Below, piece after piece: positions 1 through 64,000 of a stretch of DNA of 64,000 nucleotides. Positions within the stretch are counted from its first letter, which is position 1. Every line of letters starts with the position of its first letter. The stretch spans positions 6,590 through 70,589 of the forward strand of contig CAVVEY010000014.1 in the NCBI GenBank assembly GCA_963747385.1, written 5' to 3'. The position numbers and the translations under genes are program-made. This stretch comes from an uncultured bacterium (GTDB lineage: Bacteria > Krumholzibacteriota > Krumholzibacteriia > Krumholzibacteriales > Krumholzibacteriaceae). The notes beneath the pieces are model-generated. The model saw only the letters and a list, made by a program, of their open reading frames with translations. It ran no database searches and was not told the origin of the DNA.

Positions 1-216
1 TTCGCGACGGCTCTCCTGATACCAGGGACGCTGGGTGCGGCGACGCCGGGCGCGTGTTTCGACACGCCGTCCAGGATGGCGGACTCGCCGGCGCCGTTCT
101 CGTTTTCCATAGATCCGCATCCCGGTAGCGGGGAGATCCGCGGAGCATTCACGCCTGAAAACGACACGCAAGAAGAGAGCTGGGGTGCGATCGAGTCTCT
201 GTACAGGCAGGGTTAA
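1..216 (+). CDS. 3' end of a CDS (5' part outside window) whose product ends in the WGAI-x-SL-aromatic tail shared with the small secreted paralog family
   Basis: Frame 1 is open from base 1 to TAA 214-216. Translation ends ...AFTPENDTQEESWGAIESLYRQG*. The tail resembles ...TNWGAIKSLF* of 320-877, 1077-1640 and 14563-15180. Confidence 0.5.
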   Translation, partial: FATALLIPGTLGAATPGACFDTPSRMADSPAPFSFSIDPHPGSGEIRGAFTPENDTQEESWGAIESLYRQG

Positions 217-222
217 GGGCTT

Positions 223-257
223 GTGGCTGGATGGACGGAAACGTCTCATCCAGCCAC
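223..257 (+). terminator. Stable stem-loop after the partial CDS (GNRA-type GAAA loop, no clear U-tract)
   Basis: GTGGCTGGATGGACG-GAAA-CGTC(T)CATCCAGCCAC lies just downstream of the TAA at 214-216. Confidence 0.35.
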
Positions 258-319
258 CCTGAACCCGCAGAAGGTAGTTCGGTTTGGTGTTTCAAGTTGT
301 TAGAGAGGAGGCCACAATA

Positions 320-877
320 ATGAAGAAGGCGTTGCTAATTGCTGCTGCGGTTATGTTCGTAGCGACCTCGGCTTCCGCGGTTCTTCCGCCGATCGGTTAC
401 ATCGGTATTTTCGCTGATGCCGCGCATTCGGTGAATTCTGTTTGTCCGGCTGCGTACGCCGGGTTCCCGGCCTGGATCTATATTCTCCCGAGCGAGGACG
501 GCATGCAGGCGGCCGAGTGGGCCGTCAGCTTCCCGGCGACGGTCATTACGCTCGCTACCGTCCAGCATCCGAACATCACCGTCGCTCTCGGCACGCTCGC
601 CGGCGGCATCAGCGTCGCGTTCGGCGAGGGCCAGTGCAACATGGATTGGGTTTGGACGCATCAGCTTACCCTGATGTCGCTCGCGGCGAATGTCCCGGTC
701 AGGGTCGATATCATTCCGCACCCGGCGACCCTTCCGGTTCCGGCGTATCAGGCGGCGACCTGCGAGCTCGGTTACCCGATCCAGCCCCTCATCTACTTTA
801 CGCCCCTGTATCTCTGTCAGGAAGGTGCTCTGGGCGTTCAGGAGACGAACTGGGGAGCGATCAAGAGCTTGTTCTAA
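320..877 (+). CDS. Small secreted Cys-containing protein, WGAIKSLF-tail family, copy 1
   Basis: ATG at 320 is preceded by GAGGAGG. Signal peptide is MKKALLIAAAVMFVATSASA. The protein is collinear with the paralogs (VLPPIGYIGIF, MQAAEWAVSFPAT, CNMDWVWTHQL, ATCELGYP, LYLC) and ends QETNWGAIKSLF*. Confidence 0.85.
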   Translation: MKKALLIAAAVMFVATSASAVLPPIGYIGIFADAAHSVNSVCPAAYAGFPAWIYILPSEDGMQAAEWAVSFPATVITLATVQHPNITVALGTLAGGISVAFGEGQCNMDWVWTHQLTLMSLAANVPVRVDIIPHPATLPVPAYQAATCELGYPIQPLIYFTPLYLCQEGALGVQETNWGAIKSLF

Positions 878-934
878 AGCTGCGGCGCTACGGAGCGACC
901 CGATCGTTTCGGGGAAACTCGTAGCAGAGACTGG

Positions 935-968
935 AGGGGGTTCTCTGCAGAGCAGAGAACCCCCGTTT
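935..968 (+). terminator. Rho-independent terminator of paralog copy 1
   Basis: 13-bp perfect stem GGGGGTTCTCTGC / GCAGAGAACCCCC with a 3-nt loop, followed by GTTTT. Confidence 0.7.
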
Positions 969-1076
969 TAGAAAAGGGGGTGGTGGAGGCAAGAAGGGAC
1001 AGCAATTGCTCGGAAGAGTTGTGACGCATGACATCGAGCAGCAACGTGGGTTTGCTAGTTTGAGGAGGACAATCAG

Positions 1077-1640
1077 ATGAAGAAGGCGATTCTTCTAGCA
1101 GCGGCGATCATGTTCGTAGCCAGCTCCGTTTCCGCGGTTCTCCCGCCCGTCGGCTACATCGGCATTTTCAAGGACGGGACGCACAATACGTCTCCGGGCG
1201 CGAACGTCATTTGCCCGGCTCTGTACGGACAGTTCCAGGCCTGGATATGGATTCTCCCGCCCGCGACCGGCATGCAGGCAGCCGAGTGGGCCGTCAGCTT
1301 CCCGGCGACGACCGTAACGCTCGCCACCGTTCAGCACCCCTCCATCAGCGTCGCCCTCGGCACCCTCGCCGGTGGCATGAGCGTCGCGTTCGCTGAAGGC
1401 GCCTGCAATATGGATTGGGTTTGGACGCATCAGCTCACCATGATGACGCTGGCCGCGATCCCGACGAAGATCGAGATCATCAAGCACCCGACGACTCAGC
1501 CGCCGGCGTATCAGTTCGCGACCTGCGAGCTCGGTTACCCGATCGTGCCCGCGATCTATCTGACGCCCCTGTACCTCTGCATGGACGGTACCGTCGGCGT
1601 TCAGGAAACCAACTGGGGAGCGATCAAGAGCTTGTTCTAA
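1077..1640 (+). CDS. Small secreted Cys-containing protein, WGAIKSLF-tail family, copy 2
   Basis: ATG is preceded by GAGGAGG. Signal peptide is MKKAILLAAAIMFVASSVSA. There is high amino-acid and nucleotide identity to copy 1 (for example GGCATGCAGGC.GCCGAGTGGGCCGTCAGCTTCCCGGCGACG is shared). It ends QETNWGAIKSLF*. Confidence 0.85.
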   Translation: MKKAILLAAAIMFVASSVSAVLPPVGYIGIFKDGTHNTSPGANVICPALYGQFQAWIWILPPATGMQAAEWAVSFPATTVTLATVQHPSISVALGTLAGGMSVAFAEGACNMDWVWTHQLTMMTLAAIPTKIEIIKHPTTQPPAYQFATCELGYPIVPAIYLTPLYLCMDGTVGVQETNWGAIKSLF

Positions 1641-1674
1641 GTTCTCTCGCCGTACTCGGTGGTTAGTGTGAAAA

Positions 1675-1702
1675 CGATGGGGATCCCCGAGGATCCCCAT
1701 CG
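1675..1702 (+). other. Intergenic 12-bp stem-loop between paralog copies 2 and 3 (no U-tract)
   Basis: CGATGGGGATCC-CCGA-GGATCCCCATCG. Confidence 0.3.
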
Positions 1703-1739
1703 CCGTCAATGGGCGTCGCAATCGAGGCGGGCAGGCATC

Positions 1740-2324
1740 ATGAGACACACCATTCTTCTGGCAGCGGCGATCGTCGCGACTCTCGCGGGTTCGGCGGGCG
1801 CGAAGCTTCCCCCGCGGGGGAACATCTCGCTCTACGCCGACGGGGCCCGTTCGTACAGCGCCTACTGCGCGGTTCCCTGGGGCTTTTCCGTCGCGAAGGC
1901 CGAGGTCTGGGTGTGGTGCCAGCCGGGCGAAAACGGGCTTTGGGGCGTCGAATGCGCCGTCGCCTATCCGTCGAACGTGGTGGCCGACCGGGTGACGTAC
2001 AACGTCGACCTTGCAACGAGGCAGGGGAACCTGCTCGAGGGGATATCGGCCGCGTTCGGGACGTGTCAATGGGACTGGGCCTGGGTCGCGCATCAGACGC
2101 TGTACGTGACCTCGCTCGAGCAGACGTATCTCGAGGTCGCGGTCTATCCGGCGTCCGGGTTCTTCCGGTTCTTCACCTGCGGCGAGGGAAATCCGGCGGA
2201 GCCGTGTCTGAAAGGCACGAATCTCTACCTGAACGCCGCGGCTGCTCCGTGCCTTCCGCCCGAGACGGCCATCGGCGCCGGGAGCTCGACGTGGGGAGCG
2301 GTGAAGAATCTTTTCGGCACGTAG
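1740..2324 (+). CDS. Small secreted protein, divergent member of the WG-tail family, copy 3
   Basis: Internal ATG of ORF 1659-2324. Signal peptide is MRHTILLAAAIVATLAGSAGA. It shares KLPPRGNISLYADG, ECAVAYP, CQWDWAWVAHQ and FTCGEG with the other copies and ends SSTWGAVKNLFGT*. Confidence 0.75.
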   Translation: MRHTILLAAAIVATLAGSAGAKLPPRGNISLYADGARSYSAYCAVPWGFSVAKAEVWVWCQPGENGLWGVECAVAYPSNVVADRVTYNVDLATRQGNLLEGISAAFGTCQWDWAWVAHQTLYVTSLEQTYLEVAVYPASGFFRFFTCGEGNPAEPCLKGTNLYLNAAAAPCLPPETAIGAGSSTWGAVKNLFGT

Positions 2325-2484
2325 GGATCGGACGTCGCGCGGGCGGGCTGCACGTTCCGGTCCGGCCGTCGTTTTTCGCTTGTTTTTTGCCCTTCCGGGA
2401 AATAGCTTTCAGTAGCGGGTCATGGATACTGTGCTGCCCCTTGTTCCTCGGACGATACCACCCCTGGAGACGAGGTGAATCTCT

Positions 2485-5400
2485 TTGAGAAAGCCTGATC
2501 GAATTCGGCCTGTATGCCTTTTCGTGCCGGCCCTTCTCGTTCTCCTTGTTCTCGCGGGAGCGGCCGCGGCTCGCGAGGACGGAGCGCGCCTCGTTTCCTC
2601 CGCCGGCGGCTCCGTTACGTTCGAGGTGACGGTCCCCGGGGCGCGCATGGTTCCCGCGCCCGGAGGCGCGGTGAGGCTTGCAATAGACGGATACGGAACG
2701 TTTTCCCCGCCGGGCGCCGTCGAGCTCCCCGGCAGGACTTTTCGCGTCGCCATCCCGCAGTACGGCGAGCCCCGCGTCTCGGTGACGGTGATCGAGGAGG
2801 AGCGCCTCGGGCCTTTGAATCTCGTCCGCGTGCCGGGCGAACGGCTCGTCGAGGGTGAAAACGGCATACCGGTCACGGAACAGTACTATCCCCCCGATCC
2901 ATGGGCGAACGGCGGGGGCCTGCCGCTCTACGAGGCGCTCGGGGCGTCGTTCATGGGCCGCCAGAGGATTCTGCCGATCAGGATCAATCCGCTCGTCCTC
3001 GACGCCGGCGGCGCGCGGCTCGCCCGCAGGCTGTCGGTGACGGTGAGCTTCGGGACCGCGCTCGCGCCATCCGGGACCGACGCTCTCGTGCAAGCTCCCC
3101 TTGCGGGCGCGTGGAAGCGGCTCTATGACGAGCTCCTCGTCAACCCCGGCGACGCGGCGAAATTCCGGAAACCGCTCGACCGGACGCGCGCCTTCGCGGC
3201 GGCGGAGGCGGGGAAGAAGCTCAAGATCCGGATTCCCGAGACGGGCGTTTATTATATGCGCGCCGATTCTCTCATCGCCGCCGGGCTTTCGGCCGGGCTT
3301 GCGACGGGGGAGCTCGCGCTCAAGAAATACTACTACGACGAGACGAGACCCGATCTTCTGAGGACCGTCGACGTGCCGGTCTTCTTCGTCGAGGACGCGG
3401 GGACGGCGCCGGGCGTTTTCGACGGGAGCGATCTCGTCTATTTCTACGCGTTCGGGCTCAAGGACGACGCGGAGGCGCTCGATGCGAACGCTCTCTTCGC
3501 CGCCGACAACGTCCTCTGGCTCGAGGAAGAGGCCGCAGGATCGTCCATGCCCCTGATCCCCCCGGCTCCTCCGGGCGCGCTGGATACGCTCCGCCAGTTC
3601 GCCGCGACGATGAAATACCGCACGGACACCTGGTACATGAAGAACGCGGTTCCGGGGACGTTCGACTTCTATTACGCGAAGGGGCCGGTGGTAAGGGAAT
3701 CGGCGGTGCCGTTCGATCTGCCGTCTCCGGCGTCCACGGGGACCTTTTCGCTGACGTTTCGACTGCAGGGAAACGACCCGTTGAGCGTCACGCACACCGT
3801 TTCGTTCAGTGTCCGGAACTCCGCGGGGACGCGCACGCTCGGGACGGGCAGCTTCTATTCCAAGGAGGCGAGGAACTACACGTTCGCGGGGCTTTCCGCC
3901 TCCTGGCTCGTCGCCGGCCTGAACGAGCTCGTCATCACATGCGACGCGGACTACAAGTATCTCATCAACGATTTCACGATCGCGTACCCGGCGCTCTTCG
4001 TCGCGAGCGGCGACAGGCTCGAATTCGCGGTGAATCCGCTCTACGAGCCCGCCGCGATCGCCATTTCGGGCTTCTCCGCGAACAGCGGCTTTCTCGTCGA
4101 TATCACGAATCCCCGCAGCCCGTCGTATCGCGCGCTCGGCCCGTCGGATTTCGTCCCGGCCGGGGGCGGCTACCGGCTCGCGATCGACTTCGGCGAATCG
4201 TCGGCGACGCGCAGGTTCATCGCCTTCAGGGGCGCCGCCGCGACCCGTCTCGCGGTGCGCTCGGTCTCCGTCGACGCGCCGTCGCGTCTCCGCGAAACGG
4301 CCGGGGCGTACCAGTCGCTCGTCATCTCCCACGGGAATTTCATGACGCGCAGCGCCGAGTACGCCGCCTGGAGGAGGAGCCAGGGCTACCGCGTGCTCCT
4401 CGCGGACGTCGAAGACGTCTACGACGAATTCAACGGCGGGCTCCCGAACGCGAGCGCGATCAAACGCTATATCAAGTACGGGTTCGATCGTTGGGGCGTG
4501 GAGTACGTTCTCCTCGTGGGGGACGCGAGCGAGGATCACAAGCGGATCATCTACGGGCCGAATCCCGACCTGCAGGGATCCCCTCCCGATTATGTCCCCT
4601 CCTTCACCTACTCGACGAGCGTGAGCGGCACGTATGACGACGAGGTCATCTATTCCGATAGATACTATTCGTTTCTCGACGAGGCCGTTCCCGTCTTCTC
4701 GGGGATGGCCGGGGCATCCCTTCTTCCGGGCGGTTACCCTGACGTTTTCATCGGCAGGCTTCCCGTCGGAAGGGACGTGGAGCTTCGGGCCGTCATCAAC
4801 AAGATGAACCGCATGGAGACTCCGCAGCCCGACGACTGCATGGCGCCGCCGCGTCGTCCTCTTCTCCGACGACGCATGGTCCGGCCGCGGAAACGACTAC
4901 ATGTATCGATCGTACGAGTACGAGTTCGAGCGAAGCACCGACAGCTGCGCCGCGGCGGTGGAACGGGCGCTCCCCGGAGGATTCGACGTGCAGAGGCTCC
5001 ACCTTTCCCTGTATACCGATCCGATCCATCCCAACAGGACCGAGAGCGGCGCGGCGGTTCTGAGCAAAGCCACGACCGAGACGCGAAGGACCTTCACTCC
5101 GGCGCTGAACAAGGCGCTCAACCGGGGATGTCTCTGGTACATGTTCCAGGGGCACGGGAACCGGGCCGTTCTCACGACGGAGTCCGCCTACTCCCTCGGA
5201 TGGTATATGGATCCCGACAGCCTGCGGATCTACACGCCGTTCATATTCGTCGGCGTCGGCTGCCACATCAGCGATTTCGCCATCCAGGCGGAGTACAACA
5301 CGTTCGGCGAGACGGGGCCGTACGGCGATTGCATGAGCGAGCAGCTCCTCTTCAAGTCCGGAGCGGGCGCCGTCGCGACGTACGCGAGCGCCGGATTCGA

Positions 5401-6569
5401 GTATCTCTCCCAGAACGCCGTGCTCGTCGAGCGGCTGCACAGGGTCCTGTTTCAGGCGCTCCCCGCCGACTCGGTCGGGCCGCGCAACGAATACACCGGC
5501 GCCCACTGGGTATTCGGCGAGGCGATCGCGAAGGCGGAGATCGAGCAGATCGACAACACCTCGTACGGGACCGAGCAGGTGTTCCGGTATTGCGTCCTCG
5601 GCGATCCGATGCTCAAGATCGATCCGGGTCCCCCGCTCATGCGGCTCGAGGCCGATTCGGCGGGCGAATACCGCGTCGTGTCGAGCGGCGATACGATGAG
5701 GGCCCGCGACGGCGCGAACCTGATCAAGCTGCGCCTCACGGTGAGCGACATCGTGGCGATCGGGCGCGTTACATTGAGGGTGAACGGCGAGGACAGCACC
5801 GGCTCGCTGCGGATCGTTCCGCTCGTCGACGCCGACAAGACATTCGCCCGTTCGTACCGGGTCGACTACGACTATACGATCGACCCGAACGACGATATGC
5901 TGCTCTTCCAGGTGTTCTCGCCCGACGGCCGCGAGGTCGGCCGTTTCGAGATCCCGATCCTGACGAGCGTGCGGGCGTTCTACGGCGATTTCAGCTACGA
6001 GATCGGCGCCGGCGCCGAATCGCCTCCCTCCGGCACCTTCATCGTGACGGCCGATTTCCCCTCGTATCTCACGGAAGCGCCGGTGCTTTCCATCGACGGC
6101 GTCATCCAGGCGGGTATCGTCTTCACGGCGGGCGGTCCGGATCGGCCGCTGTACTGGAAGGCCGTGTTTCAAAGGACGCTCACGGGCGGGTTGCACGTAT
6201 TCACGTTGAACGCCGGGGATTTTTCCCGGAATATCTCGTTCAACGTCACGGGGAACGATCTCGTCGCGAGCGCCTTCAGCCTCCCCAATCCTTTCAGCAG
6301 GGAAACGAGCATCGTTTACAGCATCAACCTCGCCGTCGAATCGGTGACGATCGACATCTACAACGTGAGCGGCGTGCTGATCAGGAGCCTCAATCCGCCG
6401 CCCGGCAGGCTCGGACCCGCGAGCTTCGCCCGCCCTCACGCCGTCCTCTGGGACGGGCGCGACCTCGCCGGGGACCGCGTCGCGAACGGCACGTACATCT
6501 ACGTGATCCATATCAGCCGGCTCGGGGAAGACGATCGACATCAAGGGAAAGAGCGTCAAGCTCGAATAA
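2485..6569 (+). CDS. Peptidase C25 (gingipain-like) with FlgD-Ig / T9SS-type C-terminal domain; reading frame broken twice in this assembly
   Basis: TTG start after GAGGTG, then a signal peptide. C25 hallmarks are present: SLVISHGNF..., LLVGDASEDH, FIGRLPVG, then (after a shift near 4837) AWRRRVVLFSDDAWSG, FQGHGN and VGVGCHISDF (His/Cys dyad). The C-terminus reads LPNPFSRETSIVYSI...IYNVSGVLIRSL...WDGRDLAGDRVANGTYIYVIH. After a second shift near 6512 it reads SAGSGKTIDIKGKSVKLE*, with TAA at 6567-6569. Confidence 0.8.
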
Positions 6570-6682
6570 TATCGCTTTACCTTCGCGTGGAACCTTCCTT
6601 ACAATCGCCTCCCAGGGGACATCCGCGCCCGCCTGGGGCGCTCCCTGATTTCGAACCGGCCTCATCCCCGGGAGGTTCTGTT

Positions 6683-7396
6683 TTGAAGAAGCGTCTCGCG
6701 GCCCTCAAGAAGAAGGAAAAACGCCTCATTGTCGGGATCGAAACGGGGCCAACCCCCGGCAAGCTCGGGGCCGCTCTCGTCGAGGTTTCGGGGAGCGGAG
6801 ACGATACGGTTCTGTACCTGCGCGGCTTCACGAGCCGTTCCCTGGATCCGGAGCTTCTGGCGACGATCGGCGCCCTCGACCGGAACGAGAAATTCGATTC
6901 GGAGGAGCTTGCCGGCATCAATTTCCTCGTCCTCAGCCATCTCTCGAAGCTGTACGACGACGTGCTCGAGAACGCCGCCGTGAAACCGGAGGATGTGGAT
7001 TGCGTCGGGCTCAGCTGCCTGGAAGTCGGGGAGCTCGCGTTTCCGGGCGATCCGTCCGTATTCAGCGAGATGACGAATCACGTCGTGGCGAGCCGGTTCA
7101 GAATAGGCGTGGAGAACGGGGCGGGCTCATTCGTCGCCGTCGAAGAGGCCCTTCTTCAGGGCATCGTGGGCGAGATGATCGACCGGTTCGGCCTGGATGA
7201 AGAGGTCCGGGAGGCGGTCGCCGTCGCGCTCCTCGCGAACGAATCGATCTTCCACGAGGGCGTGAGCGTATGCGAAGGAAGCGCCGGCGCGAAGGGCAAG
7301 GGGCGCAAGACCCTGCGGGCGATAAAGCACACGGGCGCTTCGTCCGCCGCGGCCGGAAGGGCGTGTCTGTGCGGAGAGTTCTTCTTTCCGGGTTGA
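6683..7396 (+). CDS. Short divergent AnmK-like (anhydro-N-acetylmuramic acid kinase-like) or ASKHA-fold protein
   Basis: TTG start 7 nt after GGAGG. It sits in the tail of the chimeric ORF 4901-7396. RLIVGIETGPTPGKLGAALVEV resembles the AnmK N-terminus (GxMSGTSxDGxDxALV), and the C-terminal ...CLCGEFFFPG resembles the AnmK end. It is only about 237 aa. Confidence 0.45.
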   Translation: MKKRLAALKKKEKRLIVGIETGPTPGKLGAALVEVSGSGDDTVLYLRGFTSRSLDPELLATIGALDRNEKFDSEELAGINFLVLSHLSKLYDDVLENAAVKPEDVDCVGLSCLEVGELAFPGDPSVFSEMTNHVVASRFRIGVENGAGSFVAVEEALLQGIVGEMIDRFGLDEEVREAVAVALLANESIFHEGVSVCEGSAGAKGKGRKTLRAIKHTGASSAAAGRACLCGEFFFPG

Positions 7397-7400
7397 ATAT

Positions 7401-8774
7401 ATGAGAAGGTGCGATCGTCGGTCTCTCGCGGCCTTCTTTTTTTTCGCGCTCGTCCTCTCGGGGTGCGGAGAGAAGCGCATGACGATGGAAAGCCCTTCCG
7501 TCGAGGCCGCGCCTCCCCGGGAGGTGCATTCCGCCGAAGGGCAGTCCGCCCCGCCGCCGCAGGAGCTGCTCCCCGCGGAGGATCTGATGCCGCGGGCGGT
7601 CTTCCTCTCCGAAGCCCCTCACGTCAGGATTTTCATCCTCGAATCTCGGCAGCCGTTGCGCGTGCGGATCACGTCCGCCTTCCGCGTCGGCGTGGATACG
7701 AAGACCGAGCCGATTGCGGCTATGGAGCGAGGCGGGGATTTTTCCGTCAGGCTCTCGGGAGGGGAGGCTGTGCTCGCGGAGGGAAAGCGGAGGCTCATCT
7801 CCTCCGGATCGGTCTCCGTCGAGCCTGAAGCGGATGGGCGGGTCTATCTCGGCGGGAAACCCTACCGGGGGCTCGTATGCTTCAGGCCGTTCAAGGGCGG
7901 CCTGATCGCGATAAATATTCTCGATATCGACGAGTATATCAAAGGGGTTCTCCCCTCGGAGATCGGGTATCTCAAGCCCCACCAGTTCGAGGCCTATCGC
8001 GCACAGGCCATTGCATCCCGCACCTACGCGTTGAGCAAGCTCGAGGAGAAGAAGGCCGATATCTACGACCTCAACGCGACCGTCATGGATCAGGTCTACC
8101 GGGGAGCCGGCGCCGAGCACGACCTGGCCTCCCGGGCCGTCGACGAGACGCGCGGGCTCGTTTGCACGTTCCTCGGCGAGCCGATCAAGGCGTACTACTG
8201 CTCCTGCTGCGGCGGGCATACGGCCGATATCCGGATCGCCTGGCCCTGGAAGACCCCCTATCCCTATCTCCATGGCGTGAGGGACACCGTCCGCGAGACC
8301 TCCGGCGAATCGCTCTGCCGCGGTTCGAAGCACTTTCGGTGGCGCGTGCACTGGAGCGGTTCGGCCCTCTCCGGGATTCTCAAGCGGACCGTGCCGAAGG
8401 AGCTCAAGGTTCCCGTTCGAGGCGTGGGACGGCTCGTCGATATCAGAACGATCGGCACCGCGCCCGACGGCAGGACCGCCGGTATCGAGATCGTGACCGA
8501 CCGGGAAAGCTTCGAGGTCCGGGGGGACCGTGTCCGGTGGGTTCTGAATCCCGATCCCGCGTCGGAGGCAATACTCAAGAGCACCCTTTTCAAGATCGAG
8601 GTCTCGGTTTCGGGGGACCGCCTGACGGCCGTGGACATGATCGGGGGAGGGAACGGGCACGGCGTCGGGATGTGCCAGACGGGCGCCATCCGCATGGCCG
8701 AGCTCGGGTACTCCGGCGAGGACATTATCGCTCATTACTATCCGGGCTCGCGCGTCGAGCCCGTCTACAGGTAG
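7401..8774 (+). CDS. SpoIID/LytB domain lipoprotein (peptidoglycan lytic/amidase-enhancer family)
   Basis: Lipobox LVLSGC. Also DEYIKGVLPSEI, EAYRAQAIASRTYAL, VMDQVYRG and YYCSCCGGHTAD, which are typical of SpoIID. Confidence 0.85.
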   Translation: MRRCDRRSLAAFFFFALVLSGCGEKRMTMESPSVEAAPPREVHSAEGQSAPPPQELLPAEDLMPRAVFLSEAPHVRIFILESRQPLRVRITSAFRVGVDTKTEPIAAMERGGDFSVRLSGGEAVLAEGKRRLISSGSVSVEPEADGRVYLGGKPYRGLVCFRPFKGGLIAINILDIDEYIKGVLPSEIGYLKPHQFEAYRAQAIASRTYALSKLEEKKADIYDLNATVMDQVYRGAGAEHDLASRAVDETRGLVCTFLGEPIKAYYCSCCGGHTADIRIAWPWKTPYPYLHGVRDTVRETSGESLCRGSKHFRWRVHWSGSALSGILKRTVPKELKVPVRGVGRLVDIRTIGTAPDGRTAGIEIVTDRESFEVRGDRVRWVLNPDPASEAILKSTLFKIEVSVSGDRLTAVDMIGGGNGHGVGMCQTGAIRMAELGYSGEDIIAHYYPGSRVEPVYR

Positions 8775-8777
8775 GCG

Positions 8778-10338
8778 ATGGCCCGGGATTTTTTGCAGAG
8801 GCTCGCCCCGCATATGATCGTCGGGCTCGAGGGTCCCCGCCTCACCGACGACGAGAAGACGCTCCTCTCGAAATACGCCTTTCCCGGGATCATCCTTTTC
8901 GAGCGCAACGTCGCCGATTCGAGACAGCTCATGGAGCTCGTGCAGGGGATACGGAATATCTTCCGCAACTCGCACGGGACCGTGCCCCTTATCGCCGCGG
9001 ATCATGAGGGGGGCGTCGTATCCGTTCTCTCGCGGGCGATAGGAACTCCTCCCACGCAGATGGCCGCGGCGCGCGCGGGGGAGGCGCACCTCGTGGAGCG
9101 CCTGTTCGCCGAGAACGCGAGACGCATGCGCGCTTTCGGCGTCAACATGTTCCTCGGCCCGGTCGCCGACGTCAATTCCGATCCTTTGAATCCCGTCATC
9201 GGGACGAGGAGCTTCGGCGAGGCGACAGGGTTCGTTTCGTCGCTCGTTTCCGTCGCCGTCTCCGCGTCGAGGAGGGAGGGGGCGCTCACCTGCCTCAAGC
9301 ATTTCCCCGGCCATGGGCCTTCTCGCGTCGATTCTCACCTGGAGCTGCCGGTTCTCGGAGCGACTCTCGATCAGCTCAGGGAGAGAGACGTCCCCCCCTT
9401 TGCGAGCGGAATCGCCGCCGGGGCGGAGTCGGTGATGATCGGGCACATAGCGCCCCTCGGCCGCGCTCTTCCCGCGTCGCTCGATCCGGAGATCATCGGA
9501 GGATTGCTGCGCGGGGAGCTCGGCTTCGAGGGGGTCGTCATGACCGACGCTCTCGAGATGGAGGGGGTGAAGGGGGAAGGGACTCTTCTCGACATATGCG
9601 AGCGCGCCCTTGCGGCGGGCAACGATATTCTCCTTTTCTCGAAACCGGTCGCGAGCGTGGCGGGCGAGCTCGCTTCCCCCGGTGAAGCCGCCGAAGCGGA
9701 TGAGTTCCGCGGCGACGGCTTCGCGAGCGCGGAGGCGCTTTCGATCGCCCGAATCGAGAGACTCCTCGGCCTCGCCGGCGAAAGGGAGCGGGAATTCGAG
9801 CTCCCGGGCGATCCGGGCGTCTATCGCGAGATCGCCGAGAAATCGATTCTGGTCGCGTCAGGGCTCGATGGAGGCGCCGGCGGTCCGTTCCCCGGCGGGC
9901 AGGGGAAGGGTTTCAAAGCGATCTTCTGCTGCGAAAAAGGGGAGATCGATCGCTTTCCGACAAGGAATTTCGTCTTTCGCATCCTGCAGGGGTTGAAGGG
10001 CGGCGAAGGCGCGAAGAGCGAGGCTCAGGGGGCGATCTCGATCGGGCGCTACAGTCTGGAACGATACGAGGCGTTCCAGGCGCCGGCGCCTCATCTCGAG
10101 GCCTGGCTTTTTTCGTCGGAGAAATCAGACGCCGGCCCGGGACGCCGTGTTCCTGCTCAACAGGAGACCGCTTTCGGAGGACGCCGTGGCGAGGATGTGC
10201 TCGGGGGCGGGAATCGTCGTCGTCGCCGGATGGCCCTATGCCGCTCGTTTTGTCGGGAGCGGCCGGACGGTGATCACGACATTCGGTGTCTACGACGCCG
10301 CGGCGGACGCGGTATGCCGTTTGATAGGAGCGTATTGA
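8778..10338 (+). CDS. nagZ: Beta-N-acetylhexosaminidase NagZ (GH3), frame broken once near 10140
   Basis: AADHEGGVVSVL, GVNMFLGPVADV, KHFPGHG and VVMTDALEM match GH3. After ...SSEKSDAGP, the protein-like continuation DAVFLLNRRPLSEDAV...VCRLIGAY* is in frame +1 (ORF 10147-10338). The original frame becomes Arg-rich nonsense. Confidence 0.85.
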
Positions 10339-10362
10339 CGCCGCGAAGGCTCGAGAAACCGG

Positions 10363-10391
10363 TTGACACGAGGCGTTTTCTCTGGTATTTA
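10363..10391 (+). promoter_or_regulatory. Sigma70-like promoter upstream of tRNA-Asp
   Basis: TTGACA (10363-10368), 17-nt spacer, TATTTA (10386-10391), about 100 nt upstream of the tRNA. Confidence 0.4.
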
Positions 10392-10492
10392 TTGCTGGGC
10401 CGGCAGAAATGGTCGGCCGTTTTTGCTTCGAGCGTATTTTCAGGCCGGGCCGGATGCAGTGGCTCGGCAATTGCAGAAATAGGCTGTTCGGC

Positions 10493-10569
10493 GGGGTCGT
10501 AGTTCAGTTGGTTAGAACGCCTGCCTGTCACGCAGGAGGTCGCGAGTTCGAGTCTCGTCGGCCCCGCCA
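10493..10569 (+). tRNA. tRNA-Asp (anticodon GTC), CCA encoded
   Basis: Cloverleaf GGGGTCG TA GTTC AGTTGGTTA GAAC G CCTGC CTGTCAC GCAGG AGGTC GCGAG TTCGAGT CTCGT CGGCCCC G CCA. It is close to E. coli tRNA-Asp. Confidence 0.95.
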
Positions 10570-10619
10570 TATTACTTCTTTCAGGATAACAAAATAGCTG
10601 CTCAGTTCGGTCAATAACG

Positions 10620-11930
10620 ATGCGATTTTCTGATTACCTGACCGAAACGTTTTGGGCTGCCGTCGACAAAGCCCTGCCCCTCATCTACGGCTTCGGCTAC
10701 ATATTTCTCGTCGCCCGCGTTCTTCCCAAGACGGAATTCGGCTGGCTGGCGCAGTTCGAGATCGTCTATTACTTCATCCTGATGCTGGACCTCGCGATCG
10801 CGCAAACCCCGATGGCCAAGTTCACCGCCGAGACAAAGGATTCGGTATGGGCCGTTCCCAACGGATTCTTTCTGAGTTTTGTCGTTCTTTCCGGCTCCGG
10901 CATCGCGTGCGTGGCGGCGAGGGGGTCGCTCGCGAGCTGGCTGAACGCTCCCGGTCTCGAGAATATTATCCCGAGCGTGCCGGTTCTGCTCGCGGCAGGC
11001 TATTTCAAGACTCTCTCCGGCCAGATCTGCGTGGCACGAAATTGGACGGGACGATTGGTCGTCATCGACGCCGTCTATTTTCTGGGCTCCCTGACGCTGT
11101 TGATGATCATGAGCTTTTCGGGCATGCTTTCGTCCGCGCGGCAGGTCATCCAGGCCAATATCTATCTGGCCTCCGCGGCCTCGCTCGTCGGCGTGCTCTT
11201 GACCTTCCCGGTGTTGAAACAGGTGAGCTGGCGTCTGCGCGGCGCTCACCTGCGACGCTTCCTCGCTTTCAGCCGCTATTCGCTGGGCGCGAGCTTCGGA
11301 GCCTATCTGAACGGCTTCATCGACGTCATTCTCGTCTCGCGTTTCCTGGGCACGGTGCCGGTCGGGATCTATCGCGCCGGAAAGATCATCTACCGCTTCT
11401 ACAACGCCTTCTCGCAAGCCGCGCAGGTGATCATTCTGCCGCTCGCTTCCCGATTCTCCGCCTCCGGCCAGATGGCCTCGCTGCGCGCCCTGTACGAGAA
11501 GTCGATCTATTTCTCCTATATGCTGCTCTTGCCGCTGAACGCGTTCCTGCTGCTCTCCGCCGATTGGATCGTCGCGCTGCTCTATTCCGGCAAGTATCCG
11601 GAAGCCGTCCCGGTATTTCGCTGGCTCCTGGTCGGCGCATTCTTCCTTCCGTGGGGCACCGTCGGCATCAACGTTCTCCTCGGCGCCGACAAGCCCAAGC
11701 TGAGCTTTCGCATCACCTGGGCCGTCGTGGCGGTCAACGCGGTGTTCAGCTACTTCTTCATACGGTCTTTCGGCGTCAACGGCGCCGCGATGGTGATTGG
11801 AATCACCTCCCTGGTCGGCGCTGTTCTCACCACGTACTACGCCAAATCCGTCGTCCGCTTTACCTGGCGGGGCATCTTCTCTCGGCACGTCGATGTTGCA
11901 AATTTCGCGAAAGCCATGAAACGATCATGA
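10620..11930 (+). CDS. Polysaccharide/oligosaccharide flippase (Wzx-like, MOP superfamily)
   Basis: 436-aa polytopic membrane protein with the layout typical of polysaccharide-biosynthesis (Wzx) proteins. Its stop overlaps the next ATG (ATGA). Confidence 0.8.
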   Translation: MRFSDYLTETFWAAVDKALPLIYGFGYIFLVARVLPKTEFGWLAQFEIVYYFILMLDLAIAQTPMAKFTAETKDSVWAVPNGFFLSFVVLSGSGIACVAARGSLASWLNAPGLENIIPSVPVLLAAGYFKTLSGQICVARNWTGRLVVIDAVYFLGSLTLLMIMSFSGMLSSARQVIQANIYLASAASLVGVLLTFPVLKQVSWRLRGAHLRRFLAFSRYSLGASFGAYLNGFIDVILVSRFLGTVPVGIYRAGKIIYRFYNAFSQAAQVIILPLASRFSASGQMASLRALYEKSIYFSYMLLLPLNAFLLLSADWIVALLYSGKYPEAVPVFRWLLVGAFFLPWGTVGINVLLGADKPKLSFRITWAVVAVNAVFSYFFIRSFGVNGAAMVIGITSLVGAVLTTYYAKSVVRFTWRGIFSRHVDVANFAKAMKRS

Positions 11931-13060
11931 TCTGCGCGCACTATCTTTCGAAGTACCTCGCCACGACGCTGAACTGGCTTCATGTCATTCTGCGTTCCAC
12001 CGATAGCTACGAGCCTGTCATGCTCGCGCGCACGACGAGCAATCTCGGGGATTTCCCGATGAAGAATCTCTATGCGCTTTCGGATCTTGCGCCTCCGCGT
12101 CGCCTCTACAATCTCGCCGTGTACAAGACTCTCGGATATTTCCCGCTCTTCTACAAGGCCGCCCGGGAGCACGACGTCGATCTTCTGCACGTTCATCTCG
12201 GCTACGACGGCTATAGAATGCTGCCGCTGAAGCGCAAATTGCGGGTTCCGATGGTTACGGGGTTTTTCGGAATCGACGCGTCGAAATATCTGCAATTGCC
12301 CGAATGGCGCGAGCGGTATCGGCGGCTGTTCGACGAAGGAGAATGCTTTCTGGCGCTGGGGCCGCGCATGCGCGAGGCCCTCGTCGACGCCGGGTGCCCG
12401 GCCGCGAAGCTGCAAATATTCCACGTCGCGATCGCCGTCGAGGAGTTCCCGTTTCGCGCGCGGGTTCTGCATGCGCGTGAAAGCGCGACGATTCTGATGG
12501 GAGCGACCTTTCGAGAGAAGAAGGGGATCGCCTACGCGCTGGATGCGATGGGGTCGCTCAGGAAGCGAGGCCTGCCGTTCAGATTCGTTCTCGCCGGAGA
12601 CGGGCCGCTCCGAGCGCAGATCGAGCGGCAGATTCTCGATCTGGATTTACGGCAGCATGTGGAGTTGCTCGGATACGTCGACCCTCTGGCTTTCCGCGGC
12701 CTGATGGAGCGCTCGCATATCGTGATCCTGCCGAGCGTGACGGCGAGCGACGGCGATACGGAGGGCACGCCTCTCGTTCTCGTCGAAGCTCTCGCGATGG
12801 GAATCCCCGTCGTGTCGACGATGCACGCCGACATTCCCGAAATCGTGAAAGACGGCGTGAACGGCTTTCTCGTGCCGGAAAGGGATTCCGGCGCGCTGGC
12901 GGAGCGGCTGATCCATCTCGTCGAGCATCCGGAATCGTGGGAGGTGATGGGCCGCGCCGGGCGCGAGCACGTCGCGGAGCAGTTCAACGCCGCGAAGCAA
13001 TTCGATAAATTAATGGGCATCTATTCCGGTCTTATCCGCACGCGGGAAGGCGCTTCATGA
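11927..13060 (+). CDS. Glycosyltransferase family 4 (GT-B)
   Basis: Real part of ORF 10652-13060, starting at ATG 11927. Motifs: FREKKGIAYALDA, LAGDGPLR, PSVTASDGDTEGTPLVLVEALAMGIPVVST and GFLVPE (E-x7-E type). Confidence 0.85.
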   Translation: MICAHYLSKYLATTLNWLHVILRSTDSYEPVMLARTTSNLGDFPMKNLYALSDLAPPRRLYNLAVYKTLGYFPLFYKAAREHDVDLLHVHLGYDGYRMLPLKRKLRVPMVTGFFGIDASKYLQLPEWRERYRRLFDEGECFLALGPRMREALVDAGCPAAKLQIFHVAIAVEEFPFRARVLHARESATILMGATFREKKGIAYALDAMGSLRKRGLPFRFVLAGDGPLRAQIERQILDLDLRQHVELLGYVDPLAFRGLMERSHIVILPSVTASDGDTEGTPLVLVEALAMGIPVVSTMHADIPEIVKDGVNGFLVPERDSGALAERLIHLVEHPESWEVMGRAGREHVAEQFNAAKQFDKLMGIYSGLIRTREGAS

Positions 13061-13800
13061 AAACGGCAGGGGAGATAAAGGAATATTACGACGAGTTCTC
13101 GAAATCGACCTTTCTCAGGGATTTTCGGATCGTCAATCTCCGACAGCAGGCGATCAGGAAGCTCTGCGATCGTTTCATCCCGCCCGGCGCGCGCGTCCTG
13201 GAAATAGGCTGCGGCGCGGGGATTATCTCGAAACATCTCGAACCGCGCGTATCCCGTCTCGTGGGGATCGACATCAGCGAAACCGCCGTGAAGATGGCGC
13301 AGCTGTACGTGACCGGCGACAAATGCGAGTTCACGGCGCTCGACGTCACGGGAGACGCGAGCGATCTGGAGCGGCACGAGAAGTTCGACGCGATACTCGT
13401 GCCTGACGTTCTCGAGCACATTCCGAAGGAGCGGCAGCGCGCGCTGTTCGAGCGGATCGAGAATCTTCTGGGACCTCGAGGAATCGTTTTGATCACGTAT
13501 CCGAGCCCGGAATATCAGGAGTACCTCCGGCGCAGCAGGCCCGAGCTCCTGCAGGTTGTCGACGAGACCCTGCGGCTTTCCGAGATACTGGCGATCACCT
13601 CGCTCCAGCCCCGGTATTTCGCCTACGTCGACGCGGGGGAGAGGAACCAGTACGTTCATCTGGCGCTCGCGCCGGCGATGGAGTACTCTCCGGAATCTCC
13701 GCCGGTCGACTTCGGGGGAAAGGTCGTTCGCAGGGCGCGGAAGACCCTGTGGAGATTGCGCAACGAGGCTTTTCTGCGCAAGGTGAAGAATGCTCTTTGA
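13057..13800 (+). CDS. Class I SAM-dependent methyltransferase
   Basis: VLEIGCGAGIIS SAM-binding motif, followed by DAILVPDVLEHI. Confidence 0.8.
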   Translation: MKTAGEIKEYYDEFSKSTFLRDFRIVNLRQQAIRKLCDRFIPPGARVLEIGCGAGIISKHLEPRVSRLVGIDISETAVKMAQLYVTGDKCEFTALDVTGDASDLERHEKFDAILVPDVLEHIPKERQRALFERIENLLGPRGIVLITYPSPEYQEYLRRSRPELLQVVDETLRLSEILAITSLQPRYFAYVDAGERNQYVHLALAPAMEYSPESPPVDFGGKVVRRARKTLWRLRNEAFLRKVKNAL

Positions 13801-14461
13801 GCGAAGCAAGAATGCGAAGCCGCATAACTGGCTGATACACCGTTACTGCGTGCGCTCCGTCAGGAAGAACGCCTCCCGCCTGAAGGGCAGCGTGCTCGAC
13901 ATCGGCTGCGGAATAAAACCGTATAAAGAGATCGTCGAGAAATACTGCACGGCGTATATCGGCCTGGATCGGCCGGCGTCCCTTCACGGCCTGAAAGAGG
14001 TCGAAGTCGCCGGCGACGCCCTCTTCCTTCCCTTCGGCGACGAGAGCTTCGATTCGGTCGTCTCGTTTCAGGTCATGGAGCACGTCACCGAGCCGCGGAT
14101 CTTCCTGTCGGAGGCGTTTCGCGTCATGAAGCCCGGCGGCACGGCGCTCTTGACGACCCCGTTCATGTGGGGCGAGCACGAGCAGCCGCACGATTATTTT
14201 CGTTACACGCGCTACGGCCTGCGCTATCTGGCCGAGAAGGCCGGTTTCGAGGTGATCGAGATCGAGCCCGACACGGGCTACTGGTCGACGGCGACCTTGC
14301 GGTTCAATTACTGGCTCAATCGTTTCGGCAAGGGGCCGCTGCGATATCTGCTGGCGCCGGTCTGGCTGAATCAGTATCTCGCGCTCTGGCTCGATCGTGT
14401 CGATCGATCCTACACCGCGGACACGGCGACCTTCACCTGCCTTCTCCGGAAGCCCCGCTGA
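13790..14461 (+). CDS. Class I SAM-dependent methyltransferase (type 11-like)
   Basis: VLDIGCG, FDSVVSFQVMEHV and MKPGGTALLTTP. Confidence 0.8.
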   Translation: MLFERSKNAKPHNWLIHRYCVRSVRKNASRLKGSVLDIGCGIKPYKEIVEKYCTAYIGLDRPASLHGLKEVEVAGDALFLPFGDESFDSVVSFQVMEHVTEPRIFLSEAFRVMKPGGTALLTTPFMWGEHEQPHDYFRYTRYGLRYLAEKAGFEVIEIEPDTGYWSTATLRFNYWLNRFGKGPLRYLLAPVWLNQYLALWLDRVDRSYTADTATFTCLLRKPR

Positions 14462-14562
14462 GGAGAGACTGCTCGACCTTTTCTGTCCCATTGAAAAGTC
14501 CCCGCGCTCATGATATAATAGGCCCGATCAACGGCACATATCGCTTCGTGGAGGGGGATTCA

Positions 14563-15180
14563 ATGAAACGCTCCATATTTCCTTCGATCGGTGTTCGCTG
14601 CCTTGCGATTGCTGCGGTTCTCTGTGTCGCAAGCTCCGTGTCCGCGGAACTTCCGGATGTCGGCTACATCGGGGTGTTCAAGGATGCGACTCATGACACC
14701 AGCCCGGCTTCGCGCGGAGCCGGTTATAATGTATGCCCGGCCCAGTACGAACAGTTCCAATGCTGGATCTGGTGCCTGCCGTGCTGGGAGGGAATGATGG
14801 GGGCGAAGTTCGCCGTCAGTTTCCCGCCGTCGACGGTCGTGATTCTCGAAACGGTCCAGAATCCCAACATCAGGGCCTCTGTCGGCACGCTTATAGAGGG
14901 CATCGAATTCGCTTTGAATGAGGATTTGTGCCAGATGGATTGGATGTGGACGCATCAAATCACAATGCTGCGGCTGGGTCTCCCGACAGTCTCTGACAAG
15001 ATCGGGATCGTTCCGCATTCCGATCCGTACATGGGCGGGCTTGGGTTCTATACCTGCTATGGCAAGCCTTTTCCGGTCCCCATCGATGTTCTAACTCCTC
15101 TGTATATCTGCTGGACCCCGGATCCTGGCCCCCTCGGCGTGCAGGATACAAGCTGGGGAGCGATCAAGAGCTTGTTCTGA
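14563..15180 (+). CDS. Small secreted Cys-containing protein, WGAIKSLF-tail family, dispersed copy 4
   Basis: ATG at 14563 after GGAGGGGG. Signal peptide ends ...CVASSVSA. It shares ELPDVGYIGVFKDATHD, FAVSFPPSTV, CQMDWMWTHQI and LYICW with the other copies and ends DTSWGAIKSLF*. Confidence 0.85.
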   Translation: MKRSIFPSIGVRCLAIAAVLCVASSVSAELPDVGYIGVFKDATHDTSPASRGAGYNVCPAQYEQFQCWIWCLPCWEGMMGAKFAVSFPPSTVVILETVQNPNIRASVGTLIEGIEFALNEDLCQMDWMWTHQITMLRLGLPTVSDKIGIVPHSDPYMGGLGFYTCYGKPFPVPIDVLTPLYICWTPDPGPLGVQDTSWGAIKSLF

Positions 15181-15232
15181 GAGGCGCTTCGACGGCAAGC
15201 AGGGGCTGCACAAAGAGCGTTTTGTGCGCAAA

Positions 15233-15272
15233 GAAAAGGGCTCCGAAGCTTGACGCTCCGGAGCCCTTTTTA
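15233..15272. terminator. Bidirectional rho-independent terminator between convergent genes
   Basis: AAAA-GGGCTCCG...CGGAGCCC-TTTTT: an A-tract and a T-tract flank the stem. A second hairpin, GCACAAA..TTTGTGC, lies just upstream. Confidence 0.7.
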
Positions 15273-15296
15273 CTTATCGGCTATCCAATCCTGCGA

Positions 15297-15650
15297 TTAG
15301 AAGCGATCCCGGCCGCCGCCGCTGCCGCCCCTGCGACCGCCGCCGCCGCCACCACCGTAACCGCCGCCGCCGCCGAATCCGCCGCCGCCCCTGGGCTTGT
15401 CCTCGCGCGGCTGGGCTTCGCTGACCTTCAGCGCCCGACCGTCGACGTCCTTGCCGTTGAGAGCTGCGATGGCCTTATCGGCCTCTTCGTTGTTGTCCAT
15501 CTCGACGAAACCGAAGCCCCTCGAGCGATCCGTGAACTTGTCCTTGATCACGCGCGCGGAGGTGACGGCGCCGAAAGGCGCGAAAATCGAATTCAACTGG
15601 TCGTCGTTCGTGTCGAACGACAGGTTGCCTACGTAAATCTTCTTTGCCAT
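15297..15650 (-). CDS. Glycine-rich RNA-binding protein (single RRM)
   Basis: MAKKIYVGNLSF (RNP-2) and RGFGFVEM (RNP-1), with a C-terminal tail RGGGGFGGGGGYGGGGGGGRRGGSGGGRDRF. Confidence 0.9.
   Translation of the reverse strand: MAKKIYVGNLSFDTNDDQLNSIFAPFGAVTSARVIKDKFTDRSRGFGFVEMDNNEEADKAIAALNGKDVDGRALKVSEAQPREDKPRGGGGFGGGGGYGGGGGGGRRGGSGGGRDRF
15346..15437. repeat. 92-nt tract identical to 16166-16257 (within the two RRM genes)
   Basis: Direct comparison of the two genes shows an uninterrupted identical run covering the Gly-rich tail and the end of the RRM. Flanking coding sequence is clearly diverged. Confidence 0.8.
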
Positions 15651-16050
15651 AGTAACTGGATCCTTTCACTAACCGAATGTATACACTGACAATTAATGCT
15701 ACTGCGCAATGCTATACTTTCCCTGGGCCGATACGCTTCACCTCTCCTTCGAATTCAAATCCCCGATCGCTTCAGGCTTCCCCGGTTCGAGGCGCGCCCG
15801 CACACTTTGCCTACAAGAATATTATCGATTCAGAATTTTCCCGTGATTGATAAGGGAGGTTTGCACTGCATCGATAGGGCTCTTGCAAAGAGGCGATATT
15901 GGATTCTGATCTACTGACTGACGCTGAACACTCCTTCGGAAAACGAACCACTTTTCCAGTATAATGCATGTTTCGTGCAAAAAGCGAGTAAAATCTTCGA
16001 TTATTTCATGAATTTTGGGCGACGGCGTGATGGGGAGGATGCGCGGCTTT

Positions 16051-16091
16051 AAAAAAGCCGAGGGCGCGAACGCCTCGTGCGTCGCGCCCTC
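16051..16091 (-). terminator. Rho-independent terminator of the second RRM gene
   Basis: On the minus strand, GAGGGCGCGA-12 nt-TCGCGCCCTC is followed by GGCTTTTTT. Confidence 0.6.
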
Positions 16092-16113
16092 AACGCAGTT
16101 TCAGGGCTTCATT

Positions 16114-16470
16114 CTAATAACGGTCGCGACCGCCGCCACCGCCGCCGCCCCTGCGGCCACCGCCACCGCCACCACCGTAACCGCCGCCGCCGCCGAATCC
16201 GCCGCCGCCCCTGGGCTTGTCCTCGCGCGGCTGGGCTTCGCTGACCTTCAGCGCCCGGCCGTCCACGTCCTTGCCGTTGAGCTCGGCGATCGCCTTATCG
16301 GCTTCCGCGTTGTTTTCCATCTCGACGAAACCGAAGCCGCGGGAGCGACCGGTGAGCCGGTCCATGATGACGTTGGCCGAGGTTACCGCGCCATAGGATT
16401 TGAAAAGCTGATTCAGCTTATCGTCGTTCGTATCGAACGATAGGTTGCCGACGTATATTTTCTTAGACAT
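16114..16470 (-). CDS. Glycine-rich RNA-binding protein (single RRM), paralog
   Basis: Start at MSKKIYVGNLSF (internal Met of ORF 16114-16500), RGFGFVEM, and a Gly/Arg-rich tail ending GGGRDRY. Confidence 0.9.
   Translation of the reverse strand: MSKKIYVGNLSFDTNDDKLNQLFKSYGAVTSANVIMDRLTGRSRGFGFVEMENNAEADKAIAELNGKDVDGRALKVSEAQPREDKPRGGGGFGGGGGYGGGGGGGRRGGGGGGGRDRY
16166..16257. repeat. 92-nt tract identical to 15346-15437
   Basis: See the partner repeat. The offset between the two copies is exactly 820 nt. Confidence 0.8.
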
Positions 16471-16706
16471 TGCACAGAATCCTTTCACTTGCCTTTTCAT
16501 GAGTTCGAAAATTAACTCAACGTTGCCGCTGTTTCCTGACCGATACGTTCACCTCTCTTTTTCTCCCGGAATCCAGAATCATGCACGCCCGGGGCTGCGT
16601 CACCCCGAAGACGCGCGCCGCTTCACGAGATTGACTGCGAACCTGATTGTCGGGGAGAGTGTACTACTGGGGGACCGACAAGACCAGCGATTTTTTATCA
16701 ACACTG

Positions 16707-16735
16707 TTGTATGAAAAAGGGGTACTTGCTATCAT
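16707..16735 (+). promoter_or_regulatory. Possible sigma70-like promoter for the MFS transporter gene
   Basis: TTGTAT-17 nt-TATCAT, about 68 nt upstream of ATG 16803, in an AT-richer intergenic region. Confidence 0.3.
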
Positions 16736-16802
16736 GCCGCGTAATAAAAGCTCATACCGGTTCGCGTGTTCGAAACCTCTTCAGGGAGAAAGAGAGTGAA
16801 CC

Positions 16803-18200
16803 ATGACTGAAAAAGTCTATCAACTTCTCAGCGATTCCAAGAAAGCGCGCTGGGCGGCCCTTCTGATCGTATCTTTCACGATGTTCGCCGGATATTATCT
16901 GGCCGATCTCATGGCGCCGCTCCAGGATATGCTTCAGAGACAGCTGGGTTGGAGCAGCACCGATTACGGCTGGTATACCGGGGCCTATGGCTGGTTCAAC
17001 GTCTTCTTCTTTTTCCTGATCCTCGGCGGAATCATCCTCGACAAGATGGGCATCCGTTTCTCCGGATTGACCTCCGCCATAGTCATGGTCTGCGGGGCGG
17101 CGATCAAGTACTGGGCGATAACGACCCACGCCCTCGATGGTCAGGCCTGGCATATCCTCTTTTGGACCTTTCCGGCGCAGGTCTGGATGGCCGCTTTCGG
17201 ATATGCGGTCTTCGGTGTCGGGCTCGAGGTCGCCGGAATCACCACTTCCAAGGTCATCGTCAAATGGTTCAAGGGGCATGAATTGGCCCTGGGGATGGGA
17301 CTCCAGCTGGCTATCGCCCGCATGGGTACGGCTCTCGCGCTCTCCACCTCCGTGCCCATCGCCAAGGCTTTCGGCACCGTCAGCGCCCCCCTGCTCATCT
17401 GCCTTATCATGCTCTGCATCGGCGTGCTCGCCTTCTTCGTTTATACCTTGAGCGACAAGAGACTCGACGCCTCGCTGGCCACGGCTCGGGGCACGGTCGA
17501 AAAGTCGAGCGAAGAAGAGTTCCACATGAGGGACATCCTGGCCATCATTACCAACCGCGCCTGGTGGTATCTGGCCATACTCTGCGCCCTCTTCTATTCG
17601 GCGGTGTTCCCCTTCCTGAAATACGCGACGAGCCTCATGATCAACAAGTTCCACGTCAACGAGAACCTGGCGGGCCTCATCCCTTCGCTGCTTCCCTTCG
17701 GGACAATCCTGCTCACGCCCTTCTTCGGCAACCTCTTCGACCGAAAGGGCAAAGGGGCGACCATCATGATGGTCGGAGCGCTTTTGATCATTCTCGTGCA
17801 CCTGCTCTTCTCCATTCCCATGCTCAACCACTGGTTTATCGCCGTCCTGCTGATGATCGTTCTGGGGATCGCATTCTCTCTGGTGCCTTCGGCGATGTGG
17901 CCCTCGGTGGCCAAGATCATCTCCGAGAAACAGCTGGGCACTGCGTACGCTCTGATCTTCTATATCCAGAATATGATCGCCCTCATGTTCGTCCCGGCGA
18001 CGATCGGGTGGGTGCTCGACAAATACTGTGTCGTGTCGCGGACCGTCGTGGACGGGCAACAGGCGACGTCCTACAACTACACGATCCCGATGATAATCTT
18101 CACCGTGATCGGTGTTCTATCGCTGCTCTTCGCCTTTTTGCTGAAGGTCGAGGACAAGAAGAAGGGCTACGGCCTGCAGCTGCCGAACATAAAAAGCTGA
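16803..18200 (+). CDS. MFS transporter
   Basis: 465-aa protein with about 12 hydrophobic segments and an MFS-like loop, LDKMGIRFSG. Confidence 0.85.
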   Translation: MTEKVYQLLSDSKKARWAALLIVSFTMFAGYYLADLMAPLQDMLQRQLGWSSTDYGWYTGAYGWFNVFFFFLILGGIILDKMGIRFSGLTSAIVMVCGAAIKYWAITTHALDGQAWHILFWTFPAQVWMAAFGYAVFGVGLEVAGITTSKVIVKWFKGHELALGMGLQLAIARMGTALALSTSVPIAKAFGTVSAPLLICLIMLCIGVLAFFVYTLSDKRLDASLATARGTVEKSSEEEFHMRDILAIITNRAWWYLAILCALFYSAVFPFLKYATSLMINKFHVNENLAGLIPSLLPFGTILLTPFFGNLFDRKGKGATIMMVGALLIILVHLLFSIPMLNHWFIAVLLMIVLGIAFSLVPSAMWPSVAKIISEKQLGTAYALIFYIQNMIALMFVPATIGWVLDKYCVVSRTVVDGQQATSYNYTIPMIIFTVIGVLSLLFAFLLKVEDKKKGYGLQLPNIKS

Positions 18201-18217
18201 CGGGCGCGGGTAGTAAG

Positions 18218-18289
18218 GGCGCCGGATATTCCCGCTCCGAGCCCAGTCGCAGGGCTCCAATGGGCTCGTTCGCGGGAATATCCGGCGCC
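18218..18289. repeat. 18-bp perfect inverted repeat (long hairpin) between convergent genes; possible bidirectional terminator
   Basis: GGCGCCGGATATTCCCGC (18218-18235) pairs with GCGGGAATATCCGGCGCC (18272-18289). An inner GAGCCC/GGGCTC pair is present, and there is no U-tract. Confidence 0.5.
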
Positions 18290-18303
18290 ATCTCCGCCGC
18301 CCG

Positions 18304-21300
18304 CTAATGGTTCAGGATCTCCAGCAGGTCGGCTTCGATCGACTTGGCGGGGGATTCGACGATTCTCCCGAGCTCCACGCCGCCTCGGTACAGGATGATG
18401 CTCTCGACCGCCTTGACCGCGTAGTAGTCCCGGACGTTCTTCGACCAGTCGATGAGCTCCTGCGGGAGCGCCGCCTCGCTCGTCGCTTTCGCTCGCTCGA
18501 CGGCGAATGTTTTCATGGCGTCGTACGAGAATCCCGCCGAATCGAGCACCTTCCAGAGCCTCGGAACCTGCTGGTGCGAGTCGCTGCACCAGGTGCCGAG
18601 CACGAGGACGATCTCGATCCCGTCGAGGCGGCCCGCCGAGATCTCCGAGGATCGCCTCGTCGGGCTTGTAGTCGTAGTACTCGGCGTCCCAGGCGGCGAT
18701 ATTCGAGACGATGTCCTCTCGCGTGACGTCGCCGAGAACCACCTTCGAGCCGTCCTTCTTCTCGACCACCTTCACGCCGATTTTGGCCGGCGGGGTCGCG
18801 GGGACTGCCGGCTGCGCGGTCTCGGCGACGGGAGCGCTCGCCGTCTCCGGGGCCGCCGCTCCGGCCTTTTCGCCCTCCGCGGCGTCTTCGCCCGCCGGCG
18901 GCCAGAGATCGTTCCACCATTCGGGCTCGCTCTTTAGGTAGCGGTCGAACCACGCGATGATCGAGTTCGACCAGACGACGCGCTTCTTGTATTCGAGGAT
19001 GAAGTGGTCCTGCTCGTCGAACCTGAGATATTCGACGGTCTTGCCGAGAAGCTTGAGCGCGGTGAACAGCTGCTCGCTCTCCCCCGTGGGGACGTTCGTG
19101 TCGGCGCCGCCGTGGGTGAGGAGGAGCGGCGTCTTGATCCTGTCCGCGCCGAAGAGCGGGCTCTGGTCGACGTAGATGTCGCGCCTGTTCCACGGGAAGC
19201 TGTTCGCGGCGGCGACGGCGTTGTAGCCGTATCCCCAGTAGCCCTCCCCCCAGTAGCTTGCGATCGAGCTGATCCCGGCGTGCGAGACCGCCGCGGCGAA
19301 CATATCGGTCTTCGTGACGAGGAGCTCCGTCATGAAGCCGCCGTACGAGGCGCCGATGCACCCGAGCCTGGTACCGTCGACGAAGGGGTGCGCCTCGACG
19401 AACTTCTTCGCTCCCTCGATGATCTCGCCGGCGACGACCTTGCCCCAGTCGTTCACGTGTGCGGCCGAGAACTCCTGCCCGTAGCCGGTCGCGCCGCTCG
19501 GCTGGAGGACGTAGACGACGTAGCCGTGGGCGGCCCAGAGGTTCTTCGGATAGCGCCCGCCGTACGCGCGGTTCACCGGGGAGGTGCCCCCGTAGTAATA
19601 GACGATGCACGGGTATTTCTTCCGGGAATCGAAGCCGGGCGGGAGGTAGTAATAGCCGTCGATGGTCTTCCCGGCCGGGCTCGTGAAGCTCCAGTCCTCG
19701 ACGCCGTCGAGCTCGATGTCGGCGAATGTCCCGGCGTTGGGGTCGTAGATCATGCGCGATGCGCCCTTCGCGAGATCGATCGCGTAGAGGCGCGCAGGCG
19801 TGGTCGAGCTCGATCCGACGTCGACGGCGACGAGCTTGCTTCGGGCGATGTCGCCGTTCTCCGAGACGTCGAATCCCGTCTCGATTCGCGCGAACGTCTT
19901 CTTCTTCGGATTGCAGCGGAAGAGGCCGGTCTTCGATCCGACCTCGGCGGCGACGTATATGTTCCCGTCGACCGTGGACCACGCGGCGTCCTGGACCGCG
20001 GGGTCGAAATCCCGCGTGAGCGGCTCGGCGGTCTTCGTCGCGAGGTCGTACACGTAGAGCTGGCCGTCGTAATCGTTCGGGATCGTGCCCTCGCTCACCT
20101 TGAGCCCGATGTTTCCGAATGCCGACGGACCCGACCGTATGAGAATCTTCGTTCCGTCGGGGGAGAAGGATGCGTCGTCGAGCCAGCGCCCCTTGAAAAG
20201 CGAATCGACGCTCTGATCCTCGAGATTCAGAATATAGAGATCGGCGACGCCGTAGGGCCGCTCCGAGAGATCCTCGTATCCTCTCGACATGAGAATGCGC
20301 TTCCCGTCCGGATGAACGTCGTAGATGCCCGTGCCGTACTTTCCGGCGGTCAGGCGGCGCGTCTCCCCGCCGGGAACGGTCGTCACGTAGAGATACGAGC
20401 GGTCGCCGCCCCCGCGCTGCCGGTCCTCCACCTTCGTCAAACGTTTGAGCCCGCGCTTGTCGGGCTCGGCCTTCTCCGAGACCGTATAGACGATGAACGA
20501 TCCGTCGCGGGCCCAGAGGTAATCGTCGAGATTGTTCACGTTTTCGAGAATGGTGGAGCATTCGCCCGAATCGAGATCGAGGAGGCGCAGCGTGCCCGTG
20601 TCCTTGTCTCCCGCTATCACGTACGAGAGCCGCTTTCCGACGGGCGCCCACTGAACGTTCGACATCCGGTCGACGTCCCTGATCGTGCGCTCGAGCGAGC
20701 CGTCCTTCATCCGCCGGATCTCGAGCCAGCTCTGGCGCTTGTCGGTCTCGCGCGAGTATTTGCCGGTGTTGATCGCGACGAGGCTCCCGTCCGGCGAGAG
20801 GGCGGTTCTCGAGATCGTCTGGTGGTAGAGAATCTCGTTCAGGGAGATTTCGCGCTTCGGGGAAAGGGAGACGTCGATCGCTCCTTCCCGGCCGCCCGAA
20901 AGGGATACGTCGATGCGCCAGTCCGCGGCGGACGTGTCGGACGGCATGCGGACGGTCTTGACGAGGAGGAGGTGCTTGCCCCGTTCGAGCTTGGCCTCGC
21001 CGGATTTCTTCTCCGCGAGCCCCGCGGTTTTCTCGCTCTTCACGATCTCGGCGCCGTCGATCGTGACGGCGAAGGCGTCGCTCGATCGCGCGCTCACGGA
21101 GAGCTTGGTCCAGCGCGGGACCTCGACGTAGGCGGCGAGGTAGGCGATGGCCGGCGCCTCTCCGCCGACGGGGATCGATACGCCGTTCGTGTCGGCCGCG
21201 GCGCTCCGCCATGCGGCCTTCGCTCCGAAGAGCAGCGCCTGCGCCGCGCCTTCGACCGGTTTCATCGCAGAGAGCGGGATCTCCTCGTAGGAGAGGAGCT

Positions 21301-21509
21301 TCGCCGCGCCGAATTTCTGCTTCTCCCCGGCGATGAACGCGGGCGAGCGGCGCCGGGAACGGCCCGAGCATGAGCCATGTGTCGACGTGCGCCGCTTTCA
21401 CCTCGACGGCGGTGGCGGCCGTCGGCTTTTCTGCCGCGGCGCCCGCGATCGAGGCGACAATCAGAACACAGAGGGCGGCGAGTAGCGATAGCACAGGAAG
21501 ACGTTTCAT
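18304..21509 (-). CDS. S9 family serine peptidase (beta-propeller plus alpha/beta hydrolase) fused through a Pro/Ala linker to a C-terminal thioredoxin-like module; frame broken twice
   Basis: N-terminus MKRLPVLSLLAALCVLIVASIAGA (frame of ORF 18513-21545). A shift near 21341 leads into ORF 18167-21265. Catalytic motifs are GASYGGF (Ser), HGGADTNV (Asp) and DEQDHF (His). A PA-rich linker follows. After ...YYDYKPDEAIL, a shift near 18646 leads into ORF 18304-18603: EISAGRLDGIEIVLVLGTWCSDSHQQVPRLWKVL... Confidence 0.8.
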
Positions 21510-21751
21510 GGAGGTTCCCTCTTTCGTTAAGGATTCGGCTTGCATCGAAACGTTCCCTGCGGCCGGGAGCGTTCGAGCCGATGATACTCGCTGCGCCGGC
21601 GGTTTTCAAGGGAGAGCTCTCGTTCGGGCCTCCTTCGATCGGCTCGATCGCGCGAGACGACATCGAGCTCGCGCGAAAGGAAGTTGCAATAGAAGCCCCC
21701 CTTTCTTATCATATACCGAACACGGGACGGATGGTCTTGTTCCAGGAGGGT

Positions 21752-22330
21752 ATGAAGCGGATGAAAGGTATGCGCACTCTTTTCGCCGCCACGCTGTGTC
21801 TCATTATCGCGGTGGGCTGCGACGGAAGAAACGGTTCCGGAGAAGGTTCGAAGACGTCGGCGGACGCTTCGTCGTCGGAAAAGGCCGGGGCGTGGCTTCC
21901 CTTCAACGAGGGGATGGCGCTCGCCGCGAAGGAGAACAAGCACGTCGTCATCGATTTCTACACGACGTGGTGCCACTGGTGCAAGGTCATGGACCGCGAA
22001 ACCTTCTCGGATCCCGAGGTCAGGAAGTACCTCGCCGAGAACTTCGTCACGATCCGGATCAACGCCGAAAGCACGACAGAGAAAGTGAGCTTCAAGGGGG
22101 AGGAGCTGACTCCCGTGGCGCTCGCCCGCGCGTTCGGCGTGAAGGGTTTTCCCTCTATCGCCTATCTCGACCGGGAAGGGCAGCTCGTGACGATCGTTCC
22201 GGGCTTCATGCCCGCGAAGACCTTTCTGCCGCTCCTCCAGTATATGCAGAAGGAATGCTACAAGCAGCAGATGACGTTCGATGAGTTCATGAAGAAAAAG
22301 GGCGAGTGCGAAACGACCGGAAAGAAATAG
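21752..22330 (+). CDS. Thioredoxin-fold lipoprotein (WCxxC)
   Basis: ATG after GGAGGG, lipobox IIAVGC, and HVVIDFYTTWCHWCKVMD followed by GFPSIAYL. Confidence 0.8.
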   Translation: MKRMKGMRTLFAATLCLIIAVGCDGRNGSGEGSKTSADASSSEKAGAWLPFNEGMALAAKENKHVVIDFYTTWCHWCKVMDRETFSDPEVRKYLAENFVTIRINAESTTEKVSFKGEELTPVALARAFGVKGFPSIAYLDREGQLVTIVPGFMPAKTFLPLLQYMQKECYKQQMTFDEFMKKKGECETTGKK

Positions 22331-22361
22331 ATCTTTTGGAATTGCAGGGAAGGAGATCGAA

Positions 22362-23450
22362 ATGAGGATCGGAGTGCTGACCGGCGGCGGAGACGCGCCG
22401 GGACTCAATCCCGCGATAGCGGGGATAGTCGAGCGGGCGACCATGGACGGGTTCGAGGTGGTCGGGCTCAAGCGGGGATGGCAGGCGCTCGCGATACGCG
22501 AGAACGACAGTCACGTCGTGAAGCTCGGCCCCGAGATCATCCGCGAGTACAGCCGCCTCGGCGGGAGCAAGATCCAGTGCAGCAGGACGAATCCGGTGAG
22601 CCCGCAGAACGACCGCACCGACATCGTCAAGGAGAACATGAAGAAGTTCAAGCTCGACGCGATCATCGCGATCGGCGGCGAGGATACGCTCGGCGCGGCC
22701 GAGGTGCTCTCCGAGCGGGGAGTGCCGGTGGTCGGCATACCGAAGACGATCGATCGGGACCTCACGGGCACCGAATACACGCTCGGCTACGATACCGCCC
22801 TCAACGTCATCTGCGAGAGCGCGGAGCGGGTGGCGCACACGGCGGAATCGCACGAAACGATATTCTTTCTGGAGGTCATGGGACGGCACGCCGGGTGGCT
22901 CGCTCTCCGGGGCGGGGAATCGGCGTTCGCGGACGTCATCCTGATTCCGGAGTATACCTTCTCCATCCAGAAGCTCATATCGGTGCTCAAGGAGAGGCAG
23001 AAAGAGACCGACGATCTGAATCTCGGCTTCGAGCACCGCTACAAGATCATCGTCGTCGCCGAGGGCGCCCACATCGAGGGCGAAGAAGCGGTGCGGCGCG
23101 ACAGCAAGCTCGACGAGTTCGGGCATTACAGCCTCGGCGGGGTGGGGGATTACCTCAAGAGCCTCCTCGAGCATGAGTTCAAGCACACGCGCTACACGGC
23201 GCTCGCGTACCTCCAGAGGGGCGCGCCGCCGTCGCAGCGGGACCGGCAGATCGGGCGGAGATTCGGCCACAGCGCCGTGGAGATCGTCAAGGACGGGAAA
23301 TTCGGACACATGGTGGCCGTACAGAAGTCGAAGCTCGTCGTCGTCCCGCTCAGGGAAGTGCGCAAATCCCCGCGCCTCGTCGACGTCGACAAGCTCTACG
23401 ACAAGGACCGGCTCAACGTGAAGATCGAGAATCCTCTGCTCGATACTTGA
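22362..23450 (+). CDS. pfp: 6-phosphofructokinase, probably pyrophosphate-dependent
   Basis: MRIGVLTGGGDAPGLN, IAIGGEDTLGAA, GIPKTIDRD and MGRHAGWLAL. Asp in GGEDT and Lys in PKTID occupy the positions of E. coli PfkA Gly104 and Gly124. Confidence 0.85.
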   Translation: MRIGVLTGGGDAPGLNPAIAGIVERATMDGFEVVGLKRGWQALAIRENDSHVVKLGPEIIREYSRLGGSKIQCSRTNPVSPQNDRTDIVKENMKKFKLDAIIAIGGEDTLGAAEVLSERGVPVVGIPKTIDRDLTGTEYTLGYDTALNVICESAERVAHTAESHETIFFLEVMGRHAGWLALRGGESAFADVILIPEYTFSIQKLISVLKERQKETDDLNLGFEHRYKIIVVAEGAHIEGEEAVRRDSKLDEFGHYSLGGVGDYLKSLLEHEFKHTRYTALAYLQRGAPPSQRDRQIGRRFGHSAVEIVKDGKFGHMVAVQKSKLVVVPLREVRKSPRLVDVDKLYDKDRLNVKIENPLLDT

Positions 23451-23525
23451 CTGAAGGCTTCGGGGTCGGATGCGGGATCGAAGCGCCGCGCGGCCGAGCC
23501 GACGCTCTCGACCTGAGAAGGGGTA

Positions 23526-24668
23526 TCAGCCTCTCCTGAAGACCGCGACGGTCTCCGCATGGTACGTCGCGGGGAAGAGGTCGACGAGATTGATCTCGGA
23601 GAGGATATAGCCCGCCTCGATGAGCGCCTTCGCGTCCCGCGCGAAGGTCGGCGGATCGCACGAGACGAAGATGAGCTCCTGAGGCTTGATCCTGATTATT
23701 CCCTGAAGCACCGCTTTCGGAAGCCCCAGACGCGGCGGATCGACCATGATGAGGTCGTATCCGCCGAGCCTCCCGATCTCCTTCTCCGCGTTGCCGCGCC
23801 GGAACTTCGCGTTCGCGACCCCGTTGAGCCTCGCGGCCGCCGTGGCGTTCCGCGCCGCGGCCTGATTCTGCTCGATGCCGAACGCCTCGATCGCCATTTT
23901 CGCGAGGGGAAGGGTGAAGAATCCCGCGCCGCAGTAGAGGTCGAGGAGCTTCCGGCGCACGGCGCCGGGGAGCGAGACGACGAGCTCGACAAGAGATGTC
24001 GCGAGGAAGCGGTTGACCTGGAAGAAGGAGTCGTGGCTCACGGGGAACATGAGGCCGCCCGCCTCCATGAGGACCTCGGGAGGTCCCGGGCGGTCGAGAA
24101 GTCCCCAGAAATGCACCGCGCCGAACTTGTCCATCCGAACGCGGACCTCGGTGAGCGGTTCGAACGACTCGCTCGGGATCTCGGCGATCGCCTTTCTCAT
24201 TTCCTCGGGGAGCAGCAGGCATCCCTGCGGCGGGAAGGGAACGAGGGTATCCGATTCCCGCATGAGGAATCCCGGCCGTCTCTCGGCGTCGACCTTGAAA
24301 ATGGCGTGGTTCCGGTATCCGTAGCGTTCGGGGCAGGGAATGACGCGCTTGAACTCGGTCTTGGTCTTCCCGATGCGTTCGAGGTCCTCGAGGACGCTCT
24401 CGCGCTTGACCTTCATCTCGTCCTCGTAGCCGAGGTGCTGCAGGTGGCAGCCGCCGCACGAGCCGAAGACGGGGCATTCGGCCTCGCGCCGCAAGGGAGA
24501 GGGCTCGACGATGCGATCGATGCGGCCGAATATGATATTCTTCTTCTCGCGCACGGCGGTGAACTCGACCGTGTCTCCGGGCGCCGCGTACGGTATGAAC
24601 GCGGTCTTGCCCTCGACGAAGGCGAGGCCGTAGCCTCCGTGAACGATCTTCTTGATTTCAGCTATCAT
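23526..24668 (-). CDS. 23S rRNA (uracil-5-)-methyltransferase RlmD/RumA family (TRAM plus Fe-S Cys cluster plus SAM methyltransferase)
   Basis: Start at MIAEIKK. Contains CPVFGSCGGCHLQHL, LDLYCGAGFFTLPLA, DPPRLG and FVSCDP. Confidence 0.85.
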   Translation of the reverse strand: MIAEIKKIVHGGYGLAFVEGKTAFIPYAAPGDTVEFTAVREKKNIIFGRIDRIVEPSPLRREAECPVFGSCGGCHLQHLGYEDEMKVKRESVLEDLERIGKTKTEFKRVIPCPERYGYRNHAIFKVDAERRPGFLMRESDTLVPFPPQGCLLLPEEMRKAIAEIPSESFEPLTEVRVRMDKFGAVHFWGLLDRPGPPEVLMEAGGLMFPVSHDSFFQVNRFLATSLVELVVSLPGAVRRKLLDLYCGAGFFTLPLAKMAIEAFGIEQNQAAARNATAAARLNGVANAKFRRGNAEKEIGRLGGYDLIMVDPPRLGLPKAVLQGIIRIKPQELIFVSCDPPTFARDAKALIEAGYILSEINLVDLFPATYHAETVAVFRRG

Positions 24669-24800
24669 GCCAAGAGATATAACAGTCCGCCCGCCCCGGC
24701 GAAACACATTTCTCGGAGAATCAGCCCGCTTGCCGGCAACTTACCCTTTACCGGCGGGCCGCCGGAGACTATACTCGCCCGAAATAACGGGGAGTTCCGC

Positions 24801-25454
24801 ATGAGAATCGGCATGATGATGAAATGGAAGATCCCGCCGCCGAACGCGCGCGTGGCGAGCGAGGCGCGCACCCTGATGACGGCCGGGCATAAGGTCTTTT
24901 TCCTCATCGAGGGGAGACCGGGCGAGGCGCGCGAGGAGTCGATGAACGGCCTGAACGTGGTGAGGGGCGTCAGAATGAGCGCGCCGAGGGAGATATGGCA
25001 CCGCTACACGTTCAATTTCACCTACCGGGATCCGCTCTGGGCGAAGGCGATCGAACGTTTCGTGCGCGAGCACAGCATCGACGTTCTGCACGTGAACGAT
25101 CTTCCGCTCTTCAGGGAGGCAGTCGCCGCCGGAAGGCGGCTGGGGCTTCCCGTCGTCGCGGACCTCCACGAGAACTATCCGGCGGGGCTCCAGGTCCGGC
25201 ACGCGAATCGCCTGGAGAAGGCGACGATCTACGCGCATGGCCGCTGGGCGAGGTACGAGCGCGCGGCGCTCCGCGACGTCGACGCGATCGTCGTCGCGAC
25301 CGTGGAGTCCCGCGACAGGCTCGTTGACCTCGGTGTCGGCGGGGAGAAGATCTCCGTCGTGCCGGACACGGCGGCCGTTCGTCCGGGGGAAGCCCCGGTC
25401 GATCCCGAGCTCGTCGAGCTCTACCGCAGACTCGCAACGATGAGAAAGGCATGA
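24801..25454 (+). CDS. Glycosyltransferase family 4, N-terminal (Glyco_trans_4-like) domain only
   Basis: ATG 24801 after GGGGAG. It sits in the tail of ORF 23559-25454. HVNDLPL, VVADLHENYP and ISVVPD resemble a GT4 N-domain. The 217-aa product stops before any E-x7-E C-domain. Confidence 0.6.
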   Translation: MRIGMMMKWKIPPPNARVASEARTLMTAGHKVFFLIEGRPGEAREESMNGLNVVRGVRMSAPREIWHRYTFNFTYRDPLWAKAIERFVREHSIDVLHVNDLPLFREAVAAGRRLGLPVVADLHENYPAGLQVRHANRLEKATIYAHGRWARYERAALRDVDAIVVATVESRDRLVDLGVGGEKISVVPDTAAVRPGEAPVDPELVELYRRLATMRKA

Positions 25455-25463
25455 GGAGCGAAT

Positions 25464-26597
25464 ATGTCTTCCAAAGCGCACCCGATGACGGTCAAGCTGC
25501 TCGATCTCGTTCCCCAGTACGAGGGCATCAGGGATGAGATCCGGGCGGCGATCGACGAGGTTCTCTCGACGCAGCAGTTCATTCTCGGGAAGAAGGTCGA
25601 GGAGCTCGAGGCGGAGATCGCCCGTTACTGCGGGGTGAGGCACGCCGTCGGCGTCGCGTCGGGAACGGACGCGATCCTGCTCGTCCTCATGGCGCTCGGC
25701 GTGAAGGAGGGGGACGAGGTCGTCACGACGCCGTACACCTTCTTCTCGACGGTGAGCTCCGTCACGCGCCTCGGCGCGAAGCCCGTGCTCGCCGATATCG
25801 ATCCCCGAACATATAATATCGATCCGGATCGCGTCTCGAAGCTCGTCACGCGCAAAACGAAGGCGATCCTCGTCGTGCATCTCTTCGGCCAGATCGCCGG
25901 GATGGACGCGATCTCGGAAGCGGCCGCGCGCTCGGGAGTTCCCGTCGTCGAGGACGCGTGCCAGTCGATCGGCGCGCGGTACAAGGGCAAGCGCGCGGGC
26001 TCGCTCGGCGCGGCGGGCTGCCTCTCCTTCTTCCCCTCGAAGAATCTCGGCGGCTTCGGCGACGGCGGGATGATCGTGACGGACGACGCGTCGCTCGCGG
26101 ACGCGGCGCGGATGCTCAGGGTCCACGGGGGGCGCGAAAGGTACTATCACGACGTCGTCGGGATCAACAGCCGCCTCGACGCCCTGCAGGCCGCCGTGCT
26201 CCTCGTGAAGATGAAGCACCTCGACGGGTGGCACGAGGGGCGGAGAAAGAACGCCGCGTATTACGACCGCGAGCTCTCGAAGGTGGCGGGAGTGACGATC
26301 CCGTACGTCGAGCCCCACAACGAGAGCGTGTACAACCAGTACGTCATCCGGGTGAAGGAGCGCGACGCGCTGCGGGATCATCTCCGGAAGCGGGGCGTCG
26401 GCTGCGACGTGTACTATCCCGTTCCGCTTCATCTGCAGAAGTGCTTCGCGTTCCTCGGCGGGAAGGCGGGGGATTTCCCCGAATCCGAGCGTGCTGCGCG
26501 CGAGACGCTCGCCCTCCCCGTGTACCCCGAGCTCGGGACCGCCGAGAAGGAATACGTCGTCTCGTGCATCCGCGAATTCCTGGAGCGCCGCGCATGA
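25464..26597 (+). CDS. DegT/DnrJ/EryC1/StrS family PLP-dependent sugar aminotransferase
   Basis: FILGKKVEELE, GVASGTDAI, DACQSIGA and SFFPSKNLGGFGDGG (PLP Lys). Confidence 0.9.
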   Translation: MSSKAHPMTVKLLDLVPQYEGIRDEIRAAIDEVLSTQQFILGKKVEELEAEIARYCGVRHAVGVASGTDAILLVLMALGVKEGDEVVTTPYTFFSTVSSVTRLGAKPVLADIDPRTYNIDPDRVSKLVTRKTKAILVVHLFGQIAGMDAISEAAARSGVPVVEDACQSIGARYKGKRAGSLGAAGCLSFFPSKNLGGFGDGGMIVTDDASLADAARMLRVHGGRERYYHDVVGINSRLDALQAAVLLVKMKHLDGWHEGRRKNAAYYDRELSKVAGVTIPYVEPHNESVYNQYVIRVKERDALRDHLRKRGVGCDVYYPVPLHLQKCFAFLGGKAGDFPESERAARETLALPVYPELGTAEKEYVVSCIREFLERRA

Positions 26598-26641
26598 AGA
26601 TTGTCAGCGCATGAAGGTCGTCCGCGCATGAAGGTCGTCTG
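26591..26641 (+). repeat. 17-nt tandem triplication spanning the degT stop and the next gene's start
   Basis: The units are CGCATGAAGATTGTCAG, CGCATGAAGGTCGTCCG and CGCATGAAGGTCGTCTG. Each carries an ATG (26594, 26611, 26628). The first two open 6-codon ORFs whose TGA overlaps the next ATG. Confidence 0.85.
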
Positions 26642-27764
26642 CTTCTCCGAGATCCAGTGGCGCTACGTGAGAACGCGCAAGCAGCAGGTGCTCTCGCGCT
26701 TTCCGGCCGATTGCGAGATACTCTTTCTCTCGAGCGTCGTGAGGGGGAAGCCGAACAATTTCCGGCCCATGCGCGACGGCCGCGTCGTTCACGTATGCGT
26801 TCCGATATTCAAGAACGTGCCCCAGCGCCGGCTTCAGGCCCTGCTGGCGCTGCCTCCCGTGCGCTTCGTCTGGAACGCCGTCATTCTCCTGTGGCTCTCC
26901 GCGATCTTCCTCGCGACCGGCTTCTCGGGACGCAACCGCGTCTTCTACGTGTCCAATATCTACTACGCGGCGATCCTTCCGTTTCTCTCGCGTTCGCTCC
27001 TCTTCTACGACTGCAACGACGATCATCTCGCGTTCCCCGACACGCCGCCGTGGGCGCGGAAGTATTTCCTCGCCCTCGCGCGGTCGGCCGATCTCGCGAT
27101 CGCGGTCAGCACGAGGCTCGCCGAGCTTCTCGGCGAGGCGGGAGTCCGGGAGGTGCGTCTCGTGGGGAACGGCGTCGACTATGATCTCTTCCGCGCGGCC
27201 GCCGAATCGGGCGTTCCCGACGACATGAAAGCGCTCGAGCGTCCCATCATCGGCTATTCGGGAGCGGTGGCCCAGTGGTTCGATTTCGAGCTGCTCGATT
27301 TCATTGCCGAATCGTTCCCGCGCGCCTCGATCGTCATGGTGGGGCCCGTGTTCGGCCCGCAGGCCGCGGAGCTCGCCGCGACGGCGGCGCGCCGGGGCAA
27401 CGTGTTTCATCTCGGGGCGAAACCCTACGAGAAGCTCGGGAGCTACATAGCGGCGATGGACGTTTGCATAATTCCGCTCAAGATGAACGATCTCATGCGA
27501 TCCGCCGACCCGAACAAGCTCTACGAATACGCCGCGTGCGGACGGCCGATCGTCACCATGAAGCATTCCGAGGATCTCGAGCCGCTCCGGGGAATGATCC
27601 ATCTCGCCGGGTCGCACGCCGAGTTCATCGAAGGAATCCGGCTCGCGCTCGCTTCGGGCGCGAATCAGGAGAAGCTCCTCGAGTTCGCGCGGAAACGGAG
27701 CTGGCAGGCGCGCGCGGACGAGATCGTCTCTCTCGTTCGGGAATCGATCGCTCGGAAATCCTAA
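26628..27764 (+). CDS. Glycosyltransferase (GT-B, GT4/TuaH-like)
   Basis: MKVVCFSEIQWRYVRTRKQQ..., IGYSGAVAQWFDFELL, VMVGP and NKLYEYAACGRPIV. Confidence 0.8.
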   Translation: MKVVCFSEIQWRYVRTRKQQVLSRFPADCEILFLSSVVRGKPNNFRPMRDGRVVHVCVPIFKNVPQRRLQALLALPPVRFVWNAVILLWLSAIFLATGFSGRNRVFYVSNIYYAAILPFLSRSLLFYDCNDDHLAFPDTPPWARKYFLALARSADLAIAVSTRLAELLGEAGVREVRLVGNGVDYDLFRAAAESGVPDDMKALERPIIGYSGAVAQWFDFELLDFIAESFPRASIVMVGPVFGPQAAELAATAARRGNVFHLGAKPYEKLGSYIAAMDVCIIPLKMNDLMRSADPNKLYEYAACGRPIVTMKHSEDLEPLRGMIHLAGSHAEFIEGIRLALASGANQEKLLEFARKRSWQARADEIVSLVRESIARKS

Positions 27765-27774
27765 AGGAGGATCC

Positions 27775-28992
27775 ATGGCTCGATCGCTCACGCATCTCGC
27801 GCTCGCGCTCGCCGTCCTTACGCTTCTCGCGGGAGGCTGCGCGAGGCGCGAGGGAACTTCCGCGCTCTTCATCCTCGAGGAGCTCGAAACGGCGTCCGCC
27901 GTCAAGGACGCCCCGACGCGGGTCGAACGTCTCTCGATCTTCATCGGCAATCACCCGGATCACCCCTACCGGTTCGTCGCGTACAACCGGATGTTCGAGA
28001 CGCTCGGGACCGAGATGAAGGACGAAACGGGAATGGAGGCGCGCCTTGCCGGGGCGCTGAAGAAGGAAGCGGATTTCGTTTCGCGAGGCGAGCTGCTTCT
28101 CGGCAAATTCATCCGTCTCATGGAAAAGGACAACTCCGCGGCGGCGGCGTTCGCCGACTCCCTTTTCCTGACCGAACGCTCGCCGCGGCTCTTTCTCATT
28201 ATGGGCTACTATCTCATGGATCCGAAGGCCGATCAGGATCTCGCCGTGAAGTGCTTCCTCCGGTCGGCCGATCTTTCGACCGGCGCGTACGAGAAGGGAC
28301 AGGCGCTCGCCATGGCGGGCTCCGCGCTCGAGGAGCGGGGGAAGAGGGACGAGGCGAAACGGTATCTCGCTATGGCCGCCGGCAATCCCGAGGCCGATAT
28401 GCTCATGGGGAGGATACTCTGGGAGGAAGGCAAGCGCGCGGAGGCCCTCGACGCGTACGTCTCGTGCGCCGCTCATATGCCGGGCGCGAGAGCCACGACG
28501 AAGCTCGACAGCCTGTACGCGCTCGCTGGTCCCGGCGCGAAGGATCTCGGCGAGGCCATCATGGCGCGGCGGATCGGCGACGCGGGCCCGATGCCGGAAG
28601 GCATATTCGTCGATCTCGACGGGAAAGCCCATGATCTATCGAAGCTGAAGGGCACGAAGATCGTGCTCTACGCCCTGAGCCCCACTTGAATGCCCTGCGT
28701 TGCGGAGTTTCCGCAACTCGAGCGGCTCTACGGGCGGGAAAAGGAGCTCGGCTTCAGATTTCTCGGCCTCGAGGTCAAGGGCATGCTCGCCAGGATGCGC
28801 GACGTCGTGAAGGATAAGAAGACGACCTTCCCGATCCTGCTCGACGACCGCCGTCTCGCGCGCGAAGTCCTTCAAATTCCGGGGACGCCGACGACCTTCG
28901 TGGTCGACGCTCGGGGGAGAATACGCGCGCGGCTCATCGGCGCGGCGGAAGATATCGACGAAACTATCGCGGAAGTGCTGAAGAGGATCTGA
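27775..28992 (+). CDS. Exported (probable lipoprotein) helical/TPR-like protein with C-terminal TlpA/redoxin domain; in-frame TGA 28687-28689 predicted to encode selenocysteine (UxxC)
   Basis: ORFs 27775-28689 and 28690-28992 are in the same frame and separated only by TGA. The joined sequence reads ...DLDGKAHDLSKLKGTKIVLYALSPT-U-MPCVAEFPQLERLY..., which matches the redoxin WCxPC context. A SECIS-like hairpin lies 9 nt downstream. Confidence 0.7.
28699..28718 (+). promoter_or_regulatory. Candidate bacterial SECIS hairpin
   Basis: GTTGCGGA-GTTT-TCCGCAAC is a perfect 8-bp stem. The apical loop starts with GU and begins 18 nt after the UGA. Confidence 0.55.
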
Positions 28993-28994
28993 GG

Positions 28995-29100
28995 GAAAAA
29001 ATTCGGGGTTCCCGTCTTGAAGCTGTGGCCAAGGTGCTGTGCTGCATGTCCTGACGGGAACCCCTTCTTGTCTCTCCCGGTCTCTTTTTTTTGTGAGACC
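28995..29100 (-). ncRNA. Candidate small RNA or structured 3' element in an AT-rich intergenic island (speculative)
   Basis: On the minus strand, TTGACT (29134-29129), a 16-nt spacer and TATATT (29112-29107) are followed by hairpin GGTCTC-A8-rich loop-GAGACC. Next comes a 12-bp stem GGGGTTCCCGTC/GACGGGAACCCC (29005-29064) followed by GAATTTTTT. Confidence 0.25.
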
Positions 29101-29327
29101 TGCTTTAATATAACACGAAATCATTTCTAGTCAATAATTATTCTTCTATTTCTCAATGAATTTTTCTATCTCGCAAGTGTTTGTCGTATAATGCGTTATA
29201 TGTAGACCGGGGCGGCGTTTTTGCGATAATAGGGTATACTACCTATATGTGGAAAAGTGTCGAATCGTTCCGGATTCAGGCCGCGCCCGCAAGTCGGTGC
29301 GCCGCCGCGGGAGCGACGTTCCAGACG

Positions 29328-30725
29328 TCAGGCGAGATCAAACTCCTCCTCCGGAAACGGGATGTGAACGGGAAAGCCTCTTTCGGCGAGATGCGCGGAC
29401 AGCTTCTCGGACTGGTCTTCCTCCCCGTGAACGATGAAGACCTTTTTCAGACGGCCCTTGAGCGGCGCGACGTAATCGACGAGATCCTGCTGATCCGCGT
29501 GCGCGCTGAAGGCGTTCATGACGACGACCTGCGCCCTGAGCGCGTGCTCCTCCCCGAATATTCTCACCACAGGCTCGCGCTCGACGATCCTTCTCCCGAG
29601 GGTGTGTCGCGCGGCGTAACCGACGATGAGGATCGTGTTGGCCGGATTCCCGATGTTGTTCCGCAGATGGTGGAGAATGCGCCCCGCTTCGCACATCCCC
29701 GACGCCGAGATGATGATCATGGGCCTCGGGTCTCCGTTGAGCTTCTTCGAGTCGACGACGTCGGTGACGTACTTGATCCGCTTCGTGCCGAACGGATCGT
29801 CGTTGGCGCGGATGCGCCGGAGCGTCTCCTCGTCGAAGCACTCCTCGTGCCGCCTGAACACCTCGGTGATATCGACGGCGAGCGGGCTGTCGACGAATAT
29901 GGGGATCTCCGGAATGCGGTTTTGCTCTATGAGCATGCTCAGGAAATAGACGACCTCTTGCGTCCGCTCGAGCGCGAACGAGGGAACGATGATCTTCCCC
30001 TTGCGCTCGACGGTCGCGCGGACCGTCCTCGCGAGCGTCTCCGCGGCTTCCTCCATCGACGCGTGGCTCCGGCCGCCGTACGTGCTCTCGAGGATCAGGT
30101 AATCGACGTCGGGCGGCGTTTCGGGATCCCTGAGGATAGGCATGTGCTTCCTGCCGAGATCGACGGCGTACGCGAGCCGCGTCACGGCGCCGTTTTCCCG
30201 CATCTCGACGAGCGGCGTCGCCGATCCGAGCACGTGCCCGGCGTCGTAGAAGGTCGCCGTTACGCCGTCCGCGACCTCGAACGGCACGTGGTACCGGTAG
30301 CCGCGGAAGCGCCTGAGCGCCGCCTCGGCGTCCCTGCGCGTATAGAGCGCTGAGCGGGGCGGGAGCCGCTTCTCGCGACGGAGCTTGTTGACGAACCTGA
30401 TGTCCTCTTCCTGGATATGCCCGCTGTCGGGAAGCATCTCCCCGCAGAGGTCCCGGGTCGCCTCGGTCGCGTAGATGCTCCCGGAGAAACCGCGTTTCAC
30501 GAGGCTCGGGATATTGCCGCTGTGGTCGATATGCGCGTGGGAGAGGATGCATGCGCCGAGCTCGCGCGGATCGAAGGGGAAGCGGGAGTTTTTTTCGAAC
30601 GATTCGTCGCGTCTCCCCTGGAACAGCCCGCAGTCGATGAGGATCCTGGAATTACCGAGCGAGATCATGTGCATGGAGCCCGTGACCGTTCTCGCCCCGC
30701 CGAGGAATTTTATCCGTGCGCTCAA
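29328..30725 (-). CDS. MBL-fold metallo-hydrolase with beta-CASP/RNA-specificity domain (RNase J/CPSF-like)
   Basis: TTG start (MSARIKFLGGARTVTGS) after AAGGGGG. Contains HAHIDHSG, YDAGHVLGS, ESTYGG and FSAHAD. In the ORF track it is fused in frame to the upstream gene. Confidence 0.85.
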   Translation of the reverse strand: MSARIKFLGGARTVTGSMHMISLGNSRILIDCGLFQGRRDESFEKNSRFPFDPRELGACILSHAHIDHSGNIPSLVKRGFSGSIYATEATRDLCGEMLPDSGHIQEEDIRFVNKLRREKRLPPRSALYTRRDAEAALRRFRGYRYHVPFEVADGVTATFYDAGHVLGSATPLVEMRENGAVTRLAYAVDLGRKHMPILRDPETPPDVDYLILESTYGGRSHASMEEAAETLARTVRATVERKGKIIVPSFALERTQEVVYFLSMLIEQNRIPEIPIFVDSPLAVDITEVFRRHEECFDEETLRRIRANDDPFGTKRIKYVTDVVDSKKLNGDPRPMIIISASGMCEAGRILHHLRNNIGNPANTILIVGYAARHTLGRRIVEREPVVRIFGEEHALRAQVVVMNAFSAHADQQDLVDYVAPLKGRLKKVFIVHGEEDQSEKLSAHLAERGFPVHIPFPEEEFDLA

Positions 30726-30754
30726 CGGCGCCCCCTTTTCTGGATGTACGATTC

Positions 30755-32612
30755 CTAGATATACGATTCGAGCGTCAGCGACAGCGTCGATCTCTTCCCG
30801 CCTCGCGAAGATCTCGATTCCGTACTTCGTGCCTTCCTTCGCCTCGAAAAGCGCCATGATCTCGCGGATGCTCTTGAACCGGCCCGCGCTCGTGCCCGCG
30901 ATCTTCACGATGACGTCCCCGGGCCGGAACCCGGTGCGCGCGGCCGGCGAATCGGGCAGGACCGAAACGACGACGACGCTCCCGTTCTCCTTCCGCGCGA
31001 GCTGGAGCCCCGATCGATCCGGGTAGGACGTCTCTTCGAAGCGCGCGTTCTTTTCGAGGAGCACGCGCTGCTTTCCGTAGTCGAGCGTCACGGTGAAGCG
31101 CTCGAGGATGTCGTTTCCGACGATCCCGTCGACGTTCTCGAGAACGCCGATCCCCTTCATGCTCCGCGCGATCGCGAAAACGGGCCTCGCGATCGTGAAT
31201 CCCCCCAGGCTCAGGGAATCGAACCTGCAGAGCGACGCCGTTTCGTCGCCCCCGGCGCCGCGGATCGCCATGGGAAGCGTCCGCCGGCCTCCGGCGATCC
31301 CCGTTCTTCCGGCGAAGCTCGCGTGGAGAATCGAGCTGTTCGCGCCCGTATCGAGGTAGAACACGGCCTTCGTCGTGTCGAGCGAGGCGCTGAGCGTGAA
31401 TATGTTGTGAACGAGAGGGGCCTCGACGATCCGCTCGCCGCCGCGCGGCGAGAAAGAGTCGGGTTCGGCGAAGGTGATGATCGAACGCTCGAAGTCTATC
31501 CGCGTGACGAAGCGGCTGAGAAAATCGTAGCCGAGCACGCCGCCGATCTCGATCTCCTCGAATTTCCTCAGGAGGCTCGAGACCGGGAACGCGGCGGCGA
31601 TCTGTTCCGAGAGCTCGATTCCCCCGATCGTGAGCCCCGGCACGCGCGTCATGTGAAAATCGGCCATCCCGCCGGCTCCCGCCCCCGGGATCGTGCCGCC
31701 GAGAGGAAGCCCCATCTCCGCGGCGACGACGGAATCGATGACGGTCATGCTCGCGCCCGAGTCGAGAAGAAAATAGAGTTCACCTTCGCGGCCGGCGATG
31801 CGCGCGCTCAGGTAGATGTGCCGGGATCGATACTCGAAGGGAAGCTCTTCCGCCGCTCCGCCGCGCGTGAACCGGTAGTCTTTCACGTCCGCCGCCGGCG
31901 GCAGGAATATCACGGGGTCCATGCCCTCGTTCGCCGCGATCGAGCGGTACCGCATCTCGATTCGCTGGCCGAGCGCCGGCATCTCCATTCTCACGAAGAA
32001 CGGGAACATGACTCCCCCCACGCGGCGGTAATCCCCGTACGTTTGAACGGTGTTTCCCTCGCTCGCCCTGATCTCCAGACGCTCGAGGAGAAAGGTCGAA
32101 TCGTCGAGGAAGAGCCGGGCGCTCGCGCCCCCGTCGACCCTGAGCGCGAGAACCTCGCATGGAGAGCCGTTCGCCGTGTCCCTTCCGGCCGCTTCGAGCG
32201 CGAAGCCGGTTCCCTCGAAGAGGTAGTCCCAGCTTTCGAGAAGGCACATCGTCTTCTGGTACTCGAGCGAGGAGCGGTCCCGCCTGATCTGGAGCTTGCC
32301 GTTCGGATCGATCATCCAGAGGCGCTCGCCGTCGTATCCCTCCCGGACCTTGAAGAAGCCGAGCGTTACCTCGCTGTACGAAAGGCACGGCAGGAGACTC
32401 CAGGACTCCACGGTGCCCTTGAGTCCGGTCCCCATGATCTCGATTTCCGCGGACGAGGCGAGGGACCTGATCGCGCCGACGGCCCGGGCTCCGCCGAGCG
32501 CCTCGATGTGTTTCGCGAGAAGCGCCCCGGCATCTCCGTCCGCCGCGGAAAAGGCGGGAGCGGATGCGGCGAGCGTCACTGCAGCCAGTATAGAGATGAG
32601 CGAATTTCTCAT
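30755..32612 (-). CDS. Secreted protein with two retropepsin-like aspartic protease domains and a C-terminal PDZ domain; frame broken once near 30798
   Basis: ATG 32612 after AGGAGA, with signal peptide ...AASAPAFSA. Contains LLDSGAS and YLDTGAN, and PDZ motif VSVLPDSPAARTGFRPGDVIVKIAG. After ...YGIEIFAR, skipping one base gives GKRSTLSLTLESYI* (TAG 30757-30755). Confidence 0.75.
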
Positions 32613-32677
32613 AGTGTTCTCCTGCAAACGAGCCGTTTCATGATAGCGCGGCGAGGGGCTGGAACGGTAGATATTCA

Positions 32678-32706
32678 TTGAATATTTCCAGTGTTTATGA
32701 TACAAT
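32678..32706 (+). promoter_or_regulatory. Sigma70-like promoter upstream of 32787 gene
   Basis: TTGAAT (32678-32683), 17-nt spacer, TACAAT (32701-32706). Confidence 0.4.
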
Positions 32707-32710
32707 GCCC

Positions 32711-32734
32711 ATGAGAATTAAGATTAATTCTCAT
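32711..32734 (+). promoter_or_regulatory. Perfect 11-bp inverted repeat immediately downstream of the -10 box (operator-like)
   Basis: ATGAGAATTAA-GA-TTAATTCTCAT. It is AT-rich in a GC-rich genome and positioned at about +5 to +28. Confidence 0.5.
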
Positions 32735-32786
32735 ATGTTAAGCGGAGGGGAAATCCTCACAACTTATTATTCAGGAGGGGAATGCA

Positions 32787-33460
32787 ATGAAAGCATTGCA
32801 CATAGGGGTCCTCGCAGGACTGGTTCTTCTCGCCTCGAGCAGCGCGCTTCTGGCGGATCCGTGTCTCGTCGTCTATCCCGACGCGCCGTGCATCTATCAG
32901 TATAGCCCGAGCGAATATTACACCGTCGGGCCCGGGCATCCGCTCTACGACGCTCAGTACGACCGGGGAGGCCAGGTCCTGCTCGAAATCGGCACAAACG
33001 AGGTCGATCTCAGCATCTACCAGGCGCCGCACATCACCGGCTTCGTGGCCACGTACGACGGGGACGAGGGATATATCTTCGGCGGCACGACCTTCAATCT
33101 CATCATCGACGGTTTCTCGAATGTGCCGACGACCTATCCGGACGTTCTCGTGATTTTCGATAAGGTCGTGCCCTCGGGCTGCGTCCCCGAGCTTACGGTC
33201 AACGGGATGCCCGTCACGGGAGGCATCTATCACGCTCGGCGATCTCGTCGTTTCGACGCCGTCCGGAAGCCACTACTCTGACACGAAGACGATCTGGATC
33301 GACTGGCGCGGATGCTACGGCGTCCGTATCTGGGCGTTCGCGGACGCCGACCACGACCACAAGCGCGACGGCGGCGAATGCTTCACCGCGTTTTCGCACG
33401 ACCTCACGATCCCGACGCGCGAGACGACGTGGGGCGGCATAAAGGAATCTGTACCGGTAG
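32787..33460 (+). pseudogene. Secreted protein with an unrelated N-terminal domain but a WGGIK-type tail; frame broken near 33225 and possibly at 33448
   Basis: ATG after GGAGGGG, with signal peptide ...LLASSSALLA. Frame 0 degrades at ...GGIYHARRSRRF. Frame +1 continues as LGDLVVSTPSGSHYSDTKTIWIDWRGCYGVRIWAFADADHDHKRDGGECFTAFSHDLTIPTRETTWGGIKE. Skipping T 33448 gives ...IKELYR* (TAG 33458-33460). Otherwise the frame runs to TAG 33511-33513. Confidence 0.55.
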
Positions 33461-33525
33461 GGATTGCGCCGCCGCGCCGGGCGCGGCGCGCGCGGCCGAT
33501 ACTCGGACGATAGAGAGAGAATGGC

Positions 33526-34869
33526 TCAGGTACCGCTCAGAGTCATTCTCTCTATTTTTATGGTGGGAGCGGCGATCGCGCTTCTCCAGTCCATGTCGTT
33601 TCCGACCATGACGATTCCGGACAGCATCGCGGGGAACGAGCTCGCGATCGTGAACTCGTCGACCGGATAGGACAGCTCGCCGTTTTCGATCCAGAACCCC
33701 TGGGCGCCTTGCGAGAAATCCCCCGTCATCCAGTTCGCGCCCGGACCCGAGAGCGTGGTGAGGTACAGCCCCTGGCTCACGCTCGAGAGAATCTCCCGCG
33801 GCGTCGAGGCTCCGGGCTCGAGATAGAGATTCGAGATTCCCCCCGCGTTTCCCGTCGTCTTGAATCCGAGCTTTCTCCCCTGGTAGCTGCTGAGAAGGTA
33901 GCTCTTGAGGATTCCGCCTTCGATGGGGACGTTCCTCCTCGATCGCACTCCCTCGAAATCGAAGGGGCGGGAGCCGAGCTTTCCCGGCATGAGAGCGTCG
34001 TCGACGATGGTGACGAGGGGAGAGCCGATGCGCGTTCCCAGGCGATCGACGAGGAAGGAAGACTTCCGGTAGATGCTCCCTCCGCCGAGGGCGCCGGCGA
34101 TCGACTCGAAGAAGTCGCGGGTCGTTTCGGGATCGAGCACGACCGGCACCTCGCACGTTTTCGGTTTTCGCGCCCCGATCTTGCGGAGCGTGCGCGATAC
34201 GGCCCTGGATGCGATCTCCTCGACGCGCTCGAGATCGCGCGCGCGGATCGCGGTGGAATACCAGTACGAGGATTGGCGTTTCCCGATGTTCAGGCCGTTC
34301 TCGGGCCTGTCCTCGACGGCGCAGGAGAGGGCGAGCGTATTGAACGTCCGCCGGTACGTGTCGCAGAAGCCGAGCGAGTTCGCGAACGCGATCGTTTTCT
34401 CGCTGTTCGAGAACGAGCTTCCGTCGGGGATGATTCTCTTGTCCAGGCCGAGGGCGTTCCGCTCGAGCTCGAGGGCGAGAGCGATCTTCCGCTCCGTCGG
34501 CATCGCGTGGGCCTCGGGATCGAAGAGATCGAGATCCCCCTCCGCCGCGCCGAGCTCGGACGCGTCGGGGAGGGAGAAGAACTCGTCGCGGTCCATGATC
34601 CGGGCGAGCTCGACCCCCGCGGCGATGAGCGCGGCCACGCTTTCCTCGGAGAGATCGCTCGACGAGACGAGCGCCTTGCGGCGGTCGATCGAGAGCTCGA
34701 TGTCGATCGTGCTCGAGACCGATTCGATGAGCTTTTCGATGGAGCCCTTGCGCACTTCGACCGAGAATTCCATCCGTTCGAGCACGGTGGCCTCGGATGT
34801 CTCGGCTCCGGCCGCGAGGGCGCGGCGCACGGTGCGCTCGGCGAATCGTTTCATTTCGTCGGTGGTCAC
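33526..34869 (-). CDS. pmbA: PmbA/TldE metalloprotease subunit
   Basis: 447 aa of the TldD/PmbA family, with ...GGISNLYLEPG and FWIENGELSYPV, adjacent to tldD. Confidence 0.9.
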   Translation of the reverse strand: MTTDEMKRFAERTVRRALAAGAETSEATVLERMEFSVEVRKGSIEKLIESVSSTIDIELSIDRRKALVSSSDLSEESVAALIAAGVELARIMDRDEFFSLPDASELGAAEGDLDLFDPEAHAMPTERKIALALELERNALGLDKRIIPDGSSFSNSEKTIAFANSLGFCDTYRRTFNTLALSCAVEDRPENGLNIGKRQSSYWYSTAIRARDLERVEEIASRAVSRTLRKIGARKPKTCEVPVVLDPETTRDFFESIAGALGGGSIYRKSSFLVDRLGTRIGSPLVTIVDDALMPGKLGSRPFDFEGVRSRRNVPIEGGILKSYLLSSYQGRKLGFKTTGNAGGISNLYLEPGASTPREILSSVSQGLYLTTLSGPGANWMTGDFSQGAQGFWIENGELSYPVDEFTIASSFPAMLSGIVMVGNDMDWRSAIAAPTIKIERMTLSGT

Positions 34870-34885
34870 GGCGCGCTTCTCCTTC

Positions 34886-36307
34886 TCAAGAGCCTATCTC
34901 GCTCCCGCCCACGGTGATTTCCGAAATCTTGATCGTCGGCAGGCCGACGCCGACGGGAACGTGCTGCCCCTTGCCGCAGGTCCAGCGGCCGTCCGAGATC
35001 TGGAGGTCGTTGCCGACCATGGTCACCTTCGAGAGGACGTCGGGGCCGTTTCCGATGATGGTGAGGTTCTTGACCGGCGCCGCGACGCGGCCGTTCTCGA
35101 CCAGGTACGCCTCCACCGGCACGAACACGAAATCGCCGTTCGAAATATCCACCTCGCCGCCGCGGAACGATTTGCAGAAAATGCCCCGGCGCGTCGAGCG
35201 GAGGATCTCCTCGGGATCGCTCTCGCCGTTCGCGAGATAGGTCACCGTCATGCGCGGGGCGGGCGGGTGCTTGTACGATTCGCGGCGTCCGTTCCCCGTC
35301 GGAGGCACGTCGAACAGCTCGGCGCTGATGCGATCGTGCATGAAGCCGCGCAGAATCCCCTTATCGATGAGCACGGTGGAAGACGATACGGTTCCCTCGT
35401 CGTCGAAATTGATCGAGCCGCGGTCGTTCGGGATCGTGCCGTTGTCGATGACGGTCACGAGGTCGCTCGCGACCTTGTGACCGATGCGGTTCGTATAGGC
35501 CGACGTGCCCTTCCGTATGAAATCGGCCTCGAGCGGGTGCCCGACCGTTTCGTGAAGGAGAACGCCCGATTCGGCGTGAGAGAGGATGAGCTCCATGGGC
35601 CCCGCGGGAGCGTCGGCCGCCCCGAGGAGGAGGATCGCCTGGCGCGCCGCCTCGCGGCCGTGTTCGGCCGGCGATATCCGGGTCGCGAAGTACTCGTTCC
35701 CGATTCTTCCGCCGCCGCTCGAGGTGCCGACCTGGCGGTTGCCGTTCGCTTCGGCGACGACGTTCACGACGAATCGCAGCATGGGGCGCATGTCGCGCAG
35801 GATTCTCCCGTCCGAGGTCGCGATCTGCACCGCGCTCAGGTCGTCCGCGATCGAGACGCTCACCTTGACGATGCGCGGATCGAACTCGCGGGCCGCGCGC
35901 TCCGCTTCCTCGATCCACGCGATCTTCCGTTTCAGGGGGGTTCCCGTCGTCGGTTCCCCGATCGGGTAGCGGTTCGCGAAGGGAACGCTTGCGAGCGCCA
36001 CGGGGCCGACGTCCGCTTTCCCCGCGGAGATCGCCGCCGCCGTAAGGGCGGCTTCCTTCATCTTCTCGAACGTGGCGTCTTCCGTGTAGGCGTACCCCGT
36101 CCCCTCGCCCTTCACGACCCTGATCCCCATCCCGTGCGCGATCACCAGCTCCCCCTGCTTGACGATCCCTTCCTCCATCGTGATCTGGTTGAGCATCGTG
36201 TGCTCGAAGAAAAGGTCGCAGAAGGATCCGCCGCGCGAGAGGGCGAACGAGAAGATCTTCTGCATCGTCCCCTCGTCGACACCGAAATGGTCCTTATAGG
36301 GAAGCAA
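34886..36307 (-). CDS. tldD: TldD metalloprotease
   Basis: 473 aa with GMGIRVV, HETVGHPLEADF (HExxxH) and GNGRRESY. Confidence 0.9.
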   Translation of the reverse strand: MLPYKDHFGVDEGTMQKIFSFALSRGGSFCDLFFEHTMLNQITMEEGIVKQGELVIAHGMGIRVVKGEGTGYAYTEDATFEKMKEAALTAAAISAGKADVGPVALASVPFANRYPIGEPTTGTPLKRKIAWIEEAERAAREFDPRIVKVSVSIADDLSAVQIATSDGRILRDMRPMLRFVVNVVAEANGNRQVGTSSGGGRIGNEYFATRISPAEHGREAARQAILLLGAADAPAGPMELILSHAESGVLLHETVGHPLEADFIRKGTSAYTNRIGHKVASDLVTVIDNGTIPNDRGSINFDDEGTVSSSTVLIDKGILRGFMHDRISAELFDVPPTGNGRRESYKHPPAPRMTVTYLANGESDPEEILRSTRRGIFCKSFRGGEVDISNGDFVFVPVEAYLVENGRVAAPVKNLTIIGNGPDVLSKVTMVGNDLQISDGRWTCGKGQHVPVGVGLPTIKISEITVGGSEIGS

Positions 36308-36346
36308 GCTCTCCTACCTCCGTGCGGGGAGAATCATGCGCGTCTA

Positions 36347-36375
36347 TTGCTCGTCGATTGTTGAACGGCTATAAT
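36347..36375 (+). promoter_or_regulatory. Sigma70-like promoter upstream of the M28 peptidase gene
   Basis: TTGCTC-17 nt-TATAAT, about 36 nt upstream of GTG 36411. Confidence 0.4.
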
Positions 36376-36410
36376 AGAGAGTATCGGGCGATTTGGGAAG
36401 GAATATTCGG

Positions 36411-38609
36411 GTGCATTTTCGCATAAAACACATCGATCGAACGGGCGCCGTTTTCTCGGCCGCGGCCGCCCTTCTCCTGGCCGCGTTTCACCCGCTCGCG
36501 TCGAGCGCCTCCGCGGCCGCTCAATCAGGGAAAGGGACGGGCGTCCCTCCGGCACCCGAATATCGTATTGTCGACAAGATCGAGGGATTCAGGCTCGAAC
36601 GGCTCGTGCGCGCGCTGAGCGGCGCGGATTCGATATTTTCCGGCTCCGACAGGACGCGGATCGCGACGAGGCACGCGCTCTCCACCGGGATGGACGTCGT
36701 TCGACGCTACCTGATCGATGAAATCCGAGACGCGGGATACGAGCCTTCGATCGGGAGATTCATTCTCAATATCTCCGTGCCCGATCTCACGGGAGCCGCC
36801 CTTTCGGGCGCCGGCGACACCGTCTGGGTCGCGGATACCGGAGGGAAGATCTATCGGACGACGGCGATCGGCGGCCGGCCGGCGTTCGTCCGGTGCGGGA
36901 GCACCGGCCAGATTATCTACAGTCTCGAGCGCGACACGCGGGGGAGGCTCTGGGCGCCCTGCAGAATCGACCGGTTCCGCGTACGGCGCTTTGTATATGT
37001 CCGCGGACGGCGGCTCGAGCTGGAGCCTCAAGGCGTCGGGGACGGATATGTACACCCTTGGATCCGTCGCCTTCTCGGGCGAGCAGCTCGGCATGGCCGC
37101 CGGATCGAACGGCACCGTCGTCAGGACGGCCGATTTCGGCGAATCGTGGTCGGCGCTCGATCCCGCGACCTTCGGGTACGAGGCGTTCAACGGAATCGCG
37201 GCGAGCGGCCCGATGCGCTTCTGGCTCGTCAGCGACGCCGGCTATCTCTACGAGACGCCGGATTTCGGCTCGACGTGGAGCAGGCGCTCCCTCATGTTCG
37301 GCAGGCTCTCCGGGATCGATTTCTACGGCGAGAGCGCCGGGGTCGTCGTCGGCTACGGAAAGGCGTTCTACACGAAGGACGCCGGGGCGACCTGGACCTC
37401 CGTCTCCGTGGCCACCGATTTCACCGCGGTGCGCATGGGCGATTCCCTGAGGGTCGTCGCGTCCGGCACTGGCGGAGAGATATGGACGAGCGAGGACGGC
37501 GGGGTCACGTGGGGGAGGTTCGGGACCGAGTGCTCCGTCGCGCGCGACGTGTGGTCGATCGCCTCCGTCGGGGACGGCGCCTACTGGCTCGCGGGAAGGG
37601 ATCTCGTGCGGCGCGTCTCGTGGAATTCCCCCCTCAAGGATTGCGCGGCGGTTCAGTTCGCCGACACCGTTTGGGGGGAGAACATCTCGTTCCGCCGCGA
37701 AGGGGAGAAGGAGCCTGACCGGAGATTCCTTCTCACCGCGCACTATGACTCGAAATCCGCCACCCCGTTCGATTGCGCGCCCGGGGCCGACGACAACGCG
37801 TCGGGCGTCGCCGGGGTCCTCGAGTGCGCGCGTATTCTGCGCGAGGAACGCCTCGAGCGCTCGGTCGAGTTCGTTCTCTTCGACGGGGAGGAGCTCGGGC
37901 TTCTCGGGAGCCGTTTCTATGCGGCCGCGCTCGACACCGGCGTCGTGTACGAAGGGGTCCTCAACCTCGACATGATCGGCTGGACGGCGAACGCGGGGGC
38001 GATGTCGGCGGTCATCGCGAAGCGGGCCGGCGCGACGCCCGATACGATTCTCGCCGACGCGATGGAAGAGGCGATCGATTCGTTCGCTCTCCCGCTCGCG
38101 ACGTCGTATCTCCTCCCGGGGGAGCCGGGCACGAGCGATCACGTCGCGTTCTGGGACGCCGGTGTCCCCGCCGTGCTTCTGATCGAGGGCAGGGCCGGAC
38201 GAGACGGACGCCCTACTATCATACGTGCGGGGACCAGGCGAACACGCTGAACTACGCCTATCTCGAGGTCTGCTCGAAGACCGCTCTCGGCGCGATCGCG
38301 ATCCTCGCGGGGATCGTCCCCGAAGAGACGCCGCGCTTCGCGCTGCGCCAGAACTATCCCAATCCATTCAACGCGGGCACGGTGCTGTCCTATTCGCTGG
38401 AGGCGCCGGCCGTGGTCGAGCTCGCGGTCTACGACGTCTCGGGACGCCGCGTCGCGCTCATCGAACGCTCGAGCAGGGGGCCGGGAGAGCACGTGCGAGC
38501 GTGGGACGGGCGGGACGATAGCGGCCGGCGCCTCGCGAGCGGCGTCTATTTCCTGCGCCTCCGCGCCGGCAGGACCGAGGCGGTCAGGAAGATCGTGATT
38601 CTGAGATGA
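36411..38609 (+). CDS. M28 family metallopeptidase with inserted BNR/Ycf48-like beta-propeller repeats and FlgD-Ig / T9SS-type C-terminal domain; frame broken twice
   Basis: GTG after GGAAGGA, then a signal peptide. Repeats of the SxDxGxTW type are present (SADGGSSW, TADFGESW, TPDFGSTW, TKDAGATW, SEDGGVTW). M28 motifs are LTAHYDS, PGADDNASGVAGVLE, FDGEELGLLGS, LNLDMIG and YYHTCGD. The CTD reads QNYPNPFNAGTVLSY...VYDVSGRRVA...WDGRDDSGRRLASGVYFLRL...KIVILR*. Shifts are near 36960 (+1) and 38195 (-1). Confidence 0.8.
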
Positions 38610-38642
38610 GTGCGCGGGGCGCAGTTGCCGGGGCTCGCGAAC

Positions 38643-39785
38643 CTAGAGGGTATCGAGCAGCCGCGCGACCTCTCTCTCCGTATTGTAGAAATGGGGGGTG
38701 AGCCTGATGGCTCCCATGCGGAGGCTCACGATGACGCGCGCCTTGCCGAGCTTCTTGTAGAGCGCCTCCGTGCTCTATCTTCGGATGGCGAAAGCAGAGG
38801 ATTCCCGATCGTTCGCCGTCACCGCGGGGGCTCGCGATCAGGTACCCCCGCGAAACGCAAGCCTTCCTCCAGCGACTCCGTAAGCCCGAGAATCCTGCGC
38901 TCCACGTTCGCCGTGCCGATCTCGAGAAAGCGATCGATCGAGGCGCCGAGCCCCGCGATCCCGTACAGGTTGAGCGTGCCTTCCTCGAATCTCGCCGCGT
39001 CCGGGCGGGGCGTCGGGTCGTGATCGAAGAAGGACCACGCGTTCTTCACGCCTCTCCAGCCGGGGTTCGAGACGTCGAGCTCGTCGAGGAGCTCGCGGCG
39101 GCAGTAGAAGAACCCCGTCCCCACGGGGCCGAGAAGCCACTTGTGCCCTCCGGTCGAGAGAAAATCGATCCCCATGGCGCGCACGTCGCAGCGGAGCATG
39201 CCGAGCGACTGGATGCCGTCGACGTGGAGGTAGATCCCGCGCTCGCGGCAGAAACGCCCGAGCTTCGCGACGATCGACGCGATAGCCGTTCGAGAACTGG
39301 ACCGAGCTCACCGTCACGCAGCGGGTCCGCGCGGTGCAGGCGCGCTCGAGCATCTCCGCCGTGATTCTGCCCTCCCGCGGCTTCACGAAGATGACCCGTA
39401 CGCCTCGTTTCTCGAGGCCGAGCCACGGGAAGACGTTCGCGGGGAACTCGATCGACGGCATGACGACGTTGTCGCCGCGCTTCCAACGAATGCCGTTCGC
39501 CGCGAGCAGCACCCCCTGCGTCGTATTCTTGGTGAACGCGATCTCGTCGCTCCGGGCGCCGATGAGGCGCGCCGCCGACTTCCGCGCCTTCTCGATGCGG
39601 GCGAACATCTCCTCCTCGCAGAGAACGCCCTGCGCGAGGAAGCCGTTCGAGACGGCGTTCATGGCGTCGATCACGCGGGTCGAGAGCGGGCTCACCGCGG
39701 CGTGGTTGAAATAGATATAGCGCTTCGCGGCGGGGAACTCCCTCCGGTAGCGGCTCCAGTCGATATTCGCGTATTTCGTTTTCAC
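38643..39785 (-). pseudogene. Class V aminotransferase (cysteine desulfurase / selenocysteine lyase-like), at least three frame breaks
   Basis: GTG after GGAGG. Contains YFNHAAVSP and SSVQFSNGYRVD. A shift near 39274 gives VAKLGRFCRERGIYLHVDGIQSLG...STGGHKWLLGP (PLP Lys). A shift near 38847 gives YLIASPRGDGERSGILCF. A shift near 38770 gives EALYKKLGKARVIVSLRMGAIRLTPHFYNTEREVARLLDTL* (TAG 38645-38643). Confidence 0.7.
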
Positions 39786-39994
39786 TCGCACCTCCGTGTC
39801 GCGGTCGCGCCCCGGGTGGAAAATACACGGAGCGGCGCGCCCCGGACAAGCATAAAACGGGGGAGGCGATCCGCGACCGGCGATCGCGCGCGCGGGCATA
39901 AAGAAGGTCGCCGCTGCCGTCCTGTTCTGATATCATGGCCGTGCGCCGGAGCGGCCGGCGCGACAGGGTCCGCGTCGATTCGGGGAGGAACCGG

Positions 39995-41323
39995 GTGACA
40001 TTCGCTCGAAACGTATCCGTCACCTTGGCGACGAGAGCCGCGCTCATCGTGATCGGTCTCGTGACGAGCGTCGTCATGGCGCGCGCTCTCGGCCCCGCGG
40101 GGAAAGGGCTCTTCTCGCTCGCGGTCGTCGCGTCGAGCATGGTTTTCTACGCGACGAACCTCGGCGTGGGCGCGGTTTCGGGATATTATCTCGGGCGGAA
40201 GAAGACGCCGGTAGCGGAGCTCGCGGGCAACTTATTGAGCCTCTCCGTCGCGATCGGAGTCGCCGCGCTCGCGGTCTCGCTCGCGTTCTCGGGCGTTCTC
40301 GTGTCGCGGTTCATCCCGTCGGTGCCGCTCTGGGCGGTCGTCGTCGCGCTCTTCACCGTTCCGTTCTCCGGCCTCCTGTACAACTTCCAGATGCTCTTTC
40401 GGGCGAAGAACGATTTCCGCAATTTCAACGTCGTCGAGGCCCTGCAGCCCGGCTCGTTCTTCGTGCTCTTCGTTCTCTGCGCGGTGTTCGTTCCGACGCG
40501 CCTGTTCGGAGCGTCCGTCGCCGTTTTCCTGGTTTCGAACGTCATCGCGGGGCTCGGCGCCGTGCTCCTCATGCGGCGCTGCGTGCAGTTCGGGTTCCGG
40601 TGGGACCCGGCAATCGTGAAGGGAACGCTCAGGTTCGGCGTCCAGCAGAACGCCGCGAGTTTTCTCGACATCCTCAATTACCGGTTCGATATGCTCCTCG
40701 TGAACTATTTTCTCGATCCCGCGCACGTCGGATTCTACTCGATCTCGCTCGTCATCCCCGAGAAGCTCTGGAACATCCCGAACGTTCTCTCGTCGGTGCT
40801 CCATCCGCGCGTCGCGAACGCGGGAGACGAGAGCGACGCGAACCGGGATACGGCGCGGGTCTCGCGGATCACCGTTCTGATCATCGGCGCGGCGTGCGCG
40901 GCGATTCTTCTTCTCGGCCGGCTGGCGATCCGGCTGCTCTTCTCGGACCGGTTTCTGCCCGCCGTCACGCCGATGTTCATACTCCTCCCGGGGATTCTCA
41001 CGATCAGCGTCGCCAAGGTGCTCACGAGCGCTCTCGTCGCGCGAGGCTATCCGCGCGCGAACCTGTGGGCGGGACTCGTCGCCGTCGTTTCGAACGTCGC
41101 CTGCAACGTCGTCCTGATCCCGCGCATGCAGCTCAACGGCGCGGCGCTCGCCTCGACCGTTTCGTATACGCTGTACGCGGTGGTTATCGTGATCTACTTC
41201 ATGCGTGTCAGCGGCGTGAGGTTCGGTTCGCTCGTCGTTCCGACCGCCGGGGACGCGCGCTATCTCGCTCGCACCGTCGGGGGCGAGCTGTCCCGCATAT
41301 TCGCTCCGAAGGGGGAGCGGTAG
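39995..41323 (+). CDS. Polysaccharide flippase (Wzx-like, MOP superfamily)
   Basis: GTG after GGAGGA. It is a polytopic membrane protein with ...ARALGPAGKGLFSLA near the N-terminus, as in polysaccharide-biosynthesis proteins. Confidence 0.8.
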   Translation: MTFARNVSVTLATRAALIVIGLVTSVVMARALGPAGKGLFSLAVVASSMVFYATNLGVGAVSGYYLGRKKTPVAELAGNLLSLSVAIGVAALAVSLAFSGVLVSRFIPSVPLWAVVVALFTVPFSGLLYNFQMLFRAKNDFRNFNVVEALQPGSFFVLFVLCAVFVPTRLFGASVAVFLVSNVIAGLGAVLLMRRCVQFGFRWDPAIVKGTLRFGVQQNAASFLDILNYRFDMLLVNYFLDPAHVGFYSISLVIPEKLWNIPNVLSSVLHPRVANAGDESDANRDTARVSRITVLIIGAACAAILLLGRLAIRLLFSDRFLPAVTPMFILLPGILTISVAKVLTSALVARGYPRANLWAGLVAVVSNVACNVVLIPRMQLNGAALASTVSYTLYAVVIVIYFMRVSGVRFGSLVVPTAGDARYLARTVGGELSRIFAPKGER

Positions 41324-41366
41324 ACTTCCGGCGCGCGGCTTTCGATCCCTCGCCTCGCGCCGACGA

Positions 41367-42218
41367 TTATCGTTTGCGGGCTTGTACGGTGAGGTCGGAG
41401 CACACGAGGTCGGCGTCGGAGATATCTTTCCATCGTCGGGAAAGCCGCGATCGAGCGATCCCGTCGGTCCGGTCCACTCGTTTCGTCGAAACGATCTCGA
41501 ATCCGTTCTTCTTCAGAAGATCGAGATGCGCCGAGCAGGGCTGCCGATTGAGCAGGTAGGGCCGCCTGCCGACGATCGCCTTCCACAGAAATTCGGGGTA
41601 CGCGCGGTAACCGTTCCACTTCTCCGCGGTGCCGTGGGCCGTGAAGTCGATCTGGTGGGACATCATCCCGCCCGGCTTCAACCACAGGGAAAGGGCCCGA
41701 TAGGTGCTCTCGAGATCGACGACGTGCTCCAGCACGGCGTGCGATACGATGACGTCGACCGACTCCGGCTCGATCGCGCGAATGTCGGACCACGGCACCA
41801 TGTATCTGATCGTCACTCCCTTGTGCTCGGATCCCGGAGAGGCGATCGCGTCTCGTATCAGCGATATTCTCTCGTCGGACAGCGACGCGTCCCGCGCCTT
41901 CGACAGCGCCGCGAGATCGTCGAATATCGCGAGGTTGGATCCGGTATTCGAGAATCGCACGACGTCGAGGGCGTAGTAGCGATCGACGCCCGAGAGGAGC
42001 GCCGCGAGCCCGACCCCGATGGAATCTCCCGGCCCGAGCTCGGCGAGCGTGCAGGGCGTCGCGCGCATGCCGCCCGAGCGCAGCAACGCGAGATGCTTGA
42101 GCCATACATCGAGGCAATAGGACGCGCTATTCGTACCTCCGGTGCGCCCCTTCGGCAGAATCTTCGCCGCGCCGGGGATGAACGTCAGAAGACCTTTGAC
42201 GACCGGTTTGATTACCAT
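41367..42218 (-). CDS. Class I SAM-dependent methyltransferase
   Basis: Start at MVIKPVVKG. Contains LAELGPGDSIGVGLAALL, DVIVSHAVLEHV and LKPGGMMSH. Confidence 0.75.
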   Translation of the reverse strand: MVIKPVVKGLLTFIPGAAKILPKGRTGGTNSASYCLDVWLKHLALLRSGGMRATPCTLAELGPGDSIGVGLAALLSGVDRYYALDVVRFSNTGSNLAIFDDLAALSKARDASLSDERISLIRDAIASPGSEHKGVTIRYMVPWSDIRAIEPESVDVIVSHAVLEHVVDLESTYRALSLWLKPGGMMSHQIDFTAHGTAEKWNGYRAYPEFLWKAIVGRRPYLLNRQPCSAHLDLLKKNGFEIVSTKRVDRTDGIARSRLSRRWKDISDADLVCSDLTVQARKR

Positions 42219-42232
42219 TCGTATTCGATCGC

Positions 42233-44248
42233 TCAGCGGATCAGGATCATTTTCCTCGTTCGCGAGAACGATCCCGCATCGAGGCGGTACAGATAGACCC
42301 CGCTCGATACCGCCGCGCCCCTCGAGTCCGTGCCGTCCCAAACCCGCGCGTACGTTCCCGCGGAGAGCGGCTCCTCGGCGAGCGCGCGCACGAGACGCCC
42401 CGCCGCGTCATAGATTCGCAGGGAAACTGCCGCGGGTTCGGTCAGGCTGAAGCGGATCGTCGTCGCCGGATTGAACGGATTCGGATAGTTCTGGTCGAGG
42501 GCCGCGAAGGACGGAACATCCCCGCCCGCCGGCGCGAGCTCCGTCTTGTCGCAGAGAATCCAGTGGTCCGGATCGAGCGCGGCGCCGAGCGCGGAGTCGG
42601 CGAGCGCGACGTGAAACTCCTCGTGCCGGTCGTCCACCCAGAAGACGGTGTCGATGACGCCGGAAGCGGTCGTTATCCTGAAATCGACGGGCATCGCGTA
42701 GAGAACGGGCTGCACCTGGTCGACGACGATCGTCAGGTTGAATCCGTCGTTCAGCCGGTAGCATTTACCCGAATACCGGTAGCCGAGGCGATCGGTGCGC
42801 GTGAGCCATTCGTCGAAGAACCAGGAGAGGGACTCGCCGTAGCGCGCCTCGCAGAGCGCCTTGAAGTCGTCCGTCTCGGCCGCCCCGAAGCGATACCGCG
42901 GATCGGCGCAGTAGTCCTTGAGGATCTGGAAGAAATCTCCGTCCCCGACGACGTGCCGCAGCATGTGCAGCACCCACGAGCCCTTGTCGTAGACGACGTT
43001 GTCGAAATAGTACCATGGATCGGTGTTGTCGGGATCGCGGAGCACCGGGCCGTTCCAGCGAGAGGGGTGATCCTCCGATTCCATATACGTTTTGAGCTTC
43101 GCGGGGCCCTGCAGGTGCTCGAACCAGAGCGCCTCGCTGTAGCTCGCGAACCCCTCGTTGAGCCATATGTGCGTCCAGTCCTTGCAGGTGATCATGTCGC
43201 CGAACCACATGTGCGCCATCTCATGCACGAACACCCAGTCGTAGTAGTGATTCCCCGTCACGAGCGCGGAACCGTAGCTCGTGAGGGTCTGGTGCTCCAT
43301 GCCGCCTCCGATGGGGCAGAGCGCCACGCCGTACTTCTCTGAGACGAACGGATAGAGCCCGAACGTCTCGGAGAAGAACGCGAGCGCCGGCACGGTTATG
43401 CTGAAATCGACCAACGCCTTCGCCTGGAGAGCCGGGTAGACGTAATGCGTCACCGGCATCGTATCTCCGGGGGCATAGACGAAACGGTCGTCGAGTCTCA
43501 CGTAGTAGGCCGCGGTGACCGAGGCGAGGTACGTCGTCATCGGATAGTCCTCGCGCCAGCGGTAGCGGCGGTAGGGCACGCCCCATCGCGTCTCGTCGGT
43601 GTATCCGAGGTACGTGCCGTTCGATGCGGCGAAGAGGGGAACGGGCACGGAGAAATAGAGATCGAAGGTGGCCTTGTCGTCGGGATAGTCCTTGCAGGGC
43701 CACCAACCCCTCGCCGACCACGGCTCGCTGAGCGAGTAGATGAGCGGATACCCCGCGGCGCTCGAGAAGAAGAGGCCGGGTTCCGCGGCCGAGCCCGGGC
43801 TTCCGCTGTAGAGCACCTCGATGTCGATCGTATCTCCCGGCAAGACGCCCGCGGGAAGATCGATCGTGACGAGGCCGCTCGAACGGGTCCATTCGAGCGT
43901 GTCGCCGCTCGCCCTGCGCGCGCCCGAAATCGCGAGCGCGTCGTCCGCGTCGAGCTCGACGACGCCGAGCGTCCCCGCGACCGGCGTGATCCTCGCCGTG
44001 ACGCTTCCTTCGACGATCCACGCGGACGGATTGATCGCGAGATCGATCGTGTAATGGACGACGTCGTAGAGGAGCTGGCCCGGTCTCGGCTGCGGCGCGA
44101 GGAGAGGCTTGAACGCCGACGCGCGCTGCACCCTCGCGATCTCCATTCTCCTGAGAATGTCGCCGTGGATCTTCTCGAACGGGGATTGAGCGGCGGCCGA
44201 TGCGGCGACGGCACAAAGACCAAAGGCGAAAACAAGCTTCCTCAACAT
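42233..44248 (-). CDS. M1 family metallopeptidase (aminopeptidase N-like) with FlgD-Ig / T9SS-type C-terminal domain
   Basis: ATG (MLRKLVFAFGL...) after AAGGAGA. Contains GGMEHQT and VHEMAHMWFGD...WLNEGFASY (HExxH-18-E). The CTD reads QNYPNPFNPATTIRFSL...IYDAAGRLVRAL...WDGTDSRGAAVSSGVYLYRL...KMILIR*. Confidence 0.9.
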   Translation of the reverse strand: MLRKLVFAFGLCAVAASAAAQSPFEKIHGDILRRMEIARVQRASAFKPLLAPQPRPGQLLYDVVHYTIDLAINPSAWIVEGSVTARITPVAGTLGVVELDADDALAISGARRASGDTLEWTRSSGLVTIDLPAGVLPGDTIDIEVLYSGSPGSAAEPGLFFSSAAGYPLIYSLSEPWSARGWWPCKDYPDDKATFDLYFSVPVPLFAASNGTYLGYTDETRWGVPYRRYRWREDYPMTTYLASVTAAYYVRLDDRFVYAPGDTMPVTHYVYPALQAKALVDFSITVPALAFFSETFGLYPFVSEKYGVALCPIGGGMEHQTLTSYGSALVTGNHYYDWVFVHEMAHMWFGDMITCKDWTHIWLNEGFASYSEALWFEHLQGPAKLKTYMESEDHPSRWNGPVLRDPDNTDPWYYFDNVVYDKGSWVLHMLRHVVGDGDFFQILKDYCADPRYRFGAAETDDFKALCEARYGESLSWFFDEWLTRTDRLGYRYSGKCYRLNDGFNLTIVVDQVQPVLYAMPVDFRITTASGVIDTVFWVDDRHEEFHVALADSALGAALDPDHWILCDKTELAPAGGDVPSFAALDQNYPNPFNPATTIRFSLTEPAAVSLRIYDAAGRLVRALAEEPLSAGTYARVWDGTDSRGAAVSSGVYLYRLDAGSFSRTRKMILIR

Positions 44249-44346
44249 AGCGCTTCTCCTTGAAATCAATTGTCTTACGGGTAATTATAACATTTCCGCG
44301 AGGCTTTGCCAAATTATGGTTTCGTGATCGGTTCCGCGCTCCGAGG

Positions 44347-45642
44347 CTATTTCTTGTCGAGGTGGCTTTGGCCGCGACGCATCCGCGCGACATTCGCCGG
44401 ATATCCCGGCATGAATGCGCCGAGGCGGCAGATGCTCCCGGCCCGGCTCAGGTAGTGGACGAGGTCGAAGTGGAGCGGGTGCAGGACCGGCACGAAGACG
44501 CCGCCAGAGGCCGCCGCCCGCTCGAATCGATCGACGAGCGATTTCTCGAGCTCCCGCTGGAAGTCGGGCCCCGGCTCGACGTCGAGATCGGCGAAATGCT
44601 GCCCGATGCTCAGCGTGCGCATCGGCTTCATGCCGGCCGGAAGGTGGAGCGGGTGGAAGAAGCTGTTGCGGTACATCGTTTCGTACGCGAAGCCGGCCGC
44701 CTCGATCGCGGCCCGCGCGTTCGGCGATCGATTGCTGTTCAGCTCGCCGCCGTGCATGCAGACGCCCGACACCTCCCGCCCGACGATGTATTCGAGGAGC
44801 TGCTTTTCCCCCGCAGCCGATTTGAACTCGTCTCCGAAGCGTTTCGCCGTCGTCACGAACTCGCCGTTCAGCGCGATCTCGGTGTCGCCGATCCGTTCGA
44901 GATACCGTCCGATCTCGCGCGCGCCGTAGAACGGACCGCATGGCCGGACGTACGCGGTGCTCCGCATGCCGTATTTTCCCTCGAGCTCGTGAATGAGCGG
45001 CATGTTCACGATCGCCCTGTCGACGTCGAAGCGCGGGCTCACGCAGACGCGGTAGGGGCGGCTGTCCCGGTGCGGAAGAGTCCAGAGCCGGAGCTCGGGG
45101 ATGCCGCGGCTCGCGTGCGCGGCGCGGACCGCCGCGCGGAGCGAGGCGATATCGTCCTCGCCGTAGCGCCGGCGGAGGTTCGCCATGTCGCGAAGCCGCG
45201 CGAGGAGCGGCTCGAGCGTCGCCATCCTGATGTCCGCGACGTCGTCGAGGTAGGCGGACGCGACGTGCCCGTACCCGAGGTGCCCGAATATTTCCCGCGC
45301 GAAATCCTGATTCATCGAGGCGCAGTGATAGCTGATCTCGACCGCGCCGGGGGGAACGTTCGAAGAGACGGGACAGGTGAAGGGCGGAACGCGCAGCTCC
45401 TTGCCGTCGATCTCGACGACGGAGTCTTTGAGGGCGCAGGAGACGTCGAGTGTTCCCGGCCGGGCGACCCGCAGGTCGAGCGCCGCCGCGCCCCGCGCCT
45501 GCCACCACGCGGCGATCTCGCGCTGCGGCGCCTTCCACGCGTCGCCGTGCGCGTCGACGTGCCTGAGAAGGCCTTCATAGGGAAAGCGATTCTTCGCGTG
45601 ACGGTGCAGGAGGATCGCCCGCTGCAGAATTCCGAAATTCAT
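44347..45642 (-). CDS. Hypothetical protein, possibly polysaccharide deacetylase-like
   Basis: 431-aa uninterrupted ORF with protein-like composition, co-oriented with the M1 peptidase and methyltransferase genes. The functional call rests only on weak resemblance, so it is low confidence. Confidence 0.4.
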   Translation of the reverse strand: MNFGILQRAILLHRHAKNRFPYEGLLRHVDAHGDAWKAPQREIAAWWQARGAAALDLRVARPGTLDVSCALKDSVVEIDGKELRVPPFTCPVSSNVPPGAVEISYHCASMNQDFAREIFGHLGYGHVASAYLDDVADIRMATLEPLLARLRDMANLRRRYGEDDIASLRAAVRAAHASRGIPELRLWTLPHRDSRPYRVCVSPRFDVDRAIVNMPLIHELEGKYGMRSTAYVRPCGPFYGAREIGRYLERIGDTEIALNGEFVTTAKRFGDEFKSAAGEKQLLEYIVGREVSGVCMHGGELNSNRSPNARAAIEAAGFAYETMYRNSFFHPLHLPAGMKPMRTLSIGQHFADLDVEPGPDFQRELEKSLVDRFERAAASGGVFVPVLHPLHFDLVHYLSRAGSICRLGAFMPGYPANVARMRRGQSHLDKK

Positions 45643-45968
45643 GGGCGCCGCTCGCGGTTTATGGAACTCGAGCTTCTTCAGAAATCCCTTTAGCGACGTA
45701 TGCTTCTACAATACTTACAATTAGCATCGCGACGCGCCGCGGTCAAGGCAATTTCCCGCGCTCGCCGCCTCCGCGGCCGTTGCTTTGGAAGCGAGTACTC
45801 TGATACAATCGGCCGTCTTCAAGAGGGAGAATCCGCGGCGCGTAACGTGGGGAGCAGGCTATCCATACCGACGATAGAAAACGACTGGCAGGCAACTTCG
45901 CATCCCTGTCGGCGCTGCAGATAGCCAACTATATTCTCCCGTTCATCACGGTCCCGTATCTGACCAGG

Positions 45969-47132
45969 GTGCTCGGACCCGCCAACTACGGCCTGATAGG
46001 CTTCGCCGCCGCTTTGATCAATTACTTCACCATACTGACGGGATACGGTTTCAACCTGTCGGCCACGAAGGAGATTTCTCTGAAAAGGGACGACCGGGAG
46101 AGGATATCCAGGATATTCAGCTCGGTGATGGTCATAAAAGCGGGACTCCTCGCGCTGAGCCTGATCCTTGTCCTGGTTATCGTCTACTCGTTCGGCAAAT
46201 TCAGGGCGGATGCGAGCATATATCTATTTTCCTTCGGGCTCGTGGTCGGCAACGCGCTCTTTCCCGTGTGGCTGTTTCAGGGCATGGAGCGCATGAAATA
46301 CATGACGTATATCAACCTCGCCGGCCGCGTCGCGCTCACCGTCGCGATTTTCGTTTTCATATCCGGGAAGGGCGACTATGTGTTGTACGCGATCCTGAGC
46401 TCGGCGACATCGGTGCTGGTCGGCGTCGCGAGCCTCTGGTGCGCCATGAGGGTCTTCGATATCAGATTCGTGCTTCCCTCCTTCGATGAATTGCGGCGAC
46501 AAGCGATCGAAGGCTGGTACGTTTTCATCTCTTCGATCAGCATCGTTCTCTATACGTCATCGACCACGTTCCTGCTCGGGCTCTTCACGAATAATACCGT
46601 CGTGGGGTATTTCACCGGGGCCGACAAGATACGGCAGGCCGTTCAGGGGCTTTTCACCCCCGTATTCCAGACGCTGTATCCCTACGTCAACAAGCTCGTG
46701 CACGATTCGAAAGAAGAAGCGCTGAAGTTCATGAGGAAAGAGGCGCTCTATTTCGGTCTCATCGGGGGTTCCATCTGCTTGCTCGTCTTTCTCAACGCGG
46801 AGTTTCTGGTCGGCGTCGTCCTCGGCAAGGAGTATTCCGCGTCGGTCGATCTCCTGCGGATATTGGCGTTCGCTCCCGTGCTGATCATTCTCGGCAATAT
46901 CCTGACGGTGCAATGCCTGCTCTCGTTGGGCCTGAAGAGAGACTACTCCCTTGTGTATGTCCTCTCGAGCGTGGTCGGCGTTTCCGCCATGATCTACTTG
47001 ACCCATGAGTATGGGGCCCGGGGCGTATCGTTTTCGGTGGTGCTCGTGGAAGCGCTCGCCATCGCCCTGACGCTCTATCGGCTGCGCGCGAACGGCATAA
47101 ATCTGTTCGGCGCGCCGGGAAGGCGGCCATGA
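45969..47132 (+). CDS. Polysaccharide flippase (Wzx-like); true 5' end probably upstream (about 45850) with unclear start or possible frame break
   Basis: Polytopic membrane protein. The frame stays open upstream (…KRLAGNFASLSALQIANYILPFITVPYLTRVLGPANYG) without a canonical start. A GTG after a purine-rich stretch lies in another frame. Confidence 0.75.
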   Translation: MLGPANYGLIGFAAALINYFTILTGYGFNLSATKEISLKRDDRERISRIFSSVMVIKAGLLALSLILVLVIVYSFGKFRADASIYLFSFGLVVGNALFPVWLFQGMERMKYMTYINLAGRVALTVAIFVFISGKGDYVLYAILSSATSVLVGVASLWCAMRVFDIRFVLPSFDELRRQAIEGWYVFISSISIVLYTSSTTFLLGLFTNNTVVGYFTGADKIRQAVQGLFTPVFQTLYPYVNKLVHDSKEEALKFMRKEALYFGLIGGSICLLVFLNAEFLVGVVLGKEYSASVDLLRILAFAPVLIILGNILTVQCLLSLGLKRDYSLVYVLSSVVGVSAMIYLTHEYGARGVSFSVVLVEALAIALTLYRLRANGINLFGAPGRRP

Positions 47133-48103
47133 GCAGGCCGGGACTATCGATCGCCATGTGCACCTGCAACGGCGAGGCTCACGTCGAGGAGCAGCTCGCG
47201 AGCATCGCCGCCCAGACGCGTCTGCCCGACGAGCTGATCGTCTGCGACGACGCTTCCACGGATGGAACGCGCGGCGCGCTCGAGGCTTTCGCCAGGAACA
47301 GCCCCTTCCCGGTTCGCGTTCATTCGAACGCCGCGAACGTGGGATCCAACAGGAACTTCGAGAAGGCGATAACGCTGTGCGCGGGGGAAATCGTCGCCCT
47401 CGCCGACCAGGACGATGTCTGGCTCCCGGAAAAGCTTTCGAGAATCATGGATGCGTTCTCCGCCAACCCTTCCGCGGGGGTCGTCTTTTCCGACGCGGCG
47501 CTGGCGGACGAGCATATGCGGCCTCTCGGCGTCACCCTGTGGGAGAGGATCGAGTTCACGCGGAAGCGAAGACGGCAGTTCGACACCGGAAACGCCTGGA
47601 GGGCGCTTCTCGGGAAGAATATGGTCACCGGCGCGACGATGGCCTTCAAGAAGGGCCATATGGACAGGATCGTCCCCTTTCCGTCGTCGTGGATCCACGA
47701 CGCGTGGATCGCATTTATCGTATCGCTGTACGCGGATCTGGTGTATATAGACGAGCCTCTTATCCGGTACCGCCAGCATCCCGGCCAGCAGGTCGGGGCG
47801 CGGGAGAAAGCCGGCCTTACGATGGAGGCGGTGTTCGGCGATAATTCCGGCTCGTACGCGAACGAATTCCGGCACTATGCGCACGCGCACGCGAGATTGA
47901 AGAAGCTCGGCGCGACGCTGAGCGATTATGACGCCATGGCGAAAGCGGCGAGAGACAGGGCGGTCTACTATTATTTGAGGTCGCGACTGCCGAAGGAAAA
48001 GCGCAATCGCGTCGCGACGGTCGCGGCGAACCTGTGCGCTCTCAGGTATTTCCGGTATTCGAACGGGCTCCTGAGCGCCGCGAAGGACCTCTTTCTCAAT
48101 TGA
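47129..48103 (+). CDS. Glycosyltransferase family 2
   Basis: LSIAMCTCNGE...ELIVCDDASTDGT and ALADQDDVW. ATGA overlap with the flippase stop. Confidence 0.85.
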   Translation: MSRPGLSIAMCTCNGEAHVEEQLASIAAQTRLPDELIVCDDASTDGTRGALEAFARNSPFPVRVHSNAANVGSNRNFEKAITLCAGEIVALADQDDVWLPEKLSRIMDAFSANPSAGVVFSDAALADEHMRPLGVTLWERIEFTRKRRRQFDTGNAWRALLGKNMVTGATMAFKKGHMDRIVPFPSSWIHDAWIAFIVSLYADLVYIDEPLIRYRQHPGQQVGAREKAGLTMEAVFGDNSGSYANEFRHYAHAHARLKKLGATLSDYDAMAKAARDRAVYYYLRSRLPKEKRNRVATVAANLCALRYFRYSNGLLSAAKDLFLN

Positions 48104-48127
48104 TCCGGCATACGGAAGGCGCGGCTG

Positions 48128-49015
48128 ATGTCGAAGGGCACTCTCGAAAAGAAAAACGTGTGCGCCGTCATCGTCACCTATCATCCCGACGAGGGTCTCG
48201 ATCGGCGCGTCGACGGGATTTCCGGACAGGTCGATCGTGTCGTGATCGTCGACAACCACACATCCGCGGAGAAGGCGCGCGCTCTCGATGGAATAGCGGA
48301 GAGGCGGAATGTTCATCTGATCCGCAACGAGCGGAACCTCGGCGTGGCGACCGCTCTGAACGAGGGGACGGACTGGGCGCGTCGGCACGGGTATGCGTGG
48401 GCGTTTCTGTTCGATCAGGACTCCGTGCTGGCGGAAGGCGCGCTCGATACGCTCGCCGGCGTGCTGAACGCCTGCGGCGAGGCGGATTCGACGGCCGTGC
48501 TCGGCTGCAACTATCGGGACGTTCACGCGGGCAGGCTGCGATACCCCGACGAGAGCGCGGCGGGGATTTCATGGCGGGAGAGAAAGACCGTCATAACCTC
48601 GGGAAGCCTGGTGTCCATCGACGCCTACGGCGATATCGGTCCCTTTCGGGACGCGTTCTTCATCGATCACGTGGACGACGAGTACTGTCTGAGGGCCAGA
48701 AAAAAGGGATACAAGGTGATATCGACCTGCAAGCCGGTCATGCTGCACAGCGTCGGCGCCTCCACCCTGCACAGGCTCCTCTGGAAGAGGACCGGCGTCA
48801 CGAACCATCCGCCGTTTCGCCGCTACTATATGACCCGAAATCATATTATCCTGATGAAGGAGTATTTCGCCGCCGAGCCGAGGTGGGTGTGCGACACCGC
48901 GTATTCGAGAATGAAATCCCTCGTGCTCATGTGCCTGTTCGAGAGGCAGCGCCCCGCGAAGCTGCGAAACGTGATCAGGGGGTTTTTCCACGGCGTGTTT
49001 CGAAACGCGAAATGA
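48128..49015 (+). CDS. Glycosyltransferase family 2 (rhamnosyltransferase-like)
   Basis: VCAVIVTYHPD, VVIVDNHTS, NLGVATALNEG, FLFDQDS and FIDHVDDEYCLRARKKGY. Confidence 0.85.
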   Translation: MSKGTLEKKNVCAVIVTYHPDEGLDRRVDGISGQVDRVVIVDNHTSAEKARALDGIAERRNVHLIRNERNLGVATALNEGTDWARRHGYAWAFLFDQDSVLAEGALDTLAGVLNACGEADSTAVLGCNYRDVHAGRLRYPDESAAGISWRERKTVITSGSLVSIDAYGDIGPFRDAFFIDHVDDEYCLRARKKGYKVISTCKPVMLHSVGASTLHRLLWKRTGVTNHPPFRRYYMTRNHIILMKEYFAAEPRWVCDTAYSRMKSLVLMCLFERQRPAKLRNVIRGFFHGVFRNAK

Positions 49016-49021
49016 GGGTTC

Positions 49022-50908
49022 ATGGCCGGGAATGAGCCGTTGAAAAAGAGAATCCATCCCGCGATCGCGCTCGCGGCGATTCTGGCCGCGGGGCTCGTCG
49101 TGCGGCTGGTCTTTCTTGTCCAGCTCGGGAGATCCGAGTTCGGCGGCATTCTCTCGCTCGATTCGCGATTCTACTACGATCTCGCGAGCGCCATTTCGGC
49201 GGGAGGCGCGCTGCCGGCGGGCGCGCTCGATTTCAACCCGCTGTATCCAGCGTTTCTCGTCGTCGTTTTCAAGCTCTTCGGCGCGGGGTTCCTGGCGCCT
49301 CGCGTCGCGCAGTTCGCGCTCGGTCTCTTCACGATCGCGCTCGTCTACGCCGCGGGCGCGAGACTGGTCGAGGGACCGAGAAAGGGGAAACCGTCCGGGG
49401 CCGTCACGGCGGTCGCGGCGGCCGCGATGACGCTCTTCTACCGGCAGTTCGTTCTGTATGAAGGCACGCTCATCGCGACGGCTCTCGAGGTGTTTCTGGT
49501 CGCCGCGTCGTTCATGCTCGCGTTGGCGCTCGACGAGGACCTGAGGGGCGAGCGGCCGATTCGTCTTCAAACGAGGCGGATTCCGCGATGGGTCTCGAGC
49601 CTCCTCCTCGGCGCGGTCCTCGGCGCCGGCGCCCTCGGCAGGCCGAACTTCTTCCTGCTCCTCGTCGCGGGCGTCCCGGTCTGGATACTGCTGAGAAATC
49701 TCCGGAAGCGCAGAGGCCTGATTCCCGCCTTGAGCTGTCTCGCCGGAGCGGCGCTGCTCCTCGCGCCCCCGATCGTGTACAGCGCGGCGCTCTCCGGGCG
49801 GATCGTTCCCGTGTCCGCCCACGGCGGCGTCAACTTTTACATCGGAAACCGGGCCGGAAGCCCCGGCGTCTTTCAGCCGCCCGCCGATATGCGCGCCGAT
49901 ATGCGCGGCATGATGGAGGACGCGAAGCTGAAGGCCGAGGCGGAAACCGGCCGCGCCATGACGCAGCCGGACGTGTCCGGGTATTATCTCCGCAAGGCCT
50001 TCGGCGAGATCGGGCGCGATCCGGCGTGGTGGTTCGGCCTCCTCGGGAAGAAGCTTCTCATCTTTTTCAACGAGGTCGAAGTGCCCGACGTGCCGAACGT
50101 CGTTTTCTACGAGAGGTCGTGCCCCGTTCTCGCGTTCCTGTTCCTGCCCTTCGCCGTCATCGCGCCGCTCGGCGTCTGCGGGCTCCTCGTGCTCTTCCGG
50201 AGCCGCAGGAACCGGAGCGTCGTCTCGCTCTTCCTCGCGTGCGCGATCCTCTCGGTGCTCCTCTTTTTCGTCAACGCGCGCTACCGTCTTCCCGCCGTTC
50301 CGATCCTGATCCTGCTCGCGGCGTTCTTCGTCGCGTGGGCGGCGCGGGAGATATCGCGCCGGCGCTTCAGGTTCGTCTCGATCATGATCGCCGCGGCCCT
50401 GACGCTCTTCTTTCTCGTCTCGCACCGGACCATGGTGCGGGTGAACGACAGCGCGGCATATACGTTTCTCGGCAATTTCTACGTCGCGAACAAGGACGAA
50501 GCGAAGGCCGCCGAGGCCTTCGCCGAGGCGTACCGGCTCGACCCGGAGCACGTCGAGGCGATGATCAATTACGCGCGGATTCTCCGGAAGCAGGGAGAGA
50601 CGCGAGCTTCGGCGAATCTGTACGCCCGCTCGTACGCGCTCATGCCGCGTTTCCCGCGTCTCGCGATAGAGTACGGCTCCGTGCTCGAGCTCCTCGGGCG
50701 GCGCGCGGATGCGCGAAAGCTGTACGAGCAGGCTCTGTCGACGGGCCGGCCGGGCGAGCAGGTGCTCGCGTGCCGGCTTCTCGCGCAAGCGGCTCTCGCC
50801 GAGGAGAAGAAGGACGAGGCGATCGTCTGGGTGAAGCGCGCGCTCGCGATCGCTCCCGACGATACGAACCTCGCCGGAATGCTCGAATGGCTCGAAAGCA
50901 CGCCATGA
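49022..50908 (+). CDS. GT-C type membrane glycosyltransferase (PMT_2/ArnT-like) with C-terminal TPR repeats
   Basis: The N-terminal ~450 aa are polytopic (…LDSRFYYDLA..., NPLYPAF). The C-terminus has TPR-like repeats (AAEAFAEAYRLDPEHVEAMINYARIL...). Confidence 0.75.
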   Translation: MAGNEPLKKRIHPAIALAAILAAGLVVRLVFLVQLGRSEFGGILSLDSRFYYDLASAISAGGALPAGALDFNPLYPAFLVVVFKLFGAGFLAPRVAQFALGLFTIALVYAAGARLVEGPRKGKPSGAVTAVAAAAMTLFYRQFVLYEGTLIATALEVFLVAASFMLALALDEDLRGERPIRLQTRRIPRWVSSLLLGAVLGAGALGRPNFFLLLVAGVPVWILLRNLRKRRGLIPALSCLAGAALLLAPPIVYSAALSGRIVPVSAHGGVNFYIGNRAGSPGVFQPPADMRADMRGMMEDAKLKAEAETGRAMTQPDVSGYYLRKAFGEIGRDPAWWFGLLGKKLLIFFNEVEVPDVPNVVFYERSCPVLAFLFLPFAVIAPLGVCGLLVLFRSRRNRSVVSLFLACAILSVLLFFVNARYRLPAVPILILLAAFFVAWAAREISRRRFRFVSIMIAAALTLFFLVSHRTMVRVNDSAAYTFLGNFYVANKDEAKAAEAFAEAYRLDPEHVEAMINYARILRKQGETRASANLYARSYALMPRFPRLAIEYGSVLELLGRRADARKLYEQALSTGRPGEQVLACRLLAQAALAEEKKDEAIVWVKRALAIAPDDTNLAGMLEWLESTP

Positions 50909-51012
50909 GCCCGATAATGGGCTTGCCGGGCGCGGATGACGATGATACATTCGGGGGCGTGTTGTGCGCGTTTCCGGACGACATGCAGTGAACGGATGAG
51001 GTTCTCGCGACG

Positions 51013-52114
51013 ATGATTCCTCTTCTTCTGGCCATATTCCGCCGCAAGAAGGTGATTCTGGCCGTCACGGCGGCGGGATTTCTGATTTCCGCCGCCGTGA
51101 GCGTCCTTCTCCCGCCGACGTACGTCGCATCGACCATGTTCGCTCCCGCCGGCGCCGAGAAAGACCTCACGAACCTCACGAAGTTCTTCGCGCCGATGGG
51201 ATCGTTCGGCGAATCGTTCGCGGCCTATCTCAGGGCGCGCAAGAACTACCTCATCGATTATATCATCCGGAGCCGCAGGATGAGCGATCTCATCGACGCG
51301 CGGTTCGATCTCAGAGGCATGTACGGGGTGACCGATCGCGATGAAGCGCGGCGAAAGCTGGCCGAGCATACGGCCGTCGTGATCAAGAACGAGGGCGTCA
51401 TCGTGCTGAGCTTCGCGGACCGCGACCGGGAACGCGCGATCGCGATCGCCGGGGAGTATCTCGCGCAGCTCGACTCCATTATCCTCGATCTCGTCATCGA
51501 GAACACCGGCGAACGGATGCGATTCCTGACCGACGAGGTCGCGCGGCGGGAGCGGGCGATCGCGGCCTCCGATTCCCTCATCAGCGGCTATCTCGGGCAA
51601 TTCGGCCTCTACGAAATGGAAGAGCAGGTTCGGGTGATGCTCGACATCGTATCCGACCTGAGCAGCCGGCTCAGCATACTCGACGTCGAGAAGCGGCTGC
51701 TCGAGCTGACGATGAAACCGGGAAGAAGACGATCTCGACAGGGTCGAGTTCGAATGGAATCAGTTGCGCAGCCAGCTTCTTCTCCTGCGGGAGACCGGCG
51801 CCGAGCCGAATCTCTTTCCTCCTTTCAAGGAGCTCCCTGAAATCAGCGCCCACTACCTGCAATTCGTGAGCGAGCGCAAGATGCAGGAATTCATGCTCGC
51901 CTACCTGCGCCTGAGGCTCGCCGACGCCGAGGCCGCCTCGAACAGCCGCATGAGCGCGCTCAAGGTTTTCGATCCTCCTTCGGCTCCCGATCGCCGTTCG
52001 TGGCCGAAGCGAAAGCAAATAGTTCTGGTCTCGACCGCCGCCGCGTTTTTCTGGGCGAGCTTTTTCATGGTTCTGGATGAGCGCCGGAGGTCGGCGAAGG
52101 CGCGTGAGGCATGA
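51013..52114 (+). CDS. Wzz/GumC-like polysaccharide chain-length determinant protein; frame broken near 51721
   Basis: N-terminal TM segment plus LPPTYVASTMF. After ...LELTMKP, the continuation EEDDLDRVEFEWNQLRSQLLLLRE... and the C-terminal TM segment (VLVSTAAAFFWASFFMVL) are in frame +1 (ORF 51764-52114). Confidence 0.75.
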
Positions 52115-53502
52115 GGCTCGAGTTTGACGGGAAAGCGATCGACCTGAGGCGGCTCATGCTCTTCGTCGCGGCGCCGCTCGCGTGCGTCGCCGTCGCCGTC
52201 GCGATCTTCCTTCCCGCGGGCTTCGCGCTCGTTCTGATGCTCCTGTTCGCCCTTCCCTTCGTATTTCTGTGCGTCGACCGGCCCGCGATCATCTTCTATA
52301 TCGTCGTCCTCGTTCTTTTTTCGAATCTCGACGTCTATGCGCCCTTCCGTCTCTATCGCTACCTCATATTCTTCCTGCTGGCCTCTTTCGCGATCGCCGT
52401 CGCGAACGGAAGGCGTCTCGTGGCGCACCATCCGCACCTGATCGCGCTCGCGATCGCTTTCGCGATCATCGCGTTTCAGTCCCTTTCGGTCGCGCATGAA
52501 TACCGCGTCGCGGCGCGGAATCTGGCCGTTTTTATCAAAATGCTCGTCGCCGTCGCGATCGTCGCGCAGTTCACGAGGGACCGGAAGGAATTCCGGCGCT
52601 TTCTTCTCGTGCTGGCGGGAGGGATTCTGCTCTCGGACTATCTTCCCTTTCTCGTGCATCCGCCGGATCGTTTCGCGAGCCTTTCGCTGCTCTGGGGCCA
52701 GGGCATCATGCGATACGAAGGATTCGTCTTCGAGCCCAACACCTTTGCGCTGTTCCAGCTCTTCCTCATTCCGGTGCTCGTCTTTTTCGCCGGCGCGTAC
52801 CGGAAGTCGCGCGTGGCCAGCGCGTTCTTCGCGCTCTCGATACTCGGGAGCGTCGGCGTCCTGGCCCTGAGCTTTTCGCGGGGAGGGTTCGTCGGGCTCG
52901 CGTGCCTGCTTGCGGCGCTCGTCGTCGTCGAACGAAAGAACAAGCCGCTCTTCCTCTTCGGGCTCTCGCTCGTCGCGGCGAGCGTCGTGTTGATTCCGGG
53001 CGTATACTGGGAGCGGATGGGATCGATCTTCGATTTCGCGACGAAGCGATCCGGCGATTTCGCCATCTATACGCGCCTCGAAACGATGCGGGTCGCGCTC
53101 CGTCTGGGGTTCGCCCATCCCCTGCTCGGCGTCGGCATGGGGAACTTCATTCCGAGCTCAGCGTACTTCATTCCGCACGGACTCACCGTTCACAACAGCT
53201 TTCTCCAGATATTTTCCGAGCTCGGGCTCGTGGCGCTTTCGTTGTTCGTCGGAATCGTCGTAGGCAACTTCAGGATCATCCGCCGGATGATGAAGAACGA
53301 CGGCGATCCCGAAGTCGCCCAGATGGGGCGCGCGCTGTCCATACAGCACGTCGCGATGCTTGCCTCGATGGCCTTCCTGCCCGTCATGTACGATATGATC
53401 ACCTGGTTCATGCTCGCCATGCCGGCGATCGCGGAACACGCCTATCGGAGCGAGTCGCCGGCGGAAGGCGCCGTTTCTTCCGTTTCGACCGGCAGGAAAT
53501 AG
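52111..53502 (+). CDS. O-antigen ligase / Wzy-like polymerase family membrane protein
   Basis: Polytopic membrane protein with SRGGFVGLACLL..., HPLLGVGMGNF and HNSFLQIFSELG (Wzy_C-like). Confidence 0.8.
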   Translation: MRLEFDGKAIDLRRLMLFVAAPLACVAVAVAIFLPAGFALVLMLLFALPFVFLCVDRPAIIFYIVVLVLFSNLDVYAPFRLYRYLIFFLLASFAIAVANGRRLVAHHPHLIALAIAFAIIAFQSLSVAHEYRVAARNLAVFIKMLVAVAIVAQFTRDRKEFRRFLLVLAGGILLSDYLPFLVHPPDRFASLSLLWGQGIMRYEGFVFEPNTFALFQLFLIPVLVFFAGAYRKSRVASAFFALSILGSVGVLALSFSRGGFVGLACLLAALVVVERKNKPLFLFGLSLVAASVVLIPGVYWERMGSIFDFATKRSGDFAIYTRLETMRVALRLGFAHPLLGVGMGNFIPSSAYFIPHGLTVHNSFLQIFSELGLVALSLFVGIVVGNFRIIRRMMKNDGDPEVAQMGRALSIQHVAMLASMAFLPVMYDMITWFMLAMPAIAEHAYRSESPAEGAVSSVSTGRK

Positions 53503-54977
53503 CTTTTCAGCTTGAAGCACGAAAGGTAGAAGCCCCTGCCGAGCGGGACGTTCACGAAGTCGTAGTTCCTCTCGAATCCCGGCTGTCTCGCGATTTCCTC
53601 TTCCTGAATCTTGATGCGCATCCGGTCGCGGCCGCGCGTCCCCCGGTGAATCTGAACGTTGCCGAAAAGGAGCAGATCGGGCCGTTTCTCGATGACGTAC
53701 TCGCCGTCGGTCTTGAGATGTCCCGGCTGCGTGCCCACGACGACGCCGTGCCGGGCGATGAAGCGCTCCGTGAGGCCGAGGATGTCGACGATCGGCATGT
53801 CCGTGTAGTAGCCGATCGCTCCCGTCGATCCGCATCCGATGGTCGTTCCCGGCGGGAGGATGTCTCTCAGCCGCCGGCCGAGGTGCGCAAACGCGGCGAC
53901 CGTGACGCGCTCCGTGGTGAACGCCTCGAAGCCGACCGCGCCCGGCGCCGCCGCGAGGAATATGAGCGCGAGCGCGAGCACGACGGCTCTGGCCTCGCGC
54001 GCCGCGATCGCCATGGCCCCGCGCGAGGCGGCGAGCATGACGAACGGCAGGATCGGCAGCAGCATGCGGTAATGCGGCATCCAGTCGCCGCCGAGGAAAA
54101 GAACCTCGATCCCGGCCGCGGCCGCGAAGAGGAGCGGAAGGGCGCAGCTCTCCCGTGAGCGTCCCGCCGCGCGCGACAGCAGAACGCCCGCGACGAAAAG
54201 ATACCCGTAGCTCAGAGCGAATCCGGACACGTATCGAGCGCCGTTCGAGAGCATGAGGCCGGCCGGCCCCATTTTCGCGTAGAAGGTGTTCGGCAGGAAC
54301 GCGTGGAAATAGCTCCATTTCCAGGCGAGATACGGGGCGTAGAAGACCGCCGCTATTCCGAGTCCCAGAGCCGCGATCGATTTTCTCCGCGGGTTTCGCG
54401 CGAGCAGGGAGATGAACGCGATCAGGAAAAAGAGCGTTCCCTCGGGGCGGACGAGCCCGAGGAGCCCGAAGACGGCGAGCGCGGCCCCGGGCCGTTTCCC
54501 GGAGCGGAGAAACAGGAACCCCCCGAAGAGCAGAAAAGTGAAGAGAGGGATCTCGGATCCGCTGACGCTCCAGACGAGGAACGGGGGAGATGCGGCGAGC
54601 ATCGCGGCGGGCAGGAACGTCCCGATGGCCTCCCGCCAGCCCGGGCTCGCTCCGGCCGGAGCGTCGTCCCGCCGCGCCGCAATCGCGACGAGCGCGAGCG
54701 TGCCGAGAGAAAAGAGGAGGCTCAGCGTCCGGGCGCCGGCGACGAGGGGGAATCCGAGCTTTCCCGCGAAGACGACGATGAGGAGCCAGAGGAAGTTCGT
54801 GTATCCCTCGACGCGCTCGCCGGGGTTGAAGACGAAGCCGTCCCCGCGCAGCACGTTCCGCGCGTAGCGGAGCGTTATGAACGTGTCGTCCGGGATGTAG
54901 CGGAAAGCGGCGAGGCCGGCCGCGAGGATGGCGAGCGTGGCGAGGGACAGGATGAGTAGTCGCGTTCTCTGACGCAC
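53442..54977 (-). CDS. Polytopic membrane protein, putative GT-C fold glycosyltransferase
   Basis: GTG (VRQRTRLLILSLATL...) after AAGGAG. Contains PDDTFITLRYARN...GERVEGYTNFLW and about 11 further hydrophobic segments. Confidence 0.65.
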   Translation of the reverse strand: MRQRTRLLILSLATLAILAAGLAAFRYIPDDTFITLRYARNVLRGDGFVFNPGERVEGYTNFLWLLIVVFAGKLGFPLVAGARTLSLLFSLGTLALVAIAARRDDAPAGASPGWREAIGTFLPAAMLAASPPFLVWSVSGSEIPLFTFLLFGGFLFLRSGKRPGAALAVFGLLGLVRPEGTLFFLIAFISLLARNPRRKSIAALGLGIAAVFYAPYLAWKWSYFHAFLPNTFYAKMGPAGLMLSNGARYVSGFALSYGYLFVAGVLLSRAAGRSRESCALPLLFAAAAGIEVLFLGGDWMPHYRMLLPILPFVMLAASRGAMAIAAREARAVVLALALIFLAAAPGAVGFEAFTTERVTVAAFAHLGRRLRDILPPGTTIGCGSTGAIGYYTDMPIVDILGLTERFIARHGVVVGTQPGHLKTDGEYVIEKRPDLLLFGNVQIHRGTRGRDRMRIKIQEEEIARQPGFERNYDFVNVPLGRGFYLSCFKLKSYFLPVETEETAPSAGDSLR

Positions 54978-55056
54978 GGGGGAGCTCCTTGCCGGGCCTC
55001 CGCTCGATGACGGCGCGCGCCCGCGGGCGCGAGGGTCCCGGGGCCCGCGTGAAGCG

Positions 55057-55299
55057 CTAGTTCTCGAGAAAGATCGCGTTGCAGGTGATCGTGTTCTGGA
55101 CGCCGGGAATCGTCTGGATCTTCTCGATGACGAAGCGGCCGATCTCGTTGAACGTCGATCCGTCAACGACGGCGATCATGTCGTAAGGACCCGATACGGC
55201 ATGCACGATCTCGACGTGCTGCATCTTGGCGAGCGTGCTGTACACGTTTCCGGCGACGCCCGCCGCGAGATTGATGAGAATGAACGCCTTGGCCCTCAT
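55057..55299 (-). CDS. Stand-alone Lrp/AsnC ligand-binding (RAM) domain protein
   Basis: 80 aa, MRAKAFILINLAAG...VSGPYDMIAVVDG...IQTIPGVQNTITC, with ATG after GAGGAGG. Confidence 0.75.
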   Translation of the reverse strand: MRAKAFILINLAAGVAGNVYSTLAKMQHVEIVHAVSGPYDMIAVVDGSTFNEIGRFVIEKIQTIPGVQNTITCNAIFLEN

Positions 55300-55449
55300 A
55301 TGATCCTCCTCTCGAACCTCCTGAACGAATGCTTGAGCGCGCGCGGCCATTATGTCAGAATAAAACGGCGTTTTCAACGCGTTTCGGGCGGGGGCCCGCC
55401 TCGAAGAGGCCGCGGGGGGATCGAAGAGAGCCCGTTCGGGGAGAATCCG

Positions 55450-57801
55450 TTGGATCGAAAGCTTTTTATCGTACTGCTCGTGGCGCTTTTCTGCCTCGCC
55501 AACGTCACGCGCGCGGCGTATCGCGCGAGGATCGAGCAGCCTCGCTTCGCGGCCGAGGGAGCGGCCCATTTCCGGTACACGAAGATGGTCGCGGAGGGCA
55601 AGCCGATTCCCGCCCTCGACGTGCCCGCGCAGGCGCCCGAGGGGCTTCGCGTGTTCCGCGAAACGTCTCCCGCGATGGAATATATCGTGGGCTGGACGTA
55701 CAGGCTCATCCCGGGGGACAAGCCCGATCTTCCGTCCTACGTGCGGTACTTCACGGCGTTCTTTTTTTCCCTCGCGATTCTGCCGCTCGCGCTCCTCTCG
55801 GCGAGGCTCTGGAAGAGTCTCGGAGCGGGGCTTCTCGCCGCGCTCCTTTTCGCGGTCGCTCTCCCGCTCGTCGCGCGCTCGAGCGGATTCGATTATCTCA
55901 GGGAGAACGTCGCCCTGCCGCTCATCGCCTTTCACCTGTTCTTCTACGTCTCGGCGTGCGCGGGAGGCGGCGTCGCGGCGCCGATCCTTTCGGGCGTTTT
56001 TCTTTTCGCGGCGCTCGCCTCATGGCAGGGGGCGCAATTCTATCTCGCGCCGTTTCTCGCGTTCGTCCTTTTTCGGGGGATCGCCGTCGACGCGTCCCTC
56101 CGCGAGCGCCGCGCGGCTCGCTTTCTCGTGTGCTCGATCGCGGCCGCCGGCGCGCTCGTTCCGTTCCTTCGGGAGAGCCGGTTCCTGCTGTCGATACCCG
56201 CGGCGCTCGCCGCGGCCGTGATCGCGGTCGATCTCCTCGCGCCCCGGATCCCCGGGAGGCGCCCGCGGCGCGCGGGGAGGAAGGCGAAGCCGGACGGGGC
56301 GAGCCCGCGCGCGGCCAAAGCGGCGATCGCGGCGCTCGCCGTCGCAGCGGTTATCCTGCCCGGCGTCCTTTCGGGGAGACACTTCGCCTCCTACGCGCAT
56401 TTCTTCGATCTCGTGCTGTACAAGCTGCGGTACCTCCGAAAGCCGGACGATCCGCGGCTTCTCCCGTTCGACGCCAGGGCCTTCTGGGTCGGACCGTTCA
56501 ACTCCCCGGACGCGCTTCACTTCTTCGTGTTCGCGCTGCCGGTATTGCTCCTCCTGCCTGGCCCCCTGGCGCTCCTCGTCTGGCGGGCCCGGCGGCGCGA
56601 GCACGAGGCGCAGGTGGTCCTCGCGTTTCTCGCCGTTTTCTTCTTCCTGTTCCTGCTCATGCAGCGGCTTCTTCCCCTGTTCGGGTTCTTCGCCGCGGTC
56701 GCGGCGGGAGGGAACGTCCCTCTGTTTCTGCAGGTTCGAAGTCCCCGGAGATTCGCGACCTCCGTGTTTCTCGTCTCGATCGTCGTCCTCGCGATCTTTC
56801 TGCTCCAGGATTTCGGCTGGGAGGGGAAGCGCGATTACTGGCGGCGGATCGCCCGGACGATCAAGGTGCCTCCGCGCGCCAGGTTCGCGATCTATCCGGA
56901 CGCGAGGGACGTCGAGGGGGATCTCCTCGCCTGGGTGCGCGGGAACGTCGAGCCGGACGCGGTCGTGATGTCGCTTCATTATCTCTCCCCGCAGGTGCTC
57001 GCGTACACGGGGCGCTCGACGAATCTCAACGATTTCTTCGAATCCCCGCGGCTGAGACGCAAAGCGGAGCGGCTGCTCGCGTCGCTGTACTCGAGCGAGG
57101 AGGATCTGTACCGGTTCTGCGCGGAGCAATCGAGCGATTATCTCCTCGTGAGCTGCGCCGTGGGGTGCGATCCGACGAAGGATTCCCCGCTCTATCAGGC
57201 GGGGCTCGTCAACATGCCTCCGGGCTGCGCGGCGTATCGCCTCATGTTCGAGCCCGAGAAGCTCGCTCGATTCGATCTCGTGTACGAGAACGAGATGTAC
57301 CGCGCCTTCCGGGTCGGGAGGGCGGCGAGCCCGCGCGCATGGCCGCGCTCCCCGCTCTTCTACGAAAAGGATCTTCTCTGGAACATGAGCGGCGGCATCG
57401 ACCGCTTTTACGCCTCCGCGATGCGGATATACGCGCTCGCCGCGCGGGGGAGAACGCTCATCCTGCAGGGGCGCGAACGGGAGGGGGAACAGAGCCTCGT
57501 CGAGGCGTTGCGGATATTCTATTTCTATCCTGCGTGGAAGGCGCTCGACGAGCTCTATGCGAGGCGAGGCCGCGCCGAAGAGCGTGAAACGGTCGCCGCA
57601 TTCGCCTACCGGCACGACCCGAACCGCGTCGACGTCTGCCTCGCGCTCGCGGAAAGCCGGATCGAGCGCGGATCGGCGGAGGGAGTGCGCGAGATTCTCG
57701 AGCGGTGTCTGGAGCTCCCCGCCTCGCCGCGCGATCGTTCTCTCGCCGCCGATCTCCTTGCGGGCGTGGAAGGCGCGGCGCAGCGGCCGCCCGGACGCTG
57801 A
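55450..57801 (+). CDS. Polytopic membrane protein (GT-C/STT3- or PMT-like, tentative) with C-terminal TPR-like region
   Basis: TTG start before LDRKLFIVLLVALF. There are about 13 hydrophobic segments, then a soluble C-terminus with TPR-like helices (…LVEALRIFYFYPAWKALDELYARRG...). Confidence 0.65.
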   Translation: MDRKLFIVLLVALFCLANVTRAAYRARIEQPRFAAEGAAHFRYTKMVAEGKPIPALDVPAQAPEGLRVFRETSPAMEYIVGWTYRLIPGDKPDLPSYVRYFTAFFFSLAILPLALLSARLWKSLGAGLLAALLFAVALPLVARSSGFDYLRENVALPLIAFHLFFYVSACAGGGVAAPILSGVFLFAALASWQGAQFYLAPFLAFVLFRGIAVDASLRERRAARFLVCSIAAAGALVPFLRESRFLLSIPAALAAAVIAVDLLAPRIPGRRPRRAGRKAKPDGASPRAAKAAIAALAVAAVILPGVLSGRHFASYAHFFDLVLYKLRYLRKPDDPRLLPFDARAFWVGPFNSPDALHFFVFALPVLLLLPGPLALLVWRARRREHEAQVVLAFLAVFFFLFLLMQRLLPLFGFFAAVAAGGNVPLFLQVRSPRRFATSVFLVSIVVLAIFLLQDFGWEGKRDYWRRIARTIKVPPRARFAIYPDARDVEGDLLAWVRGNVEPDAVVMSLHYLSPQVLAYTGRSTNLNDFFESPRLRRKAERLLASLYSSEEDLYRFCAEQSSDYLLVSCAVGCDPTKDSPLYQAGLVNMPPGCAAYRLMFEPEKLARFDLVYENEMYRAFRVGRAASPRAWPRSPLFYEKDLLWNMSGGIDRFYASAMRIYALAARGRTLILQGREREGEQSLVEALRIFYFYPAWKALDELYARRGRAEERETVAAFAYRHDPNRVDVCLALAESRIERGSAEGVREILERCLELPASPRDRSLAADLLAGVEGAAQRPPGR

Positions 57802-57807
57802 CGGTTC

Positions 57808-59959
57808 TCAGGGGCTCCCGGGCGGGCTCGTTCCGGAATCCGGGCGTGAGGGATACCAGATCCCCAGCCGCTTTTCGAGCCGCTCGATATGCATCGGCGC
57901 CGCCGAATAGACGGGGTCGAAGTCGCGCGCGAGGCGCATGTGGCCGAGCGCTTCTCCGTATTTCCCGAGCTTGTCGAGAACGATCCCCATATTGAAATGA
58001 AGGCTCGATTCGTACGGGTATGACGTCAGCGCCCGGTCGAGGAGCTCGCGCGCTTTCTCCGTGTGCCCGAGCTTCATCTCGATCGTGGCGAGGTTGTTGT
58101 AGGCCCTCCAATCGTGCGGAAAAGTCTCGATCACGCGCTCGTACAACGCCCGGGCGTCGTCGAGACGGTTCGGCCGTCTGGAGTTCCGCGCCCCTGTTGA
58201 GGAGCGCCGAGACGAGGTTCCGGAGGTTCTGTTCGTCCCGCGGCTCGAGGGCGAGCGCGGTTTCGTAAGCGGCGACGGCCGGTTCGTAGCGGTTGCCGTT
58301 GTTCAGCGCGAATCCGAGCCGCTTCCAGAAGGCGACGCTCTCGGGATGGGCGACGGTGAGCGATTCGAGCTGGGCGATCGCCTCGGGGTACCAGCGATTC
58401 GCGATGAGCGCCTCGGCGAGATCGAGCCGCTCGCGCGTTCCATCAGGCCTGAGCTCGTGGGCGCTCAGAAAATGCGTTATCGCCTCGGGGAATTCCTCCC
58501 GTTTCATCGCGATCCGCCCGAGGCGCGACTTCACGAGAGCGTTCGAAGGATCCTTCTCCGCGGAGGAGAGATACCAGGCGCGCGCCTTTTCGAGATCTGC
58601 CCGCTCGAAGGCGAAATCGGCGACGATCATCTCCGCCCGGCCCGGAACGAGGTCGAGTTCGAAGAGACGCTTCTCGGCCGGCGCCGGCGTCAGGGCGACG
58701 ATAACGAGCGGGATCGTATGGAAGAGGCCGGCGAGGAACAACGCGAGGACGGCCCGCTTGAGATGTTCCGTCCGTGCGAACCTCCGCCCGAGTTCCCACA
58801 GCGCGTAGATCGAGAGCGCCGGCGCCGTCACGGCCAGCATGTGCCACTGGAGGCCCCCGTCGACGAAATCCGCGCCGAGGATGATCGCCGCGAGAGCGGA
58901 GACGGCGCACGCCGCGAGAAACTCGCGCTCTCCGGGAGCGGTATCGCCCGGGGCATCCTGCGCCTTGTTCCGGGCGCTCGCCGCGAGGAGAGCGACCCCG
59001 GCGACCGAAGCCGGCCCAGCGATCAGGAGCGCGTTGAGAGCGTTCAGGAACGCGTGAGCGCCGAAAGAGAACGTCGCTCCGAGCGCGCCGGGCCGATCGA
59101 ACCCCGATCTCCTCGCGATCGCCGCAAAGGCGATCTCCGCGGCCGCGAGGCAAAGGACGAAGATGGCGCCCGCGGCGAGCGATCGCTTTCGCGAGCCGGG
59201 AGCCCGAGCCCCGCGCACGAGCAGATAGACGAACGCGGGCACGAGAAACGCCGCCGAGAAATGCGAGAGGATGGCGGCGGCGAGCAGGACGGCGGGAAGC
59301 GCGAGCGGGCCCTTGCCTCTCAGGAAGCGGATTGATTCCGTGATGAAGCCGAACGCCGCGACGATCGCGATCTGCGCCGTTCCGCCGGCGCCGAAGAAGA
59401 GCGCGACGAAGCCGCCCGTAAGAAGCACGGCGGCCGCGGGGCGCCCGGCGCCGCGCGGATCGCGATCGTCGAAAAGGAGTCCCGCCGCGCGGATCGCGAG
59501 CACGGCGTAGGCCGCGCCCGCGCAGATGCTGAAGAAGGTGAGGATGGAATCCGCGTCCGAGAGGAAGATGCCGTTCATGAACCGGTAGGCCGCGTGCTGG
59601 ATGAACGTTCCAAGCGGAGCCCCGGGCCGGTACGCGCCCGTTTCGAGCGCGGCGCTCAGGGAGGACCGCTCCCCCCAGAGCTCGGTGCGGGACCGGAGCA
59701 GCCACAGGAGCAGCGCCGACGCGAACGCGACCGACGCGTATCGCGCGGCCGTCGAGCGTATTCCCGGGATGAGGCGGAACGGATCCGGCGCCGATTTCAC
59801 GAACATCTGCGGGACGACGACGATCGCGGCCGCGAGCGCGGCGAGCGGGGAGAGCGCTCCCCACGCCGCGAGTCCCCACAGCGCGCCGATCCGGAAGAAC
59901 GACGCGAGGAGGACGATCGCGACGAACCCGGCGGGCAGCATGATCGCGAATCGCTTCAT
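57808..59959 (-). CDS. Polytopic membrane protein with C-terminal TPR repeats; frame broken near 58172
   Basis: ATG 59959 (MKRFAIMLPAGFVAIVLL...) overlaps the gltP-like stop (ATGA). TPR repeats are present (…EKARAWYLSSAEKDPSN..., YEPAVAAYETALALEPRDEQ). After ...LLNRGAELQT, the continuation NRLDDARALYERVIETFPHDWRAYNNLA... is ORF 57808-58146. Confidence 0.7.
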
Positions 59960-61224
59960 TTCCTCTTCTCCGGTCTCCGGAGCGTTCCCTCGGTCGCCGC
60001 CACCATGACGGCGGCCGACGCGTCCCCGGTGACGTTCACGACCGTCCGGCACATGTCGAGGACCCGGTCGACGCCGAGGATGAGGGCGATTCCCTCGAGC
60101 GGGATCCCGATCGACGTGAGCACCATGGTCAGCGTGATGATCCCGACGCTCGGCACGCCGGCGGTCGCCACCGACGCGAGCGTCGCCATGAGGACGATCG
60201 TGAGCTGGTTGGCGATGGTCAGGTGCATCCCGTAGACCTGCGCGATGAAGACGGCGGCCACCCCCTGGTAGAGGGCGGTGCCGTCCATGTTGATCGTGGC
60301 GCCGAGCGGAAGCACGAAGCTCGCGACGTCTTTCGGCACGCCGAGATTCTCCTCGGCGCACTGGATGTTGACGGGGAGCGTGGCGCTGCTCGACGAGGTC
60401 GAAAACGCGATGAGCTGCACCGGGCGCATTCCCTTGAAGAAGAAGAGCGGGTTCATCCGCGCGAAGGTCCATACGGCGAGCGAATAGACCGTCCCCATGT
60501 GTATCGCGAGGCCCGCGAGCACGACGAGCGCGTACTTGAGGAGGTTGAGGAGTATCTTCGCGCCGAACTGCCCGACGACGGCGGCGATGAGAACGAAGAC
60601 GCCGATCGGCGCGATCTTCATGACGATATGAACCATCTGCGTCATGGCGTCCGCGAGGGCGTCGAAGAAATCGATCAATATCTTCCCCTTGCCCCCGGGG
60701 ATCATCGTCACCGCGACGCCGAGCATGATCGCGAAGAATATGATCTGGAGCATGTCCCCCGCGGCGAGGCTCCCGATCGGATTCTTGGGCACGATCCCGG
60801 TCAGCACGTCGATGACGCGGGGCGCCTGCTTCGCGAGGCTCAGATCCTTCGTCGCCTCTCCCTGGTACGATTCGAGGAGCTGGGCCTTGACCTCGGGGTT
60901 GAGGCCGGCGCCCGGCTTTGCGACGTTCGCGACGACGAGACCGATGGTGATGGCGAGGGCGGTGGTGACGAGATAGTAGATTATCGTCTTGGCCCCGATG
61001 CGCCCGAGCTTTCGCAGGTCCCCGAGGCTCGCCGTTCCGACGAAGATGGACGAGAAGACGAGCGGCACGACGATCATCCAGATCAGGCGAATGAAGATGT
61101 CCCCGACCGGCTTGATCGCCTCCGCCCGCGGGCCGAGGATAATCCCCGCCGGGATGCCGAGGACGAGCCCGACGAAGATCTTCGTGTGGAGCGGCGTCTT
61201 CATGAACGATTTCAGAATGTTCAT
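59956..61224 (-). CDS. Dicarboxylate/amino acid:cation symporter (DAACS, GltP/GltT-like)
   Basis: 422 aa with ...FIRLIWMIVVPLVFSSI..., SSSATLP and GATINMDGTALY. Confidence 0.9.
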   Translation of the reverse strand: MNILKSFMKTPLHTKIFVGLVLGIPAGIILGPRAEAIKPVGDIFIRLIWMIVVPLVFSSIFVGTASLGDLRKLGRIGAKTIIYYLVTTALAITIGLVVANVAKPGAGLNPEVKAQLLESYQGEATKDLSLAKQAPRVIDVLTGIVPKNPIGSLAAGDMLQIIFFAIMLGVAVTMIPGGKGKILIDFFDALADAMTQMVHIVMKIAPIGVFVLIAAVVGQFGAKILLNLLKYALVVLAGLAIHMGTVYSLAVWTFARMNPLFFFKGMRPVQLIAFSTSSSSATLPVNIQCAEENLGVPKDVASFVLPLGATINMDGTALYQGVAAVFIAQVYGMHLTIANQLTIVLMATLASVATAGVPSVGIITLTMVLTSIGIPLEGIALILGVDRVLDMCRTVVNVTGDASAAVMVAATEGTLRRPEKRK

Positions 61225-61328
61225 CTATGCCTCCCGCGCGAGCGCGCGTACGGGAATAGCCATGGGAGCAATATAACGCAAGCCCGGGATCGACTCCATG
61301 CAAATGCATTTCGGGGCGAGGTCATTTT

Positions 61329-62297
61329 TCACGCGCCGCGGAACGAAGGGTAATCGATCCCGAATCGCCGCGAATAGTAGAGCCGCGTGAGGAGAATCAC
61401 CGCGGCGAGAAAAGGTATGTAGAGCGGGAAAAGGTACCCCGCGGCGACCGAGAAGATAAGCGTCGCGGTCTTCACGGGAATGAGGGAGTCCGGGTTTCTC
61501 GCCGGTCCCGTGATCGAGCGCACCGGAATCAGGAAGAAGGGGAGCGAGAGTATCGAAGCGACGAGGGCGACGGTGTTGCCGGCGAGATAGGCCGCTACGA
61601 CCGCTCCTCCCATGAGCGCGGTCGAGACGAAGAGCCCGCGGGAGACGCCGAGCGCCACCCCGCTCGTCGCGAGCCCCATCTTCGAATCGGTCTCCGCGTC
61701 CGCCAGCGTCGTCGCGAGATGGACCGACGCGACGGCGAACGGGTACGGGGCGAGCGACGGCCATCCTCCGAGCGGCGCGCCCGCGGCGATCCACCCCGCG
61801 AGCGTGTTGAGAACGCCGTTCCCGACGGCGTTCGCGAGGACGTCGAGGACGGGGCGTCTCTTGAGGCGGACGGGTTCGAGCGAATACGCCGCTCCGAGCG
61901 CGAGGCTCGCGGCCAGTATTCCGCAGAAGACGAGCGGCAGGAACAGCAGCGCCGCGCAGAAAGAGACGGCGACGAGCGCGGCCGCTTCTATCCACGCCGC
62001 GCGCACCGGAACGATCCCCTTCGACAGGAGAAACAGCTTGTTTCCGGCGAGATCGACCTCGCGATCGGCGATCTGATTCATGACGTAGATCGCGCCGAGG
62101 AGCGCGGTGAACGAAAAAAGCCCGGCGAGCAGCCGCGGGGCGGCGAGGTCGATTCCCGCGGCGAGCGCGCCGTGACGGGCGCCGAGGAGGAAGAAGGTCC
62201 AGACGGGGATGAGGATCATGGGCCGCAGGAGAAAAACGTAGTCGAAGGGGCGGGCGCTCCCGTGCGGCGTCCCGCCGTTTGGCAATCTCGAGTTCAA
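61329..62297 (-). CDS. UbiA family prenyltransferase
   Basis: Polytopic membrane protein with the NQIADREVD (NxxxDxxxD) motif. Confidence 0.8.
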   Translation of the reverse strand: MNSRLPNGGTPHGSARPFDYVFLLRPMILIPVWTFFLLGARHGALAAGIDLAAPRLLAGLFSFTALLGAIYVMNQIADREVDLAGNKLFLLSKGIVPVRAAWIEAAALVAVSFCAALLFLPLVFCGILAASLALGAAYSLEPVRLKRRPVLDVLANAVGNGVLNTLAGWIAAGAPLGGWPSLAPYPFAVASVHLATTLADAETDSKMGLATSGVALGVSRGLFVSTALMGGAVVAAYLAGNTVALVASILSLPFFLIPVRSITGPARNPDSLIPVKTATLIFSVAAGYLFPLYIPFLAAVILLTRLYYSRRFGIDYPSFRGA

Positions 62298-62298
62298 C

Positions 62299-62655
62299 TC
62301 AGCGCTCCTCCGCCTCGATCTTTTTCCAGTGCTGGTTGCCGGATGGAAGCCCGCGGGCGTTCCGCGAGGATGAGCGCTCGGTCTTCCTGATGAGATCGCC
62401 GAATTCGAGGAGCTTCCGGCCGATCTTCGCGTGGAGCGTCTGAATGGGATCCTTCGACCGCCTGCATTCGTACAGGGAAGAGGTGTACTCGCGCGGGAAG
62501 CGGCGCATCATCTCGAAGATGAAGTCGTGCGAATCGAATCGATCCTCGAGGTGCGCGATGATCGTCTCGAACACGTCTTCGCGGAAGAGCTCCCCCTCGG
62601 GGGCGGGGCGGCGTCTCACGCCCCCCTTCGGCGGCGTCTTCTCACCATTTTTCAT
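62299..62655 (-). CDS. Hypothetical protein
   Basis: 118-aa ORF with normal composition, tightly packed between the nitroreductase and UbiA genes. I recognise no family. Confidence 0.55.
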   Translation of the reverse strand: MKNGEKTPPKGGVRRRPAPEGELFREDVFETIIAHLEDRFDSHDFIFEMMRRFPREYTSSLYECRRSKDPIQTLHAKIGRKLLEFGDLIRKTERSSSRNARGLPSGNQHWKKIEAEER

Positions 62656-63142
62656 CGTGGATCCTTTTCGGGTCGTACTGGGTTCTCGGGTCTTTCTTCT
62701 CTCCCGGGTGGCCGATCGAGATGAGGCACAGGACGCCGGCGTGCTCCGGTATGCCGAGCACCGCCTTGATCGCCGAAACGCGATCCTCGCGCGGGTGGCC
62801 GCCGAGCCAGACGGCGCCCAGTCCCAGCGCGGCGACGGCGACGAGCATGTTCTCGGTCGCCGCGGAGCAGTCCTGCACCCAGAAATCGGGGGAAATCGTC
62901 GTGTCCCCGCAGACGGCGATCGCCGCCGCGGCCTCGCTCAGCATCTTTCCGTGCGGATGCGCCTCGGCGAGTTTCGTGAGCGTCGCGCGATCCCGGACCA
63001 CGACGAAATGCCACGGCTTCCGGTTGTTGCTCGATGGAGCGGCCATTCCGGCCTCGAGGATCTGCGTGATCGCTTCGTGGCTCACCGGCTCGCCCGTATA
63101 CGCTCGAATGCTGCGTCGGGCGAAGATCGATTCCAATGCCAT
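62642..63142 (-). CDS. Nitroreductase family protein
   Basis: RRSIRAYTGEPV, APSSNNRKPWHFVVV and LGAVWLG. Confidence 0.85.
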   Translation of the reverse strand: MALESIFARRSIRAYTGEPVSHEAITQILEAGMAAPSSNNRKPWHFVVVRDRATLTKLAEAHPHGKMLSEAAAAIAVCGDTTISPDFWVQDCSAATENMLVAVAALGLGAVWLGGHPREDRVSAIKAVLGIPEHAGVLCLISIGHPGEKKDPRTQYDPKRIHDEKW

Positions 63143-63260
63143 AGGGAAATCTCCTTGTTGGGACCGACGCCAGTATATCCCAAAACGGCCGTCCGGGGTA
63201 GAGTATTTGCGGCGGTGTTCGAGGCGGATGCGAGGGGGCGCCGGCGAATGCGGGCCGGCG

Positions 63261-64000
63261 TCAGCGAACCTCGCGCTGCCTCAGCGCCTCGTAGAGGAGA
63301 ATCGCCGCCGTCGCCGAGACGTTGAGCGAGTCGGCCGCTCCCTTCATGGGAATCAGGACGCGGTGATCCGCGGCCTCGAGCCAGGCGGGCGTGAGGCCGG
63401 CGTCTTCCGCTCCGACGGCGATCGCGCGGCGTCCCGTGAAATCGACCGCCGTGTACGGAAGCTCCCCGCCGGGCGTCGCCGTGACGATCGTCGTCCCCGT
63501 TTCCCCGAGCCAGCGGACGGCCTCCGCGGCCTCCGCCCGGACGCACGGGACGGTGAAGACCGTGCCGAGGCTCGCACGGATGACGTTCGGATTGTAGAGG
63601 TCGGTCCCGGCGCCGCACGCGATGATCCCCGTGGCGCCGGAGCCGTCCGCGGACCTGACGATCGCGCCGAGATTCCCCGGCTTCTCGATCGCCTCGACGA
63701 CGAGGAAAAGCGCGTCTCCCGTCGCGGGCAGGTCCGCGAGGGCGACCACGGGCTGCCGGGCGATCGCGAGGAATCCGCCCGAGCCGCCGCGGTAGGTGAT
63801 CTTTTCGAAAACGCGCGCCGTGACTTCCACGGTGCGCGCGCGCGACTCGACGAGGGACGAGAGCAGCGAGAGCTCCTCGTCGCGCTCGATGACCGCGCTG
63901 CAGAAATACACGCGCTCGAGCGCGACCCCGGCTCGTATCGCCCGAGCGATCTCGCGGACCCCTTCGACGAGCATGAGGCCGGTTCTGTCGCGCTCGCGCT
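63261..64000 (-). CDS. TrmH/SpoU family RNA 2'-O-methyltransferase (5' end runs off the window)
   Basis: EKPGNLGAIVRSADG and IPMKGAADSLNVSATAAILLYE. The frame remains open upstream of the first Met to the window edge. Confidence 0.85.
   Translation of the reverse strand, partial: RERDRTGLMLVEGVREIARAIRAGVALERVYFCSAVIERDEELSLLSSLVESRARTVEVTARVFEKITYRGGSGGFLAIARQPVVALADLPATGDALFLVVEAIEKPGNLGAIVRSADGSGATGIIACGAGTDLYNPNVIRASLGTVFTVPCVRAEAAEAVRWLGETGTTIVTATPGGELPYTAVDFTGRRAIAVGAEDAGLTPAWLEAADHRVLIPMKGAADSLNVSATAAILLYEALRQREVR

Follow-up and report, generated by a model that had tools for sequence, protein, structure and literature searches.

What are the four small exported proteins encoded in the analysed window (64 kb of DNA from an uncultured Krumholzibacteriaceae bacterium), and what is the role of the nearly identical C-terminal tail that they share? 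C-terminal tags set the destination of exported bacterial proteins. The recognition of LPXTG, PEP-CTERM and T9SS CTD signals in each case revealed dedicated machinery and made surface proteomes predictable.

A first-pass annotation of the window had described four paralogs, each with a signal peptide, its own ribosome-binding site (RBS) and a WGA[IV]K[SN]LF tail. All of these ORFs are present and align over their full length, and for each of them an AxA-type signal peptide and an RBS resembling GGAGG were found. Three genes form a tandem array on the + strand. Paralog 1 (positions 320..877) comprises a signal peptide (residues 1-20), a cohesin-like beta-sandwich (residues ~22-170), a linker and the tail NWGAIKSLF (DNA positions 851-874). 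Paralog 2 (1077..1640, +) ends in the same tail and is 74% identical to paralog 1, while paralog 3 (1740..2324, +), with the tail TWGAVKNLFGT, represents a divergent subfamily (35% identity to paralog 1). Two residues follow the tail motif in this protein. Paralog 4 (14563..15180, +; 51% identity to paralog 1; tail SWGAIKSLF) is located within a polysaccharide-biosynthesis cluster. The collinear sequence blocks proposed earlier hold overall, being only approximate in gene 3 (KLPPRGNISLYAD, LYLNAAAAPC) and gene 4 (YTC-Y). The array is preceded by the 3' part of the mini gene P0269 (1..215, +), truncated by the start of the window, which encodes a 78-aa protein composed of a signal peptide, ~45 residues and the tail EESWGAIESLYRQG. 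The tail of this gene (WGAIESLYRQG, 181-215) was found with a relaxed pattern. The mini gene looks like a family member with an internal deletion, and its synteny is conserved.

Scanning for the sigma-70 promoter consensus found no sites. Hairpins, assessed by folding with z scores, were found at all three positions indicated by the first-pass annotation: (i) 3' of paralog 1 (931..971, +), a terminator-like structure with a GC-rich 13-bp stem followed by GUUUUAG (z -3.7), (ii) 3' of paralog 2 (1675..1702, +), a 12-bp stem without a U-run (z -2.4), and (iii) 3' of paralog 4 (15233..15271, +), a stem followed by UUUUUAC (z -2.6), which resembles an intrinsic terminator. A terminator consensus scan missed these real hairpins because long U-runs are absent. 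The three tandem copies had all been considered to be individually terminated. Downstream of paralog 3 folding revealed no hairpin (z +1.7); this copy reads on into the porU-like gene that follows, and the two are therefore probably co-transcribed.

The family had not been recognised in the first pass, and it is indeed unannotated: the four proteins have no match in Pfam (E <= 1) or NCBIfam, and every named homolog is described as a 'hypothetical protein'. It comprises ~900 clusters at 50% identity. Signal-peptide-like N-termini were detected in 188 of 199 members, and the exported or surface role suggested earlier is plausible. Structure prediction, which had been recommended, was run and revealed a recognisable cohesin-like fold that the first reading had missed. 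Two independent AlphaFold models (pLDDT 88 and 90, with a core above 95) contain a beta-sandwich whose best PDB matches in Foldseek are almost all cohesins (the 23 highest-ranking matches of model 1 and the first 7 of model 2, at E 3e-5 to 6e-4). These include 1g1k, 6kgf, 4dh2, 2vo8 and 4ums (E 3e-5 to 1e-3, target-normalised TM 0.55-0.74), and the ScaE cohesin (2zf9) is also among the best matches. Cohesin modules in general are nine-stranded jelly-roll beta-sandwiches, with which the two models agree. Comparison of the family profile with PDB sequences yielded only a non-significant match (5lxv, E 0.9). According to these models the body is a soluble beta-sandwich of ~150 residues with a cohesin-like fold, assigned from the fold alone, with neither a Pfam Cohesin match nor a PDB sequence match.

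The tail is strictly terminal. Within the 64 kb, a six-frame search detected WGAIKSLF three times and WGAVKNLF once, always with a stop 0-2 codons downstream, and at no other site. Its consensus reads [S/T/N]-W-G-x-[I/V]-K-x-[L/M]-[F/Y], after which come 0-2 residues, often R or K. The tag has 9-10 residues, the whole tail 9-12, and it is joined to the module through a short linker, with small residues (E-T/S-S/T/N) ahead of the W. The W, G and K hardly vary from phylum to phylum. Since synonymous codons vary at every tail position (157 tails), the constraint acts at the protein level, and an RNA-level constraint is ruled out.

In both AlphaFold models the tail is detached from the fold and of low confidence (pLDDT 43-61). 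One model places a helix at residues 178-184, the other at 184-192, and a short amphipathic helix is the predicted form of the tail. Inspection of the sequences and of the consensus suggests an amphipathic helical-wheel pattern and an N-cap residue before the W. The hydrophobic tail residues are spaced i, i+3, i+6, i+7, which is a helical and not an alternating arrangement.

The first-pass annotation had concluded that the tail is not an LPXTG, PEP-CTERM, GlyGly-CTERM or T9SS CTD signal, which our results bear out. In 82 of the 86 strict-tailed family representatives the protein ends 0-2 residues after the motif, NCBIfam is empty (a tripartite-signal reading was rejected on these grounds), and the four window proteins do not match Por_Secre_tail, FlgD_ig or TIGR04183. 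The same annotation had likened the tail to the outer-membrane beta-signal. This signal, or another C-terminal motif recognised by BAM, would account for the aromatic residue at or near the C-terminus of exported proteins. In a beta-signal, however, the aromatic closes the protein, at the end of a C-terminal beta-strand whose hydrophobics alternate, and the protein is a barrel. The tail is predicted to be a helix with helical hydrophobic spacing, the aromatic is the last residue in only 20 of the 86 strict tails (at least 1-2 further residues follow it in ~75% of family representatives), and instead of barrels the bodies form soluble beta-sandwiches, beta-helices or cytochrome-like domains. 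The likeness did not survive this comparison, and we regard the explanation as scarcely credible.

The tail had been treated as a feature of one family, and its portability to unrelated proteins in other phyla had been missed. A DNA scan for [S/T/N]WGAIKxLF was performed in species-representative genomes, with viral genomes as the control. The C-terminal enrichment on which the first-pass annotation had staked its claim was clear: 80 of 125 matches in the genome scan lay <=12 codons from a stop, compared with 5 of 91 in the viral control (Fisher p = 5e-20). The scan identified at least 25 tail-bearing exported proteins with bodies unrelated to the cohesin-like family, among them beta-helix, CBM9-like, CARDB, diheme-cytochrome-like and cupredoxin-like bodies. 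These proteins come from Krumholzibacteria, Eisenbacteria, Poribacteria, Fermentibacteria, Latescibacteria, UBP1 and Gemmatimonadetes. Variant tails cluster in tail-bearing loci (13 extra, versus 1 in control loci), and 84 of 93 tail-bearing beta-helix proteins have signal-peptide-like N-termini. No model covering the tail was found in NCBIfam and Pfam scans of the other tail-bearing proteins, and searches of the literature (for the motif, the T9SS of Krumholzibacteria and sorting signals of Eisenbacteria) returned nothing relevant. The tail is a portable C-terminal tag, not specific for one family, and it is absent from domain libraries and from the literature searched.

The C-termini of homologous proteins showed which elements the tag replaces. 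Among the 120 best homologs (of 1720) of one beta-helix protein, ~92 end in the tail, ~19 have a T9SS CTD at this place and 2 a dockerin; 92 occurrences of the motif are terminal and 1 is internal. Similarly, of 150 representatives of the cohesin-like family ~100 have the tail and 34 a CTD as their last element. Tail, T9SS type-A CTD and dockerin are alternative endings of homologous bodies and never occur two at a time, and multi-copy relatives carry no tail between the domain copies. Giant relatives begin with 1-3 modules, which form the N-terminal tip, and continue through a stalk of Big_5/fn3 repeats to a CTD anchor, i.e. a FlgD_ig/Por_Secre_tail-type domain in place of the tail. One giant relative adjoins CLIPPER/OmpA adhesin genes.

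Because the tail is found on many unrelated bodies but not in internal domain copies, it is not a structural element of the fold. A tail without a targeting role, i.e. a structural element of the family or a degradation or quality-control tag for a periplasmic tail-specific protease, is very improbable in our judgement. Prc/Ctp-type proteases recognise non-polar C-termini, and the tail is of this type and is retained by degraded mini genes. Against this stand the strong purifying selection on the tail, the apparent abundance of the proteins (strong RBSs, own terminators), and the mutual exclusion with CTD and dockerin, which indicates a localisation role.

The alternation of tail and true dockerin on homologous beta-helix bodies also raises the idea of a 'mini-dockerin', i.e. 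a tail that is the ligand of the cohesin-like module. Tagged enzymes would then dock on the CTD-anchored giants, and small proteins composed of module and tail would form head-to-tail polymers or play an adaptor role. The giants are laid out like scaffoldins, and the small proteins pair module and tail as adaptor scaffoldins pair cohesin and dockerin. A dockerin is a duplicated 22-residue Ca-binding repeat of ~60-70 residues; the tail itself, with its 9-12 residues, was rejected as a dockerin, and a dockerin motif search of the window found none. The idea is weakened by the placement of the tail in AlphaFold, which does not put it on the module in cis, and, to a lesser degree, by the failure to detect the family in the tail-richest Eisenbacteria loci (8-kb blocks; a weak argument). 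A real dockerin gene as a conserved neighbour would be the more conventional ligand, and we consider a mini-dockerin improbable.

This neighbour was found in relatives. In at least 25 related loci the array is immediately preceded by a gene for a 222-aa secreted dockerin-like protein; it falls outside the window, and relatives served to reconstruct what precedes the window. The C-terminus of the protein matches PDB dockerins (E 5e-4), its match to the GC-type dockerin model (E 1.3e-4) reaches 22 bits versus the curated cutoff of 29, and it has no Pfam match. In Krumholzibacteria the conserved order starts with the small dockerin-bearing protein, followed by the 78-aa mini gene, then 2-3 paralogs and the PorU-like sortase.

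The last of these genes, which directly follows the array and had been overlooked in the first pass, encodes a PorU-like C25 peptidase, a homolog of the T9SS sortase (2485..6569, +), that retains a CTD-like end. Its best NCBIfam match is T9SS sortase PorU (NF033707, E 3.7e-51, below the curated cutoff). In the window this gene is interrupted by two single-base insertions (~4837 and ~6520). Downstream lies a conserved block coding for (i) an AnmK-like N-terminal fragment of 237 aa (6683..7396, +), (ii) a SpoIID/LytB-domain protein (7401..8774, +) and (iii) a NagZ-like GH3 beta-N-acetylhexosaminidase (8778..10502, +). The order mini gene, 2-3 paralogs, C25 peptidase, SpoIID, GH3 is conserved in at least 12 metagenome loci, with 54-89% identity of the C25 protein. 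An M1 peptidase with a C-terminal FlgD_ig domain (T9SS type-A CTD-like; 42233..44269, -) shows that the organism uses cargo signals of the T9SS type.

These neighbours bring in the possibility that the tail is a sorting signal coupled to type IX secretion, read and possibly cleaved by the PorU-like sortase or a partner, and that it serves as a minimal signal for covalent attachment to a surface glycolipid. This would be consistent with (i) the position of the array immediately upstream of the PorU-like gene in at least 12 loci, with no terminator between gene 3 and it, (ii) the interchange of tail and T9SS CTD on homologous bodies, (iii) CTD cargo genes, which adjoin tail genes in at least 11 of 42 loci, (iv) CTD-type proteins, encoded in all tail-bearing lineages seen, (v) the small-residue linker ahead of the W, and (vi) the O-antigen-type genes, in which the window is rich. 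T9SS recognition, however, requires a folded Ig-like CTD of 70-100 residues, whereas the tail is short and predicted to be helical. Moreover, adjacency to PorU is limited to this family in Krumholzibacteria and UBP1 and does not extend to tail genes in Eisenbacteria or other phyla. The co-occurring sorting or processing gene proposed in the first pass did not emerge: neighbourhood clustering (42 tail loci and three Eisenbacteria contexts) revealed no conserved partner gene beside tail genes in other phyla and recovered only CTD cargo genes and the family itself. We view coupling to type IX secretion as doubtful.

The reading that we prefer, to which we assign a probability of roughly 45%, is that the window proteins are small envelope-tethered cohesin-type adaptor modules carrying a previously undescribed localisation tag. 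Each gene specifies a Sec-exported protein with one cohesin-like module, a short flexible linker and the C-terminal tag. The tag is portable, takes the position of the T9SS CTD or dockerin of homologs and would be a localisation element. If the tag is such an element, the window proteins would therefore be small envelope-tethered adaptors of the cohesin type. It may keep exported proteins on the cell envelope non-covalently, through the membrane interface or a dedicated receptor. A 9-residue helix alone is a weak anchor, and recognition by a specific protein fits the near-invariant W, G and K better than generic membrane affinity. The array would be expressed beside the PorU-like T9SS sortase, its last copy probably together with it. 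The proteins could act as analogues of anchoring scaffoldins, the same module forming the tip of the giant CTD-anchored relatives, and their most likely ligand, judging from gene order in relatives, would be the dockerin of the 222-aa protein. A wider claim, which we hold with less conviction and consider rather unlikely, is that the tail marks an undescribed sorting or surface-anchoring pathway with its own receptor or processing enzyme, operating beside the T9SS and common to Krumholzibacteria, Eisenbacteria and neighbouring candidate phyla, with the cohesin-like proteins next to porU as a component of this pathway or as its main clients.

The tag is carried by hundreds to thousands of proteins, e.g. 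most of the best-scoring of the 1720 homologs in one beta-helix family. We know of no cultured representatives of the tag-bearing phyla, and recognition of the tag would improve the annotation of 'hypothetical' secreted proteins in these lineages. The 9-residue peptide is also a concrete handle for finding a receptor. The occurrence of a cohesin-like family beside a dockerin gene and PorU suggests a surface assembly of the cohesin-dockerin type in diderm candidate phyla of the FCB group.

Among known systems, anchoring scaffoldins are the closest in layout: Ruminococcus flavefaciens ScaE consists of one cohesin and an LPXTG sortase signal, and Clostridium thermocellum SdbA and OlpB combine cohesins with SLH. 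Shared features are the predicted cohesin beta-sandwich fold, the arrangement of one module ahead of a C-terminal element with a putative anchoring role, a gene for a dockerin-bearing protein beside the array (in relatives) and a sortase-type enzyme next door. In contrast, the window proteins lack a sequence match to cohesins, the host belongs to a diderm candidate phylum of the FCB group (Fibrobacterota-Chlorobiota-Bacteroidota) and is not a Firmicute, the tag has 9 residues instead of LPXTG or SLH, and nothing here is linked to cellulose degradation. Diderm fibrillar adhesins (tip, stalk repeats, anchor) resemble the giant relatives with their module tip, Big_5/fn3 stalk and CTD; the window proteins, unlike these, have no stalk, the module being joined directly to the tag.

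With regard to the tag itself, the type-A CTD of the T9SS (Por_Secre_tail/FlgD_ig-like), which PorU sorts, is likewise C-terminal on Sec-exported proteins of the same organisms and interchangeable with the tail, and a PorU homolog is encoded beside the array. The CTD, however, is a folded Ig-like domain of 70-100 residues, and the tail of 9-12 residues, predicted to be helical, matches no CTD model. Tripartite signals (LPXTG/sortase, PEP-CTERM/exosortase, GlyGly-CTERM/rhombosortase) are also lineage-restricted C-terminal tags; they mark numerous unrelated exported proteins and often occur clustered, with several in one genome. They are built of a motif, a transmembrane helix and a basic cluster, whereas the tail has neither a transmembrane helix nor a basic cluster after its motif. 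The targeting helices of MinD, FtsA and PBP5/6 resemble the helix predicted for the tail, which would be short and C-terminal, with an aromatic/aliphatic face, flanking Lys/Arg and a flexible linker, and the end of Escherichia coli MinD (...KGFLKRLFGG) has a pattern similar to the tag. However, the helices of MinD and FtsA act in the cytoplasm, while the tail-bearing proteins are exported, and the near-invariance of W, G and K in the tail across phyla exceeds what lipid binding alone needs.

Four forward-strand genes of the window, i.e. 320-877 (paralog 1), 1077-1640 (paralog 2), 1740-2324 (paralog 3) and 14563-15180 (paralog 4), had been described as collinear ORFs with a common C-terminal tail, which was confirmed by end-to-end alignment of their products: this contains 44 invariant columns, three Cys residues and the tail among them (paralogs 2, 3 and 4 share 74%, 35% and 51% identity, respectively, with paralog 1). 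As also proposed, every gene has a strong (GGAGG-type) RBS and encodes a signal peptide (of the AxA type). However, the view of the copies as individually terminated holds only in part, since a strong hairpin is present downstream of genes 1, 2 and 4, whereas gene 3 lacks one. When all six frames of the 64-kb window were searched for WGA[IV]K.LF, the pattern occurred solely at these four sites, each 0-2 codons ahead of the stop. A relaxed pattern search additionally revealed the 3' part (1-215, forward strand) of a mini gene, truncated by the window start, for a 78-aa protein whose tail (…EESWGAIESLYRQG, then the stop codon) is encoded at 181-215. Its product, composed of a signal peptide, approximately 45 residues and the tail, is conserved; the homologs (46-111 aa) carry a signal peptide, GVYFD… and then …ICPDLVGTQEESWGAIKSLYR, and some have decayed tails. 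The mini gene resembles a family member with an internal deletion, retained in synteny upstream of the tandem paralogs 1-3.

Pfam and NCBIfam scans of the paralog proteins gave no matches. A word-indexed search identified 172 homologous proteins and an exhaustive search of 50%-identity representatives 915, all of them unnamed or "hypothetical" (the named ones originate from Candidatus Krumholzibacteria MAGs), in agreement with the first-pass annotation, which did not recognize the family. The AlphaFold model of protein 1 (80-sequence alignment) had a pLDDT of 88, exceeding 95 in the core (residues 22-170) and falling below 50 in the tail (172-185), which contains a short helix; that of the divergent paralog 3 reached 90, with a tail helix at 184-192. 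For both models, the top Foldseek matches in the PDB were almost exclusively cohesin modules (E from 3e-5; target-normalised TM up to 0.74) of types I, II and III, including the anchoring scaffoldin ScaE. This relationship was invisible to sequence-level searches (Pfam; PDB sequences), and thus, judging from the models, the family is cohesin-like by fold only; the body of these proteins represents a new cohesin-like family, divergent in sequence. Its larger members (mostly 460-2466 aa) contain 1-3 copies of the module, usually N-terminal, which in the largest precede Big_5 or fn3 repeats. The C-terminus of these larger members is formed by a classic T9SS type-A C-terminal domain (CTD), and the tail is absent, also between domain copies. 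Among the C-termini of 150 family representatives, we found the tail in about 100 and the CTD in 34.

The distribution of the tail outside the family was analyzed with a DNA pattern encoding WGAIKxLF, and viral contigs served as the control. In species-representative genomes, 80 of the 125 matches listed were located within 12 codons of a stop, versus 5 of 91 in the viral contigs, none of them convincing (Fisher p = 5e-20); the enrichment at C-termini, on which the earlier proposal depended, was therefore observed. About 20 of the matches listed were cohesin-like family members, while at least 25 (the scan counts are lower bounds) were proteins with signal peptides and unrelated bodies, including beta-helix/POMP-repeat, CBM9-like, CARDB, diheme-cytochrome-like, cupredoxin-like and choice-of-anchor-R-like ones. 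As labelled in the MAG records, the tail-bearing proteins come from Krumholzibacteria, Eisenbacteria, Poribacteria, Fermentibacteria, Latescibacteria, UBP1, Gemmatimonadetes and unclassified MAGs. Loci with the tail tend to hold variant versions of it too (WGSIKAMFR, WGMIKSMYR, WSSIKALFR): 13 extra copies were found in tail-bearing loci versus 1 in control loci. Tagged genes are also clustered in Eisenbacteria, where a 7-kb locus (L174) has four tail genes (TTWSSIKALFR, STWGMIKSMYR, STWGSIKAMFR, TTWGAIKTLFR).

Among the best 120 homologs of one Eisenbacteria beta-helix protein, about 92 had the tag at their end, about 19 a T9SS CTD and 2 a Pfam dockerin. In 92 cases the motif was no more than 6 residues away from the C-terminus; it was internal once, and was never present in the CTD- or dockerin-ending proteins. 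Synonymous sites differ across 157 non-redundant tails, and the constraint is therefore on the peptide. Its general form is [S/T/N]-W-[G]-x-[I/V/L]-K-x-[L/M]-[F/Y], after which come 0-2 residues, often R or K. These results show that the window proteins combine a cohesin-like module, a flexible linker and a strictly C-terminal, portable tag of exported proteins, which is an alternative to the CTD or dockerin. Given the synonymous variation at other loci, local gene conversion or codon bias may account for the identity of the 24 nt encoding WGAIKSLF in paralogs 1, 2 and 4 (851-874, 1614-1637, 15154-15177), shared by the last despite its limited protein identity.

We infer that the tag is a localization or anchoring element; a tag devoid of a targeting role is unlikely. 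It may form a short amphipathic helix, as suggested by the N-cap residue before W, a common face for W, I, L and F, and the flanking K and R. In the favoured interpretation, it would tether proteins non-covalently to the envelope, at the membrane interface or on a receptor.

Covalent sorting of the tagged proteins coupled to PorU was also considered, because paralog 3 is followed by a gene for a PorU-like C25 peptidase (2485 to ~6569, forward strand), and the array is syntenic with it. The best NCBIfam match of an intact ortholog is the T9SS sortase PorU (E 3.7e-51; positions 3-760 and 959-1080 of the 1095 in the profile), with a score below the curated cutoff. The order mini gene, 2-3 paralogs, PorU-like gene, AnmK-like N-terminal fragment (237 aa; 6683-7396), SpoIID/LytB (7401-8774) and NagZ-like GH3 (8778-10502) is retained in at least 12 metagenome loci (C25 identity of 54-89%). 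This gene order links a peptidoglycan-recycling block to the T9SS sortase gene. Nevertheless, a tag so short and predicted to be helical speaks against such sorting, as does the fact that PorU does not adjoin tail genes in the loci compared from other phyla, and we regard it as rather improbable. Compared with the related loci L001, L236 and L250, the PorU-like gene of the window has two single-base insertions (~4837, ~6520) and reads in three frames. It may be a pseudogene, or the insertions may be errors of sequencing or assembly; assembly error is supported by the long-read MAG locus L001, in which the middle paralog (10705-11325) is also frameshifted.

In at least 25 related loci, a gene for a 222-aa Cys-rich secreted protein (8999-9667 in L001), preceded by a TetR-OEP-RND efflux operon, lies directly upstream of the array. 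For the C-terminal 60 residues of this protein, matches were obtained to structurally characterized dockerins (2y3n_B, E 5e-4) and to a GC-type dockerin model (E 1.3e-4). The window begins just past the corresponding position, and so the presence of the gene in its organism is deduced from these relatives. That the tag is itself a mini-dockerin bound by the cohesin-like module seems unlikely. According to the preferred, tethering interpretation, the window proteins would be tethered cohesin-type adaptors, with the neighbouring dockerin as the predicted likely ligand of the module. The giant relatives likewise have the module at the tip plus an anchor, which in their case is the CTD; one of them is found in an adhesin locus.

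Paralog 4 resides within a large O-antigen-type envelope-polysaccharide gene set (10620-14461, 23559-28689, 39935-53502), which encodes three Wzx/MurJ-like flippases, GT2 and GT4 glycosyltransferases, a DegT aminotransferase, two methyltransferases, Wzz and a Wzy/O-antigen-ligase-like protein. Just downstream of this paralog are genes for two paralogous glycine-rich RRM-type RNA-binding proteins (15297-15650 and 16114-16500, reverse strand) with the RNP motifs IYVGNL and RGFGFVEM and a GGGGYGGGGGGGRRGG tail. The reverse strand also encodes an unusual 1125-aa fusion (29328-32705) of two retropepsin-like aspartyl protease domains, PDZ and a metallo-beta-lactamase/beta-CASP/RMMBL (RNase J/CPSF-like) module, and an M1 aminopeptidase (42233-44269), a probable T9SS cargo in view of its C-terminal FlgD_ig (T9SS type-A CTD-like) domain.

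The tag lacks the defining features of T9SS CTDs, of tripartite sortase-type signals and of dockerins, consistent with its initial separation from LPXTG, PEP-CTERM, GlyGly-CTERM and T9SS CTD signals. The resemblance to the outer-membrane beta-signal, noted at the same time, was rejected, since the defining features of that signal are also missing. NCBIfam and Pfam scans of the family and of other tail-bearing proteins revealed no curated model covering the tag, and it is not mentioned in the literature searched. We place it among C-terminal localization tags, as one without a prior model or description in that literature; its similarity to amphipathic membrane-targeting helices is one of form only.

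Follow-up and report, generated by a model that had tools for sequence, protein, structure and literature searches.

Two open reading frames that follow one another directly raise the question of whether the TGA triplet between them ends one protein or lies inside another. The first (27775-28689, 304 aa) and the second (28690-28992, 100 aa) belong to one frame, of which TGA 28687-28689 is the sole break. The initial annotation had presented the pair in this way, separated by the TGA only, and indeed no other stop stands between them. They are located in a window of 64 kb, i.e., the whole stretch of DNA that was analyzed. The joined product is 405 residues long and reads ...KIVLYALSPT-U-MPCVAEFPQLERLYG... 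around the break, or, in a shorter form, ...ALSPT-U-MPCVAEFPQLER. The features of the locus are collected in the table below. The stretch 27775-28992 is almost certainly a single gene coding for a 405-residue exported lipoprotein, which annotation pipelines render as two ORFs. Its product is very probably a UxxC selenoprotein, a lipoprotein composed of a TPR-like and a TlpA-like domain and probably working as a periplasmic thiol-disulfide reductase. With it, the locus adds a solid new member to a known selenoprotein class.

Table. Features of the selenoprotein locus, in window coordinates
Feature	Position	Strand	Basis or remark
Upstream glycosyltransferase gene	TAA stop 27762-27764		Overlapped by the Shine-Dalgarno-like motif
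Shine-Dalgarno-like AAGGAGG	27764-27770	+	4 nt 5' of the ATG; read from the sequence
Selenoprotein CDS, complete (predicted)	27775-28992	+	405 codons including Sec305, plus terminal TGA 28990-28992
Lipoprotein signal peptide (predicted), MARSLTHLALALAVLTLLAGG-C	27775-27840	+	Invariant Cys22; hydrophobic stretch and small residues before the Cys
Cys22 (TGC), predicted lipidated residue	27838-27840	+	31/31 aligned homologs
TPR-like all-alpha repeat domain (predicted), residues 30-266	27862-28572	+	AlphaFold2 and Foldseek
TlpA/ResA-type thioredoxin-fold domain, residues 267-405	28573-28989	+	Pfam and PDB sequence matches; split by the TGA
Sec codon UGA (predicted), residue 305, opening the redox motif U-M-P-C	28687-28689	+	Conservation; alignment to CxxC
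Cys308 (TGC), putative resolving Cys of UxxC	28696-28698	+	Invariant in 45/45 loci
SECIS-like hairpin GUUGCGGA-GUU-UCCGCAAC	28699-28717	+	8-bp stem, loop GUU; folding and conservation

Conservation of the in-frame TGA among related loci

The base composition does not change in character at the break: to either side of it, GC by codon position has the same coding signature (0.63/0.51/0.79 and 0.67/0.40/0.80). The comparison covers 45 related loci spanning the site, from Candidatus Krumholzibacteriota MAGs and metagenomes, with identities down to ~39%. TGA occupies the Sec position in 45/45 of these loci, which stem from independent assemblies of many samples, and it is followed by xxC in 45/45; the residue pairs seen between U and C are MP, MT, MH, GI, RP, and PP. 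Neither TAA or TAG (0/45) nor TGC or TGT (0/45) is found at this position. The in-frame continuation past the TGA counts exactly 100 codons in all complete loci, while the terminal stop of the gene varies among them (30 TGA, 6 TAG). On the upstream side, ...PT is the last stretch of every one of the N-terminal protein clusters, which number more than 70 and share 38-87% identity. The dN/dS ratios, 0.12-0.27 downstream and 0.15-0.30 upstream, indicate that purifying selection acts on both sides of the TGA. The initial annotation had asked whether close homologs genuinely end at this codon: none fits a real stop, the site being TGA only, with xxC and 100 codons throughout.

In the 45 loci and over 140 protein clusters, no Cys-form ortholog above ~40% identity occurs; all relatives above that level carry the TGA. 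A 157-aa protein (P0148), considered as a possible read-through or Cys variant, is instead a frameshifted assembly product. Every public record found splits the gene. The 304-aa part is named ‘hypothetical’ or ‘TPR repeat protein’, and the 100-aa part goes under the names ‘TlpA disulfide reductase family protein’, ‘peroxiredoxin’, or ‘CcmG’.

The SECIS-like hairpin downstream of the UGA

A 19-nt hairpin, GTTGCGGA-GTT-TCCGCAAC in DNA letters, starts 9 nt after the UGA, its loop G at 28707 being 17 nt away from it. The 8-bp stem, its start 9 nt after the UGA, and the GU at the beginning of the loop had all been reported in the initial annotation and stand; the other values are corrected here, as the hairpin ends at 28717 instead of 28718, its loop comprises 3 nt instead of 4, and this loop begins 17 nt, not 18, after the UGA. 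The minimum free energy (MFE) of the hairpin is -10.8 kcal/mol vs. -2.2 ± 1.9 kcal/mol for shuffled sequences (z = -4.6), of which 2/200 fold as stably. The codons that build it, GTT-GCG-GAG-TTT-CCG-CAA, have a joint probability of ~5e-4 under the codon usage of the window, and three of them are rare (GTT 12%, TTT 17%, CAA 12%). The third positions of codons +4, +5, +6, and +8 have an entropy of 0 bits and that of codon +7, which encodes Phe, has 0.35 bits; the corresponding values for invariant residues outside the hairpin are 1.0-1.6 bits.

A set of 40 distinct homologous sequences retains the TGA together with the hairpin, and 97% of the cells are paired. Changes within the stem amount to one compensatory UA-to-CG, in locus L011, and 18 UA-to-UG; four of the eight pairs never vary and a double change affects one pair only. 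As stem covariation is thin, the RNA evidence rests mainly on synonymous-site conservation. Judged from this conservation, the hairpin is under nucleotide-level constraint and frozen at its synonymous sites. The lower stem of the MFE fold is not conserved in the alignment fold.

The published bSECIS model asks for a loop of 3-9 nt with a G in its first two positions, a stem of 4-16 bp, a distance of 16-37 nt from the UGA, and an MFE of at most -7.5 kcal/mol; the hairpin fits every one of these constraints with its GUU loop, 8 bp, 17 nt, and -10.8 kcal/mol (PMC13188914). The match to bacterial SECIS elements proposed at the outset is thus upheld, the published constraints being respected and the synonymous sites frozen. 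The search with Rfam SECIS models, also suggested there, returned no match, neither in the window at the gathering threshold nor in 28600-28800 at E ≤ 10. Since bacterial SECIS elements share little sequence, the Rfam models presumably do not cover this element.

The closest point of comparison is the SECIS of E. coli fdhF. Both hairpins are part of the coding region and follow the UGA directly on its 3' side, and in both the loop starts with a G followed by G or U, at a spacing of 18 nt in fdhF and 17 nt here. The 5' arm of the stem reads GUUGCA in fdhF vs. GUUGCGG at this locus, and the loop GGUC vs. GUU (or A-GUU-U). Unlike in fdhF, no bulged U is evident in the hairpin.

Domain organization and relatives of the joined protein

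The predicted signal peptide terminates with ...LTLLAGG-C, a pattern that we take to be a lipobox, the Cys being kept in all 31 homologs. The AlphaFold2 model covers the N-terminal 304 aa. It exhibits a helix (residues 2-19), then a disordered linker (residues 18-26), and, from residue 30 to 266, an all-alpha domain of 14 helices with a mean pLDDT of 88.4. The top Foldseek matches of this domain in the PDB are all TPR proteins (SPY, LapB, a consensus TPR, OGT, and PilF; E 1e-4 to 1e-3), with TM-scores of only 0.3-0.48, and the Pfam TPR_2 match is weak and below threshold (16.9 vs. a cut-off of 27). ‘TPR-like’ is the safe description of this modeled domain. The architecture put forward by the initial annotation, an export signal, a helical or TPR-like part, and a redoxin domain, agrees with the lipobox, the all-alpha model, and the TPR proteins as best PDB matches.

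For the Pfam domain search, U was replaced by C in the joined protein. AhpC-TSA (PF00578) is matched at 8.4e-14, with 52.0 bits vs. a cut-off of 26, and Redoxin (PF08534) at 1.9e-13, with 50.9 bits vs. 26.6. Both matches span residues 272-393 and therefore cross the TGA. The best PDB sequence matches are ResA, TlpA, and StoA (E down to 1.5e-12), and their alignments run across the Sec site: the TGA is aligned to the first Cys of C-x-P-C in solved ResA/TlpA structures, and GTPTTF, the conserved cis-Pro loop, corresponds to (G/P)xPTsF in PDB entries 3or5, 4nmu, and 1st9. The strands that AlphaFold2 predicts at residues 267-298 precede the TGA. Pfam and AlphaFold2 together show one thioredoxin fold, interrupted by the TGA. 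The TGA had been assigned from the start to the first Cys of a redoxin CxxC, a placement confirmed by the two Pfam matches above cut-off and by a Cys in the TGA column, both in the solved structures and in the full-length Cys-form protein P0238.

P0238 (410 aa, WCPPC) aligns with residues 219 to 405 with 33% identity over 207 columns (E 3e-23), the TGA facing the first Cys of WCPPC, and its N-terminal domain matches the N-terminal family profile with an hhalign probability of 97.3% over 236 columns. Together with P0198 (427 aa) and P0192 (478 aa), it represents metagenome Cys-form proteins with the same order of signal peptide, helical repeat, and C-terminal TlpA domain. These differ from the locus protein in having WCGPC or WCPPC with a Cys and uninterrupted ORFs, and share ~25-33% identity with it. 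To note, one member of the Cys-form TPR-plus-TlpA clusters is annotated as ‘thiol-disulfide isomerase/thioredoxin’.

The bacterial UxxC selenoproteins with a thioredoxin fold have a Sec in first position of UxxC, as predicted for the locus protein, and share with it a fold of the AhpC-TSA/Redoxin type and a UGA with a downstream hairpin. Tabulated families are the ‘Prx-like thiol:disulfide oxidoreductase’ (PF00578), the ‘Thiol:disulfide interchange protein’ (PF13098), and the ‘Redoxin family protein’ (PF08534) (PMC13188914, PMC1794560). The locus protein differs from the tabulated UxxC selenoproteins by its predicted lipoprotein signal, its TPR-like domain of ~240 residues, and its Krumholzibacteriota host. 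Its comparison with the family of reference sequences WP_010940744.1, WP_011366075.1, and HEU0032618.1 covered the UxxC motif and the Pfam family, which is shared.

ResA (Bacillus subtilis), TlpA (Bradyrhizobium), and CcmG/DsbE, which of all solved structures match best in sequence (E 1e-12 to 1e-6), are extracytoplasmic, membrane-anchored thiol-disulfide reductases. The locus protein resembles them by its CxPC-type motif, its cis-Pro loop (GTPTTF vs. G/PLPTsF), and its predicted position outside the cytoplasm. In contrast to these proteins, the nucleophilic Cys would be replaced by Sec, the x1 residue is Met instead of the Trp-Cys-x-Pro-Cys context, and the transmembrane helix would give way to a lipid anchor, with the TPR-like domain in addition. 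The corresponding NCBIfam models all score below their cut-offs, by a wide margin for ResA, TlpA, and DsbE: ResA NF002854 (61.6 vs. 170), TlpA NF047696 (28.4 vs. 230), DsbE/CcmG TIGR00385 (22.2 vs. 123) and NF011941 (17.6 vs. 359), and StoA NF041202 (33.8 vs. 210). The ResA-like WAxxUGC selenoproteins of NF041054 are also TlpA/ResA-like and give a weak profile match (E 2.5e-8); membership in that family is ruled out by a score of 33.6 bits vs. a cut-off of 300 and by the motif, SPT-U-MPC and not WAxxUGC.

Proposed decoding of the UGA and likely function

Were the TGA a genuine stop, the locus would yield two proteins, a TPR lipoprotein of 304 aa and, by termination-reinitiation at UGA-AUG, a TlpA-like fragment of 100 aa. 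The two ORFs of every public annotation and the ATG that directly follows the TGA in 29/36 distinct loci would suit this arrangement, yet the 7 other distinct loci carry CCG, CCT, CGG, or GGG at this place, and their first possible in-frame start comes 6-28 codons further on, beyond the conserved Cys. The stop would also have to remain TGA throughout the 45 loci, without a single TAA or TAG, despite a variable terminal stop and an entropy of 1.0-1.4 bits at the third positions neighboring the TGA. At the protein level, the beta-1 strand and the N-terminal hairpin of the fold would reside on a separate chain and the nucleophilic residue would be deleted, whereas the Cys-form homolog is a single chain. 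Inspection of the sequence before the ATG at 28690 reveals no Shine-Dalgarno motif comparable to that of the gene start. Reinitiation is therefore extremely unlikely. As to a pseudogene, or a sequencing or assembly error at the TGA of this contig, other genes of the window do look disrupted, such as a C25 peptidase split at ~4900; however, the identical TGA recurs in 45 loci, assembled independently of one another and drawn from many samples, and both halves of the gene are under purifying selection. Because the TGA is conserved across loci, such an explanation is effectively refuted and its probability close to nil.

Read-through might also take place without Sec, by near-cognate insertion of Trp or Cys or by a lineage-specific reassignment, leading to a Cys/Trp-xx-Cys motif with the hairpin as a stimulator only. 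In other systems, a hairpin downstream of a stop codon can promote its read-through, and the Sec machinery is missing from the DNA surveyed: selA, selB, selD, and tRNA-Sec are found neither in the 64-kb window nor in ~386 kb of related loci. More precisely, E. coli SelB, SelD, and the C-terminal part of SelA gave no tBLASTn match at 1e-3 against the window and all loci, ARAGORN detected no tRNA-Sec in the window and 25 loci, and an Rfam gathering scan of 8 long related loci found no Sec machinery RNA. Against this explanation, UGA serves as an ordinary stop in this genome, since TGA ends 23 of the 34 likely genes of the window (TAG 7, TAA 4); being the commonest stop, and also the one that ends this same gene, it argues that the code is not reassigned. 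Furthermore, the site is that of the nucleophilic Cys of a thioredoxin fold, a classic Sec site; the hairpin obeys the SelB-type bSECIS rules (loop G-U, spacing) and resembles that of fdhF; and, if a Cys were intended, one would expect some locus to have reached TGC or TGT by a single base change, which 0/45 have. Read-through without Sec is hence very improbable.

For the preferred reading, a selenoprotein, the following mechanism can be proposed. During translation, the mRNA hairpin, 9 nt past the UGA, would present its GU-containing apical loop; we infer that this loop would be bound by SelB, the elongation factor specific for selenocysteine, with its Sec-tRNA(Sec), and that UGA 28687-28689 would then be decoded as selenocysteine and not as a stop. 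The terminal UGA 28990-28992, without such a hairpin, would end the protein. The product would be an exported lipoprotein, anchored by Cys22, with the putative redox pair Sec305-x-x-Cys308 in a TlpA/ResA-type fold that follows the TPR-like domain of ~240 residues. A client or partner protein would be held by the latter domain; attack of the selenolate on a disulfide of the client would then give a mixed selenosulfide, to be resolved by Cys308. As far as the sequence tells, a thiol-disulfide reductase acting on the periplasmic side is most likely.

A literature search found no report of Sec use in Krumholzibacteriota or Eisenbacteria, or of a TPR-TlpA selenoprotein. A broader picture may be sketched, to be taken as tentative and rather doubtful as a whole: a family devoid of close Cys-form orthologs would provide the first evidence that Krumholzibacteriota decode UGA as Sec, its members would be envelope reductases combining TPR client binding with a Sec-TlpA domain, and a small RNA flanking the gene would perhaps be linked to it, as a shared terminator or a regulator.

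Joining the two ORFs corrects the annotation of the whole family and restores a catalytic site otherwise invisible. A selenoprotein here would imply that the uncultured phylum Krumholzibacteriota, which inhabits anoxic sediments and soils, depends on selenium. The family also offers a very clean natural SECIS candidate, short, invariant over deep divergence, and fdhF-like, which should be useful to train selenoprotein finders. A Sec-TlpA protein that is predicted to be exported and lipid-anchored, has a TPR-like domain, and lacks a close Cys form would make a good case for studying why Sec is kept over Cys in an extracytoplasmic reductase. The known picture of Sec decoding, and of the folds using Sec, is unchanged.

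Elsewhere in the window, TGA codons flanked by ORFs with a coding signature correspond only to adjacent same-frame genes, and the other sites combining a TGA with a perfect bSECIS-like hairpin (12858, 32698, and 39928) have no convincing reading frame. A similar hairpin at 10255 of locus L006 is without an upstream TGA and lies antisense to a TldD-type gene. The C25 peptidase mentioned above is split between two frames. The small RNA that flanks the selenoprotein gene, with a transcript predicted on the minus strand from ~29100 to 28995, is conserved, unclassified, ~105 nt long, and located on the opposite strand.

Reading frame and the internal UGA

The gene that closes a same-strand run in this window very probably encodes a selenoprotein, and UxxC thioredoxin-fold selenoproteins of such type are already established. 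As the initial annotation proposed, its two ORFs share one frame and are separated solely by an internal TGA (...AGC CCC ACT TGA ATG CCC TGC GTT GCG GAG TTT CCG CAA CTC...), with no second stop between them, and the joined protein is 405 residues long. Homologous loci were collected from species-representative genomes (16 loci, from Candidatus Krumholzibacteriia/-ota MAGs, ‘UBP1’ bins and unclassified MAGs) and from metagenomes (31 loci). The internal TGA is kept in all 45 loci covering the site and is directly followed in each by an xxC triplet (MPC, MTC, MHC, GIC, RPC or PPC), while the in-frame continuation is exactly 100 codons in every complete locus.

Features of the probable selenoprotein gene and its surroundings (window positions)
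Feature	Position	Strand	Remark
Peptidase_C25 part 1	2485-4899	+	profile positions 2-151
Peptidase_C25 part 2	4901-7396	+	different frame, profile positions 176-373
Second exported thioredoxin-fold protein	21377-22330	+	true start probably near 21752
Phosphofructokinase	22362-23450	+	same-strand run
Minus-strand ORF	23526-24707	-	tRNA (uracil-5)-methyltransferase match
Plus-strand ORF	23559-25454	+	GT4 glycosyltransferase match, C-terminal third only (residues 429-602)
GT4-type glycosyltransferase	end 25454	+	same-strand run
DegT-type aminotransferase	25464-26597	+	same-strand run
GT1-type glycosyltransferase	26601-27764	+	same-strand run, last before selenoprotein gene
Upstream ORF	27775-28689	+	304 aa
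Internal TGA	28687-28689	+	direct sequence reading
Downstream ORF	28690-28992	+	100 aa, frame shared with upstream ORF
Hairpin GTTGCGGA-GTT-TCCGCAAC	28699-28717	+	19 nt, 3-nt loop
Candidate small RNA	28995-29134	-	~105 nt

Protein databases present the gene as two separate products. A search with the joined sequence returns 70 relatives (38-87% identity), nearly all of 303-309 amino acids and, for every aligned one, with the C-terminus ...PT; a search with the redoxin domain returns more than 70 clusters of exactly 100-residue fragments that begin with MPC... and carry the labels TlpA family, peroxiredoxin or CcmG. The family is universally mis-annotated as two ORFs. Were the internal TGA a mere stop, it would have had ample time to drift to TAA or TAG, since the terminal stop, taken as a control, does vary (30 TGA and 6 TAG among 36 distinct loci) and the codon preceding the internal TGA has a third-position entropy of 1.36 bits. 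UGA, moreover, serves as the ordinary stop of 23 of the window's 34 likely genes, more than either other stop codon, which indicates the standard genetic code. As for a downstream protein with its own initiation, seven distinct loci carry CCG, CCT, CGG or GGG directly after the TGA, and their earliest possible in-frame start lies 6-28 codons downstream, beyond the conserved Cys; this rules out such an arrangement as ancestral or general. With the window sequence as reference, Nei-Gojobori dN/dS lies at 0.12-0.27 over the 100 codons that follow the TGA and at 0.15-0.30 over the 40 that precede it.

To note, ATG directly follows the Sec codon in 29 of the 36 distinct loci (UGA-AUG, U-M-P-C; window 28687-28692), so that gene callers can begin a 100-residue ‘TlpA family’ ORF there. 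Met is an unusual x1 residue in a CxxC-type motif; its place is taken by Pro, Arg or Gly in deeper-branching members. A metagenomic database protein, P0148 (157 aa, ENA), joins pieces of both gene halves (...FVDLDGKASRSLEAQGHEDRALRPEPHLNALRCGVSATREPLTGREKELGFRFF...) via frameshifts that resemble those of an error-laden assembly, and was rejected as a biological variant. An ARAGORN tRNA-Thr (CGU) call in one homologous locus (L031, 2936-3013, minus strand), antisense within the N-terminal coding part, is absent from the other loci and is probably a false positive.

The hairpin following the UGA

The hairpin begins 9 nt past the UGA, and an alternative drawing with a 7-bp stem and an AGUUU loop is equally valid. 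Its existence had been predicted, but its coordinates and loop had been miscounted: the element ends one nucleotide earlier, at 28717, and the loop G (28707) lies 17 nt past the UGA. Alone, it folds at -10.8 kcal/mol versus -2.2 +/- 1.9 in dinucleotide shuffles (z = -4.6). The bSECIS consensus that a 2026 review (PMC13188914) quotes calls for 4-16 bp in the upper stem, an apical loop of 3-9 nt with a G at one of its first two positions in the pattern N1-G-[G/U]-N-N2, a UGA-loop distance of 16-37 nt and an MFE of -7.5 kcal/mol or lower. The hairpin agrees with every one of these, its loop reading A-G-U-U-U with A and U paired. It resembles E. coli fdhF, as anticipated, in spacing (18 nt from the UGA to the GGUC loop in fdhF as measured here, 17 nt to GUU in the window) and in its 5' stem arm (GUUGCA versus GUUGCGG). 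The suggested Rfam check yielded no model matching the hairpin.

Aligned without gaps, 40 distinct sequences show hardly any variation in the core UUGCGGAGUUUCCGCA. At third positions the entropy is 0 bits in GTT (+4), GCG (+5), GAG (+6) and CCG (+8), counted in codons from the TGA, and 0.35 bits in TTT (+7), versus 1.0-1.6 bits at amino acids of the same invariance outside the hairpin (Val-8, Pro-2, Thr-1, Gly+31, Leu+50). Several of these codons are scarce in the window (GTT 12% of Val, TTT 17% of Phe, CAA 12% of Gln), and the joint probability of the six hairpin codons given the peptide is ~5e-4. Across the 40 sequences 97% of cells are paired, four of the eight pairs never vary, and RNAalifold recovers a 7-bp stem with a GUU loop. 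A single compensatory change, UA to CG, is observed in one locus (L011), the adjacent pair showing 18 cases of UA to UG. Classical covariation is thin, yet RNA-level constraint on the synonymous sites of the hairpin is clear.

Protein architecture and Cys-containing relatives

A Pfam search of the joined protein, with Cys replacing the stop, revealed AhpC-TSA (8.4e-14) and Redoxin (1.9e-13) at residues 272-393, both above curated cut-offs and spanning the TGA uninterrupted. Among solved structures, ResA, a Chlorobium thioredoxin-family thiol:disulfide interchange protein, StoA and TlpA match best, with E values between 1.5e-12 and 1e-6; in these alignments the TGA coincides with the leading Cys of C-x-P-C, where it had been proposed to lie, and the cis-Pro loop GTPTTF is conserved. 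The hydrophobic N-terminal signal sequence ending LAGG/C and the invariant Cys22 (31 of 31 homologs) are consistent with a lipoprotein. Modeled with AlphaFold2 from a 31-sequence alignment, residues 1-304 reach a mean pLDDT of 88 and are all-alpha at 30-266; the four beta strands of falling confidence at 267-298 look as expected for the opening portion of a thioredoxin fold whose remainder is absent from the model. In a Foldseek search of the PDB this model has only TPR proteins as its top matches, at modest TM-scores, in keeping with the helical, TPR-like part initially described.

No specific NCBIfam model reaches its curated cut-off for the joined protein; the ResA-like WAxxUGC selenoprotein model gives 33.6 bits versus the 300 needed. 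When the 100-residue C-terminal part was run exhaustively with HMMER against 1.84 billion representatives, one cluster only was retrieved at E <= 1e-30, the family itself, followed by a handful of shorter fragments from diverged members and then by Cys-containing TlpA-like proteins of at most ~40% identity; no Cys-form ortholog above that level was seen in the scan. Several of the latter are 400-480 residues long and match through their C-terminal part. One of them, P0238 (410 aa), aligns with residues 219-405 of the joined protein (33% identity, E 3e-23) and has Cys at the TGA column, as predicted (VLDFWGTWCPPCRAELP opposite VLYALSPT-U-MPCVAEFP). Its N-terminal 260 residues match the N-terminal profile of the family (hhalign probability 97.3%, 236 columns), so the TPR-like plus TlpA architecture occurs in an unbroken Cys protein as well, of which the Krumholzibacteriota family would be the Sec counterpart. 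The family is distinguished by its fusion of lipoprotein and TPR-like features, by the absence of close Cys orthologs, by its universal mis-annotation and by its occurrence in Krumholzibacteriota, a phylum in which a literature search found no report of Sec use.

These analyses demonstrate the decoding signals and the architecture; that SelB binds, that the protein contains selenium and is lipidated, the direction in which electrons flow and the client are inferred. The hairpin would recruit SelB and Sec-tRNA(Sec) to the ribosome, UGA305 being decoded as Sec, while at the terminal UGA, devoid of such a hairpin, translation would end. Once mature, the protein would sit on the periplasmic side, held by a lipid anchor; its TPR-like domain may bind a partner or an unfolded client, and Sec305 and Cys308 would perform thiol-disulfide (selenosulfide) exchange as TlpA, ResA and CcmG do.

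Genomic neighbourhood

The gene starts 10 nt past the end of the GT1-type glycosyltransferase gene, preceded by AAGGAGG. Downstream, a convergent gene encodes a large protein that combines Asp-protease, PDZ and MBL/beta-CASP domains, and a TldD/PmbA pair comes next; this gene order is kept throughout the genome loci, to ~40% identity. The remaining window, in which secreted peptidases and genes for envelope polysaccharides prevail, holds neither Sec machinery nor a CcdA/DsbD-type electron donor, and no neighbourhood gene points to a client of the reductase. selA, selB, selC and selD are absent from the window and from ~386 kb of related loci, which is uninformative for genomes of several Mb.

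The second thioredoxin-fold protein, encoded ~6 kb upstream, matches Thioredoxin_2, Thioredoxin_7 and DsbH-like profiles and carries a WCHWC motif with a lipobox-like ...LIIAVGC ahead; its synteny with the selenoprotein gene is kept across loci. At 23526-25454, two long ORFs overlap on opposite strands and both are conserved; as the GT4 match is confined to the end of the plus-strand ORF, the real gene probably starts near 24800. The gingipain-like Peptidase_C25 gene has an apparent frameshift near 4900, probably one of the indel-type disruptions mentioned in the initial annotation, that could be genuine or an assembly error.

Directly 3' of the selenoprotein gene, the candidate small RNA possesses a near-consensus promoter (TTGACT-16-TATATT with TG upstream, 29134 to 29107), a 5' hairpin GGUCUC/GAGACC, a second stem of 11 bp (GGGGUUCCCGUC/GACGGGAACCCC) around an invariant AGGAC..GCAGCACAGCACCUUGGCC, and a 3' U-tail. 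No Rfam family matches it. RNA and promoter are kept in at least 13 Krumholzibacteria loci, with compensatory changes at five base pairs; the stem may also act as a bidirectional terminator, and the element accounts for the AT-rich patch at ~29090-29200.
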